DNA from: an uncultured Lentisphaeraceae bacterium
GTDB lineage: Bacteria; Verrucomicrobiota; Kiritimatiellia; RFP12; UBA1067
Direction of reading: 5' to 3'
DNA length: 64,000 nucleotides
Assembly (NCBI GenBank): GCA_964440985.1
Contig: CAYTWE010000001.1
Coordinates: 16,875-80,874, forward strand
How positions within the stretch are numbered: the stretch's first letter is position 1; every line of letters starts with the position of its first letter. A model generated the notes under the pieces. It was not told the origin of the DNA. It was given only the letters and a program-made list of their open reading frames with translations, and searched no databases. This document shows positions 1 to 64,000 of the stretch, piece by piece. A program made the translations under genes and the position numbers.

Positions 1-1056
1 GTAGGGCATGATCTTTGCGGAACCGCGCATCGCGTTCCTGTCGCCGAAGATCGTTGTGCCGCTTCCTCCGAAACGCGACCATCCGCCGTAGCACACACCA
101 TCGAGCAAAACTGAATCGACGTTGCACTGCACCGACAGCAGCCCAGCCACATTATTCTGCTGATCCACATAAGGGCTGCCGCCGTCAACCCTGCCGCTTG
201 ACCTTCTCGCCACATTGCACAGGTACGTGCCGTCACCGGAAAGGAGCAGCGTCCCATCTATTTCAAACGGCCCCATACCGTTATAGCCGGAAAGGACGCC
301 ACCTTCCGCAATCTCAATCTCGCTCACAACGCCGCCAAGATTGCGGATCTTGCGGACACCGTTGATGTTCCATCCGTTCGTGACGGCGCAGTCCCACACG
401 ATCTTAGCGCCGTTCGTCTGCGCAATGTCTATGTATATGAGATGCTTGTACTTGGCAAGTCCCGCAATCTTGATGTCGCCGCATCCCTCGAACTGAAACG
501 CCGTCTCGTCAAACCCCACGCTCGGCTCAAAGAAGAACATCTTCCGGAACGTCAGCGTCTCCGACGAATCGTTGATGATCTTCGCATTCCTGTTTCTGTC
601 GTCGACCTGCTGCACCGCCTGCCGTGGATAGCGGTAGCCGAACGCCGCCACAACTTCGGGAGCTGGTGCGCCGGATTCGACCCTGAACACGCCACCGCTC
701 GGAAAGATGGTCAAAGACTGCTCATCGGACGAGCCAAACGTGTATCGTGGAGCGGATGCCGTCACGACAATGTTCGAGACATCCCAGAAACCGTCAAGGT
801 CAATCGTTGTCGCCGCGCCGTCCGCAACGGCACCGAACACCACAGACGCATTGAGCGCACCGGTCTTGTCATCACCATCTACCGGATTTACGTACATCCC
901 CGGCGGCACTTCCGCAACCGCTCCATCGACTGTCCAGTTCGCGGCGTTCGTCCAGCTGCCGTTATCCGCTCCAGTCCATACCCACGTCCCTGCGGACGCG
1001 CCGTACACGGCAGCAGCACACATAACAGCACACGACAACGCAATTCTGCTTCTCAT
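1..1056 (-). CDS. Secreted PATR / beta-helix repeat protein (autotransporter-associated beta-strand repeat type). N-terminal part only; the 3' end runs off the window start
   Basis: Absent from the ORF track because there is no in-window stop. Manual reverse-complement from 1056 reads ATG AGA AGC AGA ATT GCG.. = MRSRIALSCAVMCAAAVYGASAGTWVWTGADNGSWTNAANWTVDG... This gives a signal peptide followed by the W-x-GA-x-NG-x-W-x-x-AANW signature of PATR passenger repeats. GGAGG lies about 9 nt upstream on the minus strand. My hand translation met no stop before position 1. Confidence 0.5.
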   Translation of the reverse strand, partial: MRSRIALSCAVMCAAAVYGASAGTWVWTGADNGSWTNAANWTVDGAVAEVPPGMYVNPVDGDDKTGALNASVVFGAVADGAATTIDLDGFWDVSNIVVTASAPRYTFGSSDEQSLTIFPSGGVFRVESGAPAPEVVAAFGYRYPRQAVQQVDDRNRNAKIINDSSETLTFRKMFFFEPSVGFDETAFQFEGCGDIKIAGLAKYKHLIYIDIAQTNGAKIVWDCAVTNGWNINGVRKIRNLGGVVSEIEIAEGGVLSGYNGMGPFEIDGTLLLSGDGTYLCNVARRSSGRVDGGSPYVDQQNNVAGLLSVQCNVDSVLLDGVCYGGWSRFGGSGTTIFGDRNAMRGSAKIMPY

Positions 1057-1314
1057 ATACGCAACCTCCAGATTTATCCGCTTGCTGGTATGTCCGCCCA
1101 AACAGGACACACCTGAATGAATGCGTGTATGATATCACAGACCTTTCTAAAAATGCAATTACTGGCTTTTTTTTTTGCCACAAAACTGCGGTATGAGAGC
1201 AAGCGGCAATCATCCAAACCAGATGCGTCGGCATACGCTTCAGCGGCAAAGCGCCATTGCGGCAGCGTCCGCCTGACGAAACAAATGCGCACCGCAAAAT
1301 GCATACGCATTTTT

Positions 1315-1323
1315 TGGTATACT
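1315..1323 (+). promoter_or_regulatory. Extended -10 element TGGTATACT, 7 nt before the ATG of the HAD hydrolase gene (probable leaderless transcript)
   Basis: tttggtatacttctgccc ATG; TGnTATACT geometry; no SD in the 7-nt gap. Confidence 0.35.
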
Positions 1324-1330
1324 TCTGCCC

Positions 1331-2239
1331 ATGAAAGCAACACGTTCTCTGTTTATGCTGACCGCCGCAATTGCGGCCTGGATTGCGTTTCCTACACAGC
1401 GCGCAACAGCCGATGAGCCGCACGTCGATGCGGTCGTCGCCACGGTGATGCAGAATGTCGAAAGGATAAAGGCCGTTCAACCCGATGCCGTTCCAATGGC
1501 GTTTTGGGATTTTGACGGCACGATTCTCAAAGGTGACATATCGGAAGGGCTTGTAGAGAATGGTGAGCAGAAGTTCAAAGGGCTTATTGAAGAGACCGCG
1601 CTCGCTGGTCTGTGTACCGTCTATCGCGGTGCGGACGGATGGAAACAGTACCGCGACATCGACTACCCCCGCATGAACGCCATTGGACGCTGGTTGGCGT
1701 GGCCGTACAACGCACAGATTTTCGTAGGGCAGGATGTTGACGCCCTCGATGCATTCTGCGCGGCGAAATGCCGTGACGTGTACAGCAACTGGTATTTTGC
1801 GTCTTCGGTCAAGATGCTCAAGGTGCTTGAGGCGAAAGGCGTTGAGAACTACATCGTGTCGGCCAGCCCGGAACTTTTCGTCAGGAACGCTGCGGAGTCG
1901 CTTGGATTGCCGAGAAACAGGATATGCGCCATCCGTGTGGAGATAGATGGCGGAAGGGTTACGCCAAAGGTCATCCATCCTGTCCCCATGGGCGAGGGCA
2001 AGGTGGAGAACGTAAGGCGGCTTGTGCTTGCGCGTCCGAACGGCGTGGCCGTGGCGGGATTCGGCAACAGCTATTCGACTGACGGCAATTTCCTGCGGTA
2101 TATCGTTACGCAGCATCTGCCGGGCAATGCAAAGGGCTTCGCCCTGATGATCAACGGCGGAACACCGAAACCGGGATTTGCCGGTTTGTTCACCTGCGTA
2201 TCGCAATCCGAAATTGCGGCAGACGCTCCAGCAAAATAA
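1331..2239 (+). CDS. Secreted HAD-superfamily hydrolase/phosphatase
   Basis: N-terminal signal peptide MKATRSLFMLTAAIAAWIAFPTQRATA. HAD motif I FWDFDGTI. C-terminal GFGNSYSTDGNFLRY resembles HAD motif III/IV. Confidence 0.7.
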   Translation: MKATRSLFMLTAAIAAWIAFPTQRATADEPHVDAVVATVMQNVERIKAVQPDAVPMAFWDFDGTILKGDISEGLVENGEQKFKGLIEETALAGLCTVYRGADGWKQYRDIDYPRMNAIGRWLAWPYNAQIFVGQDVDALDAFCAAKCRDVYSNWYFASSVKMLKVLEAKGVENYIVSASPELFVRNAAESLGLPRNRICAIRVEIDGGRVTPKVIHPVPMGEGKVENVRRLVLARPNGVAVAGFGNSYSTDGNFLRYIVTQHLPGNAKGFALMINGGTPKPGFAGLFTCVSQSEIAADAPAK

Positions 2240-2337
2240 AGTCGATTTGCATTGGCAAAGACATTTGCAGACAACCATTGCGTTGAACTGCGCGCCTGCG
2301 TGCCATGCACAGCAATCGATCTGTCAGAGGCGGTGCG

Positions 2338-2811
2338 CTACCTTGACACTGCCGCAGACAGAAGCATGTTGAGCGCATGATCGACCGCCGCTGCGCGGAC
2401 GGCGGCGCGATCGCCCTTGAATATGCATCTTTCGGTGTGGACGCCGCACTTCGACGCCAACCCGAACCACACAAGTCCAACTGGCTTCTCGGCCGTTGCA
2501 CCCCCAGGTCCGGCTATGCCCGTAACTGAAACCGCAAGATCCGTCTTCATCAGGCTACGCACCCCTGCCGACATCGCCGCCGCACATTCGGACGAGACTG
2601 CGCCTTTCTCGTTGAGCACACCCTGCGGAACGCCAAGAACGTCACGCTTCACGGAGTTATCGTAGCTTATGACACCACCCCAGAAAACAGTGCTTGAACC
2701 GGCCACACCGGTTATCGCACTTCCGACCCCGCCTCCTGTGCACGACTCCGCTGTCGCACACGTCAATCCTGCTTCGGAGAGTTTCTGCACAAGTCTTTCC
2801 GCTACATCCAT
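2338..2811 (-). CDS. pncC: CinA C-terminal domain protein / NMN amidohydrolase PncC-like
   Basis: ATAESCTGGGVGSAITGVAGSS motif typical of the CinA-C/PncC family. Start moved to the internal Met (MDVAERLVQ.., ATG at 2811), which leaves a 17-nt gap to pyrC instead of a 25-nt overlap. Confidence 0.7.
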   Translation of the reverse strand: MDVAERLVQKLSEAGLTCATAESCTGGGVGSAITGVAGSSTVFWGGVISYDNSVKRDVLGVPQGVLNEKGAVSSECAAAMSAGVRSLMKTDLAVSVTGIAGPGGATAEKPVGLVWFGLASKCGVHTERCIFKGDRAAVRAAAVDHALNMLLSAAVSR

Positions 2812-2828
2812 GGATGCGTACTCCCCGT

Positions 2829-3914
2829 TTAACGGCTTGCGGCAACCGGCCAAGCGGAAAAGGACAGCCCGGCATACGGCATATTGCGCGAAAGCGACTT
2901 GAACGTCGAAGGCTCAACCGTCCTGTTCGCCTGAAGATCGATCACCGTTTCGCCATCAGGCTCTTCGCCAATGAGATGGGCCGGACCGTCCGTCCAGCGT
3001 TTAGCCCATTCGTCGACATCCATCCCTTCCTCCTCAACCATCACGCGGAACGTGACGGCCACAGCCGTCTCAAGCCCGATTATGCCGTTTGCGGAGGTGG
3101 CGAACCCACCTGTCTTGAGGGCGGCAGGATGCGGCGCATGGTCAGTTGCGAAAATGCCGATTGTGCCATCCTTCACCGCCGCACGAAGCGCGGCGCGGTC
3201 TTCGCAATTGCCCAAGGGCGGCGCCATCTTCCAGTTGGCGTCGTTCGCAGGTATGTCATCGCACGAAAAAAGCAGATGATGTGGCGTGGCCTCACCCGTG
3301 ACCGGGAGCCCCTCGCGTTGTGCAGCCCTTATCAATTCAATCGTCCCTGCACATGAGATGTGCTGTATGTGGAGCGCACAGCCCGTGTCGCGGCAAAGCC
3401 GTATGTCCCGGAGCACCGCCTCCGTCTCAGCCGCCGGCTGCATCACCGGCAGATTGAATTCACGGGCAACATGACAATCCCTGATCACACCGCCACAAAG
3501 CAAATCCGGCACTACGGCATGTTGCATCACGGGTCTGCCAAGAGCCGCCGAACGGCGCATCGCCTCGCGCATCACGTTTCCGTCGGCGACAAAAGAGCCG
3601 TCATCGGTGAACGCGACAGCGCCGGCCTCGGCGAGCCGTTCAAGATCTGCAACCTCACGACCAAGGCGTCCCTTCGTTATGCAGGCGGACGGTGCAATGC
3701 GGACGGGGAGCGACACATCCTCAATCTGCTCGCGAATCCATGCAACGCTGTCGCCCGCAGGATTTGTGTTCGGCATCGTCGTCACGCACGTGAACCCGCC
3801 GGCCGCCGCCGCCGCCGCACCCGTACGGCGCGTCTCCGCCTCAGGCACTCCCGGATCGCGGAAATGCACATGGATGTCGCGAAAACCCTTGAACCTCAGA
3901 TATCTTTCATTCAT
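2829..3914 (-). CDS. pyrC: Dihydroorotase
   Basis: DIHVHFRDPG metal-binding motif and FATDHAPH motif of the dihydroorotase / cyclic amidohydrolase family; 361 aa. Confidence 0.85.
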   Translation of the reverse strand: MNERYLRFKGFRDIHVHFRDPGVPEAETRRTGAAAAAAGGFTCVTTMPNTNPAGDSVAWIREQIEDVSLPVRIAPSACITKGRLGREVADLERLAEAGAVAFTDDGSFVADGNVMREAMRRSAALGRPVMQHAVVPDLLCGGVIRDCHVAREFNLPVMQPAAETEAVLRDIRLCRDTGCALHIQHISCAGTIELIRAAQREGLPVTGEATPHHLLFSCDDIPANDANWKMAPPLGNCEDRAALRAAVKDGTIGIFATDHAPHPAALKTGGFATSANGIIGLETAVAVTFRVMVEEEGMDVDEWAKRWTDGPAHLIGEEPDGETVIDLQANRTVEPSTFKSLSRNMPYAGLSFSAWPVAASR

Positions 3915-3922
3915 CGCGCAAA

Positions 3923-3931
3923 ATTATACCA
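3923..3931 (-). promoter_or_regulatory. Extended -10 TGGTATAAT, 8 nt upstream of the pyrC ATG (leaderless geometry)
   Basis: minus strand: gtgtgTGGTATAATtttgcgcgATG. Confidence 0.35.
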
Positions 3932-3958
3932 CACACAGTTGATGAATCAGATAGGGCT

Positions 3959-5728
3959 TCAGCGCTTCTGCACCTCTATCTTTCCCTGCGGAGTGGGGAT
4001 TGTCGCGGACATCCCCTCCGCTCCCGGCAGCGGCTTCACCTCGTGCGTTTTCCATCCGTCAGAGGTGGGCTTCACCCCCATCGCCTCCGAAACGAAGATG
4101 AATGCGGGCCATGCGCTCCATGCATGGCAAAGGCTCTTCGCCCACGGACGCCTGTAGAACGAATACATCTCATCGCCCTTTTCATCGGCGCTGTACCCTT
4201 CCCAGAAACTTGTCGCACCTTTATCGAGCATCGCTCCGAACATCTTTTCGATTCCGGCGAAGAACTCCCTCGCCCGTCCAGTGCGGGCAAGCACCGCAAG
4301 CTCCCACCCATATACGTACGGCGTCCCGACCGGCGGCAGATCGCTCTTGACCAGTTCATCCGCGATACGGCGCGACTTCTCGCCGTCGGCGACACCAAAC
4401 ACAACCGCGTAGATGTTTGCCTGCCGCCCGAACACATCGCCATTTCCGACATTCGCCCTGTAGATTCCGCGGCGCTCGTCCCAGGCGACGGCATTCAGTT
4501 CATCGACGACCTTTCGCGCAAGCGCACGATATCGCGCCGCCGACTTGTCGCCCACGCGGTCGGCAAGTTTCGCCGCCGCATCAAGCGTTCCCTTCCAAAT
4601 GGCGTGCATGGCGACATCTGACTTCGGTGTCGCCCAGTCTATGAACACCCAATCCAGCCCCTTCACGACAAAGCCGCGGGCATCCGTGCGCGAAATCAGA
4701 TTTTCAATGCGCCACTTGATGCGCCACCAGCGATCTTCAAGAAACTTGCGGTCGCCGAAGTACAGCTGGTACATGTCATGCGCCACAATCGTCCACATTG
4801 AATACGTGACGATTCCGTTTACGTCACCTTCGTATGCGTCAAGAACAGAAAGGGAACGCCTCGCAATCTCCGCATCACCGTACACATATGCGTCCGCCAT
4901 AAGCGACACCGCTATGTCGCCACCCCACGGAAGGCGGTCGCGCTTGATTCCGTCGAGAAGAAAATCCTGTGCGCAGAGCCGGAGGGTATGCACCCCTACA
5001 TCACGCATCCTGCCGTAGCGACCGTTGCCTGCATCAAGTCTTCCGATCTCAACCATATCGCGCCATACCGGAACGACCTTTACGCCTTTCACTGCACGCT
5101 TGAAGCGGAGATATCGAAATGCAAGAGCGTTCGCGCTTCGCCAACGCCCGTCGGCGACCTGTCTCATTCTCGGTGAATACTCGAGACGCGTACGGTCTTC
5201 CTCGCCGAGTTCAGGAATCGACTCTCCGACAAAGAGGCCAGGATCAGCATCCGCTTCACATTCGACATAGGCAAGCAGCTCGCGTCCACAATCGTAGAAT
5301 CCGTCCTTTTCTGAGACATCGGCATACGACCTGTCCTCCGCGACATCGACAAGGTGCGGCGGCGTTTCCGTGCCCTCGTACTCGGCGGTCGGACGCCAGT
5401 TTCCGTCAAGCGCCTTCGCCTCCCATCCGCCGCTGCGGCTCTTCACGGCGCCGACGCCGCGGAATCCGCCGTTCACCCTCACATAAAGATATCCGTCGCG
5501 CCGCCTTTCCGAAAAGAATCCGGAAGCGGAGTACTCCACCCGCTCCGTGTCGTCACACCGGATGCGGAACTCGGATGCACCGGTAAGCGGAGCCACTTCA
5601 CCGGGATGGGCCGCAATCATGCAAGCGCGCCGCGAATCGTCGCGCAGATGCTCCAGACGATATCGTTCGAGATCCATCTGTGGATAGTGCCACACCGCCG
5701 ATGCGATTGCAAACAAAAACACTGTCAC
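3959..5728 (-). CDS. Six-hairpin glycoside hydrolase, alpha-L-rhamnosidase-like (GH78-type catalytic domain)
   Basis: C-terminal (alpha/alpha)6 region with RDRLPWGGD.., IDWATP, HAWSAWP segments reminiscent of bacterial alpha-L-rhamnosidase catalytic domains; 589 aa. Family assignment not verified. Confidence 0.5.
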   Translation of the reverse strand: MTVFLFAIASAVWHYPQMDLERYRLEHLRDDSRRACMIAAHPGEVAPLTGASEFRIRCDDTERVEYSASGFFSERRRDGYLYVRVNGGFRGVGAVKSRSGGWEAKALDGNWRPTAEYEGTETPPHLVDVAEDRSYADVSEKDGFYDCGRELLAYVECEADADPGLFVGESIPELGEEDRTRLEYSPRMRQVADGRWRSANALAFRYLRFKRAVKGVKVVPVWRDMVEIGRLDAGNGRYGRMRDVGVHTLRLCAQDFLLDGIKRDRLPWGGDIAVSLMADAYVYGDAEIARRSLSVLDAYEGDVNGIVTYSMWTIVAHDMYQLYFGDRKFLEDRWWRIKWRIENLISRTDARGFVVKGLDWVFIDWATPKSDVAMHAIWKGTLDAAAKLADRVGDKSAARYRALARKVVDELNAVAWDERRGIYRANVGNGDVFGRQANIYAVVFGVADGEKSRRIADELVKSDLPPVGTPYVYGWELAVLARTGRAREFFAGIEKMFGAMLDKGATSFWEGYSADEKGDEMYSFYRRPWAKSLCHAWSAWPAFIFVSEAMGVKPTSDGWKTHEVKPLPGAEGMSATIPTPQGKIEVQKR

Positions 5729-5770
5729 GCCCTCCTAAACTGCCGTTCGCGCGAACGGACACCTCATCAG

Positions 5771-6859
5771 TCAACTGCGGGAACTGCGCCATTCCCGTGC
5801 GCGGGCACGCGCCTCGCGGTCTATCTCAAAAATGCTCTCCGCCGTATCCGGCTCGTCAGTCGATGCCAGATACGAAACGTCTGCGACAAGTCTCGCGATG
5901 TCGCTGAACCTGATGTCTCCGGCAAGAAACCTCTCGACGGCAATCTCGTCGGCGGCGCTCAGTGCGGCAGGTCTTGCGCCGCCGGCCGCAAGCACATCCT
6001 TTACGAGCCGCAGAGCCGGAAACCGCGTCTCGTCCGGCTTCCTGAACGTAAGCGCACCGATGGCGGCAAGATCAAGCGTCTCGCGTTCCGCCGGAAAGCG
6101 TTTTGGCCATGAAAGCGCGTACTGTATCGGCACCCTCATGTCCGGCGGCGAAAGCTGCGCAAGCGTGGCTCCGTCACGGAACTCCACCAGCGAGTGGACG
6201 ATCGACTCCGGATGCACCACAACGTCTATCCTGTCCGCAGGAATGGAAAAGAGCCATCTGGCCTCTGCAATTTCAAAGCCCTTATTCATCATGCCGGCGG
6301 AATCGACCGTCACCTTCGGTCCCATCTTCCACCTTGGATGCCGCAAAGCCTGCGCCGGCGTGACGTCATCGAGGTTCGCCGGCGCATCAATGAACGGCCC
6401 TCCGCTCGCGGTCAGAATCAGACGCGATACGCTTTCGATTCCGGCACCGCCTTGCAGACACTGGAATATGGCGGAGTGTTCGGAATCAACCGGAACGATC
6501 GTCACGCCGGCGCGTTCTGCGGCCTTGGTGACGAGCGCACCGGCGGCCACAAGCACCTCCTTGGTGGCGAGAGCAACCGTCATCCCCTTGGAAATGGCGG
6601 CAAGCGTCGGCTTCAGTCCGGAAAGCCCCACTGTAGCGACAAGCGCGACGTCGGCCTCATTCTCCTCGATTGCCCGCAATGCACCGTCATCGCCGGAGTA
6701 GACCTTTGCGCCGAACTCCCGGCCAAGGACATCCGCTGCGGCGAGGTTGCTCCTCACCGCAAGCGCGACAATCTTAAACTCGTCCGGATGAGTGCGCACG
6801 ACATCGCACGCACTCGTGCCGATGGAGCCAGTCGCCCCAAGAAGGATTATCCTTTTCAA
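5771..6859 (-). CDS. dxr: 1-deoxy-D-xylulose 5-phosphate reductoisomerase
   Basis: N-terminus MKRIILLGATGSIGTS.. (NADPH-binding) and overall Dxr-like length of 362 aa. Confidence 0.9.
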   Translation of the reverse strand: MKRIILLGATGSIGTSACDVVRTHPDEFKIVALAVRSNLAAADVLGREFGAKVYSGDDGALRAIEENEADVALVATVGLSGLKPTLAAISKGMTVALATKEVLVAAGALVTKAAERAGVTIVPVDSEHSAIFQCLQGGAGIESVSRLILTASGGPFIDAPANLDDVTPAQALRHPRWKMGPKVTVDSAGMMNKGFEIAEARWLFSIPADRIDVVVHPESIVHSLVEFRDGATLAQLSPPDMRVPIQYALSWPKRFPAERETLDLAAIGALTFRKPDETRFPALRLVKDVLAAGGARPAALSAADEIAVERFLAGDIRFSDIARLVADVSYLASTDEPDTAESIFEIDREARARAREWRSSRS

Positions 6860-7764
6860 CCCTCTGCAGCCTTCATGAGACCCTTGAAGTAGCCGATGCT
6901 CTCGGCGACGTCAATCTCTTTGATCGCAGGCTTGAAGTCCTTGGGCGGGAACGATTCGTATTCAAGCGAACAGCATCCGTCATAGCCCACCGCCACAAGC
7001 TCCTTCACGACAGCCCAGAGATCCATTTCGCCACGCGGCATCGGAACGGCGAGGTTCTTCTTCGGATCAAACAGGACGTTCTTGATGTGCATATCGAAGA
7101 TGCGCGAGTGGAAACGGCGGACGGAATCGGCAGGATTCGCCTTTGCGCGGAAGTCATGCCCGATGTCAAGGCACAGCCCCATGCGCGGATCGAGATCCTT
7201 GACCATGTTCCATGACCTTTCACCGGTCGGGAACAGGTAAGGGATGTCCGGCCCGTGATTGTGGATTGCGTAGCGGATATCGTATTCCCGGCAAAGTTCA
7301 GAAAGAGCCTCGCACAGCGAACGGGACTCCGCCCGCGTCTTCTTGCCGCCGATCTCCTTCATCTCGAACGGCACTCCAACCACAGTGTTCACGCCAACCC
7401 GCTTGGCGAAGTCAAACGTCCGCTTCGCCTGCTCCTTGCTGTCCATGTAGACGGGGCCGAGCGCGTATCCGGTCACCCCGTGGTCGGCGCATTTCTGCTT
7501 GAACGCGGCGATATCCGCATCCGTGGCCGAAAACGGAAGATGGAAATCCTTGATGCAGAGATAATGCACATCGAGTTTCTTCAGAAGGGCAAGCGTTTCA
7601 TCGACCGTAAGCTGGTGGCATGAATATCCGGCCATTGCGAGCTTGAACTTGACCTTCCCGCAGGCAGATGCCGCCGGGCAGCCCTCAGTCCGGACAACGG
7701 ATTTGCAGCCGGCAGCAAGGACAGCCAGTGACGATGATGCGAAAAAACCGCGACGCGTAATCAT
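6856..7764 (-). CDS. Tat-secreted sugar-phosphate isomerase/epimerase (xylose-isomerase-like TIM barrel)
   Basis: Start reassigned to MITRRGFFASSSLAVLAAGC (twin-arginine signal) at 7764, with AGGAG 7 nt upstream. Body is AP-endonuclease/xylose-isomerase-like TIM. The 4-nt overlap with dxr is retained. Confidence 0.65.
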   Translation of the reverse strand: MITRRGFFASSSLAVLAAGCKSVVRTEGCPAASACGKVKFKLAMAGYSCHQLTVDETLALLKKLDVHYLCIKDFHLPFSATDADIAAFKQKCADHGVTGYALGPVYMDSKEQAKRTFDFAKRVGVNTVVGVPFEMKEIGGKKTRAESRSLCEALSELCREYDIRYAIHNHGPDIPYLFPTGERSWNMVKDLDPRMGLCLDIGHDFRAKANPADSVRRFHSRIFDMHIKNVLFDPKKNLAVPMPRGEMDLWAVVKELVAVGYDGCCSLEYESFPPKDFKPAIKEIDVAESIGYFKGLMKAAEG

Positions 7765-7906
7765 TTGCAATCTCCTTATGTTTGAAATGGAGTGATTATA
7801 TCCAATCCACCTGACAAAATCAACGCCGCACACCGGCAAGCGGCTGTGCGGAGATTGTGCGGGCGGTCGGTTCATGGCGATATGCGACGCACAGGATGGC
7901 TTTCCG

Positions 7907-8386
7907 TCATGGCATACGTGGCAGTTCAAGCCTGTGCGGACGGCGGCGTTTTGCGCCGTCCGCACATTCCTCCGCCCAGATGTCAAGCGCAGCGCATATG
8001 CGCTGCAACGTCCTGTCGCAATTCATCTTTCCGAGGGCGCATTCCCACACGACTATCAGATTCCATCCGTCGCTTCGCCAGGTCTCTTCGTTGCGGATGT
8101 CCCTGCGGACGTTCTTGGACCACTTCTCCATCCAAAACGCAACATTGCTCTTCGGCATTGTGGAATCGGCGCAGCCATGCCTGTGCCAGAAGCAGCCGCG
8201 CACATCGATTATTGTGCGGGCGCGCGGCACGACAATGTCCGGACGCCCGACAAAGCGCTTGTCGCATACGCGAAATCTCCAGCCTGCGGCGAATATGCGC
8301 CGCCGCACAAGCGTTTCCGGCTTCGTATCGCGCCCGCGTATGCGGCTCATTATCCTGCTGCGCTGCTCTGGCGTTATTCTGTCCAT
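7907..8386 (-). CDS. vsr: Very-short-patch-repair endonuclease
   Basis: RPDIVVPRARTIIDVRGCFWHRHGC matches the Vsr catalytic core (PD-(D/E)xK-like with the FWHxH motif); 159 aa. Confidence 0.85.
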   Translation of the reverse strand: MDRITPEQRSRIMSRIRGRDTKPETLVRRRIFAAGWRFRVCDKRFVGRPDIVVPRARTIIDVRGCFWHRHGCADSTMPKSNVAFWMEKWSKNVRRDIRNEETWRSDGWNLIVVWECALGKMNCDRTLQRICAALDIWAEECADGAKRRRPHRLELPRMP

Positions 8387-8393
8387 CGCCGGT

Positions 8394-8927
8394 TCAGGTG
8401 CCGGGATATGTGATCAATGCGTCAACATCATAGCCGGCAAGCTTCCCGGCACGGGCGGCAAAGCCGGCAAGCTCCATCACGAACAGAAGCTTTGTCACCT
8501 TTGCCCCAAGACTTTCAACAAGACGTATGCAGGCAGAGGCCGTGCCGCCGGTTGCAAGCAGATCGTCCACCACCACCACACGCGCACAGGGCTTCAGCGC
8601 ATCGCGGTGCATTTCAAGCGAATCTGTGCCATACTCAAGCTCATAGGTTGCGGACACCGTGTCACGCGGCAATTTGCCCGGCTTGCGCACCGGAACGAAC
8701 GGTTTGTGCAGCCTGTAGGCAAGCGGCATCCCGAAGATGAAGCCCCGCGACTCCATCGACACTATGGCGTCAAACTCAACGCCGTCTATCCTATCGGCAA
8801 GTTCATCTATGGCAAGACGCAATCCGTCAGCACTGCCGAGTATACCGGTTATGTCGCGGAACAGTATTCCCTTCTTCGGATAGTCAGGGATCGAGATTAT
8901 GTACGACTCGAGTTTTTCCATTGTCAA
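8394..8927 (-). CDS. apt: Adenine phosphoribosyltransferase
   Basis: PRPP-binding motif VVVVDDLLATGGTASA; 177 aa; typical Apt N-terminus. Confidence 0.9.
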   Translation of the reverse strand: MTMEKLESYIISIPDYPKKGILFRDITGILGSADGLRLAIDELADRIDGVEFDAIVSMESRGFIFGMPLAYRLHKPFVPVRKPGKLPRDTVSATYELEYGTDSLEMHRDALKPCARVVVVDDLLATGGTASACIRLVESLGAKVTKLLFVMELAGFAARAGKLAGYDVDALITYPGT

Positions 8928-8935
8928 CCTTTGCT

Positions 8936-9556
8936 TTACAGCGTACCGAATATCCGGTCTCCTGCGTCGCCCAGCCCAGGAACGATGTAGTGGTGCGAGT
9001 TGAGCCTATCATCCTTTGCGGCCGTATACACAGGCACATCGGGATGATGCCTCTCGAAGTTTTCAATCCCTTCTGGTGCAGAGACGATGTTCAGGAAGAG
9101 GATTTTCCTGTATCCCAACTTCTTGAGTTCCGTCACCGCATCAACCGCGCTGCCGCCAGTGGCGAACATCGGATCTATCACTATCGCAAGTTCGTGCCCT
9201 TTTGCCGGCGGCACTTTGGCGTAGTACGGCACAGGCTCGGCAGTCTCCTCGTTCCGCTGCATTCCAAGCACACCTACCTTCGCGTACGGAAGGACGTTGA
9301 GCATTGCATCCAGCATCCCCATGCCTGCGCGAAGTATGGGGACAAGCACAATATCCTCCGATACCTTGCGGCCGACTGTCTTTGTCAACGGTGTCTGTAT
9401 CTCCACTTCTGCCGTTGACACGTTTCGCAGCGCCTCATACGCCAAGAAGGTTGTAACCTCGGAAACCAGCTCCCTGAAAAGCTTCGGCTGCGTGGCCACA
9501 TCGCGCATATACGCCATGCGGTGGTCTATCAATGGATGGTGAAGGACTGTGGTCAT
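8936..9556 (-). CDS. upp: Uracil phosphoribosyltransferase
   Basis: ILRAGMGMLDAMLNVLP and VIDPMFATGGSAVDAV (PRPP loop). Start moved to MTTVLHHPLIDHRMAYMR (ATG at 9556); the track start at 9568 is a TTG. Confidence 0.9.
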   Translation of the reverse strand: MTTVLHHPLIDHRMAYMRDVATQPKLFRELVSEVTTFLAYEALRNVSTAEVEIQTPLTKTVGRKVSEDIVLVPILRAGMGMLDAMLNVLPYAKVGVLGMQRNEETAEPVPYYAKVPPAKGHELAIVIDPMFATGGSAVDAVTELKKLGYRKILFLNIVSAPEGIENFERHHPDVPVYTAAKDDRLNSHHYIVPGLGDAGDRIFGTL

Positions 9557-9566
9557 ATCTGTTCTC

Positions 9567-9609
9567 AAAAAAAAAACGCACCCTGCCCGTTTGACTGGGT
9601 TTGGGTGCG
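9567..9609 (-). terminator. Rho-independent terminator downstream of the OMP gene
   Basis: Minus strand: cgcaccc..(compound stem with inner ccc/ggg)..gggtgcg followed by a 10-nt U-run (plus-strand A-run 9567-9576). Confidence 0.5.
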
Positions 9610-9647
9610 AATTCTACCTTAATGGCTGTTTGAAATCAAGGTATGCG

Positions 9648-10895
9648 TCAGAAAGCATACGTGAGCGAAAGCCCGGCTGCATGCGAAAGACCATTTTCGG
9701 TATCGAACTTCACCTTCCTGCCGCTCGCCGGGTGCGAGTAGTAGACCGACTCGCCGCACATGAACACAAGACCGTAGCTGAGCGTGACATCAACAGGTCC
9801 GCAATGCCAGGCAAGAGCGAGCGTTCCGATGTGGCGGTCGCCGGGCGGAAGCATGGTAGAGCCGTTGTTGCTGGAGGTGCTGCACGGATCCATGTCAAAC
9901 ACATAGGAACCGAGGAGAGAGAAATTCTCGTGGAAATCCCACGCGCCGCCGAAGCCGATGCGGAAGACGTCATCCCAGCCAAGTTTCGTGGGCTTGCGTC
10001 CGTTCGGAAGATCGAAGTTAATGGCCGGCATCGAAGACCACTCCGTCCAGACCAATGTTGTGCCGAGGTGTACGGTTTCCGTAACATCCCAGTTTGCGCC
10101 TATCGTGACGGACTGCGGAAGGCGGATATCTGCGCTCGCCGTTCCGTTGGCGCTTCTGTTCACCATGCTGTCAAGCGCCCCATTGCCTGAGTTCGCGTGC
10201 ATCGACGCCCTGCCCTTGATTGTGGAATCGATATATGACTTGTACATTGCACCCACCGAGAAGGTATCGGTAATCTTGTAGCGCGTAGAGACCTGCCAGC
10301 CCCAGTCGGAGAAGCTGTTGTCTCCCTTCAGACGGTATCTGCCACGAATATATCCGTATGGCGTCTGTACATACTGGTAGGAACGCTGCTCAAAGTCAAA
10401 GTACAGAAGGCGGAAGCCGGCTGACACAGACCAGTCTTTGGTGATGCTGTACGAGAGGTTTGGCGTAAGCGTAAGCCCGCGCACAGTAGTCTCGATCGTA
10501 TTCCAGTTCATCTCCCAGTCAGGATTGTAATGAGTGCCGAGACCGAACTCAGGTGCAAAGCCGAGACCGAAAGCGAAATCGTAGGGAAGAGGCTGAACGA
10601 GATGGAAGTGCGGAAGCACAAACGCGCCTGGATCCATCTTGCGTCCGTGATGTCCGTCAATCACAGTGTCGGCGGTCGGATGCTCCGTGACGAAACCGAC
10701 GGTCACAATGGTATTCGTGAAATCCGCCATCGTTGCAGGGTTGTAGAAGTTTGCGGACGCATCAACGGCCTTACCCATCACTGCGCCGCCGAGTGCGGTA
10801 CCCTTTGCCGATCCTTCATACAGCGCAAAACCTGCGCCAAACGCCGCTGTCGTCATGACGGAAACCGCCGCCACCATTGCACACGCTATTTTCAT
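9648..10895 (-). CDS. Outer-membrane beta-barrel transporter of the FadL/OmpP1/TodX family (hydrophobic compound / long-chain fatty acid uptake)
   Basis: Signal peptide MKIACAMVAAVSVMTTAAFG. GAGFALYEGSAKGTALGGAV...ANFYNPATMADF is typical of FadL-family N-termini. C-terminal ...LSLTYAF ends in an aromatic residue. Start set at the internal ATG 10895, with AAGGAAGG upstream. Confidence 0.7.
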   Translation of the reverse strand: MKIACAMVAAVSVMTTAAFGAGFALYEGSAKGTALGGAVMGKAVDASANFYNPATMADFTNTIVTVGFVTEHPTADTVIDGHHGRKMDPGAFVLPHFHLVQPLPYDFAFGLGFAPEFGLGTHYNPDWEMNWNTIETTVRGLTLTPNLSYSITKDWSVSAGFRLLYFDFEQRSYQYVQTPYGYIRGRYRLKGDNSFSDWGWQVSTRYKITDTFSVGAMYKSYIDSTIKGRASMHANSGNGALDSMVNRSANGTASADIRLPQSVTIGANWDVTETVHLGTTLVWTEWSSMPAINFDLPNGRKPTKLGWDDVFRIGFGGAWDFHENFSLLGSYVFDMDPCSTSSNNGSTMLPPGDRHIGTLALAWHCGPVDVTLSYGLVFMCGESVYYSHPASGRKVKFDTENGLSHAAGLSLTYAF

Positions 10896-10926
10896 TCGCC
10901 TAACCTTCCTTTGGTTAAAAAGACAG

Positions 10927-10961
10927 TGTGACATTATATATCAAAGTGTCACAAAAGTCAA
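10927..10961 (-). promoter_or_regulatory. Near-consensus sigma70 promoter for the OMP gene (TTGACT-N17-TATAAT) bracketed by a 7-bp inverted repeat TGTGACA-N13-TGTCACA
   Basis: Minus strand: TTGACT tttgtgacactttgata TATAAT gtcacactg. The -35 is at 10956-10961, the -10 at 10933-10938, and the inverted-repeat arms at 10947-10953 and 10927-10933. Confidence 0.55.
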
Positions 10962-10964
10962 ACA

Positions 10965-10998
10965 GAAAAAAGGTGGTCCGCAACTGACGTTGCGAACC
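10965..10998 (-). terminator. Rho-independent terminator of the rplKAJL operon (after rplL)
   Basis: Minus strand: GGTTCGCAAC gtca GTTGCGGACC (10-bp stem, one G.U pair) followed by CCTTTTTT. Confidence 0.6.
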
Positions 10999-11021
10999 GC
11001 CCTTCAACCATGCAACCGAAG

Positions 11022-11387
11022 TTACTTGATCTCGACCTCTGCACCGGCCTTCTTGAGCTGCTCGGCAATCTTGTCGGCATCTTCCTTGGAAGCACCTTCC
11101 TTGACGGTCTTGGGAGCACCGTCGACGAGATCCTTCGCATCCTTGAGTCCGAGACCCGTGATGGCGCGGATTTCCTTGATGACGGCAATCTTGTTGGCGC
11201 CAGCGGCCTTGAGGACAACGTCGAACTCCGTCTTCTCTTCGGCAGGAGCGGCACCAGCGGCGGGGCCGGCAACGGCAACTGCAGCGGCGGCGGAAACGCC
11301 CCACGCCTCTTCGAGAGCCTTAACGAGCTCGTTGATTTCGAGAACGGTCTTGCCAGACAGTTCGTTGATGATTTCTTCGTTCGTCAT
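11022..11387 (-). CDS. rplL: 50S ribosomal protein L7/L12
   Basis: [31 protein letters not shown]...[26 protein letters not shown]; canonical L12 N-terminal domain, Ala-rich hinge and C-terminal domain. Confidence 0.95.
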
Positions 11388-11474
11388 TTTCTTCTTCCTT
11401 TGTTTTACTTTTCAACCCAAGCCGTGTTCCATGCTTGGGAAATCAGTGTCATGCCGCCAGAAGGCGGCACTTGA

Positions 11475-11981
11475 TCAAGCGGCGGGAGCGGCCTCGCCAC
11501 CCTCCTTCTTCGCCTTCTCGGAAAGGACACGTGCAAGGCGCGTTGCAGGCTCCTTGAGGAGCATGAGCAACGTAGCGCGGAGCTCGTTCTTGCCGGGAAT
11601 CTTCGAGAGCGCTTCAACCATCGCGGCATCGACAATCTTGTTGTCGTAGTCGGCACCCTTGACGGATGCTTTGCCGGCGGAGTTCTTCACAAACTCCATG
11701 ATCGACTTCGCTACGGCAGTCGGCTCGCCCTTGCCCGTAACGATGGCCGTAGGACCGGCAAACATCGCGTTGACCTCATCGCTCCAGCCCTTCTCCTTCG
11801 CAACATGGGCGAGGAAGGTGTTCTTGACGACGAGGAGGCGGGACTCCTGAGTGCGGAGAGCGGCGCGGAGAGCAGCAAGCTGCGTCACGGACACGCCGCC
11901 GTAGTTGATGATGAAGCAGTAGTCGCTCGCCTTGACGCGATCGACGACTTCGTTCATTATTGCGACTTTTTCGATTCTCAT
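11475..11981 (-). CDS. rplJ: 50S ribosomal protein L10
   Basis: Position between rplA and rplL; L10-like sequence (..FIINYGGVSVTQLAALR..); 168 aa. Confidence 0.93.
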   Translation of the reverse strand: MRIEKVAIMNEVVDRVKASDYCFIINYGGVSVTQLAALRAALRTQESRLLVVKNTFLAHVAKEKGWSDEVNAMFAGPTAIVTGKGEPTAVAKSIMEFVKNSAGKASVKGADYDNKIVDAAMVEALSKIPGKNELRATLLMLLKEPATRLARVLSEKAKKEGGEAAPAA

Positions 11982-11995
11982 TTCGTCACACTCCT

Positions 11996-12691
11996 TTACT
12001 CGGCGTCAGCCGTAAGAATGCAGGGGACGCCAGGCCCCATCGTGGAGCAGAGCGTAAGGGTCTTGACGAACTGCCCCTTCACGGTAGCAGGCTTCGCGGA
12101 CTGCACAGCGGCAATCACAGCGTTGACGTTCTGCACGAGCTTGTCGGCATCAAACGAAAGCTTGCCGGCGATGACGCAGCAGTTGCCTGTCTTGTCCATG
12201 CGGAAATCGACCTTGCCCGCCTTCGCCTCCTTGACGGCCGTCGCCGGATCATCGGTCACGGTTCCCGTCTTGGGATTGGGCATGAGACCGCGAGGACCGA
12301 GGACGCGGGCGCACTTGCGCACGCTCTTCATCGCCTCAACCGTTGCGATCGCAACGTCAAAATCGCACCAGCCCTCCTTCGTGATCTTCTCGACGAGATC
12401 GTCAAGACCGACGAAATCAGCACCAGCGGCGCGAGCCTCATCAGCGTGTTCACCGCCGGCGAAGACGAGAACCTTGACGTTCTTGCCGGATCCGGCGGGG
12501 AGCTTCACCGTGCCACGCACGGGAGAGTCGCTCTTGACGAGATCCACACCCATCTTGAACGCGACGTCAAGGGTCTCATCGAACTTAGCCGCAGGATGAG
12601 CCTTGATGAACTTTACGGCCTCAGCGACCGACACAGGCTGCTTGGGGAGAGCCTTGGCGATGCTGCGATACTTCTTACCAAATTTAGCCAT
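11996..12691 (-). CDS. rplA: 50S ribosomal protein L1
   Basis: MAKFGKKYRSIAKALPK..FDETLDVAFKMGVD.., typical L1; 231 aa. Confidence 0.95.
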   Translation of the reverse strand: MAKFGKKYRSIAKALPKQPVSVAEAVKFIKAHPAAKFDETLDVAFKMGVDLVKSDSPVRGTVKLPAGSGKNVKVLVFAGGEHADEARAAGADFVGLDDLVEKITKEGWCDFDVAIATVEAMKSVRKCARVLGPRGLMPNPKTGTVTDDPATAVKEAKAGKVDFRMDKTGNCCVIAGKLSFDADKLVQNVNAVIAAVQSAKPATVKGQFVKTLTLCSTMGPGVPCILTADAE

Positions 12692-12704
12692 GGGTCACTT
12701 CCTT

Positions 12705-13130
12705 TCAGTCAACAACCTCAATGCCCATGTTGCGCGCCGTGCCAGCAATCATGCGCATGGCGGCCTCAGGATCTGTCGTGTTGAGGTCAGCCTTCTTCAT
12801 CTCGACAATCTTCGCGAGCTGAGCCTTCGTGACCTTGCCAACCTTGTTCTTGTTCGGAACGCCAGAACCCTTGGCGAGACCGGCTTCCTTCTTGAGGAGC
12901 ACGGACGCGGGCGGCGACTTGAATTCGAGGGAGAAGCTGCGATCCTGATAGACCGTGATGATAACAGGAATCACGAGACCGGCCTGCTTCGCCGTCTTCG
13001 CATTGAACTCCTTGCAGAACTGCATGATGTTGACACCAGCAGAACCGAGTGCCGGACCGACCGGCGGCGCAGGATTCGCGGCACCTGCCGGAATCTGGAG
13101 CTTGACTACGCCCTTGACCTTCTTGGCCAT
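12705..13130 (-). CDS. rplK: 50S ribosomal protein L11
   Basis: [44 protein letters not shown]; canonical L11. Confidence 0.95.
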
Positions 13131-13201
13131 ATCTTTCTTCCTTTATTCTCGTGTCCTCCCGGCGATCCTGCCGGTGCTGACGGACCGATGACTTCAACGC
13201 A

Positions 13202-13819
13202 TCATATCGCAGGATTCGAATCGACGATGTCCGCTGTAGACATCTTCTCGACCTGCCAATACTCAACGTCCACAGGCGTTTTGCGGCTGAAAATCTGAAC
13301 TTCAACCGTGAGCTTGCCTTTGGGATCGACAACCGTGACCTGTCCCACCTGCCCTTGGAAGGGACCGTCAATGACTTTCACCGTGTCATCCACGTTGAAA
13401 AGAACCTTTGGACGCGGCGGCGGTTCACTCTTTCCGCCACCCTTGCCGGAGGAGAGTATCGCATCAATCTCCGACTGCTTGAGGGGCATCGGACGCTCCC
13501 CTCCAATGAAACCTATGACACCCGGCGTCGCACGAAGGAACTGCCATGTGCGATCGTATACCGCCTTCTTTCCGGTCGCGGGGTCAATGCCTACCGAATC
13601 ATCATAAAGAGCCAATTCGCAGAGCACATATCCAGGGAAGAACTTCTTGACAAGCGTACGGCTCTTTCCGTTCTTCTTCTCAGTGACCCGCTCGGTGGGA
13701 ATGAGGCACTCGCCGATGTAGTCCTCCATGGCCTCGAGTTTCCTGCGAGCCACAATCGACCGCTGAGCCTTGTTCTCCTGCCCAGTCAGCGTATGCAGAA
13801 CAAACCATTCTTTCTTCAT
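13202..13819 (-). CDS. nusG: Transcription termination/antitermination factor NusG
   Basis: KKEWFVLHTLTGQENK (NGN domain start) and a C-terminal KOW (VKVIDGPFQGQVGQV). Start placed at ATG 13819 (MKKEW..); the track start at 13849 is a TTG that overlaps secE. Confidence 0.9.
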   Translation of the reverse strand: MKKEWFVLHTLTGQENKAQRSIVARRKLEAMEDYIGECLIPTERVTEKKNGKSRTLVKKFFPGYVLCELALYDDSVGIDPATGKKAVYDRTWQFLRATPGVIGFIGGERPMPLKQSEIDAILSSGKGGGKSEPPPRPKVLFNVDDTVKVIDGPFQGQVGQVTVVDPKGKLTVEVQIFSRKTPVDVEYWQVEKMSTADIVDSNPAI

Positions 13820-13829
13820 CGCGGATCTC

Positions 13830-14027
13830 TTACGCCCCTGCGTGAACAATCTGAATGAAGAGCTGGATCACCTTGTCGCAGGCAAGCGTAGTGACGGCCA
13901 GTATGAAGATGAACGCGACAACTACAAGCGTCGAGTCGTAGAGCTCATGCTTGTCGGGCCACGAAACACGTTTCGATTCGCCCTTTACCTCGGCAAGATA
14001 GCCCTTAATGCGATTGAACCAGTTCAT
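13830..14027 (-). CDS. secE: Preprotein translocase subunit SecE
   Basis: MNWFNRIKGYLAEVKGESKRVSWP + single TM; 65 aa; conserved position between tRNA-Trp and nusG. Confidence 0.85.
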   Translation of the reverse strand: MNWFNRIKGYLAEVKGESKRVSWPDKHELYDSTLVVVAFIFILAVTTLACDKVIQLFIQIVHAGA

Positions 14028-14047
14028 CTCCTGCTCCTCAATCCTTT

Positions 14048-14121
14048 TGGCAGGGTAGGAGGGAATCGAACCCCCATAGGCGGTTTTGGAGACCGCTGCA
14101 CTGCCATTGTGCTACTACCCT
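14048..14121 (-). tRNA. tRNA-Trp (anticodon CCA)
   Basis: Minus strand: AGGGTAGTAGCACAATGGCAGTGCAGCGGTCTCCAAAACCGCCTATGGGGGTTCGATTCCCTCCTACCCTGCCA. 7-bp acceptor stem, anticodon loop CUCCAAA, T-loop GGTTCGATTCC, 3' CCA encoded. Confidence 0.9.
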
Positions 14122-14137
14122 AAAAAGAAAGGAAAAC

Positions 14138-14290
14138 CTACTTGACCTCTTTGTGTCCCGTGCGCTTTCCGCAGTGCGGACAGAACTTCGACTTCTCGAC
14201 GCGCTCTGTCATCGTCTTCTTGTTGCGCGTAGTCGTATAGTTGCGGCGCTTGCAATCCGTGCACGCCAGAATGGCCAACTCTCTCGGCAT
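14138..14290 (-). CDS. rpmG: 50S ribosomal protein L33 (50 aa; below the ORF-track size cutoff)
   Basis: Manual translation MPRELAILACTDCKRRNYTTTRNKKTMTERVEKSKFCPHCGKRTGHKEVK*. This gives the L33 zinc-ribbon pattern (C-x2-C ... C-x2-C) and the NY.T.RNK motif. GGAGG lies 8 nt upstream. Canonical position between tRNA-Trp/secE and tuf. Confidence 0.85.
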   Translation of the reverse strand: MPRELAILACTDCKRRNYTTTRNKKTMTERVEKSKFCPHCGKRTGHKEVK

Positions 14291-14398
14291 CTTAATCTTC
14301 CTCCCGTCTTTTGCGGTAGATCAAGTCCGCCCCCGCACCCGACCGACCACTTCGGCCGGATTGCGGGGAACGGACTTTTCCCACAGAAGACGATCTAA

Positions 14399-15610
14399 TT
14401 ACTTGATCACCTTCGAAACCGTGCCGGCGCCGACCGTGCGGCCGCCTTCGCGGATTGCGAAGCGCATCTTCTCCTCAAGCGCGACAGGCGCGATGAGCTT
14501 GACCTTGAGCGTCACGTTGTCACCAGGCATCACCATCTCGACGCCCTCAGGCAGCTCGATGTCGCCCGTCACGTCCGTCGTGCGGATGTAGAACTGCGGG
14601 CGGTAGCCCTTCATGAACGCCGTGTGGCGGCCACCCTCGTCCTTCGTGAGGACGTAGACCTGACCCTCGAACTCGGTGTGCGGGGTGATCGAACCCGGCT
14701 TGGCGAGCACCTGACCACGCTCGACATCCTCCTTCTTCGTGCCACGGAGAAGGCAGCCGATGTTGTCGCCGGCCTGACCCTGATCAAGAAGCTTGCGGAA
14801 CATCTCAACGCCCGTGACGGCCGTCTTCGCCGTCGGCTTGAGACCGACGATCTCAACTTCGTCGCCGACCTTGATGACACCGCGCTCAACACGACCGGTG
14901 ACGACCGTGCCGCGACCTTCAATCGAGAAGATGTCCTCGATAGGCATGAGGAACGGCTGGTCAAGAGCGCGCTCAGGCTCAGGGATGTAGCTGTCAAGGG
15001 CAGCCATAAGCTCGTCGATGCACTTGCACGCCGCATCGTCCTTGCTCGTGGCCTGGGTTGCGGGATAGGCGGCGCCGCGGATCACCGGAGCGTTGTCGCC
15101 ATCGTAGTCGTACTTGGAAAGAAGTTCGCGAACCTCCATCTCAACGAGGTCGAGCATCTCGGCATCGTCAACGAGATCGCACTTGTTGAGGAACACGACA
15201 ATCTTCGGAACGCCGACCTGGCGGGCGAGAAGGACGTGTTCACGCGTCTGGGGCATCGGACCGTCGACGGCGGAGACAACGAGGATGGCACCATCCATCT
15301 GCGCCGCACCCGTAATCATGTTCTTGACATAGTCAGCATGTCCCGGGCAGTCAACGTGCGCGTAGTGGCGGTTCTCGGTCGCGTACTCGACGTGGGAGGA
15401 CGCAATCGTCAAAATCTTAGTGGCATCACGGCGGCCGGCGGACTCAGAAGCCTTGGCGACCTGGTCGTACTTGATCTCATCGCAGAGACCCTTAAGGGAC
15501 TGTACGTGCGTGATGGCGGCCGTGAGTGTGGTCTTGCCGTGGTCGACGTGGCCGATTGTGCCGACGTTCACGTGCGGCTTTCCGCCGCGATCGAATGTTT
15601 CCTTAGCCAT
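14399..15610 (-). CDS. tuf: Elongation factor Tu
   Basis: [33 protein letters not shown]... Real start is the ATG at 15610 with AGGAGA upstream. The track start 15706 is an in-frame upstream extension. 403 aa. Confidence 0.97.
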
Positions 15611-15661
15611 TTTCAGTGGTCTCCTGTAGGTTTGTTCTTGTCTTTTCTGTTCAGGGGCAAA

Positions 15662-15737
<76 letters not shown>

Positions 15738-15762
15738 CTTATGTCCCTAAAAAGAAGTTCGT

Positions 15763-15830
15763 AGTATACTACATATGCCCTTTTACCGCAAGTGGTAAAA
15801 TTAATAAAATGAAATGCCCGTAAAAAAGCC
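15763..15830 (-). promoter_or_regulatory. Candidate strong promoter for tRNA-Thr/tuf: TTGCGG-N17-TATACT with an AT-rich UP-element-like tract upstream
   Basis: Minus strand: ..tttcattttattaattttaccac TTGCGG taaaagggcatatgtag TATACT acgaac... The -35 is at 15786-15791 and the -10 at 15763-15768. The 15792-15830 stretch is about 30% GC in a 62% GC genome. Confidence 0.45.
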
Positions 15831-15991
15831 CCGCTTTGCCGTAGCACAGGATCCCCGGGACCTCAAGTCCAAGCGGAGACCTTAGTCGGTTTGCCAAAGC
15901 GCACCGCATTCAGGCTATCCTCACAAAAACGAAGGTCGGAGAAATTACCTGCCAAGTCCGCGTGCAAAACAGGGCCCACGATGTACAAAGA

Positions 15992-18433
15992 TCAGCCTTC
16001 GCGAACCTCCACCGCAAGCGACGTCTTCAGTGCGTCCGCAATCTTTGCAAATGCGGCGTTCACCTCGTCGTCGGTCAGCGTTCTGTCATCCGCGCGGAAC
16101 GTGAGGGAGTAGGCGCGGCTCGACCTGCCTTTCCCCAATTCCTTGGACGCAAATATATCAAATAGCCTTATGCCGGTCAACTCCTTCGGCGCAACCTTGC
16201 GAATCGCCTTGACCACCGCCTCATGCGTCACGCCCGCATCCGCAACGAACGCAATGTCGCGTGTGACCGGCGGGAACTGCGGCACGGCGGAGACACGACC
16301 TGTCGCACCGATGCGCTTGAGCAGTGGCTTGAGATCCAACTCGGCAAGCGCCAGCTGGGTCGCGAGGCGGAACGGGTGGCGAAGTTTGTCGGAGACGACG
16401 CCGAGGACACCGGCGGGGCGTCCGTTGATGACCACTTCAAGCGCCACCTGAAACGCGGGATGCTCAACGCGGCGGAACTCCGTCTTGCCGACCTTCACCA
16501 GTTTCACAACGCGCTCAACCGCACCCTTCATCCAAAGGAGAGCCTCCTCCACCGAAACAGGCTTGACACGCGCCAACGCATCGCGTCCCACCGGACCGAA
16601 GAAGCCCATCGCAAGCCTTGAAGCCTCAAACGGCTTGCCGTCCTTCTGCCCAAACACCCTTCCGATCTCGAAGAGTTTCCCCTCCTCCAGTCTGTGGGCG
16701 GCGTTGCGTCCAAGGCTCTGGTACAGCTGCGGCATCAGGGAATCGCGCAACACTCCGTATTCGGCGCTCACCGGGTCCGGCAGAGGCAGCCTTTCGGGGT
16801 TCGTCCCGAACGGCGCAAGGTCGGAGGCGGAGAGGAACGAATAGTGCATCGCTTCGGAGAATCCAAGCCCGGTCAGGAATGAGCGCAACGTCTCCTGCGC
16901 CCGGAACGGAGCATCATCAAGCGACGACACCGACGGAGCGGACGGCATCGTGTCCGGAATGTTGTCCAGACCGTAGAGACGCGCCACCTCCTCGACGAGA
17001 TCCGCCTCAAGCGAAAGATCCCATCGCCAGCTCGGAATGGCGTATGTCGCATATCCGTCGCCTGAGTCCACGCGCTTCAACCCGATCGATTCGAGAATCT
17101 GAAGTATCCTGTCGTCGGGGATGTCTATACCGATCAGACGACGGGCGCGTTCAAACACAATCTTGACTGGTTCGTTGAACGAGAACGACTCATCAACCCC
17201 GGCGACAGGGAACCGCTTCCGCCCGTCCGCATCAACAACGCCTTTGGCTATCACGGCACCGCCGTATTTCTGGAGAAGGTGCGCGGCACGGCGGCTCGCG
17301 AAGTCCGCAAGATCCTTGTCCACACCACGGATGTAGCGGTAGCTGGCCTCGGTTGCAAGCCCAAGTTTCGTCGACGAATATTTTGTCGTCCCTGGATCGA
17401 ACAGCGCAGACTCGATGAGCACACTGCTCGTTCCGGCGGCAATCTCAGAATCCTCACCGCCCATGACGCCGGCTACTGCGGACGGCTTCGACTCATCGCA
17501 TATGAGAAGCATGTTCGGGTCGAGCTTGCGCTCCACACCGTCGAGCGTCTTCATCGTCTCGCCGTCGCGGGCGGCGCGAACCACAACCTTGCGCCCGGCC
17601 AGCTTCGTGTAGTCGAACGCATGGAGCGGCTGGCCCAATTCCAGCATCACATAGTTCGTGACGTCAACAAGAAGTCCGAGTGAGCGGACACCGCACGCCT
17701 CAAGGCGCTTCACCATGAACTCAGGCGACGGCCCATCCTTCACCGATGTCACAACCCTCGCGGTGTAGCGCGGACATTTCGCGAAATCCTCCACCTCAAC
17801 CTTCACCTCGCCGTTGACGTCCGTATCGGATTCGACGAAGTCAGCCTCAGGCATCTTCAGCGGGCGTCCGAGAATTGCGGCGTACTCACGCGCAAGGCCA
17901 ACGACGGAGAGCGCGTCAGGACGGTTCCACGTCACCTCTATCTCGAACACGGTCTCCGGCTTTTCGCCATGCAGCACATCACGGAGGAACGCCCCCACAG
18001 GCGCATCCGGCGGCAACTCCATTATGCCTTCGTGCGTACCGCCCGGCAGGGCAAGTTCGCTTGAGGAGCACAGCATGCCGAACGACTCTACGCCGCGCAG
18101 CTTGCCCTTCTTGATCTTGAATCCGCCGTCAGGTATGACTGCACCGATCTTGGCGAATGCACTCTTCATTCCGGCGCGGCAGTTCGGTGCGCCGCACACG
18201 ACTTGAACAGTCTCCTTCCCGTCGGTGACTGTCGTCTTGTGCAGATGTGTACCCTCAATCACCTCGCACGTCAAGACTTCCCCCACGACAATCTCGTCGC
18301 AGAGCGGCGCAGGGCCGGACGTTTCTATCGATTCAACCTGAAGTCCTGCATGGGTCAGCCTGTCGGCAAGCTCTTCGGGCTTGATGTCATCGACCTTTAC
18401 ATATTCATTGAGCCAGCTTATCGGCAGCTTCAT
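15992..18433 (-). CDS. pheT: Phenylalanine--tRNA ligase beta subunit
   Basis: N-terminus MKLPISWLNEYV (compare E. coli MKFSELWLREWV); 813 aa with B3/4, tRNA-binding and FDX-ACB-like regions. Confidence 0.95.
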   Translation of the reverse strand: MKLPISWLNEYVKVDDIKPEELADRLTHAGLQVESIETSGPAPLCDEIVVGEVLTCEVIEGTHLHKTTVTDGKETVQVVCGAPNCRAGMKSAFAKIGAVIPDGGFKIKKGKLRGVESFGMLCSSSELALPGGTHEGIMELPPDAPVGAFLRDVLHGEKPETVFEIEVTWNRPDALSVVGLAREYAAILGRPLKMPEADFVESDTDVNGEVKVEVEDFAKCPRYTARVVTSVKDGPSPEFMVKRLEACGVRSLGLLVDVTNYVMLELGQPLHAFDYTKLAGRKVVVRAARDGETMKTLDGVERKLDPNMLLICDESKPSAVAGVMGGEDSEIAAGTSSVLIESALFDPGTTKYSSTKLGLATEASYRYIRGVDKDLADFASRRAAHLLQKYGGAVIAKGVVDADGRKRFPVAGVDESFSFNEPVKIVFERARRLIGIDIPDDRILQILESIGLKRVDSGDGYATYAIPSWRWDLSLEADLVEEVARLYGLDNIPDTMPSAPSVSSLDDAPFRAQETLRSFLTGLGFSEAMHYSFLSASDLAPFGTNPERLPLPDPVSAEYGVLRDSLMPQLYQSLGRNAAHRLEEGKLFEIGRVFGQKDGKPFEASRLAMGFFGPVGRDALARVKPVSVEEALLWMKGAVERVVKLVKVGKTEFRRVEHPAFQVALEVVINGRPAGVLGVVSDKLRHPFRLATQLALAELDLKPLLKRIGATGRVSAVPQFPPVTRDIAFVADAGVTHEAVVKAIRKVAPKELTGIRLFDIFASKELGKGRSSRAYSLTFRADDRTLTDDEVNAAFAKIADALKTSLAVEVREG

Positions 18434-19910
18434 CAGAAACCTCTTCCTTGTTTTCCTTCACCTCAGCGCCCTCGACGGCGCTCACCGCCTGCGCGGCATC
18501 CTCAACGACCTTCGCCTGTTCGCCCTTTTTCTGTGGCTGGTTGCGGAACTTCGGATTCTCCTCCGGCAGCGCAAGAAGACCGTTGAAGTACTGAATCACG
18601 TGCCCCTTTTCGACAAGCCAGCCAAGATGTCCCTTCATCTCCTGCGGAAGCTCGCCAACGCTGCAGAGCGGATGCTCTTCAACATACCGAACCACCGCGA
18701 CAAGCTCCGGTATCGCGTGCGACGTATCGAGAGGCACCGGCTTGGCCGCGCACACAAACTCCTGTCCGCGAGGTTCATTTGCCCTGAAGAACGAAAGCTT
18801 GCGGTGGTGGAACGCACCCCTGAGAGCGAAGAAAAGCGACGCGGGGAAACGGCGTTCACGCGTAATCGCGTCACGTACGGCGAACAGGTACGGCAGATCT
18901 GCGCTCTTGAGAGCCTGCTCAAGCGACATGTCCGAACTCTTCGCGACGCCCTTCAACTGCGGCATTATGTCGCGGCGAAACGCGGCTTCCGCCTGCTCAC
19001 GCTCGAACGCCGGAACTGTCGGCGTCTCCACCGCATTCTCACCGGCGGCATCCTGCGGCGCGGCTGCGGTCTCCGCCACCTTGAGACGGTAGACGGTCTT
19101 CTTGGTTGCACTCTTCCGCCAGGCTTCGACGGAATCGGCGTCACGCACGGTCTCAAGTCTGGCGCGGTACGCACTTTCGTCCATGCCAAGCTTCTGCGCC
19201 ATTGCGCTCACGGCGGCGTTGTAGCCGTGGAGGTTCGGCGGTCCGATCAGTTCACCGGTGATTCCGCACTTCATGACGCATCCGAACTGCCCGGACGGGG
19301 GATCGACCTCAATCTCCTCCGCAGTATAGTAGTCGCCAAGATGCGCCGAAAGCAGATGGGCGTCAAGCGCCTCGGAGGTGGCGCATGAGAATCCGCAGGC
19401 CTTGCATACGTGGAAACGTGTTTCGGGATCCTTCGGCGTGACCTTTACATGGCAGGCCTCCGGATGGTCGAGGAAGAACAGCGCAATCTGCTTGAGCGGA
19501 TACGCAACGTACCCCGTCTGCATCTTGCGGATGATGCCGCCAAGCTCCTTCTGTCCCGGAAGCACCCTGACCTCGGCATCCATGGGCTTGACAGGCTCGC
19601 GTCTTGCGAATCCGCGGCGTCCGCCATCCTTGCCGTCGCGGCCAAATGGCTTGCGCGGACGGTCGCTGCGGTCGAACGGCTTTCTCTGCCTGTCGTCGCG
19701 GCGCGGCGGGCGGTCGCCGGATGGATTTGCGTCATTGAACCTGCGCGGTGGACGCGATTCGCGCGATGGGCGATCATCGTCCCCGTCGCGGAATCCGCCA
19801 CGTCCGGCCTTGGCGACAACCTTGTCACCGGCAGTCCATGACGGCGCAAAGTCAAACGAACCGAGTGAACTCAGATCGACAGCCTGACCATCCATGTTCT
19901 CTTCCGCCAT
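18405..19910 (-). CDS. Hypothetical protein with an N-terminal Arg/Asp/Pro-rich low-complexity region and a single C2H2-type zinc-finger motif
   Basis: 501 aa. Residues ~30-110 read RPSRESRPPRRFND..RPPRRDDRQRKPFDRSDRPRKPFGRDGKDGGRRGF. CKACGFSCATSEALDAHLLSAH has C-x2-C-x12-H-x4-H spacing. Acidic C-terminal tail. Overlaps the pheT start by 29 nt. No recognisable enzymatic motif. Confidence 0.6.
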   Translation of the reverse strand: MAEENMDGQAVDLSSLGSFDFAPSWTAGDKVVAKAGRGGFRDGDDDRPSRESRPPRRFNDANPSGDRPPRRDDRQRKPFDRSDRPRKPFGRDGKDGGRRGFARREPVKPMDAEVRVLPGQKELGGIIRKMQTGYVAYPLKQIALFFLDHPEACHVKVTPKDPETRFHVCKACGFSCATSEALDAHLLSAHLGDYYTAEEIEVDPPSGQFGCVMKCGITGELIGPPNLHGYNAAVSAMAQKLGMDESAYRARLETVRDADSVEAWRKSATKKTVYRLKVAETAAAPQDAAGENAVETPTVPAFEREQAEAAFRRDIMPQLKGVAKSSDMSLEQALKSADLPYLFAVRDAITRERRFPASLFFALRGAFHHRKLSFFRANEPRGQEFVCAAKPVPLDTSHAIPELVAVVRYVEEHPLCSVGELPQEMKGHLGWLVEKGHVIQYFNGLLALPEENPKFRNQPQKKGEQAKVVEDAAQAVSAVEGAEVKENKEEVSDEAADKLAQ

Positions 19911-19934
19911 ACCAATGCCCTCCGGTGCGTCTGC

Positions 19935-20705
19935 TTACTTCTTGTCTGCGGCGGGCTTGGCCTCCGCAGGTTTTGAATCGGCCGGCTTCGCCTTTGTGTC
20001 AGCCGCCGGCTTCTCCTGCTCAATCTTCACGGCAGCCGAGTTGGCGGCATCGAAAAGCGATACTGTCTTGCGGTTCGGATCGAAGCGACGGATTGTCTCG
20101 ATGAGGTTCTTTGCGCGGACATCGTCGGACGCCTCAAGCATCTTTATCGCGCCGTCCTTGTCTCCCTTGAGCGCCATGCAGCGGGCGACGCCAAGCTTCG
20201 CGGTGGCGTTCACGGGCAGGTTGGTGTCTGCGGCGAGAAGCGAGAACTCCTTCTCGGCCTCATCGAACTTTCCGCCCCCCTCCAGCGCGTATGCCCGGCC
20301 GAGCATGGCAAGGGACGCAAACGGATCGTCCTTCGCAGCAGCCGCAACGTAGCCGGAATAAGTCTTCTCAGCCTCATCCCAGCGCTCCGCATCGAGATAA
20401 CTCTTGCCAAGACGAAGCTTCAGCGCCGGACCCGTAGCCGAACCGCCGAACTTTGCCGCCGCCTCCTCAAGTTCATCGGTGGTGAACGCATTCATCAGCG
20501 CATTGTTGGCGGCGGCAGCCCTATCCGCCCGCCAGTTCTTGAACAGAAACCAGCCGGCGACGCATATAGCGGCTACGAGCAGCAACGTCACGGTCGAACG
20601 TCCCTCGCGCACCCACCAATCCCAGACCGGCAGGAGTTCCGGGGATTTTTTGACCCAGTTCGGCAAATTCTCTGTGACTGGCTTGGTCTTCTTTTCTTTG
20701 CTCAT
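19935..20705 (-). CDS. YfgM-like membrane-anchored TPR-like protein (UPF0070 family)
   Basis: Single N-terminal TM (TVTLLLVAAICVAGWFLF), then a TPR-like helical domain. Start set at ATG 20705, which forms an ATGA overlap with the pcnB stop. Lys/Ala/Pro-rich tail. Confidence 0.55.
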   Translation of the reverse strand: MSKEKKTKPVTENLPNWVKKSPELLPVWDWWVREGRSTVTLLLVAAICVAGWFLFKNWRADRAAAANNALMNAFTTDELEEAAAKFGGSATGPALKLRLGKSYLDAERWDEAEKTYSGYVAAAAKDDPFASLAMLGRAYALEGGGKFDEAEKEFSLLAADTNLPVNATAKLGVARCMALKGDKDGAIKMLEASDDVRAKNLIETIRRFDPNRKTVSLFDAANSAAVKIEQEKPAADTKAKPADSKPAEAKPAADKK

Positions 20706-21919
20706 TTTTCCTTGCTCATTTCTTCGTTGTATAGGTTCTGCCATTGGTCGAGAACCTGTTCATTGTTGCCTTCGGCGCGTACGACGATCCGGTTGAAGTC
20801 GAGTGCGTCCGGAAATTCACGATTGCGCAGAAACCTCCTCCTGTTCCTGTCCGGCGGCTTCGACAGCCGCTTTACGGAATCAAGCATCAGCACTGCGGTG
20901 AAATACGTTGCCTTCGGTATCTTCAGCGACTTGAGCATCGTGCCGACTATCTCGCGGCCGCTGCCCGGCGCGTCGTGCGCCCAAGCGGCATAGAGGGCGG
21001 CCGCCCGCAGTCCGTTGGAGACTTCGTAGCCGTTCTTCGCCATCGCAATCTCGTAGCGGTCAAGCATCGCCAGGTATTTCCATGTGCGTGACTTGCGGCC
21101 ACCGTCCTTGGCTATGAACTCAGAAAGCTCCGGAAGAAGGTCGCCAAGAAGCCCATACTCCCACATCATGCGGAACGCCGCCTCGGACTTTCCGTACGGA
21201 AAGAGCCGGAACACCTCTTCGCACACACGGGGGACGGCGGCAGAGAGTATCATGCTGTGCAGCTTCCCTATCGCCCGCTCGGTGCCTTTCTCGATCTTGA
21301 AGTCAAGCCTCGACGCAAACTTTATCGCACGCATCATGCGCACCGGATCCTCGCGAAAGCGGATCATCGGGTCGCCTATCGATCTGATGAGCCGCTTGTC
21401 AAGATCCTTCAGCCCTCCGACCCAGTCGATGACAGAGAAGTCCCTTATGTTGTAGAACAGCCCGTTCACCGTGAAGTCGCGACGGTACGCATCCGTCTCC
21501 GGAGTGCCGAACGTGTTGTCCTCGAACGGCCCCTCCGCTGCGTGTTCCATTATCTCGCCGACGGTCTGCGAACTCTGCCGGAACGTCGCCGTCTCGATGA
21601 CTTTCTTTCCGAACCGTACGTGTGCGAGACGGAAACGCCGCCCAATCAGGAAGCAGTTGCGGAACGCACGCTTGACCTCAGCCGGCTTGGCGCTTGTGCC
21701 GACGTCAAAATCCTTCGGGGTACGGCCGAGAAGAAGGTCGCGCACGCCGCCGCCGACAAGGTACGCGGTGTATCCGAGCCTGTCAAGACGGTAAAGCACC
21801 CTCAGAGCATCAGGGTCTATGTTTTTCCTGGAAATGCAATGATCAGGACGCTCCCTTATCACAGGCTCATCCCGCTTGGCTTTCCTTTTGCCTAAAAACC
21901 CGAACATTTGAAGGCGCAT
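20702..21919 (-). CDS. pcnB: Poly(A) polymerase I / tRNA nucleotidyltransferase family protein
   Basis: PVIRERPDHCISRKNIDPDALRVLYRLDRLGYTAYLVGGGVRDLLLGRTPKDFDVGTSAKP closely parallels the E. coli PcnB head domain (GGxVRD...DxD). Start ambiguous (ATG 21919 or 21907); neither has an SD. Confidence 0.8.
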   Translation of the reverse strand: MRLQMFGFLGKRKAKRDEPVIRERPDHCISRKNIDPDALRVLYRLDRLGYTAYLVGGGVRDLLLGRTPKDFDVGTSAKPAEVKRAFRNCFLIGRRFRLAHVRFGKKVIETATFRQSSQTVGEIMEHAAEGPFEDNTFGTPETDAYRRDFTVNGLFYNIRDFSVIDWVGGLKDLDKRLIRSIGDPMIRFREDPVRMMRAIKFASRLDFKIEKGTERAIGKLHSMILSAAVPRVCEEVFRLFPYGKSEAAFRMMWEYGLLGDLLPELSEFIAKDGGRKSRTWKYLAMLDRYEIAMAKNGYEVSNGLRAAALYAAWAHDAPGSGREIVGTMLKSLKIPKATYFTAVLMLDSVKRLSKPPDRNRRRFLRNREFPDALDFNRIVVRAEGNNEQVLDQWQNLYNEEMSKEK

Positions 21920-21953
21920 TATCTCAAATAACACATGAAAAAGCAAGCGCACG

Positions 21954-24041
21954 TCAAGTCGCGGGAACGCCCGCCGCAACATCGCCCGCAGGCGCAAGCA
22001 CTCCGCCATCCTTACCGGGTTCGCCAGCGTACAGGATCATCCCCTCGGAGACGCCTACGCTCATCTTGCGCGGCGCAAGGTTGGCGACGAACAGCACGTC
22101 GCGACCGACCAGCTCTTCAGGCTTCGGATATGAACCGCGTATGCCGCTGAAGATGGTACGACGACCGAGCGAACCGGCATCCAGCTCGAACTTGAGAAGC
22201 TTCGAGCTTTTCGGCACCGTCTCGCAGGAAAGCACCTTGCCGACGCGAAGATCCACCTTCTCGAAATCCCCGAACGCAATCTCAGGCTTCAGAGGCGGCA
22301 CAGGCGCAGCCGACACTGCCGCCTTCGCCTTGTTCTTCGATGCACGCGATTCATGGGAGACTTCACCGCTTGATGCGGGCTTCACCTTGGCCGCCTCCAC
22401 CATCGCCTCGACCTGCTCCGGCATGACGCGTGTGGCAAGATACTCGTACTTGCCGATGGATGCGTTCTCCAAGGTCTTCTGGGCGTCGTCCCAACACCAC
22501 GCGGACTCGCCGAACAGCCTTGCGGCCTTTTCCGCGTAGTCCGGAAGTATCGGCTTGAGGTAGACCGCAAGAATCCGGAACACGTTGAGCGTGGCGGTGA
22601 GCGTGATGCGCGTCGTCTCCGCGTCAGTCTTGCATGTGAGCCACGGCTGGCGACGGTCGAAATACTCGTTCGCGGCATCGGCAACCTTGGCAATCTCCAC
22701 CGGAACCTGCGAGAAGCGCCGCGCCTCGTAATGGGCGGCGATCGTCTCTGCCCTGGACTGCGCCAAGGCCACAAGAGCCTTCCCCTCCTCGTCAAGCGTA
22801 CCGAGCCGTCCGCCAAGAGCCGGCACCTTGTTGAGCATCTGCGCACCACGCGATGCGAGATTCGTTATCTTGCCGACGAGATCGGAGTTCACCCTGAAGG
22901 TGAAGTCCACAAGGTTGAGATCCTGGTCGTCTATCGTACCGGGCGCCTTGCAGGCGTAGTAGTATCGCAACGCCTCTGCGGGAAGGTGGTCGAGATACGT
23001 GCGGGCGTTGATGAACGTCCCCTTCGACTTCGACATCTTCTCGCCGTTGACGGTGAGAAAGCCGTGCACAAAAACCTTGGTCGGTGTCTGGAAGCCGCCG
23101 ACATGGAGCATTCCCGGCCAGAAGAGACAGTGGAAGCGGATGATGTCCTTCCCGATGAAATGGTATATCTCAGGAGCATCGACCGCCGATGGCGCGTCGC
23201 CAGACGGCCACCATTCCTCAAGCCGTTCGCCGTGGCTCTTGCACCAGTTCGCGAGCGAAGCGATGTATCCGATGGGCGCATCGACCCACACGTAGAAGAA
23301 CTTGCCGGGATGTCCCGGAATCTCAAATCCGAAGTAGGGGGCATCGCGACTTATGCACCACCCGCGCAGAGGCTCGCTGAACCATTCAAGGAGCTTGTTG
23401 GACACATCGCTCGTCGTGTGTTCCGGAAGCCATTTGCGCAGATACTCCTTGAACGGCTCAAGCTCGAAGTAAAGGTGTTCTGAATCCTTCACGGTCGGGA
23501 CGCTGCCGCAGACGGTGCAGTGCGGATTCCCCAGCTCCTCGGCGGCGTATGTGCTGCCGCACTTGTCGCAGCTGTCGCCATACTGCCCTTCCGCTCCGCA
23601 TTTCGGACATGTCCCCTTGACGAAGCGGTCCGGCAGGAACATCCCGCATTTCGGACACCACAGCTGCGGCGAAGTCCTGGTCGTTATCGCCCCGCTCTTC
23701 TCCATGGCGGCAAAAAAGCGTTCGGAGAGTTCCTTGTTCTCGGCGGTGTTCGTGGTGTAGTAGTTGTCGAACGCAACGCCGAAGTCCGTGAAGTCCTTGA
23801 GATGCTGCTCATGGCTCCGCGCAATCAGCGTCTCCGGCGTGATGCCCTCGTTCCGGGCACGGATCATCACCGGAGTGCCGTGCGTATCGTCTGCGCACAC
23901 GTAGACGCAGCGGTTGCCGCGCATCTTCTGGAATCGCACCCAGAAATCGGTCTGAAGATACTCGACCAGATGACCGAGATGGATATCCCCGTTCGCATAG
24001 GGGAGTGCGCTGGTGACAACAATCTTCCGTTTTTCCGCCAT
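21954..24041 (-). CDS. metG: Methionine--tRNA ligase with a C-terminal tRNA-binding (EMAP/Trbp111-like) domain
   Basis: MAEKRKIVVTSALPYANGDIHLGHLVEY (HIGH motif), KMSKS and zinc knuckles (CPKCG..CDKCG); 695 aa. Confidence 0.95.
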   Translation of the reverse strand: MAEKRKIVVTSALPYANGDIHLGHLVEYLQTDFWVRFQKMRGNRCVYVCADDTHGTPVMIRARNEGITPETLIARSHEQHLKDFTDFGVAFDNYYTTNTAENKELSERFFAAMEKSGAITTRTSPQLWCPKCGMFLPDRFVKGTCPKCGAEGQYGDSCDKCGSTYAAEELGNPHCTVCGSVPTVKDSEHLYFELEPFKEYLRKWLPEHTTSDVSNKLLEWFSEPLRGWCISRDAPYFGFEIPGHPGKFFYVWVDAPIGYIASLANWCKSHGERLEEWWPSGDAPSAVDAPEIYHFIGKDIIRFHCLFWPGMLHVGGFQTPTKVFVHGFLTVNGEKMSKSKGTFINARTYLDHLPAEALRYYYACKAPGTIDDQDLNLVDFTFRVNSDLVGKITNLASRGAQMLNKVPALGGRLGTLDEEGKALVALAQSRAETIAAHYEARRFSQVPVEIAKVADAANEYFDRRQPWLTCKTDAETTRITLTATLNVFRILAVYLKPILPDYAEKAARLFGESAWCWDDAQKTLENASIGKYEYLATRVMPEQVEAMVEAAKVKPASSGEVSHESRASKNKAKAAVSAAPVPPLKPEIAFGDFEKVDLRVGKVLSCETVPKSSKLLKFELDAGSLGRRTIFSGIRGSYPKPEELVGRDVLFVANLAPRKMSVGVSEGMILYAGEPGKDGGVLAPAGDVAAGVPAT

Positions 24042-24082
24042 TGCCGTGCCCTCTCTTCCTTGTGTCGTACTGTGCCGCCGAA

Positions 24083-26116
24083 CTACTTCGTCAGCAGACG
24101 AAGCGCCCCCGTCGGACAGGCGTCAACGCACATATGGCAGTCTTTACATCCGGAAATCGCCTCCGGAGTGTTGAACTCCGGCTTGATCACCGTCTTGAAG
24201 CCGCGTCCCACAAGACCAAGCAGACCCTTCTTCGCCTTCTCTTCGCATACGCGGACGCAGAGGTTGCAGGTGATGCACTTGCGCTGGTTGCGTTCGATGC
24301 ACACGAGGGTGTTCTCCACGAATCCTGGGTGGAACGCCCCGCGCAGACGCTTCGTGTCGGTGCGGAGCAGATTTGCGTAGCGGATGAGCCTGCAGTCCGC
24401 ATAGTCATGGCATCCACATTCAAGACACCGCTTCGCCTCGGCCATGGCGACTTCCGGCGACAGCCCAAGGTTGACCTCCTTGAAGTCGTGTCTGCGCTCT
24501 TCCGCAGGACGCTGCGGCATCACCGCCCTCGCAATGCGCTCGCGGTCGGCAAAGTCCTTCTCGGTAAGGTCGCGTTCAGAGATGACAGGCTTGACCGGAC
24601 GGTACTCGCCACCGGCAAGATATGCGTCAACGGCAAGCGCGGCCTCGTTCGCCTGCGCAATCGCGCCGATCGCTATGCCTGCGCCCTTGTTCACGGTATC
24701 TCCGCAGGCAAACACGCCTGGCAACGTCGTCGCGAAGTTGCCTTCATCTGCGGCGATCGTTCCCTTGGGGGTCTGCGGAAGCGCCTCAAAGCCGGCAGGG
24801 TCGTTGCGCTGCCCGATGGCGGCGATGACGCTGTCGAGGGCAATCTCCTCGAACTTCCCCTCCACCGGCACAGGCTTGCGCCGTCCACGTTCATCCGGCT
24901 CACCAAGCTCCATCACCTGAAGGCGCATTCCGGACACCTTGCCGTCGCACCCGAGGATCTCGTCAGGAGCGCAGAGGAACTTGAACTTCACTCCCTCCTC
25001 CTCGGCCTCGGTGATCTCCACATCCTCTGCCGGCATCTCTTTGCGGGTGCGGCGATAGACGACAAACACCTCTTTTGCGCCAACGCGCACCGCCGTGCGG
25101 CAAGCATCCATAGCCGTGTTTCCGCCGCCGACAATGGCGACGCGCTCGCCTATGTCGGGAGCCTGTCCGGTCACGACTGCGCGGAGGAAGTCGATTCCGC
25201 CCCACACGCCTTTCAGGTCTTCGCCCTTCACGCGCATTCCGGTGGACTTCCATGCGCCGTTCGCGACGATCACGGCGTCATAGCGCGCCCTGAACTCGTC
25301 AAACCCCGCATCACGTCCGATCTTGAAGTTGTTGACAAACTTTACGCCGAGCGACGCTATGGCATCGGTCTCGGCCTTGAGGATCGCCTTCGGCAGACGG
25401 TATTCCGGAATGCCGTAGCGGAGCATTCCGCCCATCTCGGGCATCTGGTCGCAGACCGTGACATCGTGTCCGCGCTGCACAAGCTTAAACGCCGCAGTGA
25501 GGCCGGCAGGTCCGCCGCCGATGATTCCGACTTTCTTGCCGGTTGGAGCCGACACCTTGATGGGATGCTCACCGCCGTTCTCGCGCACCTGATCGGCCGC
25601 AAAGTATTTCAGCTGGGCGATGGAGATCGGCGCCTCGACAAGACGGCGGCGGCAGGCCTTCTCGCACGGATGCGGACATACCCGGCCGATCGCCGCCGGC
25701 AGAGGAAACGTCTCCTTGATCGTCGCCACCGCATCGGCGAAACGCCCTTCGGCTATCTCCTTCACATACTTCTGGCAGTCTGTGTGGGCAGGGCAATTCA
25801 GCTTGCACGGTCCCTGGCAGTCGCCGTCATGGTCGCCCATGAGCAGTTCCAGCGCAAGGCTGCGGGCCTTGAGTGCGCGTTCGCCGTTCGTGCGCACGAC
25901 CATGCCCTCGGAGACCTTCGTCGCGCAGGCGCGGAGCAGTTTCGGACACTTCTCGACCTCAACCACGCACACACCGCACGCGCCGTAGGGATTCATCTCC
26001 TTCATGAAGCAGAGATTCGGAATTTCGATTCCTGCCTTCTCCGCCGCCGCCAGGATCGTGGTTCCTTCCTCCACCGACACCTGGACGCCATCAATAGTCA
26101 AATTCACGGTTCCCAT
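24083..26116 (-). CDS. Multi-domain iron-sulfur flavoprotein: N-terminal [2Fe-2S] ferredoxin + His-ligated [4Fe-4S] (NuoG/HydA N-terminal type), fused to a GltD-like FAD/NAD(P)H oxidoreductase and a C-terminal 2x[4Fe-4S] ferredoxin (StnC/NfnB-like)
   Basis: MGTVNLTIDGVQV..CFMKEMNPYGACGVC (2Fe-2S); CQGPCKLNCP..CPHPCEKAC (Fe-S); two Rossmann motifs GIIGGGPAGLTAA and VAIVGGGNTAMD (GltD / pyridine-nucleotide-disulfide fold); C-terminal CIERNQRKCITCNLCVRVC..CKDCHMCVDACP. No [FeFe]-hydrogenase H-cluster motifs. Confidence 0.7.
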   Translation of the reverse strand: MGTVNLTIDGVQVSVEEGTTILAAAEKAGIEIPNLCFMKEMNPYGACGVCVVEVEKCPKLLRACATKVSEGMVVRTNGERALKARSLALELLMGDHDGDCQGPCKLNCPAHTDCQKYVKEIAEGRFADAVATIKETFPLPAAIGRVCPHPCEKACRRRLVEAPISIAQLKYFAADQVRENGGEHPIKVSAPTGKKVGIIGGGPAGLTAAFKLVQRGHDVTVCDQMPEMGGMLRYGIPEYRLPKAILKAETDAIASLGVKFVNNFKIGRDAGFDEFRARYDAVIVANGAWKSTGMRVKGEDLKGVWGGIDFLRAVVTGQAPDIGERVAIVGGGNTAMDACRTAVRVGAKEVFVVYRRTRKEMPAEDVEITEAEEEGVKFKFLCAPDEILGCDGKVSGMRLQVMELGEPDERGRRKPVPVEGKFEEIALDSVIAAIGQRNDPAGFEALPQTPKGTIAADEGNFATTLPGVFACGDTVNKGAGIAIGAIAQANEAALAVDAYLAGGEYRPVKPVISERDLTEKDFADRERIARAVMPQRPAEERRHDFKEVNLGLSPEVAMAEAKRCLECGCHDYADCRLIRYANLLRTDTKRLRGAFHPGFVENTLVCIERNQRKCITCNLCVRVCEEKAKKGLLGLVGRGFKTVIKPEFNTPEAISGCKDCHMCVDACPTGALRLLTK

Positions 26117-26131
26117 GACCTTCCGTCCCCC

Positions 26132-27889
26132 TTAGCCAACCACAACAGCACCAAACCGGCACGTCGCCGCGCAGGCGCCGCACTTGATGCATTTCGCCGC
26201 ATCGATCACATGCGGATTCTTGAGCGAACCGGAAATCGCGTTCGCAGGACACTTCCGCGCACACATCGTGCAGCCCTTGCACTTCGTCGCATCAATCGAA
26301 TACGTGCGAAGCGCAGCGCATTCGTGCGCGGGGCAACGGCGCTCGCGGATGTGGGCGTCATACTCGTCACGGAAGTAGCGGATAGTAGTGAGGACAGGGT
26401 TCGGGGCAGTCTGCCCAAGACCGCAAAGGGCGCCGTCCTTGATTCCGCGGCACAACTCTTCGAGCAGTTCCACGTCACCCTCGCGCCCCTGACCCTCTGT
26501 GATGCGCACGAGCGTCTCGTGAAGCCGCTTTGTGCCTATCCGGCAATGGACGCACTTGCCGCAGCTCTCCTTGGCCGTGAAGTCCAGGAAGAACCGCGCC
26601 ATGTTCACCATGCACGTACGGTCGTCCATCACCACCATGCCGCCGGACCCCATGATTGCGCCAGTTGCGCCGAGAGCCTTGTAGTCGATCTGCGTGTCGA
26701 GCAGGGACTCAGGGATGCATCCGCCCGAAGGACCACCCATCTGGACAGCCTTGAACCTGCGTCCGTCGCGCACTCCGCCGCCGATTCCGAAGATCACGTC
26801 GCGGAGAGTAAGCCCCATCGGCACCTCCACAAGACCGCCTCGGCGTATCTTGCCGGTGAGCGCAAACACCTTCGTTCCCTTTGAGAACTCCGTCCCCATC
26901 GCCGAGAACGCCGCACCGCCGTTCTGGATGATCCACGCGACGTTGGCGAACGTCTCCACGTTGTTGATGTTGGAGGGCTTCTCAGTAAATCCCTTCTCCG
27001 CGGGGAACGGCGGCTTGAGGCGGGGCATTCCACGGCTTCCCTCAAGAGACTCGATGAGAGCCGTCTCCTCGCCGCAAACGAACGCGCCGGCGCCGGCCTT
27101 GATGCGAAGTTCGCACGAGAAGTCCGAACCAAGTATGTTCTTTCCGAGCAGATTCGCCGCCGTTGCATCGCGAATTGCTTTCTCGAGACGCACAATCGCA
27201 AGCGGATACTCGGCACGCACATACACGAACGCCCTTGACGCACCGATCGCATAGGCGGCAATCAGCATTCCCTCGATGAGCGAATGGGGATCGCCCTCGA
27301 TGACGGCGCGATCCATGAACGCACCGGGGTCGCCCTCGTCGGCGTTGCAGATGAGGTACTTCTCGCTCCCGGCCGACTTCCTCGCAGCGTTCCACTTGAA
27401 CCACGTCGGGAATCCCGCACCGCCGCGTCCGGCAAGACCGGAGACCTTGATCTCCTCGATCACCTGCTCCGGCGACATCGGTTCGCCGCCGCTCTTTCCG
27501 AGAATCTTCGCGATGGCGCGATACCCATCCGCCGCACGGTACGATTCGAGCGACTCCGGATCGATCACGCCGCAGTGGCGAAGCGCTATGCGCGTCTGCT
27601 TTTCGAGGAACTGCCTGTCGTCATCCGAAATCTCAAGATCCTTGACACCGGAAAGATCGCCGCTCAAGGCAGCGGCGGCAATGCGCTCCGCATCCTTCTC
27701 CTGCACCCTCACAAGGCGGGCAGCCAGCGCGTCACCGTTGTAGAGATCCACAATCGGCTCAAGATAGCACATTCCGATGCATCCAGTGACGCCGATATCC
27801 TGCACCGTTCCGAGAGCTTCAAGAGCATTGCGCACCTTGCGCGCTCCGGCGGCGATTCCGCAGCTGCCTTCTCCTACCACAATTCTCAT
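26132..27889 (-). CDS. NuoF-like NAD(P)H-binding FMN/Fe-S subunit (HydB/HndC/NfnB-partner type) with an N-terminal thioredoxin-like [2Fe-2S] domain and C-terminal 2x[4Fe-4S]
   Basis: GLAGRGGAGFPTWFKW (NuoF FMN/NADH motif); ESCGKCVHCRIG (N3-type cluster); C-terminal CKGCTMCARKCP..CIKCGACAATC. Start set at MRIVVGEGSCG (ATG 27889), an ATGA overlap with the upstream gene. Confidence 0.85.
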   Translation of the reverse strand: MRIVVGEGSCGIAAGARKVRNALEALGTVQDIGVTGCIGMCYLEPIVDLYNGDALAARLVRVQEKDAERIAAAALSGDLSGVKDLEISDDDRQFLEKQTRIALRHCGVIDPESLESYRAADGYRAIAKILGKSGGEPMSPEQVIEEIKVSGLAGRGGAGFPTWFKWNAARKSAGSEKYLICNADEGDPGAFMDRAVIEGDPHSLIEGMLIAAYAIGASRAFVYVRAEYPLAIVRLEKAIRDATAANLLGKNILGSDFSCELRIKAGAGAFVCGEETALIESLEGSRGMPRLKPPFPAEKGFTEKPSNINNVETFANVAWIIQNGGAAFSAMGTEFSKGTKVFALTGKIRRGGLVEVPMGLTLRDVIFGIGGGVRDGRRFKAVQMGGPSGGCIPESLLDTQIDYKALGATGAIMGSGGMVVMDDRTCMVNMARFFLDFTAKESCGKCVHCRIGTKRLHETLVRITEGQGREGDVELLEELCRGIKDGALCGLGQTAPNPVLTTIRYFRDEYDAHIRERRCPAHECAALRTYSIDATKCKGCTMCARKCPANAISGSLKNPHVIDAAKCIKCGACAATCRFGAVVVG

Positions 27890-28374
27890 GATGCGGACTC
27901 CTCCTTGATCTTCCTGACGATCGCCCGCGCCTTTTCGGGCGTGAGGGAGCCGTACGCTGTTTCGTTGATCATCATGACCGGCGAAAGCGAGCAACAGCCG
28001 AGGCAAGCCACTTCCTTGAGCGAGAACAGTCCGTCCGCCGTCGTTTCGCCATCGCCTATGCCAAGCTCGTCCTGAAGCGCCTTGGCGATGGAATCCGCGC
28101 CGTTTACGTGACACGCCGTACCCTTGCACAGCATTATCAGGTTTTTGCCGACAGGCTGAAGCCTGAACTGGGTATAGAACGTCGCCACGCCCATCACCTT
28201 CGCAGGGCTTACCCCCACATGCTCCGCCACGGCGTAGATCACGTCCGTAGGCAGATAGCCATATATCTCCTGCGCCTTCTGCAGAATGGAGATCAGGGCA
28301 TGACCATCGCCCTCGAACTCCTTGAACACTGCATCAAGCCGCGTCAGATCGCTTTTTGCACACGTCTCACACAT
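27886..28374 (-). CDS. NuoE-like thioredoxin-fold [2Fe-2S] subunit (HydC/HndA type)
   Basis: CKGTACHVNGADSI...CLGCCSLSPVMMI gives the four Cys of 24-kDa-subunit-type ferredoxins; 162 aa. Confidence 0.85.
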   Translation of the reverse strand: MCETCAKSDLTRLDAVFKEFEGDGHALISILQKAQEIYGYLPTDVIYAVAEHVGVSPAKVMGVATFYTQFRLQPVGKNLIMLCKGTACHVNGADSIAKALQDELGIGDGETTADGLFSLKEVACLGCCSLSPVMMINETAYGSLTPEKARAIVRKIKEESAS

Positions 28375-28410
28375 CGACCGTCTCTTTTCTTTTTTTGAAA
28401 TAAAGTTGAA

Positions 28411-28440
28411 ATTATATCACAAGATGCCTCTATTAGTCCA
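28411..28440 (-). promoter_or_regulatory. Candidate promoter of the nuoE-like operon within an AT-rich island: TGGACT-N18-(TGa)TATAAT
   Basis: Minus strand: aaTGGACTaatagaggcatcttgTGaTATAATttcaac. The 28375-28492 stretch is strikingly AT-rich (tcttttctttttttgaaataaagttgaaattatatcac) relative to the genome. Confidence 0.4.
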
Positions 28441-28492
28441 TTCCCCATGCTCTAAATGGCACTTTACTGCATTATCGGCACAATAAACTGAA

Positions 28493-28984
28493 TCAGCCCC
28501 ACATCCATGTAGCTGCCGAAACAATCAACGCGGAATACGCCGCCGACACCACGTCGTCGAACAGGACGCCATGCGCATTGTGTATGTTTCGGTCGATATA
28601 CCGCGCTCCAGGCAGCTTGATGGCGTCCAGTATGCGGAAGACCACGAACGCCGCCGCGAGTTGCCACCAGTGCGTGAAATTCACCGCAAACAGCGGCACG
28701 CAAAGATAGCCGACGATCTCATCGAGAACGAAGTGGCTTGGATCAGGATCGTTCCAGCGCTTCTGCGCCCACGGAGTGAGAATGTAGTGCACCGCGGAGA
28801 AGAACACCGCTCCCGCAAGGCACCAGATCCGGATGCACATGGGATCCCATTCGCGCCAGAACGCAAGTGCGTGCCACGCCAGACCGACAAGCGCCCCCAT
28901 GCTGCCGGGAACTATCGGCGAAAGCCCCAGCAAAAATCCGCTTCCAAGAAAAACCTTGATGAACTCCTTGGCGTCTGCCTTCAT
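28493..28984 (-). CDS. pgpA: Phosphatidylglycerophosphatase A
   Basis: LGSGFLLGLSPIVPGSMGAL, VLDEIVGYL and FRILDAIKLPGARYIDRN match PgpA signature regions. Start set at MKADAKEF (ATG 28984) with GAGGGAG 7 nt upstream. Confidence 0.75.
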   Translation of the reverse strand: MKADAKEFIKVFLGSGFLLGLSPIVPGSMGALVGLAWHALAFWREWDPMCIRIWCLAGAVFFSAVHYILTPWAQKRWNDPDPSHFVLDEIVGYLCVPLFAVNFTHWWQLAAAFVVFRILDAIKLPGARYIDRNIHNAHGVLFDDVVSAAYSALIVSAATWMWG

Positions 28985-29010
28985 CCATTTTCTCCCTCGC
29001 ATACCAAACA

Positions 29011-30057
29011 TCACGAACTGCGCCACACCCCATCGCCGGACATCTCCGCATCGTCCGTAACGGCTATCATCGGCCTTAAGGTGCGGCATCCAATCTCTCC
29101 AAGAGCCGCAGAGAGGCGCGAAAACTGGGCATCGTCCACATACGTGCCGACAATCGCCCCGCCTGAACCGGCGAACTTTGCGCTTGAGCCTGCATTTCTC
29201 GCCACGTTGACCATGCGCCTGTTTTCGTCCGACACGTCAAAGATTCTGTCCCTGAGATCGAAGTTTGCGTCTATGAGCGCCGGCAGTTCGCCAGCGCGTC
29301 CTGCAACAAGCGCATCGCGCCCTCGCTGGGCTATGTCCGCAAACTCCGTCATGGCGGAAAGGATGTCCGGCCGCCTCTCCTCAAACAGCCGCTTCACCTT
29401 CTTGTGCGCCTTGCCGGACTCTTCGGCGCGGTTGGGATCGTACGCCACATAGAGCTTCGGCAGGAGGGATACGTCAAGCCGCTCGTAGCGGCCATACCCG
29501 TGATTCTCGACGTATCTGCGGTCGAAGTCCATGAACACAAGGCCGTTGTACATCTGTATCACGCGATCCTGGTAGCCGCAGTTGATGCCAAGTTCGTCGC
29601 GCTCGGCCTCAAGGCACAGGGTGGGCGCATATTCCTCCGGAACCACGATGCCGTAGAACCTCATGAGCGCCTTCAGCATTGCCGTGCAGATTGCGCTTGA
29701 ACCGGAAAGCCCCACAAGGCGCGGCACGTTTATCCTGTACTCCGCCGTGAAGTTCCTCGCGGGTATGGCGATGCCACGCTCCATGCAGTACTCGAAGAAA
29801 AGCTTCGCGACGGCCTTCAGCATCCGTATGCCGCCGTAGTAGCCGAACGTGCGCAGATCGTGCACAAGCTGCTCCGGCGAATCGAACATGGCGTCGTCCA
29901 CCTCGCCCGGCACGAACCGCATCTTGGACGACTCGGTGAGCCGCAGATCCACGCCGAAGTTTGAGAACGCGAATGAAAGCGTCTTGCCGAAATATCCGTC
30001 GCTCGGATTCCCGAGAAGCCCTGCGCGGGCGAAGCTCCTAACCTTGACCGATTCCAT
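29011..30057 (-). CDS. GHMP-family sugar kinase of the glucuronokinase (GlcAK) subfamily
   Basis: RSFARAGLLGNPSDGYFGKTLS, GYYGGIRML, GLSGSSAI, GYQDRVIQMYNGLVFMDF and SSAKFAGSGGAIV track the conserved blocks of plant/bacterial glucuronokinases (as recalled from memory, not database-checked); 348 aa. Confidence 0.65.
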   Translation of the reverse strand: MESVKVRSFARAGLLGNPSDGYFGKTLSFAFSNFGVDLRLTESSKMRFVPGEVDDAMFDSPEQLVHDLRTFGYYGGIRMLKAVAKLFFEYCMERGIAIPARNFTAEYRINVPRLVGLSGSSAICTAMLKALMRFYGIVVPEEYAPTLCLEAERDELGINCGYQDRVIQMYNGLVFMDFDRRYVENHGYGRYERLDVSLLPKLYVAYDPNRAEESGKAHKKVKRLFEERRPDILSAMTEFADIAQRGRDALVAGRAGELPALIDANFDLRDRIFDVSDENRRMVNVARNAGSSAKFAGSGGAIVGTYVDDAQFSRLSAALGEIGCRTLRPMIAVTDDAEMSGDGVWRSS

Positions 30058-30799
30058 TGAACGCCTCCAGTGCCTTTAGATAGCCTTGCGGATTCCCGAT
30101 GTCCTGACGGTGTCCGCGATAGATGTAGCCGAACACCGGCTTCACAGCCATCATGCGGCGGATCGCGTCCGTCAGCTGTATCTCGCCGCCGTGTCCAGGC
30201 GTCTGCGTGGCAAGCAGACCAAAGATGTCCCCGTCAAGCAGATAGCGTCCGGCCACCGCCAGATTGCTCGGCGCATCCTCCTGCCTCGGCTTCTCGACGA
30301 GATCGACGAGCCGCGCCGACGCCCCGGCGGCAAGCGCGGCGTGGTCTTGCTCCACAGCGGCGATGCCGTACCGGCTCACCCTCTCTACCGAAACGCGCTC
30401 CATGCCGATTACGCTTGCACCGCCATTGGCCTCGGACACCGCCACCATTTCCCGGCTTGGGTTCGGGCCGGTCACAAGTGCATCGCCAAGCAGTATCAGC
30501 GTCCGTTCCGACGCGAAATCCGCCGCCTGCAGAACGGCGTGTCCCAGCCCATTCTGCTCACGCTGATAGACGAACCTGATGTCCACGCCGAAGTCCGGAC
30601 TGCCCTCGAAATATCTGCGTATTATCTCCTTGCCCTCGGATATGACCATCACCACGCAGTCCGCACCGGCCTCCACGGCCTCCTCGACTATGCAGTGGAT
30701 TGCGGGTTTCGCTCCTATCGGCAGCATCTCCTTCGGCACAACCCTCGTGACGGGCAGAAAACGTGTGCCCAACCCGGCGGCCGGTATTATCGCAGTCAT
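30038..30799 (-). CDS. Sugar-1-phosphate nucleotidylyltransferase (GalU/RmlA fold; NDP-sugar pyrophosphorylase)
   Basis: MTAIIPAAGLGTRFLPVTRVVPKEMLPIG (G-x-G-T-R-x-x-P-x-T-K motif). Start at ATG 30799 with GGAGGG upstream. One-nt gap to the upstream gene; 20-nt overlap with the kinase. Confidence 0.75.
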   Translation of the reverse strand: MTAIIPAAGLGTRFLPVTRVVPKEMLPIGAKPAIHCIVEEAVEAGADCVVMVISEGKEIIRRYFEGSPDFGVDIRFVYQREQNGLGHAVLQAADFASERTLILLGDALVTGPNPSREMVAVSEANGGASVIGMERVSVERVSRYGIAAVEQDHAALAAGASARLVDLVEKPRQEDAPSNLAVAGRYLLDGDIFGLLATQTPGHGGEIQLTDAIRRMMAVKPVFGYIYRGHRQDIGNPQGYLKALEAFNGIGQG

Positions 30800-30800
30800 C

Positions 30801-32072
30801 TCAGTCGTTCCCTCCGTCGCTCGCGAAGATCTTGGTGTCACCCACCCGAACACCATCCTCAAGGCCAAGCTCCTCCTCAAGCTTCTCGCCCGGACGTATC
30901 CCCGTGAAAACGATGTCTATGTCCTTGTACGGTCGCCACCCTGCCTCCTTTATCATGTCCTCCGCAAGCTTGAGTATGCCTATCGGCTCTCCCATGTCAA
31001 GCGTGTACACCTTCCCGGACTCAAGCGCGGCGGCGGAAAGCACAAGGCTTACCGCCTCCTGTACGCTCATGAAGTAGCGCGTCATCCGTCGGTCCGTCAC
31101 TGTCACAGGTCCGCCGGCGGCGATCTGTTCGCGCCAAAGCTCCACCACGCTCCCGGAACTTCCAAAGACGTTGCCGAATCTGACTACGGTGAACCCGGCA
31201 GCCAGAACGAACTTCTCGGCTTCACGCTTAGTGCGCCCCATGACGCTGCGCGGATGCACCGCCTTGTCGGTGGAGATGAACACGAACCGCTCCACGCCTG
31301 CATCCTTCGCGATCTTGACAAGCCTCTCCGTGGCGGCGGTGTTGTTGCGGAAGCCCTCCTCCGGATTCATCTCGACCATCGGCACATGCTTGTATGCCGC
31401 CGCATGAAGCACGATGTCGGGCTTCCACTCATCGAACAGCTCCCGCATCTTCGCCTCGTCAGACACATCGACCATGAGCGGAACGCATCGTCCGTCTCCG
31501 CCCATCTCATGGTCAATCCTGTACAGGACGTTCTCGCCTCGCTCGACCATCAGCACCTTCGCCGCACCGGCGCAGGCAACCTGCCTCACGATCTCGCTGC
31601 CGATAGTTCCGCCGGCCCCGGTCACAAGAACCGTGCGGCCGGCAAGGACAGGCGGCACCGGAAGGCTTGCCGCCGGTGTCGATGGACATACGGCAACCCT
31701 GTGCGCCTGGCGGAGAAACCTTACGCCGAGCGTTCCGAAGAACGCAAATACGGCATCTATCATCGTGACGGAATATGGCGGTCTCGCCCACGAAAGACCT
31801 GCGTTCGGCATCAGGGCGCGCATCCAGAGCAGCAGCGCCGCCGCAATGCCGAACGCCGCCACGTACTTCGGGATGTCCTTCGCGGCGACGCGCCAGCGCC
31901 ATGCGCGATTGAGACCGAACGCGGCAAGCATCGCCACCTGTGCCACGCATACGAATATCGACGAAATGCAGGCCGAACGCCATCCGGCGAGCGGCTCCTC
32001 AAAATTCATCCGTACGCAGAACGCCGCAGCATATGCGGCAAGAAGCACAGCGATGTCTATAACGGCGATCAT
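30801..32072 (-). CDS. Membrane-anchored polysaccharide biosynthesis protein CapD / NDP-sugar 4,6-dehydratase (PglF/WbpM type)
   Basis: N-terminal TM segments, then VLVTGAGGTIGSEIVRQ (Rossmann), YKHVPMVE (YxxxK) and STDKAV, typical of the CapD/PglF/FlaA1 family; 423 aa. Confidence 0.75.
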   Translation of the reverse strand: MIAVIDIAVLLAAYAAAFCVRMNFEEPLAGWRSACISSIFVCVAQVAMLAAFGLNRAWRWRVAAKDIPKYVAAFGIAAALLLWMRALMPNAGLSWARPPYSVTMIDAVFAFFGTLGVRFLRQAHRVAVCPSTPAASLPVPPVLAGRTVLVTGAGGTIGSEIVRQVACAGAAKVLMVERGENVLYRIDHEMGGDGRCVPLMVDVSDEAKMRELFDEWKPDIVLHAAAYKHVPMVEMNPEEGFRNNTAATERLVKIAKDAGVERFVFISTDKAVHPRSVMGRTKREAEKFVLAAGFTVVRFGNVFGSSGSVVELWREQIAAGGPVTVTDRRMTRYFMSVQEAVSLVLSAAALESGKVYTLDMGEPIGILKLAEDMIKEAGWRPYKDIDIVFTGIRPGEKLEEELGLEDGVRVGDTKIFASDGGND

Positions 32073-32087
32073 GGGCGACAGGCGGCT

Positions 32088-32702
32088 TTACGATCCCGGA
32101 TGGCAGGGCTTCCCGCCAGCCTTGCAGAGCGGACACTCGGACGGCTCCCACGTCACGGGCGTCATCTGCACGAGCGAAAACATCGGGATTCTGCCGAACT
32201 TGACCTTGCCGGAACTGCGGTCAACGAGAACGACGACGCCGGCCACCTTCGCGCCGGCCGCCTTCACGAGATCGATGGTTTCCTGGACGCGGCCGCCCTT
32301 CGTGACCACATCCTCCGCGACAACGTACCGTTCGCCCTTCTTGAGGGAGAACCGGCGCATGGCGAGCTTTGTGAGTGGCTTGCCCGCAGCGTCCTTGCTG
32401 TCGCCGTCCTGAACCTTCTCGGCGAACACGCACTTGACGTTGAGCGCACGGGCGACCTCGTGTCCGACGAGTATTCCGCCGACGGCCGGAGATATAACGC
32501 CGTCAATTCTCTTGCCAAGCTTGCCGCTCTTGACTGCACGGGCCGTCACCTCCTTGCAGAGCTTCTCCGCAATCCTGGGATAGCGCAGCACGTTGGCGCA
32601 CTGGAAATAGCGGTCTGAGTGCAGTTTTGAGCGCAGCTCGAAGTGTCCGGAGAGAAGAGCCCCCGTATCCTCGAAATACTTCATCACCTGTTTTTCTGTC
32701 AT
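32088..32702 (-). CDS. pyrE: Orotate phosphoribosyltransferase
   Basis: GHFELRSKLHSDRYFQCANVL.. and PRPP loop VVAEDVVTKGGRVQETI; 204 aa. Confidence 0.85.
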   Translation of the reverse strand: MTEKQVMKYFEDTGALLSGHFELRSKLHSDRYFQCANVLRYPRIAEKLCKEVTARAVKSGKLGKRIDGVISPAVGGILVGHEVARALNVKCVFAEKVQDGDSKDAAGKPLTKLAMRRFSLKKGERYVVAEDVVTKGGRVQETIDLVKAAGAKVAGVVVLVDRSSGKVKFGRIPMFSLVQMTPVTWEPSECPLCKAGGKPCHPGS

Positions 32703-33211
32703 TTCATTATCTCCTTGAGTACTGTGGAATTTTCTGCGGAAAGCATGTCGTCCCGGCTGAACATCTCCGGATGCGCAGCCGGGCTGCGCACGCTGGCCCC
32801 CGTTTTCCCGGGTTGCGCCCGGACGGCAAACGCCGCCACATCGCGCCCCATCGTGAACGGCAGAAGCGAATATGCCGCTGAGCCGGACGGCGGCAGTCCG
32901 ACGGCCGGCGGAAGGTGGTCATCGGCAGGCAGCTTCGCCACCACTTTGGGCATCGTCTCGTCGAGCAGCCCTATGCCGGAATCAAGACGCCCTATCGACG
33001 GACGGTTTCGCGCATCCCGGCGCACCTGCCACGGAGTGCGCACCGCGTCAAGACAGGCGGCATTCACGTCCGGCGACAGCGACACGAACGACGCAAAAGG
33101 CCTCATCCGCTCACTTGCGGACACAAAGGACAAAGGGACATTGTGCGGGAAGCGTGTGGCAAGAAACGCAAACACGATGAAGAGCAGAACTATGTATATC
33201 GCATCCCGCAT
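32699..33211 (-). CDS. Hypothetical membrane-anchored protein in the TonB/TolA position of an ExbBD-like operon
   Basis: N-terminal TM (IYIVLLFIVFAFLATRF). Pro-rich stretch LPADDHLPPAVGLPPSG. No recognisable TonB C-terminal domain. Overlaps pyrE by 4 nt (ATGA) and exbD by 1 nt. Confidence 0.45.
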   Translation of the reverse strand: MRDAIYIVLLFIVFAFLATRFPHNVPLSFVSASERMRPFASFVSLSPDVNAACLDAVRTPWQVRRDARNRPSIGRLDSGIGLLDETMPKVVAKLPADDHLPPAVGLPPSGSAAYSLLPFTMGRDVAAFAVRAQPGKTGASVRSPAAHPEMFSRDDMLSAENSTVLKEIMK

Positions 33212-33633
33212 CAGTCATGCTTCTCCGCGAGCTGGACGTTGACAATCCGCGCACCCTTGGCGATCGACATTACGCGCATGAGATCGCCGGACGGCACACG
33301 CTTGTCGGAAAGAAGCGTAAGAGTTCCGCATCGCGTCTCCGAAACACGTTCGTCAAGACGGTTCGAGAACTCCTCAGCGCTTGCCGGATCCGAAAGCACA
33401 TACCGTGCATCGTCGAAAAACACGAGTGTTCCCTCGGACTGTGCACCACCGGGCATTAGCAGCGCGACAAGTCCGGTCTGCGCAGTGTCCGCTATGTCCG
33501 AAACGGGAAGCTCCATGGACACCGCCGGCGCAGGCGCAAGTGTGCCGTAGAGAAGCGACATCATCACCATGACAAGCACGAGCGTAAGCCACGGCGCAAT
33601 CTGCACAAGATACCTGAACCACGCCATGTTCAT
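33211..33633 (-). CDS. Biopolymer transport protein ExbD/TolR
   Basis: Single TM near the N-terminus (WLTLVLVMVMMSLLYG), then an ExbD-like periplasmic domain; 140 aa; operon position after the ExbB-like gene. Confidence 0.7.
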   Translation of the reverse strand: MNMAWFRYLVQIAPWLTLVLVMVMMSLLYGTLAPAPAVSMELPVSDIADTAQTGLVALLMPGGAQSEGTLVFFDDARYVLSDPASAEEFSNRLDERVSETRCGTLTLLSDKRVPSGDLMRVMSIAKGARIVNVQLAEKHD

Positions 33634-34238
33634 GCGGATGTCTCCGTCAGCCTCGCAACAATGTCCCGTACCGTCGCGTCAAGGTCGGCGGCAAGATGCT
33701 CAAGCCGCGCTCGGAGAAGGGCATACAGCACATACACGAACACGGAGACAAGCAGACCTGCGGCGGCGCAGGCAAGCGCAGGCCCCATGAGTGGAACGAG
33801 ATCGGCGCGTGTCGCCAGCGTCTTTCCGGAAACCGCCGCCAATGCGCGGGCGAATCCGACCATCGTGCCAAACAGCCCCAGGAGCGGCGAGATCTGCGCA
33901 ACTGTCTGCAGCACCGACAGACGGCGCGAAAACCGGCGGGCTTCGGTACGCGCAGCGACTTCGGCGGCCTCCTTTATCGCGACAGCGGACTCGTGCCTCC
34001 GGCGGATGGCTGCCGCAACGACCCGTGCGACAGGCGTTGGAGTTTCATCGCATATCGCCAAGGCCTCGCGGTCGTTCTCCTTCGCCACAAGGTTGTCCAC
34101 ACCGGCCATGAAATCGACGTACACCACATGCGCCCGCCTCAGGTCGATGAACCTCATGAAGAAGATGCCGGCCGAGACAAGCCCCACAATCGCTATCGTC
34201 CACAACACCGGACCGCCAGAAAGCATTACGGATATCAC
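33630..34238 (-). CDS. MotA/TolQ/ExbB proton-channel family protein
   Basis: Three-TM topology with conserved C-terminal block LQTVAQISPLLGLFGTMVGFARAL..PALACAAAGLLVSVFVYVLY; 202 aa. Confidence 0.8.
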   Translation of the reverse strand: MISVMLSGGPVLWTIAIVGLVSAGIFFMRFIDLRRAHVVYVDFMAGVDNLVAKENDREALAICDETPTPVARVVAAAIRRRHESAVAIKEAAEVAARTEARRFSRRLSVLQTVAQISPLLGLFGTMVGFARALAAVSGKTLATRADLVPLMGPALACAAAGLLVSVFVYVLYALLRARLEHLAADLDATVRDIVARLTETSA

Positions 34239-36457
34239 CTTGCACCACCCTTCCTTTTAAGCGCCGCAATGCGCCGCTGCGCCTCACGCGAAGCCGGCAC
34301 GTCAGCATCCGCCACCCGTTCAAGCATTGCGATTGCGGCATTGGCGTTGCCCTCGGAATCATAATGATCCGCAAGCGCAAACGCTGCGCGGACGAAAAAC
34401 GTACGCGCCACTTCGCCGAACAGCATCCCCTTCGCACATCCTTCCGAATAGGCAAGCACCACATTTCTGTAATACTGCTCCATTGCCTTTTCCGTATTGC
34501 GAAGCTTCTCCATTGCGCGGCCGATCTTGAACGCAACTTCGATTTTCCGGTCGGGCGAAATGGCGTTGCCGTCCGGAAGCGCCCGGTACGCCGATATCGC
34601 CTCTGCGTAGCAGTTCGTGTCTCCGGCCCCCATGGCGTATAGCGCGTCCGCCTTCAGCACGGACGCCTTGACCGCGTTTGGACTGCCTGGCACCTGCGTT
34701 GCGGCGCGGTTGAACAGCTGCGATGCCTCCGCATATCTTCCAAGCTCCATCAAGGCCTCTCCCTGAACAAGCAGCGTTTCAGCAAAGAGCGTACGGTTCG
34801 TTCCGGATTCGCCGGCTGCCTTCGTCGCAAGCTCCACAGCCTTGGAATAGTCCATCAGCGCGGATGAGCATCGCGCCGCCCAAAGAAGCGCGGATGATGC
34901 ATTTGCGCCGCCGGGGCGGCGGGCCGCATACGTCTCGAAATACGAACGCGCATCCTCGTACTTCCCGTGGTTGTACTCGTATTTTGCGCACCACAGCATC
35001 AGATCGGTGCGCAGTTCCTCGCTTTTCGTGGATGCCATGAGGGATGTCGCCGTAGCCTTCGCATCAACGTCCATGCCCGCTCCGTACAGGCACAGAGCCT
35101 CAAGGAAGCGCATCTCGTCCGAAAGTTTCGGGTTGCGTTTCGCCACGGTTCCGAAATCTTTTGCCGCCTCTCCGAAACGGTATCCCCTGTAGCAGGCTCG
35201 TCCTCTTCCGAGATACGCCTCCGTGACATCCGCCTCGGCAAGACCGTTCGACGCTATCAGGCCGTCATACCGTTCAATCGCAATGCCGATGCGCCCTCTC
35301 CTTGCGTCGATTGACGCCAATCGCAACGCCGACTTCTCCCCCCATGGACCGCCCTTTTTCTCAAGTTCTCCATAGATTCTCTCGGCGCGTTCCATCTCGC
35401 CGGCGCGTTCAAGCGCATCAGCCTCCGAGAAGCGCATCTCTCCGGCATTCGCGCCGCCTAAGGCCGCCGCCCTTCCGTACGCCTCGGCGGCCTCCGCGTA
35501 ATGTCCATCCGCAAGGAACGACTCCGCCTGACCAAATGCCGCAGACGCCTTCATCTCCGCATTTGTGGCGGACTGCTCCGCACGCGAAAACGCCCCGACG
35601 GCTTCGGAATGTCGCCCAAGCATGAACAGCGCCCGCCCACGGCGGCTGAGAACTGCGAAATCAGTTGCGGCAGACGGGTCGATCTCAAGGTAGCGGCGGT
35701 ATTCGTCATCCGCACCGGCGGCGTCCCCGAGGGTCAGAAGTTTGTCTGCAAAGATCCGTGCGGACTGCACCGATACGCGCTCTCCAGGGTTCATGCGCAA
35801 GAGAGCGCGCACTCGCGCAACTCCAGTCGTACGCAGAGTCTCCTGCGCCATCTCCGCGAAACCAAGCAGATACCCTGCGCGAAGGCGTGATTCTCCGTTT
35901 AGACCATGTTCCGCAACCGGACGCAAAACCGCACACGCCTCCACGTTCTTTCCCGCCTCCGACAGCAGTTCGCCCTTCAGGAGCATCGCATCCTCTGCCG
36001 CCGGCCCGGTCCTGCCTTCAAGCGTCTCCGAAGAGATGAGCGCAAGCGCGTCGGAACGTCTGCCTGTCTCCGCAAGCATGTACGCCCTGAGGAACTTCAC
36101 CGGCAATGCGAGGTTCGAATCGGAGAAAGGCTCCTTCAATGTATCAATCGCCGCGGCAAAGTTACCCGCCCGCACCTGAGAACGCGCTCGCCAGAAACGG
36201 AAGCGTTCGCCGGTTTCATCCGTCCACAAGGAAAGTCGCCTGTCTATCTCCGCATCATTTCCGAGATGCGCCAAAGCCTCAAGCGACACAAGCCGAGCAT
36301 CAGTCCGCTCCGCCGCATTCCCGGCTGCGGCATCCGCCGCAGAAAGCGCCGTGCCCCACACTCCGTCCTTCAGCGCCTGCCGTGCGACATCAATGTCTCC
36401 GGCGGCAAAGACTGCCGCAGAGACAAGGCAAAGCACGGCTGCGACAGGCAAACTCAC
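34235..36457 (-). CDS. Periplasmic tetratricopeptide-repeat protein (740 aa)
   Basis: Signal peptide MSLPVAAVLCLVSAAVFAAG; long arrays of Ala/Leu/Tyr-rich TPR-like helices; 4-nt overlaps with era (upstream) and exbB-like (downstream). Confidence 0.7.
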   Translation of the reverse strand: MSLPVAAVLCLVSAAVFAAGDIDVARQALKDGVWGTALSAADAAAGNAAERTDARLVSLEALAHLGNDAEIDRRLSLWTDETGERFRFWRARSQVRAGNFAAAIDTLKEPFSDSNLALPVKFLRAYMLAETGRRSDALALISSETLEGRTGPAAEDAMLLKGELLSEAGKNVEACAVLRPVAEHGLNGESRLRAGYLLGFAEMAQETLRTTGVARVRALLRMNPGERVSVQSARIFADKLLTLGDAAGADDEYRRYLEIDPSAATDFAVLSRRGRALFMLGRHSEAVGAFSRAEQSATNAEMKASAAFGQAESFLADGHYAEAAEAYGRAAALGGANAGEMRFSEADALERAGEMERAERIYGELEKKGGPWGEKSALRLASIDARRGRIGIAIERYDGLIASNGLAEADVTEAYLGRGRACYRGYRFGEAAKDFGTVAKRNPKLSDEMRFLEALCLYGAGMDVDAKATATSLMASTKSEELRTDLMLWCAKYEYNHGKYEDARSYFETYAARRPGGANASSALLWAARCSSALMDYSKAVELATKAAGESGTNRTLFAETLLVQGEALMELGRYAEASQLFNRAATQVPGSPNAVKASVLKADALYAMGAGDTNCYAEAISAYRALPDGNAISPDRKIEVAFKIGRAMEKLRNTEKAMEQYYRNVVLAYSEGCAKGMLFGEVARTFFVRAAFALADHYDSEGNANAAIAMLERVADADVPASREAQRRIAALKRKGGAR

Positions 36458-37380
36458 ACCAACGCTCCCTTGTACCCCATTTCAGAAAGCAGCCTGTCGT
36501 TCTTCATCCAGTTCTGCTCAACCTTAACCCACAGCTCAAGGCGCACTTTCACGCCAAACATGTCTGAAAGCTCCGGTTCAGCGGCCTTTCGTGCGTACTT
36601 GAGCGTCCTGCCGCCTGATCCGATCACCATGCCCTTCTGCGACGGCTTGTTTACGTAGATCGCAACATTCACATCCCAAACGCCGTTTCGCTCAGAGATG
36701 TCCTTGACGGCCACACCAATCTCGTGCGGGATCTCCTGGAACAGCCGCGCAAGCAGCTTCTCTCGCACGACATCAGCAATGGCAAGCTTGCGCGGGTAGT
36801 CCGTCACTATGTCATCATCGAAAAGCGCCGGGCCTGGCTCAGCCATGCCATACAGCGCATCGGCGAGAGCGGCAAGCCCTTCTCCCGTCTTCGCCGAAAG
36901 TTTAATCCATGTCGGAGACACCCCGCAATCCCTGTGCGCCGCAGCCCAGCTGTCGTGATACATTGTCTCGAAGAACGGACTCTTGTCGCACTGATTCAGG
37001 ACGAAGATGCACTTTTCCGGCTTCTCGCGGGCTACACGCGCCATCCATCCTTCATCTTCCATCTGCGGCGCGTTTGATGCATCAAAAACGAGGCAAAGTA
37101 TGTCCGTACCCGCACTTGACGCCCTGGCCATGCCGTTAAGCAGACGTCCAAGCGGACCTTCCGCCTTGTGAAGTCCGGGAGTGTCGACAAGCACCAGCTG
37201 CCCACGCGGATCGGAGACAATGCCGCGCACCGTGTTGCGCGTCGTCTGCTCGACGGGTGACACGATCGACACCTTCTCTCCGACAAGGGCGTTGACAAGC
37301 GTCGATTTGCCGGCATTTGTCCTGCCGACGATGCCCACAATCGCCGCTTTTTTCTCACAGTTTTCTTCTCTGCTGCCCAT
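36454..37380 (-). CDS. era: GTPase Era
   Basis: AIVGIVGRTNAGKSTLVNAL (G1), DTPG (G3), NQCD (G4 variant) and a C-terminal KH domain; 308 aa. Confidence 0.92.
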   Translation of the reverse strand: MGSREENCEKKAAIVGIVGRTNAGKSTLVNALVGEKVSIVSPVEQTTRNTVRGIVSDPRGQLVLVDTPGLHKAEGPLGRLLNGMARASSAGTDILCLVFDASNAPQMEDEGWMARVAREKPEKCIFVLNQCDKSPFFETMYHDSWAAAHRDCGVSPTWIKLSAKTGEGLAALADALYGMAEPGPALFDDDIVTDYPRKLAIADVVREKLLARLFQEIPHEIGVAVKDISERNGVWDVNVAIYVNKPSQKGMVIGSGGRTLKYARKAAEPELSDMFGVKVRLELWVKVEQNWMKNDRLLSEMGYKGALV

Positions 37381-37410
37381 AGGCTGTCACCATTCTCCAA
37401 AACACTGGCG

Positions 37411-37419
37411 ATTATAGCA
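37411..37419 (-). promoter_or_regulatory. Extended -10 (TGCTATAAT) upstream of era, immediately after the acpP terminator-like hairpin/U-tract
   Basis: Minus strand: ..gtctcttttttgTGCTATAATcgccagtgttttggagaatggtgacagcctATG. Confidence 0.35.
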
Positions 37420-37485
37420 CAAAAAAGAGACCTGCGCGGAGTGCGCGGCCTCTTTTTCGCCCTTGCTGCTCAAGGATTTTGGCGG

Positions 37486-37743
37486 TTACGCCTGGGCGCC
37501 GTCACCATATCCCTTGGATGTGAGATACTCGATGACCTTGCCAACCGTGGTGAGCTTTTCAGCGTCCTCTTCGGGGATCGCCGCGCCGAATTCCTCTTCA
37601 AACGCCATAATGAGCTCGACGGAATCGAGGGAGTCTGCGCCGAGATCGTCGATGAACGACGCTTCGGACGTCACCTGCTCAGCGTTGACGCCGAGCTGAT
37701 CCACGATAATCTCTCTGACGCGATCTTCAAGTTTACCTGCCAT
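37486..37743 (-). CDS. acpP: Acyl carrier protein (housekeeping type)
   Basis: [78 protein letters not shown] phosphopantetheine site and close similarity to canonical AcpP. Start at ATG 37743 with AGGAG upstream. Confidence 0.9.
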
Positions 37744-37858
37744 AGTCTTTAAGTCTCCTTTTTGTTGGAACGCCTTGTAAGATACCAAATCCCAACCTTG
37801 AAATCAAGCGAAATTGTTGCTTGACAAGTGACCCGAAATTGGCGTACGCAGTTCCACA

Positions 37859-39529
37859 TCATTCACGACAGTCCGGGGGGCCAGACACTTCGCGCACACC
37901 GGGTGGCGGCTTGACGGTCTTGACAATCCTGTCGCCTTCACGCCGCCATTCGGCGACAATCGGCCCGTGCGGCGTCGGAACGCTACCTTTTGCGAAATCG
38001 ACTGATGACGGCGGAACTGGTTCGAACGCGAATGTCGCGTAGCCGGGCGAAAGCGGTCGCACTCCAAGCACATACGACGTAAGCAGCCCGGCGACCGCCG
38101 TATCCGGATGAGCCTCATCGCCCCATCCGGGCATCGCCACATCCATGCACTCGTACGTCGTGCGGCATCCCTTCCACTCCGGAGATATCACCGTGAAGAA
38201 GCCATGCTCCTCTATCGACTTCAGCGCAAGGTCGCCAAATCCGAACTCAAAGCGTCCACGCGCCGACAGCGCCTGAAACTTGCCGTGCCAGTTGCGCGGA
38301 AGCGCTGAGGCAAGCGTGGCCGCCTCACGTCTGTCGACGAAACGGACGGCAAGCGCAAGGGCATTCGCCTCAGTGGAGTATGTTCCATCCTCAATCGAGA
38401 ACGCAAACGCCCGGCCGTCTTCGCATCTGAAATCGCGTTTCGTCACAGAGGCGATGCGTTCCGCCTCACTTCGCCAAATCTTCGCATCCGCATCATGCCC
38501 CAACCACTCCGCAATCTCCGCAGAGTCGGAAAGCGCCTTCCAAAGCAGGATTTGCATATAGCTGCGGCGATGTAGCGACGTTGCGCCGAACCGGAGAGCC
38601 CCTGCGTTCTTGCAAGTCTCCTTCCGCTGAATGAACACCCCGTCGCGCACATTGCGCAGGAGATATCCGATTAGGCGCCGCAAATTCGGAAACAGATCGC
38701 GCATCAGCGCCATATCGCCGGTGTACAGCGCATAGTTGCGCATCACCGGCGCAAACCACGCGGCGAATTCATCCGACGCAAACGGTCCGTATTCGCCCGA
38801 TGCCGGCGACACTTTCGCCTCAGGGTACGGACAGGCCTGAACATAGCCTTCCGGCGTCTGCGCCAGCGCAAGCATTCGCAATGAACCCGGCATATACGGC
38901 GAATCGGATGCATACGCCGCGTACATGTTGAGATCCGCCCACCAGAGATCGCCGCTCCACACAAGCCTGTCGCGCTTTGCGCCATCAGAAAGATACGCGC
39001 ACAGCGTCTCCTCGCCGCGCTTCGGTATGGCAGCAAGCTGACATGTGCGCACACTTGCGCGCCACAGCGCATTCAGACGTTCATCTGAGCAGGAAAACGA
39101 GCCTTCAACCGGCTCTTCCGAATACGTGCATCTGTTCTCGAACCTGAAATCATCAATGTCAACGGACGCGCCTGGCGTATCTACGGCCACGCGCACATAG
39201 CGGACAAGCCCTTGCTGGAATCTCGCCCTGCATACGCCACCCGTCGTCACCGTGAACAGCTCAAAGCGGTCGGTAGATGACGGCGGAATCGGCAGCGGCA
39301 CATCCTTGCCAAGATAATCCGCACGTGTATCGTCCCAGAAGTCGCCCCTCTCCGTCATGCGATCAGGATGGTTGGCGTACGATATGCGCACAACCGCGCC
39401 TGACGCCCCGACAGTCACGGGCGACGCCTTGAACACTGCATAGCCTGCGGTTGCATCAGGGCCGAAATCAATGATATGCGGATGCCCATGCGACACCAGC
39501 GCTGCCAACAACAATCCTCCACAAAACAC
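37859..39529 (-). CDS. Secreted six-hairpin glycoside hydrolase, alpha-L-rhamnosidase-like (second copy in the window)
   Basis: N-terminal hydrophobic signal; RDRLVWSGDLWWADLNMY region resembling the GH78 catalytic (alpha/alpha)6 domain; 556 aa. Family not verified. Confidence 0.45.
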   Translation of the reverse strand: MFCGGLLLAALVSHGHPHIIDFGPDATAGYAVFKASPVTVGASGAVVRISYANHPDRMTERGDFWDDTRADYLGKDVPLPIPPSSTDRFELFTVTTGGVCRARFQQGLVRYVRVAVDTPGASVDIDDFRFENRCTYSEEPVEGSFSCSDERLNALWRASVRTCQLAAIPKRGEETLCAYLSDGAKRDRLVWSGDLWWADLNMYAAYASDSPYMPGSLRMLALAQTPEGYVQACPYPEAKVSPASGEYGPFASDEFAAWFAPVMRNYALYTGDMALMRDLFPNLRRLIGYLLRNVRDGVFIQRKETCKNAGALRFGATSLHRRSYMQILLWKALSDSAEIAEWLGHDADAKIWRSEAERIASVTKRDFRCEDGRAFAFSIEDGTYSTEANALALAVRFVDRREAATLASALPRNWHGKFQALSARGRFEFGFGDLALKSIEEHGFFTVISPEWKGCRTTYECMDVAMPGWGDEAHPDTAVAGLLTSYVLGVRPLSPGYATFAFEPVPPSSVDFAKGSVPTPHGPIVAEWRREGDRIVKTVKPPPGVREVSGPPDCRE

Positions 39530-39542
39530 GACATCCTCCGTT

Positions 39543-41135
39543 TCAGTTTATGGCAACGTCCAACGTCGTCCCCTTCGTGAATGCGTACTGGAAGCGTCCG
39601 TTGTCCGATGCGACAAATGATTTCCCGGTGGCGGGAGCGAACACGCCAAGAAGGTTCTGCGTATACAGAAACGCAGACTCCCTGAACGCATAGGTGCTCC
39701 ACTCATGTCTTGGCTTCGCGAGCGGATTCGCGCATGGCGCATCCTCCGGCGACATCCCCGGCATGAAAAACGGCCTTGCGAGAAGCAGCACAACACCTTC
39801 ACCCTTCGCCGCCTCACATCTGAAATACGCATCCTGCCCGTTATCCACATCGTGTCCGGAATTGTCTATCCACACGAAGCGTACGCCATCCTCCACCCAC
39901 GCCGCCATGCGCTCCCGCCTGACGAAATCCCCTGGCCGGAGACGAAGTCTGCGCGGACGCGGATACGACGAGGAAACGATGCGAACCGCCGCCCCCTCCA
40001 CGGCAAACGACTTCGCGCCACGGCAACGCGACGGGAACACGCGATCACACTGTTCGCCGCCGCATCCGATGCGAAACACCTTCGTCTGGCTTCGGTAGGG
40101 CTTGACGGCAACAACGTCAATCAGCATCGACGCCGCAAGATTGATGCGGTTGAAACGATACATCGGCCGCAGGTTCTCCGGCCCGTTCAATCCATAGCTC
40201 TGCGTGATGACGTGCCGTACGCCGTTCTCCATCACATCGGCATCTAAATGCGCATGGCCGGCAAACGAACCCGCAATCCTGATGCGCCCTGTCTTTGCGT
40301 GGCGTTCAACGACGGCAAGCGCATCCGCAAGTCCGGGCGTAGTGCACGGCTCCGCGCTTGACCGCCAAAGGCCAAGATACGGATGCAGCGTCGCGTGAGA
40401 AAGGATAACCGCAGTCCAGCCATCCTTCAACTCTCCAAGGCTCCTGTCAAGGAAATCGACCTGACGCTGCGTCACGCCTACCCACGTCTTCCCCTTGGTG
40501 TTCCCGACGTTCAATTCAGACGTGTTGAGAAATATCACGCGGGTCATCTTGCGCGGGAAATCCCACAGGCCGTATCCGTCCACTGCATAGCGAAAACCCG
40601 AAGCGGACTCAAGCGCTGAATTGAAGAACCGGAAATAGTCGTCGGACGACTGGTGCCAGATGACGTTTCCGAGGTCGTGATTCCCGACAACATGAAGCGA
40701 CGGAACCGAGAACGTGCCGTATATGCGCCTCTCGCAATCCATTACCGCCCTTCCGAACGCCTCCGGCTCATCCTTCCACGTCTTCCTTCCGCGATCAAGA
40801 CCTATGTCGCCGAGATTGGCGATGAAGTCGGCGCCGAAGATTTTTGCCGCCGCATCTAAGGCATACTGGTGCACCATCCCGTCGCCCCAGTCCGGCGATC
40901 CGCCAAGCGACACGGTACCGGAATGGACATCGCTGACAACCGGGAACACAAGTGTCTCGTCAGCCCCTTTCCATTCGCAGAACCTTGCCTTCGCAAGCCT
41001 TATCTCACGCATCATCCAGTCGGGAATCGCGGGAGCGGCAGGCTTCCCTGCTTGCGATGCCAAAGCATTGGAGCCGAGCGCGACCGCCGCACCGGCGCCG
41101 GCCATCCCGATAACGGCCCTTCTTGTCATGTTCAT
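39543..41135 (-). CDS. Tat-secreted calcineurin-like metallophosphoesterase
   Basis: MNMTRRAVIGMAGAGAAVALGSNALA (twin-arginine signal); VVSDVHSG, LGDIGLD and VVGNHD metallophosphatase motifs. Start ATG 41135 with AAGGA upstream; ATGA overlap with the upstream gene. Confidence 0.7.
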   Translation of the reverse strand: MNMTRRAVIGMAGAGAAVALGSNALASQAGKPAAPAIPDWMMREIRLAKARFCEWKGADETLVFPVVSDVHSGTVSLGGSPDWGDGMVHQYALDAAAKIFGADFIANLGDIGLDRGRKTWKDEPEAFGRAVMDCERRIYGTFSVPSLHVVGNHDLGNVIWHQSSDDYFRFFNSALESASGFRYAVDGYGLWDFPRKMTRVIFLNTSELNVGNTKGKTWVGVTQRQVDFLDRSLGELKDGWTAVILSHATLHPYLGLWRSSAEPCTTPGLADALAVVERHAKTGRIRIAGSFAGHAHLDADVMENGVRHVITQSYGLNGPENLRPMYRFNRINLAASMLIDVVAVKPYRSQTKVFRIGCGGEQCDRVFPSRCRGAKSFAVEGAAVRIVSSSYPRPRRLRLRPGDFVRRERMAAWVEDGVRFVWIDNSGHDVDNGQDAYFRCEAAKGEGVVLLLARPFFMPGMSPEDAPCANPLAKPRHEWSTYAFRESAFLYTQNLLGVFAPATGKSFVASDNGRFQYAFTKGTTLDVAIN

Positions 41136-43315
41136 TTCCGGACATCCTTTCCGCAAGCGTTTCCGAGAATTATACCGGCAAGCCGCTCACGCGCCTTGCG
41201 TACCGCTTCCGGATTGCGCGTGAAGTCGGTCATCGAGCGGATGAGCGTTTTCGATATTTCCTTTACGGCTGCCGGATCTTTCGCGGCGGCCATCACAAGA
41301 TAATCGTAGTCCTCCGAGCCGTCGCGCAGATTCGCCAGGCGGATTGACGGCAGGATGCCATTCTTTCCGGGATATGCAAGCACCCCGTCCCCAGGCGCCT
41401 GAAGTCCGCTCCATGTATTCCATGCGGGGAACCACACATCCCGCTCATCAAGTTTCGGCTGGCTGCCGCTCCAGTAGTTTACGTTCCAGAAGAGAAACCC
41501 GTCTGAGCGATACAGATGCGTGAACCACGGGATGAGCCGCCCCTCCACCGTCGGATTCTCGTATGACGAGAAGTTGCAGTACGGATGGAACGGAGAGCAG
41601 CACGTGTACCACCAGACCTGACGCCCCATCCTGCGAAGCTCATCCGAGACGTCTTCGCGATAGATTGCGGTGAGAGGGGTGTGCCAGTCCGTTGCGGTCC
41701 AGAACGGAGAGACCTTGTCAGGATGCTGAACGCGATCTCTGTACATGTACGCGCTCGTGATGAGCGGCAGATCGGGATATACACCCTTAAGTCTTCTCCA
41801 CATCCTGTCGATGCCCTCGTAATAATCTGCTTCACGCTCGTCAAAACCGTAGATGCAGCATCCGTCAAGAAGGTTCCTTTTTCTGAGTTCCGCAACATAC
41901 GGCGTTAACGTGTTTGTCACGTACGTAAAAAACCCCTCCGAGAACACATCCTTCTTGGAGCCGTACACCACCCACGCCTGCCCCTTCGGCGGTGGCGGCG
42001 CAAGGTTGAGCAGGTTCACGTGCCGCTGCCCACGCGACTTGGCGTATGCGATATCCTCGATATCCGGAGGTGACGTGCGCGATATGTCAGTCCAGTCAAG
42101 CCTGTGGTCAAGCATCATGTCCATCGCCTCGCGACGCCGAACCTCAAACGATTCGGGGTAATGCCGCTTGATGAAACCATCCATGCAAGCGAACATCGCC
42201 GGAAAGGAAAACATCTTCGGAAGCGCAAAATTCCACACCTCCACGGCAACCGGAACCGTCTGCGAAAAACCGTCAGCGGCAACGAACTTCGCTTCGCACC
42301 TGTACGTCCCCGGCTTGGCGTCGCGTCCGGCGAAAACGGTAAGCCAGATGCCTTGCGTCGCTCCTTTCCTGACATCAACCGGCGCGGCAGGCAGCAGCAC
42401 CTCCGGAATCCACTTCTCGTGAGGATCAACGCCGCAAGGATGCGGCGCATACTCCGGACGGCGGGCAAGGTATCCCAACCGTTCCCACGAAATCGTGCCG
42501 TTGAGACGGTTCCCGGACGCATCCACCAGCGGCGTCAACTCTACGTTCAGCTCCTTCAGTTCACGCTCCGCACCTGTCGTGACAAGCACCTGCGCCGATT
42601 CGCGCTCGCCCTTCGCCAATCGCAGACACACGCTTGCCGGCGTTCGCCTGTCCTCATCCGCTGGGAACGTAAGCGGCGTCACCTTGCGCATTGAATCAGC
42701 CGTCCAGAGGCACACGCCATCCGGCGGCAAAGACGACACCGGCCCACATTTCGCCGCCCCGTCCGCAATCGGCTCATAGACAAACCTGCCAGCAGAGTGA
42801 AGCGACCTGGCGGGATACGTCACAAGCATCTCATCGCTCTCAGAGAACGGCCGTCCCGTCATGCGCCGCGCAGACAGCTGTACATGTCCGGGATCGCGAC
42901 GCTCAAGGAACACATTGCGGAAAAGAACCTCGCCGCCCGGCGCAAACGGGTCGCGGTAGAGGGCATAGAGCTTGATTTTCCGGACCGGAGAGCCGGGATA
43001 GTGCACAGATCCGGATTTCTCCCAGCCGTGCGTCCCCTCGGTGAACGTCGCAAGCAGTTTGTACGTAAACGTGCCGTCAGCGTGCTCGACATCCACATAG
43101 AGACAGTACTCCTTCGCGCAGGCATTCACCGCCTTCGATTCGCCGCCGAACCATATCGGTGAGCAGTCAGGAGATTCATACGTCCGTTCAATCACCGCCT
43201 TGGTGACTGATGGAGCAAAGGTTGCCGCAGAATCCGAAGCGATGCCGGACAGTGCTGCAGCTGCGGCAAGCGCGACAACGGCCGTCATCGTCTTCATATT
43301 GCAGCAACCCTTCAT
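41132..43315 (-). CDS. Secreted hypothetical protein, possibly a glycoside-hydrolase-like (DUF4091-type) enzyme
   Basis: Signal peptide (MKTMTAVVALAAAAALSG); 727 aa; Trp/Tyr-rich C-terminal half (FWNVNYWSGSQ..WFPAWNTWSG). No catalytic motif identified with confidence. An alternative start is at ATG 43297. Confidence 0.4.
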   Translation of the reverse strand: MKGCCNMKTMTAVVALAAAAALSGIASDSAATFAPSVTKAVIERTYESPDCSPIWFGGESKAVNACAKEYCLYVDVEHADGTFTYKLLATFTEGTHGWEKSGSVHYPGSPVRKIKLYALYRDPFAPGGEVLFRNVFLERRDPGHVQLSARRMTGRPFSESDEMLVTYPARSLHSAGRFVYEPIADGAAKCGPVSSLPPDGVCLWTADSMRKVTPLTFPADEDRRTPASVCLRLAKGERESAQVLVTTGAERELKELNVELTPLVDASGNRLNGTISWERLGYLARRPEYAPHPCGVDPHEKWIPEVLLPAAPVDVRKGATQGIWLTVFAGRDAKPGTYRCEAKFVAADGFSQTVPVAVEVWNFALPKMFSFPAMFACMDGFIKRHYPESFEVRRREAMDMMLDHRLDWTDISRTSPPDIEDIAYAKSRGQRHVNLLNLAPPPPKGQAWVVYGSKKDVFSEGFFTYVTNTLTPYVAELRKRNLLDGCCIYGFDEREADYYEGIDRMWRRLKGVYPDLPLITSAYMYRDRVQHPDKVSPFWTATDWHTPLTAIYREDVSDELRRMGRQVWWYTCCSPFHPYCNFSSYENPTVEGRLIPWFTHLYRSDGFLFWNVNYWSGSQPKLDERDVWFPAWNTWSGLQAPGDGVLAYPGKNGILPSIRLANLRDGSEDYDYLVMAAAKDPAAVKEISKTLIRSMTDFTRNPEAVRKARERLAGIILGNACGKDVRK

Positions 43316-46300
43316 CTTACGACAACCACTGTGCCAAGTCTGCCGTACCCGATGCGGAGACGCTTGTCTGAAACGAAAATCCTCCAGCCGTCATCGAGCG
43401 CTCCATCTGAATCGAGTTTAAGCGCACCATTGCATTTGATCGTCCCGGCAGTTGTGAGGATTGTGAACCGCTCCGTTCGCCTCTTGGCAAGAAGTTCCGC
43501 GTTCCCGATCTTCACGGTTGCACCTGATTCAATCTCAATGTTTCCTGAGAGCGCAAGGTCAAGCGTCTTACCGGCGATGAATTCAGCAGCATCGAACCCC
43601 AAGGCCGCCGTTTGAACGGCAGCGGCATGGACTGTTCCGAATCCGGAAAGGCCAACGAGTTTGACTGAGGCAAGCTTGTCTGACGTGAGACCTCCGTTTC
43701 CGAACCGGCACACGCCACCATCCATCACAAGCGGTGAATTTGTCGGATAATGCCATCCGGCAGACCAATACTGAACCGTCGCGCCGGAAGATATTGTCGT
43801 CGCACCGCGATAGTCCGATTCCTGTTCCGCATTCGAGGCAATAGTGAGCGTACCGTCTCCGCAATAGCGAACGCCGCCGCTTCTGTCGTTGTCGGCAAGA
43901 CAGTCCGTAATCGCAATCTCGGTATCCTGCGTCCGTCCGCCTCGACGCAGAATGGCCTTTGCCCAGGTGTAGTCGCATCCGGGGGACGTCACGACGATGT
44001 TCGTTATCAGCCCCGCATTCTCATCGAACTGCGCAAACGCGGAGGCGCCCCATCCATCGCCCTCTACCTCGATTAGCGGCGATGCCGTGAACTCCCACGC
44101 CCCGACATCAGGCACGGGAATCGCCCTTACGCCCTTCCCCGTGGGCGACTTGAACGCCTTGCGCAGTGTGCCGCCGCCGGAACCGCCTGACGGCAGAGAC
44201 AGATCGAAGTTTGCTCCGCCACCGAAAACCGTCATCCGGGTAATCCTGTTGCCGGCCATCTCTGAACCGGCACCCTGAAACTGCAGCGTCCCGCCGTTGA
44301 AGTTGAGGTAGACGCGGTTGTCAGCAACGCGGAAGGAAGCCATGTTGTTCTGTATCTGCGTAGAGTTTGTGATGGCTGCGCCATTCAAGAGCGATGCGGG
44401 AGAAAGCATGACGCCACCGTTCAGGTTGATGATCGATACGGAGTTCGAGCCGCATCCGAGATTTAGGTTCGACATCGACACGGCGGCATTTCCGTCGATT
44501 GTCAATGCACTGCGCGCATTCGCCGTATTCCCGGCCTGCCCCCACACGATGAACGGCATGTCAATGCGGAGGAATTTCGCTTCAGCATTTCCGCCGATGT
44601 ACATGTGCGCCTTTCCGCCATGGCTTCCGATTCCCACGCCGCCGTTTGCGGTGTGATCGAACAGTCCGCCGGTCATGTCGAATGTTGCGCACCCGGTGGA
44701 CGTATGTCCGAAGCAGACCCAGTTGTTCGAACGCCAGCGGCCATCGCGCATCAGTACGCATCCGCCGATGTGGTCGCCCACCATGCCGTACGGCCAGTAT
44801 CCGGAGGCGTATTCAACCCAATAGTCTCCACCGTCAATCACAAACGTCCCTTGGCTGTATATGGAATCGCCCGACGAAAACGTCGAATCGTCAACGCTGT
44901 ATACGCCGTTTGATATTATGCCGCCATTTTCAAGACGGAGAATTCCCCGCGAAGCGACGGTGTTGTTTGTGCTGTTTCTTCCGAGGAGTATTCCATGCGC
45001 CCCATTCACGGACATTGGTTTGCCGAGATCGAGCACACCGCCGTCCTCCACGGTAAGCCGTGCGACTTCAGGATACGGAGAACCTATCATGTAGCAGGTC
45101 TTTTCAAGCAGGGTATACGACCCAACGGCAAAGCCATTGGAGGCTGACTCGTCCATTATCAGGCTTATCCGCGGGTCGCCAGCGGACTCTTTTGCGCGAA
45201 ACGCCGCAGGATAGTGCGCGTGATAGTACATGACTGCGGCGGCATCGTCCTTCCCGCTTGGCGATACGGTGATGAACGTACCCAGCCCGTCTGCACTCGA
45301 AAGGTAGGAGCTCGTGAATGTACCGTTCGTGAAACTCGGCATGACGGCGGAGACCGACGTGGCATAGAGACACCCCTGGTAGTTGTTGATGTTCATGATG
45401 GTGTTGCCGGGGTTGTCGAGCACAAGATAGTTGTCGCGGCAACGTATGGTGCCCTCGCCTGATACGATGCCTGATATCGTACACGCCAATGTTCCATCGG
45501 AATTGCTGCCGTCAGTGCCTGGGTGCCAAGCGAGTGTCGCACCTTTCGCAATCTCGACCGGTCCGGACCATCCGCGCTCCGCCTTGGGCCATTTATCCGC
45601 CCATGTGGAACACGCCCATTGCACAGACACCCCTTCCTCAATCGCGAGACGCCAGGTCATGACAGACCGGGCATTGTTCGCGATGCGCCACTGGCACGAT
45701 GACTTGAACGTAAGCGAATGTTCGTCGCCACCGGGGAAACTCGTGTTCTCTGTCACGAAGTAAAGCCCTTTGTCAATGACCATGCTGCCGGGGTTGACTA
45801 TCAGGTTCGGCATTGATGTATAAAAGTGGATGCTGTTCATCACGCCATTCCCGCACAGGGTGAGCGTATGGCCGTTCATGTCTATGGATTGACTTCCACC
45901 CGTGGCGAACACCTCGGACTTCGACGACGCGCCGCCCCAGGTTGCATCGCCTGACAACTTCCATGAAACGTTCTTGTGCGTCCAGTTGCCGCCGATGACG
46001 CGCACCGCGCTTTCACCATCAACGCCGCTGCCCTCGAATTCAATCTTGCCGCAGAGGAGATCTGAATCAGAAAGCGCCGCACCGTCTATTTCAAGCGTGG
46101 CGCCATCCGCCACGATTGCGCCGCGCGCAGCGGCGGAGCCTAACGCACCGGTGTGCGCAACGCGGAGATAGCCTTCATCGACCTTTACCGCTCCGCTCCA
46201 GGACGCATCAAACAGCCCGCCGGATATGACGAGACGTCCCCGCCCTTTCTTCACGAGATTGTCAGCTGCTCCAAGTCCTGCGACATCCGCCGCCGAAAGC

Positions 46301-46434
46301 GTTCTGTCCGCATCGCCTTCGTCCACCATGACGGTCACGTCGGCAACGGCAATGCCGCCGAGAGCGCACAGAGCACAGAGCATGGCTTTCGGCAGCAAAC
46401 TGTTTTTTGAACGGCACACTGATCCATTTTCCAT
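43312..46434 (-). CDS. Large secreted parallel beta-helix / PATR-repeat protein (autotransporter-associated beta-strand repeat type)
   Basis: 1040 aa. Signal peptide MENGSVCRSKNSLLPKAMLCALCALGGIAVA. Gly/Asn/Thr/Ser-rich repeats throughout. Start set at ATG 46434, with GGGAGGTG 7 nt upstream. Confidence 0.6.
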   Translation of the reverse strand: MENGSVCRSKNSLLPKAMLCALCALGGIAVADVTVMVDEGDADRTLSAADVAGLGAADNLVKKGRGRLVISGGLFDASWSGAVKVDEGYLRVAHTGALGSAAARGAIVADGATLEIDGAALSDSDLLCGKIEFEGSGVDGESAVRVIGGNWTHKNVSWKLSGDATWGGASSKSEVFATGGSQSIDMNGHTLTLCGNGVMNSIHFYTSMPNLIVNPGSMVIDKGLYFVTENTSFPGGDEHSLTFKSSCQWRIANNARSVMTWRLAIEEGVSVQWACSTWADKWPKAERGWSGPVEIAKGATLAWHPGTDGSNSDGTLACTISGIVSGEGTIRCRDNYLVLDNPGNTIMNINNYQGCLYATSVSAVMPSFTNGTFTSSYLSSADGLGTFITVSPSGKDDAAAVMYYHAHYPAAFRAKESAGDPRISLIMDESASNGFAVGSYTLLEKTCYMIGSPYPEVARLTVEDGGVLDLGKPMSVNGAHGILLGRNSTNNTVASRGILRLENGGIISNGVYSVDDSTFSSGDSIYSQGTFVIDGGDYWVEYASGYWPYGMVGDHIGGCVLMRDGRWRSNNWVCFGHTSTGCATFDMTGGLFDHTANGGVGIGSHGGKAHMYIGGNAEAKFLRIDMPFIVWGQAGNTANARSALTIDGNAAVSMSNLNLGCGSNSVSIINLNGGVMLSPASLLNGAAITNSTQIQNNMASFRVADNRVYLNFNGGTLQFQGAGSEMAGNRITRMTVFGGGANFDLSLPSGGSGGGTLRKAFKSPTGKGVRAIPVPDVGAWEFTASPLIEVEGDGWGASAFAQFDENAGLITNIVVTSPGCDYTWAKAILRRGGRTQDTEIAITDCLADNDRSGGVRYCGDGTLTIASNAEQESDYRGATTISSGATVQYWSAGWHYPTNSPLVMDGGVCRFGNGGLTSDKLASVKLVGLSGFGTVHAAAVQTAALGFDAAEFIAGKTLDLALSGNIEIESGATVKIGNAELLAKRRTERFTILTTAGTIKCNGALKLDSDGALDDGWRIFVSDKRLRIGYGRLGTVVVVR

Positions 46435-46560
46435 TTGGACACCTCCCATTTTCTCCAATGGGCTTTATTGTCTCATAATGGTTTTTTTTTTGTCAACAGG
46501 AAAGTGCCGCCCGGAATCTGCCAATGCTGCTCGGCGGGCGTATCCATCCGGTGGACATCG

Positions 46561-47274
46561 TCATCCGGACACGATCTGCGCGACGATGTCGCGACAATGC
46601 GTCGAGACGAAGAGGTATGCCGCCACTGCATTGGACAGAAGGCTTGAGCCTATTGCGCAGAACGTGACATCGGTTGTACACGCAATCCAAAGAAGCACTC
46701 CGAGCAGGTTGCAGGCAAGTATCAGCGTCCAGGAGAACACCCGACCATACTCCTCGACATCTGGCTGCGTCTGCATGAGCGAACGTATCGTAAAGCAGAG
46801 ATGGAAGCACCATGTAAACCCTACTGCGAACATCCACGCCCATGGAGCGGGGAATGGCGACGACGGGGCGACGAAACACATGACCGCACGGACCATGAGC
46901 GCAAGCAGGACGACCACCATCGTCCAGAACGGGAAAAAGTACGGCGCAAGGGTGATCCACACGTTCGATTTCGTCAGCTTCACGCTGCCTCCCTTTACGC
47001 CCACCTTCAGATCCGCAACCTTTGCGCCGAACGCCAGCCCCCACACGGCATGGGTCAGTTCATGCCCCAACACGTACAGACGCACTGGGTCGGACACGAA
47101 AAGCCGCATGGCAAGAAACGCAGCCATGCCAAGAAAAAGTGAAATCGCCTCGGCAGAGAAGAGTCCGTGCGCAGAGCCGGAAACGAGCGAAAACGAATCA
47201 AAAAACGTCAGACACAGCGCCCAGACGAAGGGAAAGCACAGCACGGCCGCGAAAAAACGGACGAACCGCACCAC
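46561..47274 (-). CDS. Polytopic membrane protein with an HExxH zinc-binding motif (putative intramembrane zincin-like metallopeptidase)
   Basis: YVLGHELTHAVWG sits between predicted TM helices; 237 aa with at least 5 hydrophobic segments. Family unresolved (M50/DUF3267-like). Confidence 0.5.
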   Translation of the reverse strand: MVRFVRFFAAVLCFPFVWALCLTFFDSFSLVSGSAHGLFSAEAISLFLGMAAFLAMRLFVSDPVRLYVLGHELTHAVWGLAFGAKVADLKVGVKGGSVKLTKSNVWITLAPYFFPFWTMVVVLLALMVRAVMCFVAPSSPFPAPWAWMFAVGFTWCFHLCFTIRSLMQTQPDVEEYGRVFSWTLILACNLLGVLLWIACTTDVTFCAIGSSLLSNAVAAYLFVSTHCRDIVAQIVSG

Positions 47275-47283
47275 GGCAAGCCC

Positions 47284-47559
47284 TCAGTTCTCAAACACAA
47301 AGACGAGTTCACCGGGGAACGCCCGGCGATTCTCTCGCGCCAATCCCTCTACGAATTCGCGATCGGTGCGGAATCTGTTCTGCTTTTCGCGCACAGCCGC
47401 AATCTCCTCGTTCTTGAGGTTGATGCGACGCTCCAGATCCGCCTTTGTCTGCTCAAGCCCCGCCGCCTGGCGGTACTTGGGGAGCGTAATCATCAATCCA
47501 GTCGCCACGATGGCGCCAAATATGACGAAAAACAATCCCTTGAACAATTTGTCTATCAC
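47284..47559 (-). CDS. ftsB: Septum formation initiator family protein (FtsB/DivIC-like)
   Basis: N-terminal TM, coiled-coil LEQTKADLERRINLKNEEIAAVREKQNRF, C-terminal ..DREFVEGLARENRRAFPGELVFVF. Probable GTG start. A TTGACA-N18-TTTAAT promoter-like element lies at 47600-47629 inside the upstream CDS. Confidence 0.6.
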   Translation of the reverse strand: MIDKLFKGLFFVIFGAIVATGLMITLPKYRQAAGLEQTKADLERRINLKNEEIAAVREKQNRFRTDREFVEGLARENRRAFPGELVFVFEN

Positions 47560-47599
47560 TTTGCCGATTCCGTCTTTGAGGTGAATTGCGTGTATTAAA

Positions 47600-50500
47600 T
47601 CACAAATCCATGCCTGCTGTCAACAGTACGCGCAAGAACTCAGAAGCACTCCACGCCTGCGCCCTGCATCCCTTCTGGGCATGGGGAGCGTCACCATCCG
47701 CTATCTCGGAAATATGGCATAGACATTCTGTGTTCAGGTTCTCGACCGCTCCGGCAAGCAGCGAACCGGCCTGCGCCCTATTGAGACGACCGCATTTCAT
47801 CGCCGCCTCGGCGAACATCGGCATCGGCCACGCCCACACGGTGCCGTTGTGGTATGCCGGCTTCCGGCTCGTATCCTCATCGCCGGCGTATGAACCGCGG
47901 TATTTCGGATCGTCTGCGGCAAGCGAACGGATGCCGCCCGGCACAAGAAGGCGTTCGCACGAATCCATGATTGCCTTGCAGAACACCTGACGCTGCACAG
48001 CCTCTGCGGACTTCGCCGTGCCGTCTTGCGGCGGCGGGACGCCAATCACATCGAGCGTTATCAGCATCAGCTGATTCGGCCGTACGGAGAAGTCCGGCTT
48101 CGCCTCCGCCGCCGGCTCGCCGTTCCAGGCGTCGAGGCAGTCTGCAAACCCGTCAGGTCCGGCGAACAGACGCATCACGCTTTCAGTCGCCTTGTCCGCA
48201 AGCACATTCCATCTGCCGCCCGCGAACCGCAAGGCCGCTATCCAAAGTGCCTGGATATCCACCGGATATCCGCAGCGCGGGGTGCAGGCGGGATAGTTCG
48301 TATCCATCCACGTGAAGTGCGAGGGGGTCCACACAAGTCCAGATGCGGCGTCCACGCGGATGCCGTTCGGGGTGCCCTTCACATAGTTTTCAATTATCGA
48401 CGCCGTAGTTCTGCGGAACAATGCGACGGATGGCGATGTTCCGTCGCTGCCGGATTTTTCAATCCACTCCTTGACGCACAGGATAAACCAAAGCTGCGCG
48501 TCGACGGTGTCGCGATTGCCCGCCGTTTCTCCGTAGATGATGTTTGGAAGCGTGCCGCACTCCTCGAACGAAGCGAACTCGGCGAGAATCCTTTCCGCAT
48601 CGTCAAGCCGTCCATCCGCAATCGCACCGCGCAGGAATATGAACGTGTCGCGTCCCCAGTCAAGAAACCACGGATATCCGGCAATGGCGGTCTTGTTCGC
48701 TCCGCGCCTTACCATGAAGAGGTTGAGCGCCGCGGAAAGGTCGTCGATCAACGGCATCGTCTGACACCCTTCGCCATCCACACCATGCGGCGTCTCGACG
48801 ATCTTCAGCCATTCAGCGCAGTGAAGGTCTGCGTCACGGTAGCCGCATACAATCTCCGCAGAATCGCCCGGCATCATGTCGCACGATATCCATCCCGGCG
48901 AATACAGGTCGCCGCTCGGCTCCTGCCCACGCGCCGCCTCGTCCGGATGCGGCACAGAGTACGTCCACTGCGGCTCACGGTGCATCTCGCCGCCGTTCAC
49001 GTGAAGATGCACGTCAGATTCGATTTGGGACGCAATCGCGCCTTCACCGGCGTACGCTTTCGTCACGCCGTGGAAACTGCGGCATTCGAGATCCGGACGG
49101 AAGACCAGTCGCACACGCTCACCGAATCTTGCGGCGTCATCGCAGCGTCTTACGAGCAGCCGCGCCACATTCACGCCATGCGCAAGCTCAAGCCTGAACA
49201 TTAACGGCACAACCCTGCCCATGCCTGACGGAACGGCAAACCGCCATTCCGCAAACCGGCCCGCCGGATCCGCCCTGAAACCTTCGGACGTGTCTGCATC
49301 TATCGCATGGGAATAGCCCTCGTACTGAAGCCACGCACGGCATCGCGTCCAGACTACCATGCGGTCTGAAGGGCAGTCCGGATTCGGGTTCGCCGAAAAC
49401 AGCGAATCATACTGCGAACGGATTTCGCCCCACCGCAGCGGCAGGAACGCATCGGCGCCGGCGCCGTTGGAAAGACAGGTGCGGAGCGTCGGGTCACGAC
49501 GGATGTCATCTCCGGTGACGGACACCATTGCACGCGCATCCTTCAAAGACGGAAGCACGAGCACTGCGGAGCGTGAACGCTTCACGCCGTCGGGCGCAAA
49601 CACGGCCATCTCAAGGGAAAGACGGCGGGCACGCGTACCGTCTCCGCTGTACGACGGCACCTCAGGGAACGCAGTCTCGCCTTCAAGCAGCAGCGCCCGG
49701 TACGGATGCGGGCACTGAATGCGCAGCCCCATCCCGTCCGGAACGCACACTTCGCGCCGCACGTCTTCAGGCCAGTGCCAGACCATGCATGAGCGCCGCT
49801 CCGGCCGGATGCGATGCTCCGCGTCTGCACGGTCGCACTTTTCGCAAATCGAATCCGCACATGATTCAAGGCACATGAATCCGCCCGGCGCAAGTTCCAT
49901 CCCCTGATGCAGATCCACATCGCCGCCGTTCAGGACATCATGGCACCGCCCCACCGGGAACTTGGCGGCGTCCCAATGCACCCGCACGGAATTCGCGCAG
50001 TCGAGATTCGCGAAGACGAGAAGCCGCCGCCCCGTCAATTCCGCCACGCGCAGGACGGCAAGGAAATTCCCGCCGTCACGCTGAACCATCTCCTGGCGAA
50101 CGCTGCCGGCAAAAGCCGGGTGGCTCGAAACGAGCCGGTTGAGCGAAGCGACAAGTTCGACCATGTTGTCCGACGATCCCCAGTTGAGGTCGTTCTTTCC
50201 GTGGACGTCTATCTTCTCCGTTGCGTACCACTCCACTCCGTTCGTGATCCCCCACGCGCCCTGATGGCTGAGCAGCGCCGCAAGCGCCACGCGCATACGC
50301 GCATACGTCTTGCCGGAGGCGGCAAGTCTGCTGTTGTCGTGCGTCTCCGCGAAATGCACGAGCGCACCGAAACGCATCGCCCTGTCGTTTGCGGAAGGAA
50401 GATAGCTCTCGAACTGCGAGCGGTCGTAAGTCTGGAAAAGTTCAGAGTACGCCCAGTCCAGTCCTACATCCGCAAGAAGACTGTCGGTTACGTCAAGCCG

Positions 50501-51415
50501 TCCGCCAAGCCCCTCAAGCATGAACACAGTGTCGGGATGCTGTTCGCGCACCCGTCCCACGATCACCTTCCATGCGGCAGACGGTATCATGTACCCCGCA
50601 TCGCAGCGGAAGCCGTCAACGCCCTGTCTGCACCAGAAGAGGAACACGTCGGCCATGTACTCACGCAATGCTTCGTGGGCGTAGTCAAGTTCGACAAGAT
50701 CCTCCCACACCACTCCCCATGCGCCGGGTGATGCGAACTTCCCGTCATCGCGGCGGCGGAACCATTCCGGATGGTGCGTCTGAAGCGCACTCGCCCAACC
50801 CGTGTGGTTTGCCGGCAGATCCACAAAGATGCGTCCGCCACGTGCGTGAACGCCGTCAATGAGTTCGCGGAACTGATCAAGCGGCGTCACGCCCCTGTCA
50901 AACTCCGCCATTGCCGGGTCTACGGACTTGAAATCCGTAGCGGCAAACGGAGAGCCATATTCGCCCATGACTGCGTACGTCACCGGAACGGGGAACGGCG
51001 GAAGCGTCTGGACGATGCGAAAGCCCATGCCGTCCATGATGTGCGGAAGCCTGCGCACGATCTCGCGGAACGACCCGAACTGGCGCGGAAACACCGTGTA
51101 TATCGAGTTTGCGCTCCGTGTGTACGCCGGCGCAACCTTGATGCGCACATTGCCGCCCTGCGGCCATTCCGGAACTGTCGATCCGTCGGCGAAGAAGCAG
51201 CACTTGCCCTCGAACACGCCAACGCGAACAAGAGGGACGTCGGCCACAAACGTTCCGGGCGTACGCTCCTCCATTTCGATGTCATCCCAGATTCCGCTGA
51301 CGTTGGTGCGAAACACCGCACGTCCACGGCGCGGAGAGAAAAGCGTAAGCGACACGGGAAGCGCGTCACCGCACCACCGGACAGCATGTTCGCCGCAAGC
51401 AGGTGTCTGTATCAT
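47600..51415 (-). CDS. Fusion protein: N-terminal GH13 alpha-amylase-family domain (GlgE-like motifs) + C-terminal amylo-alpha-1,6-glucosidase / glycogen debranching enzyme domain (GDE_N/GDE_C)
   Basis: 1271 aa. GH13 regions I-IV: RIFVDLPANHTG, GVDGFRCDAGYM, FMLEGLGG, FAETHDN, plus HPEWF. C-terminal half: GYPWFLDWGRDTFI and AYHNGTVWAWPMPMF, typical of amylo-1,6-glucosidase (GH133-type) domains. Confidence 0.75.
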   Translation of the reverse strand: MIQTPACGEHAVRWCGDALPVSLTLFSPRRGRAVFRTNVSGIWDDIEMEERTPGTFVADVPLVRVGVFEGKCCFFADGSTVPEWPQGGNVRIKVAPAYTRSANSIYTVFPRQFGSFREIVRRLPHIMDGMGFRIVQTLPPFPVPVTYAVMGEYGSPFAATDFKSVDPAMAEFDRGVTPLDQFRELIDGVHARGGRIFVDLPANHTGWASALQTHHPEWFRRRDDGKFASPGAWGVVWEDLVELDYAHEALREYMADVFLFWCRQGVDGFRCDAGYMIPSAAWKVIVGRVREQHPDTVFMLEGLGGRLDVTDSLLADVGLDWAYSELFQTYDRSQFESYLPSANDRAMRFGALVHFAETHDNSRLAASGKTYARMRVALAALLSHQGAWGITNGVEWYATEKIDVHGKNDLNWGSSDNMVELVASLNRLVSSHPAFAGSVRQEMVQRDGGNFLAVLRVAELTGRRLLVFANLDCANSVRVHWDAAKFPVGRCHDVLNGGDVDLHQGMELAPGGFMCLESCADSICEKCDRADAEHRIRPERRSCMVWHWPEDVRREVCVPDGMGLRIQCPHPYRALLLEGETAFPEVPSYSGDGTRARRLSLEMAVFAPDGVKRSRSAVLVLPSLKDARAMVSVTGDDIRRDPTLRTCLSNGAGADAFLPLRWGEIRSQYDSLFSANPNPDCPSDRMVVWTRCRAWLQYEGYSHAIDADTSEGFRADPAGRFAEWRFAVPSGMGRVVPLMFRLELAHGVNVARLLVRRCDDAARFGERVRLVFRPDLECRSFHGVTKAYAGEGAIASQIESDVHLHVNGGEMHREPQWTYSVPHPDEAARGQEPSGDLYSPGWISCDMMPGDSAEIVCGYRDADLHCAEWLKIVETPHGVDGEGCQTMPLIDDLSAALNLFMVRRGANKTAIAGYPWFLDWGRDTFIFLRGAIADGRLDDAERILAEFASFEECGTLPNIIYGETAGNRDTVDAQLWFILCVKEWIEKSGSDGTSPSVALFRRTTASIIENYVKGTPNGIRVDAASGLVWTPSHFTWMDTNYPACTPRCGYPVDIQALWIAALRFAGGRWNVLADKATESVMRLFAGPDGFADCLDAWNGEPAAEAKPDFSVRPNQLMLITLDVIGVPPPQDGTAKSAEAVQRQVFCKAIMDSCERLLVPGGIRSLAADDPKYRGSYAGDEDTSRKPAYHNGTVWAWPMPMFAEAAMKCGRLNRAQAGSLLAGAVENLNTECLCHISEIADGDAPHAQKGCRAQAWSASEFLRVLLTAGMDL

Positions 51416-51437
51416 GTCGCGATGTCTCCCATTAATG

Positions 51438-52397
51438 TCAGAATATCTGCGAAGCGAGGAACGGGGTGCGGTCGTACGGAGGCTGGACTTCGCCGACGTT
51501 CGTCACTACGGGGCTGTTCAGCTGATCATGCTTCGACCATGCCGCAACGAGCGACGCGACGCGTGAAAGCGCTTCGGCGGGCGGCTCGCCCGGCACAAGC
51601 GCCGTCGGACCGGGACAGTTCACGGTGTACACGACCTTTCCGACATCGCCGCACTTCTTCAGGATGGCGTTCTCGCGTGAATCGCGTCCAAGAATCACAC
51701 CCGTGCCGTCCGGGAAACGGAAGCGCCTGGCTATTACAAGAATGTCCACAAGCTTCCTCACGCCAAGCCCTTCATGCTCCAGCAGATCCCTGAGCCGGTG
51801 TCCGAAACCTTTCTCCGTGAGTTTGCATCCGCCAGCGGGCGACGGATAGTCCACAACGCCATACTTCTTGGCCAGCTCAAACTGCGGCTCGCGGCGACGT
51901 CCGGAAAGCGCAAGCAGTTTTGAACGGTCTATGCCGCCCTCAATCTCCGGGATCGTCGGATCAAGCAGCTGGGCGCTCAACGGACGCAGCAGCCGTCCCT
52001 GCAGTCCGCTCGCCTTGGCGACGACTCCGAGCGACTGCTTGTTCTGGCTCATCGGACGCTGGTTCAGCACCTCTCCAGTTGCTACGAAATCGTAGCCGAG
52101 CGACGACATCATCTCGCCGGCCCTGCGTATCATCGTCGCATGGCAGTCTATGCACGGGTTCATCGCGCCGCCGAAGCCGTGCGGCGGATTCTCGATCAGA
52201 CGGCACTCATCGTCTGTGAAGTCGATCACGTGCAGCGGCACGCCAAGCGCCGCCGCCGCCCGCCGTGCCGCAGAGGACGAAAAGAACGGCGTCTCGAAGC
52301 ACACGCACTCCACCACCGCCCCAGCATCCTGAAGCACCTTCACCGCGAGCTGGCTGTCCAGCCCTCCACTAAGCAGGCTCAACCCTTTTGCGCCCAT
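51438..52397 (-). CDS. PP-loop superfamily ATP pyrophosphatase (ThiI/MnmA/QueC-like sulfur or amido transferase); function unresolved
   Basis: LSLLSGGLDSQLAVKVL (SGGxDS PP-loop) and NPCIDCH Cys pair; 320 aa from the internal Met (MGAKGLSLLSGG). Confidence 0.55.
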   Translation of the reverse strand: MGAKGLSLLSGGLDSQLAVKVLQDAGAVVECVCFETPFFSSSAARRAAAALGVPLHVIDFTDDECRLIENPPHGFGGAMNPCIDCHATMIRRAGEMMSSLGYDFVATGEVLNQRPMSQNKQSLGVVAKASGLQGRLLRPLSAQLLDPTIPEIEGGIDRSKLLALSGRRREPQFELAKKYGVVDYPSPAGGCKLTEKGFGHRLRDLLEHEGLGVRKLVDILVIARRFRFPDGTGVILGRDSRENAILKKCGDVGKVVYTVNCPGPTALVPGEPPAEALSRVASLVAAWSKHDQLNSPVVTNVGEVQPPYDRTPFLASQIF

Positions 52398-52457
52398 CCT
52401 TGCACCGCCTCCCTTGTCCGTAAAAAACAATTCAAGAAAACATCTCCACTGCGCCGC

Positions 52458-53120
52458 TCACGCATACCACGCGCCAAGACGCCCGGCGATCGGCGATTCT
52501 GCGAGTCTCCGGACAAGCCCGTCCGCAAGCTCATCCGCTCCGTCAGGAGCCTCGCCATCCGCCATATCATCGCGCACCTGAAACAGGATGCCGAAATCAA
52601 GCCCATACCGGCGATACGGCGCGGGATCGGCGCCGGCCGCAAGTGCGCCGAGCGCCGCCGAAAGCGCGAACGGCTCACCGGTCTTGCGCTCGCACACCGA
52701 AAGGTACTCCTCACGGGGACGGCTCGCCACCGTTCCGCAGATGTCATCGCCCTGCCCCTCGCAGAGGGCAATGTGCGAACGGACTGTCTCGCCAATCATT
52801 GCCGCCGCATTGCCGAAGCCAGATTCGGCGATCAGCCCGTAGCCGTGCGCAACGAGCCAGTCGCCCGCCGCTATCGCGAGCGCAACGCCATGCTCCTTCC
52901 ACACCGTCGGCTTTCCGTAGCGCTCCTCGCTGCAGTCCTGGATGTCATCGTGTATGAGCGACGCCTTGTGGAAGCATTCCACCGCCTCGCACAGGCTGTC
53001 AATTCCTGCGGACCGGATGCGTCCGCCCGACGCAAGATCGAACGCCGCCTTGCAGAGACGCGGCCGCAATCTCTTGCCGCCGCGTCCGCAGAACCCCATC
53101 GCTATCGAGGCGACACTCAC
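52458..53120 (-). CDS. Short polyprenyl diphosphate synthase-like protein (trans-IPPS fold), atypically compact
   Basis: GGKRLRP..LIHDDIQD (first DDxxD) and FQVRDDMAD (second DDxxD). Only 220 aa, against about 300 for IspA-type enzymes. The ORF is bounded by an upstream stop, so the N-terminal helix is missing. Confidence 0.5.
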   Translation of the reverse strand: MSVASIAMGFCGRGGKRLRPRLCKAAFDLASGGRIRSAGIDSLCEAVECFHKASLIHDDIQDCSEERYGKPTVWKEHGVALAIAAGDWLVAHGYGLIAESGFGNAAAMIGETVRSHIALCEGQGDDICGTVASRPREEYLSVCERKTGEPFALSAALGALAAGADPAPYRRYGLDFGILFQVRDDMADGEAPDGADELADGLVRRLAESPIAGRLGAWYA

Positions 53121-53770
53121 TTTCCGAAAACTTCAATCTCGATGTAGTTGTTCACCGGCTCGGAGGAGGAGCCGTTTGAATAGCACCTCACATAGCGGGC
53201 CTTCGTGAGCTTGCCGTCGATCGGGCGGCCATCGTTGCGCTCACGGTACTCCTTGTCCGACCCTTTGCCGAGCTTCGACGAATTGTCGTGGTCGTTGTTG
53301 AAGATCGTCGTGACGTCCTTCGAGAAGCTCTCGTCGTTGGAAAGCTGCACAATCACGTCCTTGTATGCACGGTCGTCACCCTGATCATGCCAGACGCACA
53401 CGGCGGACACCGTCTTCTCCGCGCCAAGGTCAAGCTGCACCCACTGGACACCGCCGGGGAGCTGAAGCATACAGGTCGCGTCAGGGGTCTTGTCGCCATC
53501 AACGACATACTCGTTGTCGCCCGTCACAGACTCTTCGGAAGTGGTCACCTTGGTATCTTCCGTCGTGAGTTTCTTGTCATAGCCCACCGGAACCATGATT
53601 GGAGCGCGGAGCTTTCCGGGGCCGGGATCCGGCTCAAGGTTGTCGCTCTTTATCTCCTTGGGCGTACCGCTGGAATGGGGTGGCGGCAGCTCGAACTTGA
53701 TGGCGACCTTCTCGCCGGCAAACAGACACGCCGTGGCGGACACCAACGCAAACGCAACAAGTCTTTTCAT
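53117..53770 (-). CDS. Secreted (possibly lipo-)protein with a C-terminal F5/8 type C (discoidin / galactose-binding-like) domain
   Basis: Signal MKRLVAFALVSATAC (lipobox-like ATAC). C-terminal ..ARYVRCYSNGSSSEPVNNYIEIEVFGK matches the discoidin-domain ending pattern. Start at ATG 53770 with AGGGAAG upstream. Confidence 0.5.
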   Translation of the reverse strand: MKRLVAFALVSATACLFAGEKVAIKFELPPPHSSGTPKEIKSDNLEPDPGPGKLRAPIMVPVGYDKKLTTEDTKVTTSEESVTGDNEYVVDGDKTPDATCMLQLPGGVQWVQLDLGAEKTVSAVCVWHDQGDDRAYKDVIVQLSNDESFSKDVTTIFNNDHDNSSKLGKGSDKEYRERNDGRPIDGKLTKARYVRCYSNGSSSEPVNNYIEIEVFGK

Positions 53771-53862
53771 CAACATCTTCCCTTTCTTGATACGGCGGAT
53801 TGTACCAAAACCGCGCACACCAATCAACGGCGGCATTCAAATCTCAATGGACAAACCGACAC

Positions 53863-53891
53863 TTGCATGTTTGGCGGTGAAATGATATCAT
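53863..53891 (+). promoter_or_regulatory. Sigma70-like promoter for rpmE (TTGCAT-N17-TATCAT)
   Basis: acTTGCATgtttggcggtgaaatgaTATCATacg; 32 nt upstream of the rpmE ATG; RBS GGAGGAGAAAG. Confidence 0.5.
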
Positions 53892-53923
53892 ACGCGAACA
53901 TTTTTTAAAGGCAGAGGAGAAAG

Positions 53924-54136
53924 ATGAAAGCAGGAATCCATCCTACCTACGAAGACGCGACGATCACGTGCGCGTGCGGCAATGTCATAAAGACGCGCTC
54001 CACGAAGAAGGAGATGCAGGTCAACACCTGCTCCGCGTGCCATCCGTACTTCACCGGACAGAAGACGATCGTCGATACCGAAGGTCGCGTCGATACGTTC
54101 AAGAAGCGTTACGCGAAGTTCCGCAAGGACGCGTAA
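53924..54136 (+). CDS. rpmE: 50S ribosomal protein L31
   Basis: MKAGIHPTYEDATITCACGNVIKTRSTKKEMQVNTCSACHPYFTGQ..; the zinc-ribbon Cys x4 is present. Confidence 0.92.
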   Translation: MKAGIHPTYEDATITCACGNVIKTRSTKKEMQVNTCSACHPYFTGQKTIVDTEGRVDTFKKRYAKFRKDA

Positions 54137-54184
54137 GCGACACTTGCGCACCAACGGTTCCTCCCGGCAATCCGGGCGATGGTG

Positions 54185-54221
54185 GCATCCGGGCGGTTCC
54201 GTCCGGATGCTTCGGTTTTTT
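54185..54221 (+). terminator. Rho-independent terminator/attenuator after rpmE
   Basis: GCATCCGG gcggttccgt CCGGATGC followed by TTCGGTTTTTT, ending 4 nt before the prfA ATG. Confidence 0.6.
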
Positions 54222-54225
54222 GTCA

Positions 54226-55314
54226 ATGGTCGAGAAACAGCAGATAGCGAAGGTGCTTGCACGGCTTTCCGAGACAGAGGCCGCGATGGGCGACCCTGCG
54301 GTACTGGCCGACGCCAAGCGCTACCGCGAAACAGTGCGCGAGCATACCGCCCTCAAAAGGCTTGAGGCGGCGGCCAAACGCTATTTCAAGCTGCTTGACG
54401 ACATTGACGGCGCCAAGGCAATGCTGACGGAGGCCTCGATAGACCCTGAGCTTGCGGCGGAAGCCGAACATGAGATAGAAAGCCTATCCGCCGGCATCGC
54501 AGACGCTGAGCGCGACGTGCTTGCCGGACTTCTCCCCCCTGACCCGCTTGAGGCGCGGAACGCCTGTTTCGAGATTCGCGCCGGCACCGGCGGCGAGGAG
54601 GCCGCACTTTTTGCCGGCGACCTGTTCCGCATGTATTCGCGCTACTGCGAAGCAAAGGGCTGGCACATTCGCGTGATGTCGGCGAACCAGACATCCCTCG
54701 ACGGATACAAGGAGGTAATCTTCACGGTCGAAGGCGATGGAGCGTACGGACTTTTCCGCTTCGAGAGCGGTGGGCACCGCGTTCAGCGCGTCCCCGCGAC
54801 AGAGGCGCAGGGACGCATCCACACAAGCGCCGCCACAGTTGTCGTGTTTCCGGAGGCGGATGAAGAGGACGAACTGGAAATCCCGGAGAAGGACATCCGG
54901 ATAGACCTCTTCTGCGCCGGCGGCGCCGGTGGGCAGCACGTCAACAAAACGGAATCCGCCGTGCGCATGACGCATCTTCCCACCGGACTTGTCGCGCAAT
55001 GTCAGGACGAGCGTTCGCAGATACGCAACCGCGAAAAGTGCCTCGCGACGCTCAAGGCGCGGATTCTCGACTTCAAGCGACGCGAAGAGGAGGCGAAGCT
55101 CGGAGCATCGCGTCTTTCCCTGCGCGGCTCGGGAGACCGCTCCGAACGCATCAGGACGTACAACTTCCCGCAGAACCGCCTTACAGACCACCGCGTAGAC
55201 CTTACGCTGTATTCCCTTGACCGCATCGTCGAGGGCGCTCTCGATCCAATCCTCTCGGCCCTGCGCGAAAAAGACCTTTCGGAACGGATCGCCGCCGGGC
55301 TTGGCCGCATCTGA
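54226..55314 (+). CDS. prfA: Peptide chain release factor 1
   Basis: PxT tripeptide region (RVQRVPATEAQGRIHTSAATVVV), GGQ motif (AGGAGGQHVNKTESAVRMTHLPTG), 362 aa. The track ORF from 53968 is an upstream extension that overlaps rpmE. Confidence 0.95.
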   Translation: MVEKQQIAKVLARLSETEAAMGDPAVLADAKRYRETVREHTALKRLEAAAKRYFKLLDDIDGAKAMLTEASIDPELAAEAEHEIESLSAGIADAERDVLAGLLPPDPLEARNACFEIRAGTGGEEAALFAGDLFRMYSRYCEAKGWHIRVMSANQTSLDGYKEVIFTVEGDGAYGLFRFESGGHRVQRVPATEAQGRIHTSAATVVVFPEADEEDELEIPEKDIRIDLFCAGGAGGQHVNKTESAVRMTHLPTGLVAQCQDERSQIRNREKCLATLKARILDFKRREEEAKLGASRLSLRGSGDRSERIRTYNFPQNRLTDHRVDLTLYSLDRIVEGALDPILSALREKDLSERIAAGLGRI

Positions 55315-55336
55315 TGCAGGCATCCATGCGCATTTG

Positions 55337-56092
55337 ATGGAGAATCCCGCAATGCTGAGCGAAGATGCCGAGGAAACGCTTTTCGATGTGAAGGGTCTGC
55401 GTGTGCGCTACGGCACGATGGAGGCCGTGAAAGGCGTAAGCTTCCACCTTTCACGCAGGGAGACTCTTGGAATAGTCGGCGAATCGGGAAGCGGAAAATC
55501 GACGATCGCGAAAGCACTTGTCGGAATCGAGAAGCCGTCTTCCGGCTCAATCACATGCCGCGCAAAGTCTGTGCAGATGGTTTTTCAGGACGCAGTCGGT
55601 TCGCTGAATCCGCGCATGACAGTGCGGCAGACCCTCCAGGAGGTGCTGAAGATCAAGCGAAACGGAAGGCGCACCGCCCCTGAACTGCTTGACCTGGTTG
55701 GGCTTAGCGCGGCCGTGCTGGAGCAATATCCGCGTGAGATGTCCGGCGGACAGTGCCAGCGCGTGAGCATAGCGCGTGCGCTGGCCTGCGAACCGGAAGT
55801 GCTTATCGCCGACGAACCGGTAAGCGCACTTGACGTGAGCGTACAGGCCCGCATCCTCAACCTGCTGCGGGATCTGCGCCGGAATCTTGGGCTATCCATA
55901 CTGCTCATCGCCCACGATCTCGCCGTCGTGAAAAACGTATGCGACCGCGTATGCGTGATGCAAAACGGAACGTTTGTTGATGCCGGAACATCCGACGAGG
56001 TTTTCAACCATCCGAAGAGCGAATACACGCGACATCTCCTCGACGCCGTGCCGGATGTTGCCCGCGCACTTGCCGGCCGCCGTCCCGCGTGA
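55337..56092 (+). CDS. ABC transporter ATP-binding protein (DppF/OppF-like), with no adjacent permease or binding protein
   Basis: Walker A GESGSGKST, signature LSGGQCQRVSIARAL, Walker B LIADEPVSALD, H-loop IAHDL; first in-frame ATG after the prfA stop. Confidence 0.8.
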   Translation: MENPAMLSEDAEETLFDVKGLRVRYGTMEAVKGVSFHLSRRETLGIVGESGSGKSTIAKALVGIEKPSSGSITCRAKSVQMVFQDAVGSLNPRMTVRQTLQEVLKIKRNGRRTAPELLDLVGLSAAVLEQYPREMSGGQCQRVSIARALACEPEVLIADEPVSALDVSVQARILNLLRDLRRNLGLSILLIAHDLAVVKNVCDRVCVMQNGTFVDAGTSDEVFNHPKSEYTRHLLDAVPDVARALAGRRPA

Positions 56093-56101
56093 CTTCCGTT
56101 T

Positions 56102-56110
56102 TGGTATAAT
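56102..56110 (+). promoter_or_regulatory. Extended -10 TGGTATAAT, 7 nt upstream of the ACP ATG (leaderless geometry)
   Basis: cgttTTGGTATAATgcgccacATG; no SD. Confidence 0.4.
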
Positions 56111-56117
56111 GCGCCAC

Positions 56118-56372
56118 ATGAAAAAAGACGAGTTGTTGAAGCAGATCAGGGATACGCTTGCCGCCGAGTTCGGCTGCGACGCGGCCAAGGTTGTGCCGGA
56201 GGCACGTTTCTTCGAGGATCTTGACCTCGATTCGATCGATGCGGTGGATCTTATCGTGCGTCTCAGGAACGAACATCAGATTGACGTGTCGCCGGACGAT
56301 TTCAAGTCCATCCGCACGATCGGCGATCTCATTGACGTTCTCGAGCGGCTTACGGAAGGCTCAGGCAAGTAG
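56118..56372 (+). CDS. Acyl carrier protein, divergent second copy
   Basis: MKKDELLKQIRDTLAAEFGCDAAKVVPEARFFEDLDLDSIDAVDLIVRLRNEHQIDV.. The DSID serine site lies in a 4-helix ACP frame and is distinct from acpP at 37486-37743. A GCATCCG-cagcgc-CGGATGC hairpin follows the stop codon. Confidence 0.8.
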   Translation: MKKDELLKQIRDTLAAEFGCDAAKVVPEARFFEDLDLDSIDAVDLIVRLRNEHQIDVSPDDFKSIRTIGDLIDVLERLTEGSGK

Positions 56373-56410
56373 ATAACCGAAAGGCATCCGCAGCGCCGGA
56401 TGCATCCGAC

Positions 56411-56758
56411 ATGAATTGCCGAGAGCCAGAACTGCACTCGTGGAACGCCACGGCGGACTCCCTTGCGGCGGAAATGACCTTTCCCCCTGACGGCGAGTGG
56501 TTTGCCGGACACTTCCCCGGATTCCCTGTGCTTCCGGGCGTGGCGCAGCTCTTCTTCACGCGACGTTTCGCCCAGCGCGCATTTCCGGATTTCCCTGACG
56601 CCGCATCGTACCGGCGAATCAAGTTCAAACGGCTGGTGCGTCCAGGCGAACGGGTGCGCCTTGAAGTCCTGAGACGCGGCGCCGGCTCCTTCACGTTCAA
56701 CATGTCCGTGGACGGGGAGATTGCGTCAAGCGGCTCGGTGGAGGGCCTCTCGAAATGA
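56411..56758 (+). CDS. Small hotdog-fold dehydratase subunit (FabZ/FabA-like His motif)
   Basis: GHFPGFPVLPGV (FabZ catalytic-His motif) but no LEAMAQ-type Glu block; 115 aa; ATGA overlap with the next gene. Confidence 0.6.
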   Translation: MNCREPELHSWNATADSLAAEMTFPPDGEWFAGHFPGFPVLPGVAQLFFTRRFAQRAFPDFPDAASYRRIKFKRLVRPGERVRLEVLRRGAGSFTFNMSVDGEIASSGSVEGLSK

Positions 56759-57231
56759 ACGGCATCGCAGGTTCACTCCTTGAACTGCTGCCGCACCGTC
56801 CGCCGATGACGATGCTGTCGGATGTGGTTTCGGTTGACGGACAGGGAAGAGCCGTTGCCGTGGCGGACGTTTCGGAAGATTCAATATTCCACGACTCCGC
56901 CCTTGGCGGCGTACCGGCCTGCGCCGCAGTCGAATACATGGCGCAGACCGTCGCCCTCATTGTCGGCGACAGGCACCGCAGAAGCGGCGAAACGCCTAAA
57001 GTCGGCTTCCTTCTCGGAACAAGAAAACTCGACGTGTCCATTCCTTCATTCAAAAGCGGAACGCGATACGAGGTGACGGCAAACTGCATCTATTCGGATG
57101 ACGAGTTCGCGTCGTTCGACTGCACGATAACCGATCCAGACGGGGCAACTGTCGCATCCGCAACGCTTACGGCGTTTCAGCCGCCGGGCGATCCCGAAGA
57201 GTTTGCCGAGAAAATGAAGGAGCGTGGATGA
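56755..57231 (+). CDS. FabZ-like 3-hydroxyacyl-ACP dehydratase (hotdog fold)
   Basis: N-terminal LLELLPHRPPMTMLSDVV (compare FabZ LPHRYPFLLVD); ..IFHDSALGGVPACAAVEYMAQTVALI (His plus the Glu block); 158 aa. Confidence 0.7.
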   Translation: MNGIAGSLLELLPHRPPMTMLSDVVSVDGQGRAVAVADVSEDSIFHDSALGGVPACAAVEYMAQTVALIVGDRHRRSGETPKVGFLLGTRKLDVSIPSFKSGTRYEVTANCIYSDDEFASFDCTITDPDGATVASATLTAFQPPGDPEEFAEKMKERG

Positions 57232-57279
57232 TCCACATTTCGTACGCGGTTCACGTTCCGCGCATGGAGTTCAATCAAC

Positions 57280-57963
57280 ATGGGAAATGAAAAGAAAGTC
57301 ATCGTGACCGGTTCGAGCCGCGGCATAGGCAAGGCCATTGCCGAAACACTTTCAAAGGCCGGCTACAGCGTCGTCACACATTCCGTAAGATCGGGCGGCA
57401 CCGATCTCGTGTTCGACGTCTCCGACCGCGCAGCAGCAGCAGCGGCGCTCGGCAAGTGGATAGAGGAGAACGGCGCACCGTACGGCGTTGTGCTGAACGC
57501 CGGCATCGCGTGTGACAATGCGTTTCCCGCGATGGAGGATGACGAATGGGATCGCGTCGTCAGGACGGATCTCGACGGATTCTACAACGTCCTCAAGCCA
57601 CTCGTCCTTCCCATGGTGCAGACCCGCGCCCCAGGAAGGATTGTGGTCATCTCGTCCCTCTCCGGCGTGATCGGGAACCGGGGCCAGACCAACTACGCCG
57701 CCGCCAAGGCCGGCGTTATCGGGGCGGCGAAATCGCTGGCGATTGAGCTTGGGAGACGAAACATAACGGTGAACTGCGTCGCTCCGGGCGTCATTGAAAC
57801 TGAAATGACGGAAGCGATTCCCGAAAACGAAGTCAAGAGCGTGATACCGATGCGCCGCTTCGGACGCCCTGAAGAGGTGGCCGCCGCCGTGGAGTTCCTG
57901 CTTTCTGATGGCGCATCGTACATCACACGCCAGGTGCTGCAGGTGAATGGAGGCATGATTTGA
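57280..57963 (+). CDS. 3-oxoacyl-ACP reductase (SDR family, FabG-like)
   Basis: VIVTGSSRGIGKAIAETL (TGxxxGIG), NAG, catalytic S..YAAAKAG (YxxxK); 227 aa. Confidence 0.85.
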   Translation: MGNEKKVIVTGSSRGIGKAIAETLSKAGYSVVTHSVRSGGTDLVFDVSDRAAAAAALGKWIEENGAPYGVVLNAGIACDNAFPAMEDDEWDRVVRTDLDGFYNVLKPLVLPMVQTRAPGRIVVISSLSGVIGNRGQTNYAAAKAGVIGAAKSLAIELGRRNITVNCVAPGVIETEMTEAIPENEVKSVIPMRRFGRPEEVAAAVEFLLSDGASYITRQVLQVNGGMI

Positions 57964-59189
57964 AGCGCAGGGTGGCAATAGTCGGCGAGGGCATCGTAAG
58001 TTCACTCGGACATTCGCCAGATGAGGCGTATTCAAGGCTGAAGACTCTCCGCAACTGCGTGAAGGTGTCGGACGACCTTGCTTCATACAAGGGGCTTCAC
58101 ACGAAGCTGTGGGCGCCGTGCGGATATGTCCGCCCGGCGGAATACACACGCAAGACCATCCGCACGATGAGTCCGGTATCCGAAATGGCGCTCTTTGCGA
58201 CTGAACGCGCATTGGCCGATGCCGGGCTGCTCGAAGACGCCGCCACACTAAAAGGCGGACGGCTCGGCGTGGCGTACGGCTCATGCTCCGGCGGCGTAGA
58301 GGCGAATCTCGACTTCGCAAGCATTCTCGTGAACCGCGAAGTCAAGAACGTCACAAGCTCCACCTACATCAAGATGATGCCGCAGACGACGGCGGTGAAC
58401 CTTTCCGTACATTTCGGAACGACGGGGCGGCTGCTCCCGACGGGGACGGCCTGCACGTCGGGATCGCTCGCCATCGGTGAGGCGTATGAGGCAATCGCCT
58501 ACGACAGGCAGGACATCATGATAGCCGGCGGGGCAGAGGAGTTCTCCGTCACGCAGGTTGCGGTGTTCGACACCCTCTTCTCCGCGTCATGCAAAAACGA
58601 CAAGCCGGAGAACACCCCGTGCGCGTTCGATGTGTCGCGCTCTGGACTTGTCATAGGCGACGGTGCGGCGACGCTCATTCTCGAAGAGATGGAACACGCA
58701 AAGGCGCGTGGCGCAAGAATCATCGCCGAAGTCGTGGGATTCGGACTGAACACCGACGGCCGCCACGTCACCCAGCCAAATGCGGACACCATGTCAAACG
58801 CACTTTCGCTGGCGCTTGAGGATGCCGCCCTGCCGCCGTCCGCAATCGGGTACGTGAACGCCCACGGTACGGCCACAGTGCTCGGCGACATCGCGGAGGG
58901 CACAGCCACCCAACGCGTGTTCGGAAGCGGCAATGTGCCGGTGTCGACGATAAAGAACTACACCGGGCATACCCTCGGCGCATGCGGCGCGATAGAGGCG
59001 ATAATGACCGTGGAGATGATGCGCAACGGATGGTTCGCGCCAAATCTCAACCTTCACGAACCCGACCCGCGATGCGGTGAAAACGACTTCATAATGGGCG
59101 ATGGACGGATGGTTGACGCCGAATACGCGATGTCGGACAACTTTGCGTTCGGCGGCGTGAACACCTCATTGATTTTCAGGCGGATGTGA
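57960..59189 (+). CDS. Beta-ketoacyl-ACP synthase I/II (FabB/FabF-type KAS)
   Basis: Active-site Cys GTACTSGS, His NAHGTATVLGD, His/Lys block NYTGHTLGACGA. TTG start at 57960 overlapping the fabG-like stop. 409 aa. Confidence 0.88.
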   Translation: MKRRVAIVGEGIVSSLGHSPDEAYSRLKTLRNCVKVSDDLASYKGLHTKLWAPCGYVRPAEYTRKTIRTMSPVSEMALFATERALADAGLLEDAATLKGGRLGVAYGSCSGGVEANLDFASILVNREVKNVTSSTYIKMMPQTTAVNLSVHFGTTGRLLPTGTACTSGSLAIGEAYEAIAYDRQDIMIAGGAEEFSVTQVAVFDTLFSASCKNDKPENTPCAFDVSRSGLVIGDGAATLILEEMEHAKARGARIIAEVVGFGLNTDGRHVTQPNADTMSNALSLALEDAALPPSAIGYVNAHGTATVLGDIAEGTATQRVFGSGNVPVSTIKNYTGHTLGACGAIEAIMTVEMMRNGWFAPNLNLHEPDPRCGENDFIMGDGRMVDAEYAMSDNFAFGGVNTSLIFRRM

Positions 59190-59248
59190 AACGCCATGCG
59201 GCGTCGCCCGCATTGATGGCGACAGACAGCAAAGAAAGGACATAACCT

Positions 59249-60643
59249 ATGACGATAATGCAGATGACCGCAATTGCGGCGGTGATGGCGGCGACGGTCG
59301 CATCGGGTCGGCCAGTGCCGCGTCCGGCACTCGTGGAACGCATGGAGAAAGGGCCGAACATCATCGGCATCGTGCATTGGGGACTTAACACCTACTCCGA
59401 CCGCGAATGGGGATACGGGGATGAAGATCCGAAGACACTTGCGCCCTCCGCATTTGACGCAGATCAGATAGTCTCCGCGTGCAAGGATGGAGGAATCGGC
59501 GGGCTTGTCATCGTCGCAAAGCACCATGACGGCTTCTGCCTGTGGCCGACGAAGACGACCGGACACAACATCTCGAAGTCTTCTTTCCGCAACGGCAAGG
59601 GAGACTACGTGAAGGAGATGGAGCAGGCCTGCCGCAGGGCCGGGATCCGCTTCGGCGTGTACGTCTCACCATGGGACCGCAATGCACCGGACTACGCCTC
59701 TCAGTCCTATGTTGAGAAGTATCATGCACAGATCAAGGAACTTCTGAGCGGGGACTATGGCGAGGTGTTCGAAATGTGGTTCGATGGCGCAAACGGCGGA
59801 AACGGCTGGTACGGAGGCGCAAAGGAAGTCCGCAGGATCCCGAACGGCTACTACCGGTTTGACGAGGTGTTCGCATTCGTCCGCGCACTGCAGCCCAAGG
59901 TGTGCATCTTCGCAGGCGAGTATGACGCATCCGATTTCCGCTGGCCGGGCAACGAACGCGGAATGCTCGACCCTGAATCACGTGCGACGATCGAAACCGT
60001 GGGCGGATACGCAAACGGAAAGTACGGCAACCCGAACTACAAGGGGCAGATCAACACCGGCTCTCCTGACGGCACGTTCTTCCGCGTGTGCGAGGCGGAC
60101 TTCCCGATGCGCCCCGGCTGGTTCTACCATGCCAAGGACAAAGGCCGCACCAAGAACGCCGCCTTCCTGATGCAACGCTACCTGACCACCGTCGGCAACG
60201 GCGGCACGATGAACTTGGGCATTGCCCCCAACCGCGAAGGACGACTTGACGACGAGGACGTGAACGCCCTGCGCGGATTCAGCGCACTCCGCAAGGCGTA
60301 CTTCTCCCGTCCGGTCAAGGATGGCAAGGCGAATCTCGCCGTTCTGCGCGAGGACATCTCGAAGGGCGAACAGATAAGCTCATGGAAGATCGTCGCGGGG
60401 GATTCGGTTCTCGCATCGGGGAAGGTCGTAGGCTGTGAACGCATCCGCGCACTTGCCGCCGCGACCGACGTGGCCCGAATCTCCCTCAAGACCGAGGGTG
60501 GCGACGTAAAGTCGGCTGAATACTACAACGTAGATCCGGAACTCGTCGAGCTTGTCGCGAACGCGACGGCAGAGGGCGGAGAGACGGATACGGCCAAGTG
60601 GATGACCGGCGCCGCAAAGGAGCCTGCCAGTTCACGGAAGTGA
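59249..60643 (+). CDS. Secreted alpha-L-fucosidase (GH29)
   Basis: VIVAKHHDGFCLWPT (GH29 nucleophile-region motif), signal-like N-terminus, RBS AAAGAAAGGA; 464 aa. Confidence 0.8.
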   Translation: MTIMQMTAIAAVMAATVASGRPVPRPALVERMEKGPNIIGIVHWGLNTYSDREWGYGDEDPKTLAPSAFDADQIVSACKDGGIGGLVIVAKHHDGFCLWPTKTTGHNISKSSFRNGKGDYVKEMEQACRRAGIRFGVYVSPWDRNAPDYASQSYVEKYHAQIKELLSGDYGEVFEMWFDGANGGNGWYGGAKEVRRIPNGYYRFDEVFAFVRALQPKVCIFAGEYDASDFRWPGNERGMLDPESRATIETVGGYANGKYGNPNYKGQINTGSPDGTFFRVCEADFPMRPGWFYHAKDKGRTKNAAFLMQRYLTTVGNGGTMNLGIAPNREGRLDDEDVNALRGFSALRKAYFSRPVKDGKANLAVLREDISKGEQISSWKIVAGDSVLASGKVVGCERIRALAAATDVARISLKTEGGDVKSAEYYNVDPELVELVANATAEGGETDTAKWMTGAAKEPASSRK

Positions 60644-60656
60644 CCGGCTGAGCGAT

Positions 60657-60693
60657 GCGGGGATCGCGCATATTCCTGATTCGCGATCCCCGC
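60657..60693. promoter_or_regulatory. Perfect 12-bp inverted repeat hairpin (GCGGGGATCGCG-N13-CGCGATCCCCGC) immediately after the fucosidase stop codon, with no U-tract
   Basis: Seen directly in sequence. Could be a terminator-like stabiliser or a protein-binding palindrome. Confidence 0.4.
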
Positions 60694-60855
60694 GCAACCG
60701 TCACCTTCCCGCATCGGTACGAACACGGCGTACCGCAGCCTTCCATCGAACAGCCGAACAGCAAGGCGGCAACACAGAGGGCAATCAATGCCGCTGATGC
60801 CATGCACCTTTGCGATGAGTGTTCTCATGCCGCGAATTATCTGAAATCCAGATTG

Positions 60856-60888
60856 CGGCAACATTGTCCCCACATTGCCATTTGGCAA
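60856..60888 (+). repeat. Copy A of a nested-dyad motif: GCGGCAACATTG tcccca CATTGCCATTTGGCAA
   Basis: Contains TTGCCA-tt-TGGCAA (a perfect 6-2-6 dyad) and an upstream GGCAA-ca-TTGTC half-dyad. 16/16 identity to copy B over CATTGCCATTTGGCAA. Confidence 0.6.
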
Positions 60889-60904
60889 GCAGGACAACAT
60901 CACG

Positions 60905-60936
60905 AAAAACGCATCTGGCAAGCGGCAGCTTGCGCG
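60905..60936 (-). terminator. Putative terminator after the HAD hydrolase gene
   Basis: Minus strand: GCAAGC tgcc GCTTGC, then 8 nt, then TTTTT. Weak because of the long stem-to-U spacing. Confidence 0.35.
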
Positions 60937-60944
60937 ACACGGCG

Positions 60945-61595
60945 TCACTCTTCCGGCTTGAGGTAGCGCAGAAGTTCGTCAAAGCGGCGAAGCTTGACGG
61001 TGCAGCGGCTTTCGTTCAGCCGCCCGAAACCGAACGAGCAGAACGCAGTCTTGATTCCGGCGGCACACCCGCTCTCCATGTCCGTCCAGTTGTCGCCCAC
61101 CATCCAGTCGTGAGCCGACAGTCGATGCCCGCGCATACGCGCTGCGCACTCGCGGAGCGGAAGCCCCGACGGTTTCATCTCGGCGCAATCACCGCCGGCA
61201 ACGACGGCATCGCCGAAATACTGCAGGATCCCGTAATGAGACAGCAGGTCTCTTGCGGCGAAATTTGGCTTGTTGGTGTTTACGCCCATGAGCCAGCCGC
61301 GATCCGCAAGTTCCGCAAGCGTCCGGCGGACGCCCGGATAAAGCACCGTCTCGTCTGTCATGTGGGCGCGGTAGTTCGCGCTGAACATTGGCCAAAGTTC
61401 ATCAAACCTTCCGGCGATTTCGGGGATTGCGTTTTCAAGAAGATGCCTTGCACCGCACCCTACGAAACCGATGACGGACTCCTGCGGCAGTGTACACAGT
61501 CCAAGATCCCTGCGTGTGTAGTTCACGGCATTCGCAAGATCAGCCCGCGAATCGAAAAGCGTACCGTCCATGTCGAAAAATACGGCGTTCATCAT
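60945..61595 (-). CDS. HAD-superfamily hydrolase (phosphoglycolate-phosphatase-like, subfamily IA)
   Basis: Motif I FFDMDGTLFDS, motif III/IV ..MVGDNWTDMESGCAAGI. Start at ATG 61595 (MMNAVFF); the track start is a TTG at 61610. No clear SD. Confidence 0.7.
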   Translation of the reverse strand: MMNAVFFDMDGTLFDSRADLANAVNYTRRDLGLCTLPQESVIGFVGCGARHLLENAIPEIAGRFDELWPMFSANYRAHMTDETVLYPGVRRTLAELADRGWLMGVNTNKPNFAARDLLSHYGILQYFGDAVVAGGDCAEMKPSGLPLRECAARMRGHRLSAHDWMVGDNWTDMESGCAAGIKTAFCSFGFGRLNESRCTVKLRRFDELLRYLKPEE

Positions 61596-61786
61596 GTTGC
61601 TGCGAGGCAAACCAGCCGCCTGAATCGGCGACCCATCTGCCTTTTGCTCCTTGTTTCTGTCTGCTGCTCCACAAACCAGCCACGTTCGCCGCTGCGCACG
61701 GTGCGGTCAGTGAACGCGGATTATAGCAGAAACGCCAAACCGTCCGCAAACCGCCTCCGGCATACGGCATCTGTCGGCGACATACG

Positions 61787-62020
61787 TCACGATTCCGACG
61801 CCGGAATCGCAGACCATGCGGCGCGGCGGGACGTCATGGCTATGCGCACTGCCTCTGCCTTGCCGACGTTCACCGGAAGATAAAGTGCACGGATGGACGG
61901 CGATTCCCGTTCGAGAAATGCCAGCATCTCAGCCGTTGAATCCGCGAATCCGTCATCGACGAACTGGAGCCTCAAGCCCAACGTGCACCGTTTGATGAAT
62001 TTGACATTGGACCTCTTCAT
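61787..62020 (-). pseudogene. Remnant of a family-2 glycosyltransferase (N-terminal ~75 aa only)
   Basis: LQFVDDGFADSTAEMLAFLERESPSIRALYLPVNVGKAEAVRIAM matches the GT2 head (VDDGS.D.T..h...., then R..GK..A...G). The ORF then terminates; only ~175 nt remain before the next gene, so the catalytic DxD half is absent. Confidence 0.4.
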
Positions 62021-62094
62021 GCAAGGAACAGCAAGAAGCGGCCACGGAAGAGCCATGCCGCGAAGTATGTTCGCCGTACATGACTGGGACATTG

Positions 62095-62116
62095 CCGCAA
62101 CATTGCCATTTGGCAA
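62095..62116 (+). repeat. Copy B of the nested-dyad motif: CCGCAACATTGCCATTTGGCAA, preceded by another CATTGCC at 62090-62096
   Basis: CGCAA-ca-TTGCC-att-TGGCAA: two overlapping inverted repeats sharing the central TTGCCA. Same orientation as copy A, 1.24 kb downstream of it. Confidence 0.6.
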
Positions 62117-62140
62117 TCCTCCGGCAGGTTGAGATGCGCC

Positions 62141-62169
62141 TTGACCCGTGATTCGCCTTTCGGTATATT
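62141..62169 (+). promoter_or_regulatory. Sigma70-like promoter for the patatin gene (TTGACC-N17-TATATT)
   Basis: ccTTGACCcgtgattcgcctttcggTATATTgcg. The copy-B dyad centre lies about 66 nt upstream of the predicted TSS. The 5'UTR is about 78 nt, with GGAGGAG at 62241-62247. Confidence 0.45.
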
Positions 62170-62253
62170 GCGCACACATCGGCATTGAAACGGCCTGCTC
62201 AGGGTGTTCCGACAGGACGCAGAAGCAGGTTAGGTTCAGCGGAGGAGCGGACA

Positions 62254-63048
62254 ATGGGAAAAAGGATAGGATTGGCTTTAGGCGGCGGCGGTGCGCGTGG
62301 GCTTGCGCATCTCGGCGTGTATGAACGCTTGACCGAACTGGGCATACCGCTGCATTGCATAGCCGGAACGTCCATAGGCGCAATCGCCGGTGCAATCATC
62401 GCCTCTGGGAACGTCGGAAAGGCGCTTGACTGGTGCAACGCACCGGACTGGAAGAAATTTCCGGGGCTGATGCTTGAAACGCATTTCACGGCGAAAGCCA
62501 TAACATCCGGAAGAAGGATCGAGCGGCTTCTTGCCGAACTTATCGTGGTTCAAAGTTTTGACGGCCTGAACCTTCCATTTGGTGCTGTGGCGACAGATCT
62601 GAACACTGGTGACGAGGTGGTGATGCGCGATGGGGATCTGCTTTCGGCGGTCCGCGCCTCCATATCCATTCCGGGTGTGTTTCTCCCGGTGGAGCGCAAC
62701 GGACGTGTGCTGATCGACGGACAGATAGTGAATCCCGTACCGGTGTCGGTGTGTCGTGCGATGGGGGCTGACATCGTCATTGCAGTGGACATCAATCCTC
62801 CGAATCCGCCGTCTGGGGCCAGGCCTCTCGACAGGCTCAGCATAATAGACATCATAAGCGGTACGTTCACCATCCTGAACTGCGAACTTACGAAGCGTGT
62901 GCTTTCAGAGAATCCGCCCGACGCTCTGATACGTCCGGCCGTAGGCGGCGTGATGGCACTCGACTTCCGCCATGCCGAGCGTCTTGTCGAGATCGGGCGG
63001 CAGTCGGTTGACGACAGGATCGCGGCTGAACTGCTTGCCCTGCTCTAA
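62254..63048 (+). CDS. Patatin-like phospholipase (RssA/YchK type)
   Basis: GLALGGGGARGLAHLGV (oxyanion G-G-G-x-R/K-G), GTSIGAIAG (GxSxG nucleophile), DGGxxxNxP-like IDGQIVNPVP (Asp dyad partner). Start at ATG 62254 with GGAGGAG upstream. Confidence 0.85.
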   Translation: MGKRIGLALGGGGARGLAHLGVYERLTELGIPLHCIAGTSIGAIAGAIIASGNVGKALDWCNAPDWKKFPGLMLETHFTAKAITSGRRIERLLAELIVVQSFDGLNLPFGAVATDLNTGDEVVMRDGDLLSAVRASISIPGVFLPVERNGRVLIDGQIVNPVPVSVCRAMGADIVIAVDINPPNPPSGARPLDRLSIIDIISGTFTILNCELTKRVLSENPPDALIRPAVGGVMALDFRHAERLVEIGRQSVDDRIAAELLALL

Positions 63049-63755
63049 TCTGCGACGGCATCCAGCACAAGATGCGCAAGCGTCATCCCGAACGCGCACG
63101 TCACCGGCATCAGGCTGCCTTTGACGCCACCCGCCGTTTCTGACGGCAGTTCATCCGAATGTACGCACAGGTGCGCCGGAAGCGGCAGTCCGTCTTTTCT
63201 GAATCTGCCGCGAAGGGCGCGGGCAAGACCGTCTCCGGCGATTTTCCTGAACGGCGACACGCAGACCTTCGTCGGATCGGTACGCAGCGCCGCACCCATA
63301 GACGAGAACACTGTCGGCTTGCCGCCGTCTGCACATGAAGAAAGGCAGTGCCTGACAAGGGCGTACTTGCAGTCGACTGAATCAATTGCGTCCACCACAA
63401 AATCCGCACCTGATATGATGCCGTCAAAGCGGGATGCCGTTTCCGGCGTGTAGCGCTCCGCAATCGCGTCGATTTCGGCATCCGGCGACACGTCATGAAG
63501 AATGTCCCGCAGCACTTCGACCTTCATGCGCCCCACCGTTGCGGGAGTGGCTTGACGCTGACGGTTTATGTTCGATACGGCGACAGAATCGTCATCTATC
63601 AGCGTCATTCGCCGCACACCTGTGCGGACAAGCGCCTCCGCACACCATCCGCCTACGCCGCCTACGCCGAATATGACTACTTTCAACCCTGATATGCGGT
63701 TGAATGCGTCTTCACCAAGCAGCGAACGCGAACGTTCAAATATTTCATCCGTCAT
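63045..63755 (-). CDS. tcdA: tRNA threonylcarbamoyladenosine dehydratase (ThiF/MoeB E1-like fold)
   Basis: KVVIFGVGGVGGWCAEALVRTGV..LIDDDSVAVSNINRQ parallels E. coli TcdA/CsdL (GIGGVGSWAAEALARTG..LIDMDDVCVTNTNRQ); 236 aa. Confidence 0.75.
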   Translation of the reverse strand: MTDEIFERSRSLLGEDAFNRISGLKVVIFGVGGVGGWCAEALVRTGVRRMTLIDDDSVAVSNINRQRQATPATVGRMKVEVLRDILHDVSPDAEIDAIAERYTPETASRFDGIISGADFVVDAIDSVDCKYALVRHCLSSCADGGKPTVFSSMGAALRTDPTKVCVSPFRKIAGDGLARALRGRFRKDGLPLPAHLCVHSDELPSETAGGVKGSLMPVTCAFGMTLAHLVLDAVAD

Positions 63756-63820
63756 GCCGCTGTATTATATCACGGACGCGGCGCTATGCCGGCAAGTCCG
63801 TGCGGAACTGCGGTGTGGTG

Positions 63821-63829
63821 TGGTATAAT
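63821..63829 (+). promoter_or_regulatory. Extended -10 TGGTATAAT upstream of the last (partial) gene
   Basis: gtgTGGTATAATtcacgct; the fourth occurrence of this 9-mer family in the window. Confidence 0.3.
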
Positions 63830-63839
63830 TCACGCTGTT

Positions 63840-64000
63840 TTGGCTTCAAACACGATTTTAAGGCTCGCATCTGCGATTGTTATGGCGGCATTGGCGGCGG
63901 ATTCCGCCGGTGCCGACTTTTCCGTTGCGCCGAAATCGGCAACGAGCTCAGATGGTTTCATCCGTGTGGTGGCATACGACAATCCGCGTGACGAGGTTGG
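63840..64000 (+). CDS. 5' end of a gene that runs off the window (hypothetical, possibly secreted)
   Basis: Open frame from TTG 63840 / ATG 63882 to the window end: (M)ASNTILRLASAIVMAALAADSAGADFSVAPKSATSSDGFIRVVAYDNPRDEV. Not in the ORF track because it is edge-truncated. Start codon uncertain. Confidence 0.3.
   Translation, partial: MASNTILRLASAIVMAALAADSAGADFSVAPKSATSSDGFIRVVAYDNPRDEV

Follow-up and report, generated by a model that had tools for sequence, protein, structure and literature searches.

Within the analysed stretch of 64 kb (the window), five tightly spaced plus-strand genes lie at 56118-59189, directly downstream of a gene for a Dpp/Opp-type ABC ATPase (Table 1). Rechecking returned the open reading frames and motifs of the ABC ATPase and of the five packed genes as an earlier note on this DNA had described them. 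The note had also placed overlaps at three of the four junctions, of which we counted two, an ATGA overlap between the ApeI and ApeP genes (56755-56758) and a TTGA overlap between the ketoreductase (KR) and ketosynthase (KS) genes (57960-57963); the other two junctions are spacers of 38 nt (acyl carrier protein [ACP] to ApeI) and 48 nt (ApeP to KR). At 54184-54211, 3' of rpmE, there is a strong hairpin with a T-run that resembles a terminator. From prfA through to the KS gene end, the gaps are 22-48 nt and no comparable site occurs. The transcription unit that includes the ABC ATPase gene and the cluster probably begins with prfA, and the gene order L31-prfA-ABC is kept in L007-L010, L087, and L092-L094. 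The canonical acpP is 18 kb from the five-gene cluster and has no adjacent fab genes. Beyond these genes, BLAST searches with window and full-cluster queries found no other KS, KR, ACP, hotdog or ape gene in the 64 kb, and neither did Pfam annotation, whose scope was roughly 27-64 kb together with ten of the larger ORFs in 1-22 kb. The vicinity of the cluster offers no acyltransferase or thioesterase that could off-load a product.

Table 1. Positions of the cluster genes, their flanks and the housekeeping comparator in the window.
Feature	Position	Strand	Motifs and remarks
era	36454-37380		adjoins acpP
acpP, canonical housekeeping ACP	37486-37788	-	DSLD motif; beside era; comparator outside the module
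prfA	54226-55314	+	upstream flank
ABC ATPase	55337-56092	+	Dpp/Opp type, PF00005
ApeF-type dedicated ACP (second ACP of ape clusters)	56118-56372	+	LDLDSIDAVDL
ApeI-like hotdog protein, 115 aa	56411-56758	+	putative His half of dehydratase; GHFPGFPVLPGV
ApeP-like hotdog protein, 158 aa	56755-57231	+	putative Glu half of dehydratase; LPHRPPM, VEYMAQT
ApeQ-type SDR 3-ketoacyl-ACP reductase	57280-57963	+	TGSSRGIG, YAAAK
ApeR-type homodimeric KS	57960-59189	+	TTG start; TACTSGS, NAHGTAT, GHTLGACG
GH29 fucosidase	59249-60643		downstream flank

The ABC ATPase had been noted as preceding the cluster without a permease, and indeed no permease was called between 46.7 kb and the end of the window. The protein matches more than 100 protein clusters at 77-86% identity, with dN/dS of 0.05-0.14. 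Its gene precedes the compact cluster in L007-L010, L012, L092, and L094, forms an in-frame fusion with ApeI in L013, L087, P0128, P0133, P0137, P0139, and P0146, and occurs without any ape genes in L093, L088/L089, and L090/L091. The ATPase is probably a co-oriented upstream neighbour rather than an ape component; it has the look of a conserved housekeeping-type member of the operon, not of a dedicated product transporter.

Analysis of the KS, the only one in the cluster, gave 569.7 bits against NF006587 (cut-off 470; family match E = 2.9e-171) and 326.9 against the FabF model TIGR03150, under the cut-off of 493.75. Its PDB matches were 4EWG (474 bits) and 7F27 (428 bits), the latter being, judged by residue numbering, an ApeR-type KS of A. 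baumannii (PMC8358021); FabF reached 241 bits. The Cys-His-His motifs are all present, and the equivalents of AbApeR F118, Y135, and F202 (numbering of PMC8358021) are retained; since these are the proposed aryl-stacking residues of A. baumannii ApeR, the KS gives no pointer to an altered substrate. The KR scored 323.9 bits against NF004200 (cut-off 273; family match E = 6e-97) and 303.6 against TIGR01831 (FabG2), under the cut-off of 338.85. Its best PDB matches, 7CAW and 6NRP (the protein that PMC8041823 solved as A. baumannii ApeQ), reached 264 bits and E. coli FabG about 167 bits. The KR proteins of full Kiritimatiellia ape clusters are 74-87% identical to that of the window. The ACP matches PF00550 and, at 87.9 bits (cut-off 65), NCBIfam NF003757; in L029, a full Kiritimatiellia cluster, the second ACP matches this model too and the first matches NF006617. 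The second-best PDB match of the window ACP is A. baumannii ApeF (9L1V, E = 1.4e-12), whose hallmark residues A43, F63, and K64 it retains as A42, F62, and K63; with the housekeeping acpP it shares just 31% identity. PMC12624758 describes ApeF as a malonyl shuttle with a shallow cavity, not a chain carrier.

The two small hotdog proteins are dehydratase-type and not thioesterases, as they match the Pfam ApeI-like and ApeP-like families and, weakly, FabZ. The ApeI-like protein reached 36.7 bits against PF22818 (cut-off 28.5) and matched 3esi_A (E = 7e-12) and 6qsr_A (E = 2e-9). Its histidine block, GHFP..P.LPGV.QL, does not vary among 12 relatives, some of which are fusions with the ABC ATPase or an AMP ligase. 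With Phe at the FabZ glutamate position, the protein has no catalytic Glu. The ApeP-like protein reached 67.4 bits against PF22817 (cut-off 27), with 6qsr_B as its best PDB match (E = 5.7e-12). Among ApeP-like proteins the EYMAQT glutamate block is invariant and no histidine is conserved, His46 of the window protein being replaced by Phe, Tyr or Val in relatives. The dN/dS values are 0.05-0.28 for ApeI and 0.10-0.26 for ApeP. The proposal that the two proteins are complementary halves is thus borne out in their motifs, and the chains of 6QSR, an ApeI:ApeP heterodimer with one active site (PMC8041823), are their best or second-best solved relatives with the same division of the His and Glu blocks. 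The similarity is modest (41-49 bits), and the window ApeI is free-standing, whereas its relatives are fused to ABC ATPase, ApeP or AMP ligase; natural ApeI::ApeP fusions occur in P0083 and L092. The window pair is accordingly a predicted heterodimer, judged from sequence. The likeness to HadAB drawn in the earlier note holds as an analogy, in that two hotdog subunits are present and only one gives the catalytic residues of each active site, but not as a family relationship, as the mycobacterial HadAB/HadBC proteins are MaoC-like hydratases or dehydratases and no MaoC-type domain was detected in the window proteins.

Sequence comparison identified each of the five genes as an aryl-polyene (ape) orthologue (ApeF, ApeI, ApeP, ApeQ, and ApeR types). 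The view that the locus is a specialised module apart from the housekeeping acpP is supported, while the statement that its gene complement matches no known system gives way to that of a full ape cluster reduced by deletions. Full Kiritimatiellia clusters (such as L029 from UBA1727, L030, and L038) hold about 14 genes. In L029, for example, these run ApeE-type ACP, ApeF-type ACP, small protein, AMP ligase::ApeI, LolA-like and RND-like export proteins, ApeO-type KS, ApeP, KR, ApeR-type KS, unknown protein, LPLAT acyltransferase, and GT2 glycosyltransferase. The five genes of the window clade keep this relative order minus both ends and two internal blocks, without the aryl ligase, export genes, ApeO, LPLAT, and GT2, and the rest is collinear, with identities of 74-79% (KR), 73-77% (KS), 48-51% (ApeP), 50-56% (ApeI), and 56-58% (ACP). 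A neighbour-joining KS tree resolves the compact clusters as a single clade that branches from within the larger Kiritimatiellia ApeR clusters, showing that the compact cluster arose by gene loss. Purifying selection acts on all genes (dN/dS 0.04-0.25), and the catalytic motifs are invariant.

Sister lineages are reduced further, to ABC::ApeI-ApeP-KR (L013) or to ABC::ApeI-ApeP (L087), and L093 lacks ape genes entirely. Because the same L31-prfA-ABC context occurs without KS, KR, and ACP (L087) or without all ape genes (L093), the module is accessory rather than essential FAS-II. A rearranged housekeeping set (fabZ, fabG, fabF, and an ACP) is therefore very improbable. Such a set would share folds and reaction types with the locus, FabD is probably common to both, and neither the 64 kb window nor the surroundings of acpP yielded another KS, KR or FabZ-like gene. 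However, the FabF, FabZ, FabG (TIGR01830), and AcpP equivalog models score under their cut-offs and the ape-type models above theirs, the dehydratase is predicted to be heterodimeric, acpP is separate, and the genes are orthologous to those inside full ape clusters.

The same gradient of reduction bears on a second alternative, a remnant that cross-talks with FAS-II, in which the ApeI:ApeP dehydratase would be the component under selection and, with KR and KS, would act on AcpP-bound intermediates, for example in auxiliary elongation or dehydration for membrane or LPS fatty acids, with enoyl products reduced by the FAS-II enoyl reductase and no polyene made. It would suit the position of the genes within a housekeeping operon after prfA and the malonyl-shuttle type of the sole retained ACP. 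Between two ACP-less lineages dN/dS is 0.28 (ApeI) and 0.19 (ApeP), indicating purifying selection if a single fusion event is presumed. We nevertheless consider this unlikely: A. baumannii FabG was no substitute for ApeQ in vitro, dedicated ACPs are thought to restrict cross-talk between ape and FAS systems (PMC8041823), and the five-gene set is intact in at least nine assemblies that span 62-94% ApeP identity.

In Kiritimatiellia, ape genes are often dispersed, so the missing genes may be elsewhere. L022, L027, and L051 have ApeP-KR-KS-u175-LPLAT and lack an ACP, a ligase, and ApeO within 10 kb; L032 has divergent half-clusters; ApeP lies 4 kb from KR-KS in L025; and orphan ApeP genes (L023, L026, and L036) and lone ApeO-ApeP pairs (L043 and L056) are also found. 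These arrangements, together with the retained aryl-stacking residues of the KS, would fit a split pathway, in which ordinary aryl-polyene lipids are still made, with ApeE, ApeH, ApeO, export genes, LPLAT, and GT2 at other loci and the window supplying shared KR, dehydratase, and ApeR/ApeF functions. Such a pathway is a doubtful explanation, as the window ApeI stands alone without the AMP-ligase domain present in full clusters, the ACP and ApeI are now placed directly beside ApeP, and sister lineages show continuing loss, not relocation. Moreover, in a species-level genome scan no second ApeP locus from compact-cluster genomes was among the best 80 of 251 matches.

The reading that we prefer, with a probability of roughly 55%, is that 56118-59189 is a reduced ape derivative in a Kiritimatiellia genome of gut or rumen, a KS/KR/dehydratase module lacking enoyl reductase that would make, with no aryl starter, a short acyl chain of conjugated or 3-hydroxy type. 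The ape clusters (apeA-R) of E. coli CFT073, Xenorhabdus doucetiae, and Acinetobacter baumannii share with the window the ApeF, ApeI, ApeP, ApeQ, and ApeR families, the ApeP-ApeQ-ApeR order with overlapping or closely spaced genes, and the chemistry of a highly reducing type II PKS/FAS hybrid that has no enoyl reductase and borrows FabD (PMC8253772, PMC8041823, PMC12624758). Unlike them, the window cluster is embedded in the prfA operon behind a conserved ABC ATPase and lacks the ApeE starter ACP, the ApeH aryl ligase, the ApeO-ApeC elongating KS and chain-length factor, the ApeB methyltransferase, the ApeK thioesterase, the ApeD/ApeJ attachment enzymes, and the ApeG/L/M/N export genes. The alterochromide-type lipid tail system (as discussed in PMC8358021) likewise has one homodimeric ApeR/FabB-like KS with KR and dehydratase and no KS-CLF pair, short polyenes being expected, but it has an aryl starter-loading enzyme and NRPS feeding, neither of which the window has. 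ApeR with KR and dehydratase forms short polyenes in vitro without ApeO-ApeC (PMC8358021), and E. coli apeF and apeR deletions keep pigmentation, the former only partially (PMC8253772).

In the proposed reduced module, housekeeping FabD would put malonate on the ACP, and the KS would join it to a primer. Since the cluster has neither the aryl-adenylating ApeH domain nor the ApeE starter ACP any more, this primer would not be an aryl acid but probably acetyl or a FAS-II acyl chain. The retained shallow-cavity residues count against the ApeF-type ACP as chain carrier in this scheme. Each round would be finished by the KR and the ApeI:ApeP dehydratase, with His from ApeI and Glu from ApeP, and, as no enoyl reductase is encoded, iteration would yield a short conjugated polyenoyl or 3-hydroxy-polyenoyl thioester, to be off-loaded by enzymes encoded elsewhere. 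In aryl-polyene lipids, the second acyl chain, a non-aryl conjugated 26:5-3-OH, is proposed to be made on ApeF (bioRxiv 10.1101/2020.12.19.423268), and the predicted product would resemble this non-aryl conjugated fatty acyl (cFA) branch. The retention of ApeI-ApeP under selection in sister lineages that have lost the ACP, KS, and KR points, in addition, to a dehydratase role outside the module.

Downstream of prfA, the window carries six co-oriented genes, namely a Dpp/Opp-type ABC ATPase gene followed by the five genes of a compact cluster that encode an acyl carrier protein (ACP), two hotdog proteins, a ketoreductase (KR) and a ketosynthase (KS), after which the next gene encodes a GH29 fucosidase. 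The earlier note had described five packed plus-strand genes that overlap at three of four junctions; the packing and the strand stand, while two of the junctions are overlaps and the remaining two are spacers of 38 nt and 48 nt. A strong intrinsic-terminator-like hairpin lies directly 3' of rpmE, just ahead of prfA, and since no comparable site was found from prfA through the end of the KS gene, a single prfA-to-KS transcription unit is plausible. The ACP-ApeI spacer contains a perfect 7-bp hairpin, which was ruled out as a conserved element because the only other compact cluster that has it is that of the nearest relative, L007. An Rfam scan of 52000-61000 (E <= 0.1) returned no regulatory RNA. 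The canonical acpP adjoins era, with no fab genes around this neighborhood of the window; the gene for a FadL/TodX-type outer-membrane channel suggests that the organism may import fatty acids from outside, no fab genes being seen in the window. Genes for a HAD hydrolase and a patatin-like phospholipase follow the cluster at a distance of 2-3 kb, and their tie to it is doubtful because neither is found downstream of the cluster in the relatives L008, L092, and L094.

Positions in the window of the cluster genes and of neighboring or related features (genes from prfA to the ketosynthase from the ORF list, family scans and motifs)
Feature	Position	Strand	Details
FadL/TodX-type channel	9648-10934	-	Long-chain fatty acids/hydrophobic compounds; PF03349, E = 1e-44
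Canonical acpP	37486-37788	-	DSLD motif
Terminator-like hairpin	54184-54211		12 pairs plus T-run
prfA	54226-55314	+
Dpp/Opp-type ABC ATPase	55337-56092	+
ACP	56118-56372	+	84 aa; LDLDSIDAVDL
Spacer hairpin	56384-56403		GCATCCG...CGGATGC
ApeI-like hotdog protein	56411-56758	+	115 aa; GHFPGFPVLPGV
ATGA overlap	56755-56758
ApeP-like hotdog protein	56755-57231	+	158 aa; LPHRPPM and VEYMAQT
SDR ketoreductase	57280-57963	+	227 aa
TTGA overlap	57960-57963
Ketosynthase	57960-59189	+	409 aa; TTG start; Cys-His-His motifs
HAD hydrolase	60945-61610	-
Patatin-like phospholipase	62185-63048	+

Protein by protein, the cluster was compared with models of aryl-polyene (ape) and housekeeping FAS-II families. 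The KS scored 569.7 against the model of ApeR-type homodimeric KS (NF006587, cut-off 470) and 326.9 against the FabF model TIGR03150, below its cut-off of 493.75; its solved relatives are 4EWG (474 bits) and 7F27 (428 bits), with FabF at only 241 bits. The ACP scored 87.9 against the ApeF-type model NF003757 (cut-off 65) and 52.6 against the AcpP model TIGR00517 (cut-off 70.45), and it matches PDB entry 9L1V, the ApeF of A. baumannii (PMC12624758), at E = 1.4e-12. For the KR, the score of 323.9 exceeds the cut-off of 273 of the ApeQ-type model NF004200, whereas the scores of 303.6 against TIGR01831 and 238.9 against TIGR01830 (FabG) fall below the respective cut-offs of 338.85 and 297.75. The closest solved relatives of the KR are the ApeQ entries 7CAW and 6NRP (264 bits), and E. 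coli FabG reaches about 167 bits; 6NRP holds the A. baumannii ApeQ protein whose structure PMC8041823 describes. The two hotdog proteins scored 36.7 against PF22818 (ApeI-like, cut-off 28.5) and 67.4 against PF22817 (ApeP-like, cut-off 27), and about 30 against the FabZ model TIGR01750, below its cut-off of 155.15. None of the FabF, FabZ, FabG, and AcpP equivalog models thus reaches its curated cut-off on the cluster proteins, and by these scores all five proteins belong to families that characterize ape clusters, not housekeeping FAS-II. The KR is about 15 residues shorter than A. baumannii ApeQ, with the gap after the second beta-strand; full Kiritimatiellia clusters likewise encode KRs of 224-228 aa, and a 240-aa form is found in other clusters, the loci compared including L029, L032, and L016.

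The hotdog proteins appear to form an ApeI/ApeP dehydratase pair, as both exceed the cut-offs of their Pfam models and both match chains of 6QSR, a structure that pairs an ApeI-like chain with an ApeP-like one. The best PDB match of the ApeP-like protein is 6qsr_B, and the ApeI-like protein matches 3esi_A and 6qsr_A; these matches to solved ape structures place the two proteins on the dehydratase rather than the thioesterase side. Alignment with 12 relatives revealed that the block GHFP..P.LPGV.QL is invariant in ApeI-like proteins, which have no Glu at the FabZ position, and that EYMAQT is invariant in ApeP-like proteins, which have no conserved His, the His46 of the window protein being replaced by Phe, Tyr, or Val in relatives. 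The earlier proposal that the two proteins are complementary halves is thereby supported and agrees with the published account of ApeI and ApeP as a heterodimer that has one active site only (PMC8041823). Naturally fused ApeI::ApeP proteins also occur, namely P0083 (261 aa) and the product of a gene of L092 (298 aa). A Pfam scan (E <= 0.01) returned only ApeI-like, ApeP-like, and FabA models and no MaoC-like hydratase/dehydratase domain, so the suggested likeness to HadAB is an analogy only. Searching the collected loci by phmmer with an approximate E. coli FabZ query gave only weak ApeI and ApeP matches and no canonical FabZ.

To place the cluster among its relatives, we ran an ApeP alignment against a set of genomes, one for each species, and took the best 80 of 251 hits as loci. 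Local BLAST mapping revealed the classic ape layout, with ACP gene(s), ApeI, about 5 kb of further sequence and then ApeO-ApeP-KR-ApeR, in most of these best 80 of 251 ApeP loci, in other Kiritimatiellia as well as in Proteobacteria. The full Kiritimatiellia cluster L029 consists, in order, of an ApeE-type ACP (NF006617), an ApeF-type ACP (NF003757), a small protein, an AMP ligase fused to ApeI, a LolA-like protein, an RND-like protein, a small ORF, an ApeO-type KS (top model NF006618 at 356 bits, below the cut-off of 407), ApeP, KR, an ApeR-type KS (NF006587), an unknown protein, LPLAT, and GT2. The genes stand in the same order as apeE-R of E. coli, with two attachment enzymes in addition, and the layout of the window results when four parts are taken away, namely the ApeE-type ACP, the small protein together with the ligase domain, the stretch that runs from the LolA-like gene through ApeO, and all genes after ApeR. 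A neighbor-joining tree of ApeR-type KS groups the compact clusters (window, L007-L009, L011, L012, L092, and L094) into one clade nested among Kiritimatiellia clusters with more ape genes, so the compact form is derived by loss. L010 has the same layout, its contig stopping within the KR gene. A locus nearly identical to that of the window is present in CAZMNN01, and GCA_963617745.1 shares its architecture. Elsewhere in Kiritimatiellia genomes, ape genes are widely scattered, with orphan ApeP genes in L023, L026, L028 (beside rnfA), and L036 (beside guaA), and with ApeO-ApeP pairs in L043 and L056 that have no other ape gene within 10 kb. Some Kiritimatiellia-type loci (L009, L010, L014, L015, L020, L021, and L048) come from "cleanbin" MAG records titled Clostridium, Limosilactobacillus, Faecalibacterium, Alistipes, Gemmiger, or Lachnospira, labels that look wrong; two of these loci, L009 and L010, share synteny with the window and have a prfA 94% identical to its own.

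Pairwise dN/dS values with unsaturated dS, from the window against L007 and from comparisons among L008, L009, and L010, were 0.02-0.22 for the ACP, 0.05-0.14 for ApeI, 0.11-0.24 for ApeP, about 0.04 for the KR, 0.05-0.09 for the KS, and 0.05-0.14 for the ABC ATPase, and more distant pairs gave consistent values. With the catalytic motifs intact, these ratios indicate a cluster under purifying selection and no decaying pseudogene array. Within one lineage, four states of reduction were observed: the five-gene module, in the window plus another eight or nine assemblies; an in-frame ABC::ApeI fusion with ApeP and KR, lacking ACP and KS, in L013; ABC::ApeI-ApeP only, lacking ACP, KR, and KS, in L087; and the context of L31, prfA and ABC with none of the five ape genes in L093. 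Close relatives thus do without the KS, KR, and ACP, and this speaks against the locus acting as housekeeping FAS-II. For the two fusion-bearing lineages compared with each other, dN/dS was 0.28 for ApeI and 0.19 for ApeP, suggesting that the dehydratase pair is useful even without a dedicated ACP, KS, and KR.

The core set of ape genes has been given as apeO/R, apeE/F, apeC, apeI/P, apeQ, and apeM (bioRxiv 10.1101/2020.12.19.423268). BLAST searches of the 64-kb window with L029 queries gave no match to the ApeE-type starter ACP, the AMP ligase (ApeH), the elongating KS ApeO that works with the chain-length factor ApeC, or the RND-like (ApeM-type), LolA-like, LPLAT, and GT2 proteins; the window ApeI has no ligase domain, and the KS is the only one in the window. 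Pfam annotation of the cluster neighbors revealed neither ApeM or LolA/LolB-like export genes nor the attachment genes for ApeD and ApeJ, and no further ape genes beyond the five were detected in the 64-kb window. As for other systems, the AcpXL very-long-chain fatty-acid set has two FabF-type KS, an alcohol dehydrogenase and the LpxXL acyltransferase, whereas the window cluster has one KS and neither an acyltransferase nor an alcohol dehydrogenase. NodFE consists of NodF and NodE only, and the only rhizobial nod model returned was NodG, whose score of 180 bits for the KR is below the cut-off of 436. Housekeeping FAS-II does not match either, as its equivalog models stay below cut-off and the genes are dispensable in close relatives. 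The interpretation in the earlier note is therefore partly borne out: the module, whose proteins pass the ape-type models and fail those of FAS-II and which lies apart from the acpP beside era, is probably specialized and its dehydratase probably heterodimeric, but the claim that the gene set matches no known system fails because the cluster is a truncated ape cluster.

The ABC ATPase is a nucleotide-binding protein of the Dpp/Opp/Nik family that lacks most of the family's C-terminal extension, and more than 100 protein clusters contain relatives at 77-86% identity. It lies upstream of the compact cluster in L007-L010, L012, L092, and L094, and without ape genes after prfA in L093 or after a Lyase_1 gene in L090/L091. 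In L088/L089 (7246-10712), an orthologue (81% identical) is flanked by a MacB/LolD-like ATPase and an LptF-like permease and adjoins lpxA, with lpxB, TolC-like, and HlyD-like genes nearby, an envelope-lipid context. The LptF-like permease, lpxA, and lpxB beside this orthologue prompted the candidate LptB, which was rejected as a family assignment because NCBIfam and PDB matches clearly assign the protein to the Dpp/Opp/Nik family. A dedicated product exporter is unlikely since the same conserved gene occurs without ape genes in L093, L088/L089, and L090/L091. In-frame ABC::ApeI fusions, with the intervening ACP gene deleted, are found in several independent assemblies (L013 1818-3026; L087 8001-9074; proteins P0128, P0133, P0137, P0139, and P0146). 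We read the ATPase as a housekeeping-type gene in a common operon, the fusions being compatible with a functional link.

An ACP, KS, KR, and dehydratase without an enoyl reductase would suffice for iterative condensation, reduction, and dehydration, and malonate loading would be expected from FabD, as in other ape systems (PMC12624758). ApeO-ApeC is not needed in vitro for ApeR, KR, and dehydratase to make short polyenes with three to four double bonds (PMC8358021), and E. coli deletions of apeF and apeR keep pigmentation, only partially for apeF (PMC8253772). The second acyl chain of aryl-polyene lipids is non-aryl, conjugated, 26:5 and 3-hydroxylated, and is proposed to be built on ApeF (bioRxiv 10.1101/2020.12.19.423268). 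Since the window retains exactly ApeF, ApeI, ApeP, ApeQ, and ApeR, the best reading of the cluster would be a stand-alone, aryl-independent polyenoyl or hydroxyacyl module. However, the KS retains the putative aryl-stacking residues (AbApeR F118, Y135, and F202), the ACP retains the shallow-cavity residues of the malonyl-shuttle ApeF, and no off-loading enzyme lies nearby. A split pathway, with the missing genes elsewhere in the genome, is a serious rival because ape genes are frequently dispersed in Kiritimatiellia; if they do lie elsewhere, this would be an ordinary split ape cluster of little further interest.

Beyond the stand-alone module, a broader proposal is that a gut Kiritimatiellia clade has co-opted the ape machinery for a primary role in envelope lipids, with the ApeI:ApeP dehydratase as the selected core, joined in the window by ApeR, ApeQ, and ApeF and acting with or on the highly conserved permease-less Dpp-type ABC ATPase, to which ApeI is repeatedly fused. 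The five genes would be a natural stand-alone synthase of a non-aryl conjugated/3-hydroxy fatty acid. We consider this proposal unlikely, at roughly one chance in seven. If it were true, ApeF and ApeR would constitute the conjugated fatty acyl (cFA) branch of aryl-polyene lipid biosynthesis. The compact cluster bears on the roles of ApeR and ApeF and on the source of the second, non-aryl polyene chain, and as a natural minimal set of ApeF, ApeI, ApeP, ApeQ, and ApeR under purifying selection, it offers a ready minimal system to test the product of that subset. The recurrent ABC::ApeI and ApeI::ApeP fusions, together with the stepwise reductions, provide comparative evidence for the ApeI:ApeP heterodimer, and the reduction series hints that the dehydratase pair is used outside pigment synthesis in anaerobic gut bacteria.

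Follow-up and report, generated by a model that had tools for sequence, protein, structure and literature searches.

A conserved putative response-regulator operator on leaderless-type promoters of glycosyltransferase and phosphatase genes, with relic copies in an uncultured Lentisphaeraceae bacterium

In PhoB-type class II activation, the pho box takes the place of the −35 element. In Enterobacteria, the regulators PmrA (BasR) and PhoP control the arn (pbgP) operon for lipid A modification. To our knowledge, no curated regulon exists for the Kiritimatiellota or Lentisphaerota, and our literature search returned nothing relevant. CusR-type regulators recognize 6-nn-6 palindromes located between divergent genes, and their regulons are very small, with one or two sites (PMC11195947). 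Their copper box operators include AAAATGACAAnnTTGTCATTTT in E. coli and ATTCATnnATGTAAT in Pseudomonas paraeruginosa (PMC11195947).

Here we describe a 28-bp box that occurs twice in the window, the 64-kb stretch of Lentisphaeraceae DNA that we analyzed, and that resembles each of these systems in part. Like the CusR/CopR copper box, it contains a 6-nn-6 palindrome and often separates divergent operons, with a two-component system encoded by one of them. The regulon appears to be very small, and the response regulator (RR) encoded nearby has the CusR/CopR subfamily as its best family match. Unlike the copper box, it carries a third, direct half-site one helical turn downstream, and the half-site in the window, TGGCAA, matches the E. 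coli core at 6/12 positions. In addition, the box promoters are of a leaderless type and the RR scores below the subfamily cut-off. The targets also differ, being an ArnT-family/GT2/phosphatase module rather than metal efflux or oxidase genes.

The arn system shares with the box the combination of an OmpR-family two-component regulator with an ArnT-family transferase and a GT2 (ArnC-like) protein, as well as hexamer half-sites with 11-bp spacing beside the −35 region. However, the box operon resembles ArnT weakly (91 bits, with the equivalog cut-off at 567), the module lacks arnA, arnB and arnD but includes a lipoprotein resembling tyrosine phosphatases (PTP-like), and in sequence the box bears no relation to those of PmrA or PhoP. 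PhoB promoters likewise have no −35, a weak −10 and tandem half-sites with 11-bp periodicity that abut the −35 position. They differ in that the proximal half-site ends about 10 nt before the −10, compared to 19 nt for the box, which has an extra inverted half-site and is predicted to yield a leaderless-type mRNA. Finally, att sites, target-site duplications and REP elements are also short direct repeats in intergenic DNA, but the box flanks an intact segment in a sister genome, is single-copy in other species and lies at a fixed distance to start codons instead of being dispersed. From these comparisons and the evidence below, we consider it probable that the box is a conserved operator for an RR on activator-dependent, leaderless-type promoters, and that its copies in the window are relics of the control regions of minus-strand genes.

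Two copies in the window and in a sister genome

An earlier note on this DNA had reported that CATTGCCATTTGGCAA is identical at 60873-60888 and 62101-62116, which we confirm; the exact match between the two copies, A and B, comes to 17 nt (ACATTGCCATTTGGCAA, 60872-60888 vs 62100-62116). The 16-mer repeat by itself is weak evidence. Five 16-mers occur in direct repeat within the window, while copies A and B are the sole case for a 17-mer. The repeat nevertheless goes beyond chance because 25/28 nt match in an ungapped alignment (60861-60888 vs 62089-62116), the similarity continues in register and the position in the promoter is fixed across many species. The in-register similarity covers ~62 nt, running into a common CATGCCGCGAAnTAT block and reaching a minus-strand ATG in both copies. 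Searching the 64 kb at up to 2-3 mismatches revealed no further copies beyond chance-level matches.

The putative operator core of copy B (62089..62116, minus strand TTGCCAAATGGCAATGTTGCGGCAATGT; PWM score 44.7) contains the dyad TTGCCA-AA-TGGCAA and a direct repeat of GGCAATGT, its two units spaced by 11 nt. Copy A has the corresponding core at 60861..60888 (minus strand TTGCCAAATGGCAATGTGGGGACAATGT; PWM score 39.9). Repeats of GGCAAkGT at 11-nt spacing are present in both copies and in orthologous promoters, and the dyad is retained in 85% of the cells in an alignment of box promoters. An 11-nt internal duplication once ascribed to copy A does not exist: each copy has two ACATTG units at a distance of 11 nt, and the copies align without a gap.

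An undamaged context for these sequences is found in L011, a sister Lentisphaeraceae genome with ~92% DNA identity to the window. Both copies are present there, 2949 nt apart (1228 nt in the window), and the minus-strand genes that they precede are intact. Copy B heads an ArnT-family glycosyltransferase gene, followed by a GT2 gene (251 aa) and then HAD. Copy A heads an intact PTP-like lipoprotein gene with an HCKLGRDR motif, homologues of which fall in PF13350. The box cores of the two genomes are identical at 56/56 positions (28/28 each), compared to 79-89% for the intergenic surroundings; outside the core, the intergenic region of copy B matches at 133/169 positions.

Comparison with L011 shows that PTP, ArnT and GT2 were destroyed in the window by three deletions. 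The first, with its junction at 60664-60672, removed the equivalent of L011 6090-6692, and the microhomology TCnnGCATA is found at its ends. What it left of the PTP-like (Y_phosphatase3) lipoprotein gene is the 5′ end (60673..60828, minus strand; ATG at 60826-60828), with the frame shifted by a 2-nt deletion and the lipoprotein signal peptide still legible. The interval between the fucosidase and HAD genes is thus not empty but holds this phosphatase remnant. The second deletion lies within GT2 (junction 61834..61849; L011 7884-8341 lost) and has the microhomology CTnTGCGCAC at its ends. At the third site (61977..62053), 77 nt replace ~1.3 kb of L011 (8484-9805), the ArnT-family gene. What persists is an 89-codon open reading frame (61787..62056, minus strand) in which the ATG that serves as ArnT-family start codon in L011 (62054..62056, minus strand) is fused to the GT2 remnant, comprising ~75 N-terminal and ~15 C-terminal GT2 codons. 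GT2 was therefore not simply cut after 75 codons, as had been proposed, but suffered an internal deletion together with the loss of the entire ArnT-family gene. The original assignments of fucosidase, HAD, GT2 remnant and patatin all hold, that of GT2 weakly (20.6 bits, below the Pfam cut-off).

The HAD phosphatase gene between the copies is intact and phosphoglycolate-phosphatase-like (60945..61595, minus strand). An extended −10, TGcTATAAT, can be read ~120 nt upstream of it (61719..61727, minus strand) and is probably its own promoter. With HAD located between GT2 and PTP, and with PTP having its own promoter and operator copy, this arrangement accounts for the apparent direct repeat. Three microhomology deletions and a frameshift cost the window's species PTP, ArnT and GT2.

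We conclude that both copies in the window are relics heading dead genes. Because both targets are dead while the boxes are perfectly conserved, either the deletions are recent or the boxes retain a residual role. The three separate deletions, all in box-driven genes, amount to a coordinated loss of the regulon in one species and therefore provide indirect evidence that PTP, ArnT and GT2 work together. We take the three to form an envelope-modification module.

Promoter architecture across species

In thirteen promoters, representing at least nine species, the architecture is the same: TTGCCAAATGGCAATGT-N5-CAAkGT is followed by 19 nt, TAnAnT, 7 nt and ATG. It is common to ArnT orthologues and standalone PTP genes and has no Shine-Dalgarno sequence. 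The distance from the end of the box to the ATG is 32 nt in 12/13 promoters and 31 nt in that of L021. Similarly, all 13 have TAnAnT at 7 nt from the ATG (6 nt in L021), with no GGAG-like motif, and the A, A and T of this hexamer are invariant. The box ends 19 nt before TAnAnT, and no −35 hexamer can be recognized. In an alignment of the promoters (A2), the box positions, TAnAnT and ATG are invariant and the spacers are variable; the left half-site is the least conserved (L022, L029). Paired changes in the two arms of the dyad do not significantly exceed those in shuffled controls. The relic copies in the window fit this pattern, with −10-like hexamers 7 nt upstream of the minus-strand ATG in both copy B (CATACT, 62064..62069, minus strand, with no Shine-Dalgarno sequence after it) and copy A (GATAAT, 60836..60841, minus strand).

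Box-bearing ArnT orthologues, with 57-86% identity, occur in L021, L022, L025, L026, L028, L029 and L044. In L046, the box of the ArnT gene has diverged but keeps its register, and standalone PTP genes in L039 and L042 also carry the box with the register unchanged. Across the box from ArnT or PTP, each other species has a different gene. A more distant ArnT homologue, that of L047 (47% identity), lacks the box and lies among different genes, so the box is restricted to one orthologue group.

Judging from these sequences, the element is a conserved leaderless-type promoter with a predicted transcription start. Each copy would be the control region of one minus-strand gene. The 28-bp operator would occupy about −60 to −33, combining the dyad TTGCCA-nn-TGGCAA with two GGCAAkGT half-sites one helical turn apart, upstream of a weak −10 (TAnAnT) that stands 7 nt ahead of the ATG. 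As neither a −35 nor a Shine-Dalgarno sequence is recognizable, an activator bound beside the −35 position could recruit RNA polymerase and give rise to a leaderless or near-leaderless mRNA. Activation is favored over repression because the box promoters have no −35. The regulon would be small, comprising the ArnT-family glycosyltransferase, GT2 (polyprenyl-phosphate glycosyltransferase-like) and the PTP-like lipoprotein phosphatase. In related gut and rumen bacteria, the site would turn on the sugar-transferase operon and a phosphatase gene on the opposite strand. For uncultured Kiritimatiellota and Lentisphaerota of the gut and rumen, these results offer a box, a regulon of two promoters and a candidate regulator.

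Two other promoter classes were considered. The motifs TGGCA and TTGC are present, but their spacing, read on either strand, is unlike the TGGCAC-N5-TTGC of a sigma-54 promoter. An ECF-sigma promoter was rejected as well, as the −10 is sigma-70-like (TAnAnT) and lies 19 nt from the box. In several other genes of these genomes and of the window, TGnTATAAT precedes the ATG by 6-8 nt and a Shine-Dalgarno sequence is lacking, which suggests regular use of leaderless, activator-dependent promoters in Kiritimatiellota and Lentisphaerota.

A candidate regulator

The box is most likely bound by a phosphorylated CusR-like RR of the OmpR/PhoB family. Orthologous CusR-like, OmpR-family RR genes, together with a kinase (HK) gene, lie beside the box in four contigs, and L033 provides a fifth context. 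The gene order is ArnT-GT2-RR-HK in L028, while RR and HK are close downstream in L029 and form a divergent operon in L026. In L046, a single contig carries the row ArnT-GT2-PTP-RR-HK. At the L033 box, a divergent regulator gene starts 188 nt away. The RRs beside the box are 66-77% identical to one another. Both Pfam and PDB homology place them in the OmpR family, with BasR among the solved homologues. Their best NCBIfam match is the heavy-metal (CusR/CopR) subfamily TIGR01387, at 246 and 239 bits, below its cut-off of 279.

It is possible, though we think it unlikely, that the box is a real operator for some transcription factor other than the CusR-like RR, perhaps even a repressor. A dyad with a 2-nt spacer suits many helix-turn-helix dimers, and a nearby regulator gene is missing from about half of the box contexts (L025, L039, L044 and L011). 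The window has no RR orthologue either: tblastn searches of the window, L001 and L011 (~72 kb) found neither RR nor HK. No regulator has thus been seen for the window's genome, which may have lost it. Additionally, the regulator gene of L029 is set apart, with a promoter of its own, and has no box upstream. Against a different factor, the same orthologous RR recurs at the box in five independent contexts, including the continuous row ArnT-GT2-PTP-RR-HK. The 11-nt half-site period and the 6-nn-6 dyad fit OmpR- and CusR-type sites, and the missing −35 argues for activation rather than repression.

With the CusR-like RR as the preferred regulator, the sequence of the L046 box (TGACGAaaTGGTCA) can be compared with the E. 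coli core (TGACAAnnTTGTCA), and 10/12 positions match. We tentatively suggest, with slightly less than even confidence, that a CusR-like two-component system of Kiritimatiellota and Lentisphaerota was re-targeted from metal efflux to a small ArnT/GT2/PTP envelope regulon by way of activator-dependent leaderless promoters. During this process, the operator would have drifted from TGACnA-nn-TnGTCA to TTGCCA-nn-TGGCAA. The regulon would later have decayed in the window's species, where the orphan sites may influence the patatin promoter.

The patatin promoter and repeat-based readings

The earlier note had proposed that the repeat is a shared regulator site, with copy B acting on the patatin-like phospholipase gene (62254..63048, plus strand; GGAGG Shine-Dalgarno in front). 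The kind of element stands, but the target does not, as the conserved partners are the minus-strand ArnT-family operon and the PTP-like lipoprotein gene. We consider it improbable that copy B serves the plus-strand patatin promoter as a class-I activator site and that patatin belongs to a regulon defined by the two copies. The promoter itself, TTGACC-N17-TATATT (62141..62169, plus strand), was correctly identified. It is the sole sigma-70-like match in 60400-62400 and is conserved in L011, outside the conserved box architecture. Relative to the start that this promoter predicts, the center of the box lies ~66 nt upstream, and CusR-type boxes can drive both divergent promoters (PMC11195947). 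However, copy A has no plus-strand gene downstream. The near-consensus −35 of the patatin promoter also means that an activator would not be needed. Moreover, at least nine other species keep the register between the box and the ATG of ArnT or PTP but have varying genes across the box. Patatin adjoins the box in the window's lineage only. Its orthologues in L012 and L013 (64% identity) have neither an exact copy of the box core nor synteny, making them unusable for footprinting, and in L012 a Fic-like gene is found upstream of patatin instead. An additional effect of the box on the divergent patatin promoter may nonetheless exist.

There is very little chance that the box belongs to a dispersed, REP-like repeat family or acts at the RNA level, as a transcribed hairpin or leader element. 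The prospect of a widespread REP-like family, raised in the earlier note, does not apply here: the box has two copies in 64 kb, and a PWM scan across related loci (314 kb) found matches solely at ArnT and PTP promoters. A metagenome scan with the full 23-base pattern returned no match. In a second scan, one of eight matches looks real (L033); the other seven, with GC contents of 27-67% and no ATG in register, look like chance. As for RNA, the short dyad can form a 5-bp stem, but the RNAalifold consensus fold consists of this stem at −3.2 kcal/mol, and covariation is not significant (the observed score was reached in 34/500 shuffles). No Rfam family matches the box; a chance miRNA match elsewhere has E = 0.058. 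The −10-like hexamer downstream indicates that the box is probably not transcribed.

The proposal that an insertion or deletion of the HAD/GT2 segment left the copies behind as direct repeats, in the manner of att sites or target-site duplications, can be dismissed as having almost no likelihood, for although the copies bracket a 1.2-kb segment with a damaged gene, L011 keeps both around an undamaged 2.9-kb segment, the deletion junctions (60664-60672, 61834-61849 and 61977-62053) lie away from the repeats at short microhomologies, single copies precede ArnT or PTP genes in many species, and no integrase, transposase or recombinase turned up around the repeats among the genes that were called there or scanned with Pfam. 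When direct repeats flank a broken gene, they can thus represent a duplicated promoter and not the scar of a mobile element. A perfect 12-bp palindrome near copy A (GCGGGGATCGCG, 13-nt loop, CGCGATCCCCGC; 60657..60693) spans the junction of the first deletion.

Two copies of a conserved promoter element

The 16-nt direct repeat of the earlier note is exact at both of its positions (60873-60888 and 62101-62116), and no near-copy of it occurs elsewhere in the 64-kb window. The exact match runs to 17 nt, ACATTGCCATTTGGCAA, the only 17-mer directly repeated in the window. Because five 16-mers also repeat directly there, length alone is weak evidence; it is the ungapped extension beyond the exact match that makes the repeat significant. 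Copy A (60861-60888) and copy B (62089-62116) align without gaps at 25 of 28 positions, and after 19 nt their likeness returns in the block CATGCCGCGAAnTAT. On the minus strand, both read TTGCCAAATGGCAATGT-N5-CAATGT, N19, (G/C)ATA(A/C)T, TCGCGGC, ATG. An 11-nt internal duplication formerly assigned to copy A proved to be an artefact of gapped reading: two ACATTG units lie 11 nt apart in both copies alike. The original gene assignments (fucosidase, HAD phosphatase, patatin-like phospholipase and, more weakly, a GT2 glycosyltransferase remnant) stand, and the TTGACC-N17-TATATT site was confirmed. Ten Logan contigs from other samples (L001-L010) encode an identical patatin protein and share the window's layout, so the repeat structure is not an assembly artefact. 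Across the eleven strains or samples, the boxes vary only once, by a single base change in copy A of L006 (8622 region; GGCAATGT to GGCAATGC, minus strand).

Both copies are also present in the sister Lentisphaeraceae genome L011 (patatin protein 95% identical; DNA about 92%), separated by 2949 nt compared with 1228 nt in the window, and each stands before an intact minus-strand gene. The box lies 60 nt upstream of its gene in both cases. For copy B this gene encodes a 411-aa ArnT/PMT-family glycosyltransferase, and an intact 251-aa GT2 and then HAD come after it; for copy A it encodes a lipoprotein bearing an HCX5R tyrosine-phosphatase motif (PTP), whose homologues carry Y_phosphatase3. The minus-strand order is therefore box B, ArnT-GT2-HAD, box A, PTP. 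Between window and L011 the two box cores together are identical at 56 of 56 positions, compared with 133/169 and 78/88 in the rest of the intergenic DNA. Before it reaches a stop, the L011 PTP frame overlaps the 3' end of the convergent fucosidase gene by 158 nt (5903-6060), and at 318 codons it is longer than its homologues, which have about 267; either the overlap is unusually long or a stop codon was lost.

Judged from its sequence, the element combines a conserved, predicted operator of the response-regulator type with a leaderless-type promoter. It occurs twice because two adjoining transcription units belong to one small, putative envelope-modification regulon. Its value lies in the predicted motif and regulon, which come from an unstudied phylum, in the predicted leaderless, activator-dependent architecture, and in the apparently coordinated decay of a regulon.

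Conservation and promoter architecture

Relatives were found by searching with the L011 ArnT protein, and the orthologue contexts were retrieved. Every ArnT orthologue examined (57-86% identity) has the box at a constant position, ending 32 nt before the ATG, with TAnAnT 7 nt before the ATG; no Shine-Dalgarno sequence was seen in these promoters. The box reads TTGCCAAATGGCAATGTTGCGGCAAGGT in L026, TTGCCAAATGATAATGTTCGTTCAAGGT in L028, TTACCAAATGGTATAGTTACGGCAATAT in L025, TGACCAAACGGCAATGTTTCGACAAGGT in L022 and TGGCCAATTGGTCATGTTGGCACAAGGT in L044; L021 has the same box one base nearer the ATG. The ArnT promoter of L029 contains two tandem units (9919-9968), the distal one with TT rather than AA as its central dinucleotide. 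A more distant ArnT homologue (L047, 47% identity) lacks the box, and a position weight matrix built from the first nine sites found no match elsewhere in 314 kb of retrieved DNA.

The box recurs, with its -10 and register unchanged, before standalone PTP homologues (L039-41 and L042/43; 58-61% identity), and the spacer there is recognisably akin to that of copy A. Thus, the window copies are two conserved promoters of one regulon and not a local accident. Where PTP directly follows GT2 (L025, L044, L046), it has no box of its own. The ancestral form was presumably one operon, with a promoter copy driving PTP wherever it is separated.

Within the conserved hexamer, which lies 7 nt from the ATG, A2 and T6 of the sigma-70 -10 are invariant, as is A4. 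The box promoters have no recognisable -35; the proximal half-site spans about -40 to -33. Leaderless transcription seems normal in these Lentisphaerota and Kiritimatiellota genomes, since several other genes have TGnTATAAT 6-8 nt before the ATG (11 nt in L046) without a Shine-Dalgarno sequence. Such starts occur in the window (ATGs 1331(+), 3914(-) and 63755(-)), L026 (6854-8050 and 12022-12702), L029 (7535, 12031 and 14821) and L046 (10784), and include regulator and kinase genes of the latter three. Compared with these, the ArnT and PTP promoters have a weaker -10 and mostly lack the TG extension, which fits activator dependence: they would need an activator bound at the box. We infer both the transcription start of the box promoters and the direction of regulation, activation.

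The candidate regulator and alternative readings

An OmpR-family response regulator (RR) and histidine kinase (HK) adjoin the box-driven operon in four contigs. The order is ArnT-GT2-RR-HK in L028 and ArnT-GT2-PTP-RR-HK in L046; the pair lies a few genes downstream in L029, and in a divergent operon sharing the intergenic region in L026. Among themselves, these box-linked regulators share 66-77% identity, but with a second regulator of L026 they share only 36-38%. In L033, the one convincing match of a second metagenome scan, a distance of 188 nt separates the box from the start of a divergent regulator gene that opens with MRLLLIEDDRKIAAFVSKGF; this box may be autoregulatory or may mark another member of the regulon. 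It lies at 1170-1197 (minus strand; contig GC 53%), between the RR gene and a gene for a 269-aa acidic secreted protein.

Of the known families, the regulator matches the heavy-metal CusR/CopR subfamily best, though with a score below the curated cut-off, and its solved homologues include PhoP, PrrA, MtrA and BasR. CusR-type regulators bind perfect 6-nn-6 palindromes, situated between divergent operons, and their regulons are very restricted (PMC11195947). Between the L046 box, TGACGAaaTGGTCA, and the E. coli CusR core, TGACAAnnTTGTCA, 10 of 12 positions agree. The window, L001 and L011 encode no regulator of this kind; for the window's genome, the proposed regulator-box link comes entirely from relatives.

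Copy B, earlier placed in a class-I activator position at the patatin promoter, may have a secondary, divergent effect on that gene. However, the patatin promoter has its own -35 and is well conserved, the box core has no exact match at patatin orthologues elsewhere, and copy A has no plus-strand target. Binding of the box by a different transcription factor is unlikely. Against an RNA element, the search of Rfam gave no match, and the consensus fold is a 5-bp stem (-3.2 kcal/mol) without significant covariation. The restricted occurrence of the box across the window and the 314 kb of retrieved DNA rules out a REP-like repeat.

Decay of the box-driven genes

In the window's species both box-driven units are deleted, and their control regions remain as relics. 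Mapping by blastn against L011 located three deletions. The first, inside PTP (L011 6090-6692 missing; window 60664-60672), and the second, inside GT2 (L011 7884-8341; window 61834-61849), show end microhomology (TCnnGCATA and CTnTGCGCAC, respectively). The third, about 1.3 kb (L011 8484-9805; window 61977-62053), removes ArnT apart from its start codon, which is now joined to what is left of GT2. The surviving part of PTP is, in addition, frameshifted by the loss of 2 nt. The repeats coincide with none of the three junctions, which refutes the suggestion that they are att-like marks of an insertion or deletion scar, and their spacing is common to all ten other sampled strains.

Only the box-driven genes PTP, GT2 and ArnT were struck; HAD was spared by all three deletions and is intact. 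With a TGcTATAAT about 120 nt upstream (61719-61727, minus strand), HAD is probably expressed constitutively from a promoter of its own. Its absence from relatives such as L025, L044 and L046 suggests that it may have joined the ArnT-GT2-PTP cluster late. Three independent deletions in box-driven genes look like coordinated loss of the regulon.

A GC-rich, perfect 12-bp palindrome (60657-60693) spans the PTP-deletion junction, 14 nt past the fucosidase stop codon. The corresponding arms in L011 are widely separated, with complementarity of only about 7/12; therefore, both window arms depart from L011 toward perfect pairing. Possibly the palindrome serves as a terminator and came under selection once PTP had been deleted. 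Directly upstream of the fucosidase lies an aryl-polyene-like lipid cluster (window about 56000-59200; L001 3802-6936) encoding an acyl carrier protein, ApeI-like and ApeP-like dehydratases, a FabG-like reductase and a ketoacyl synthase.
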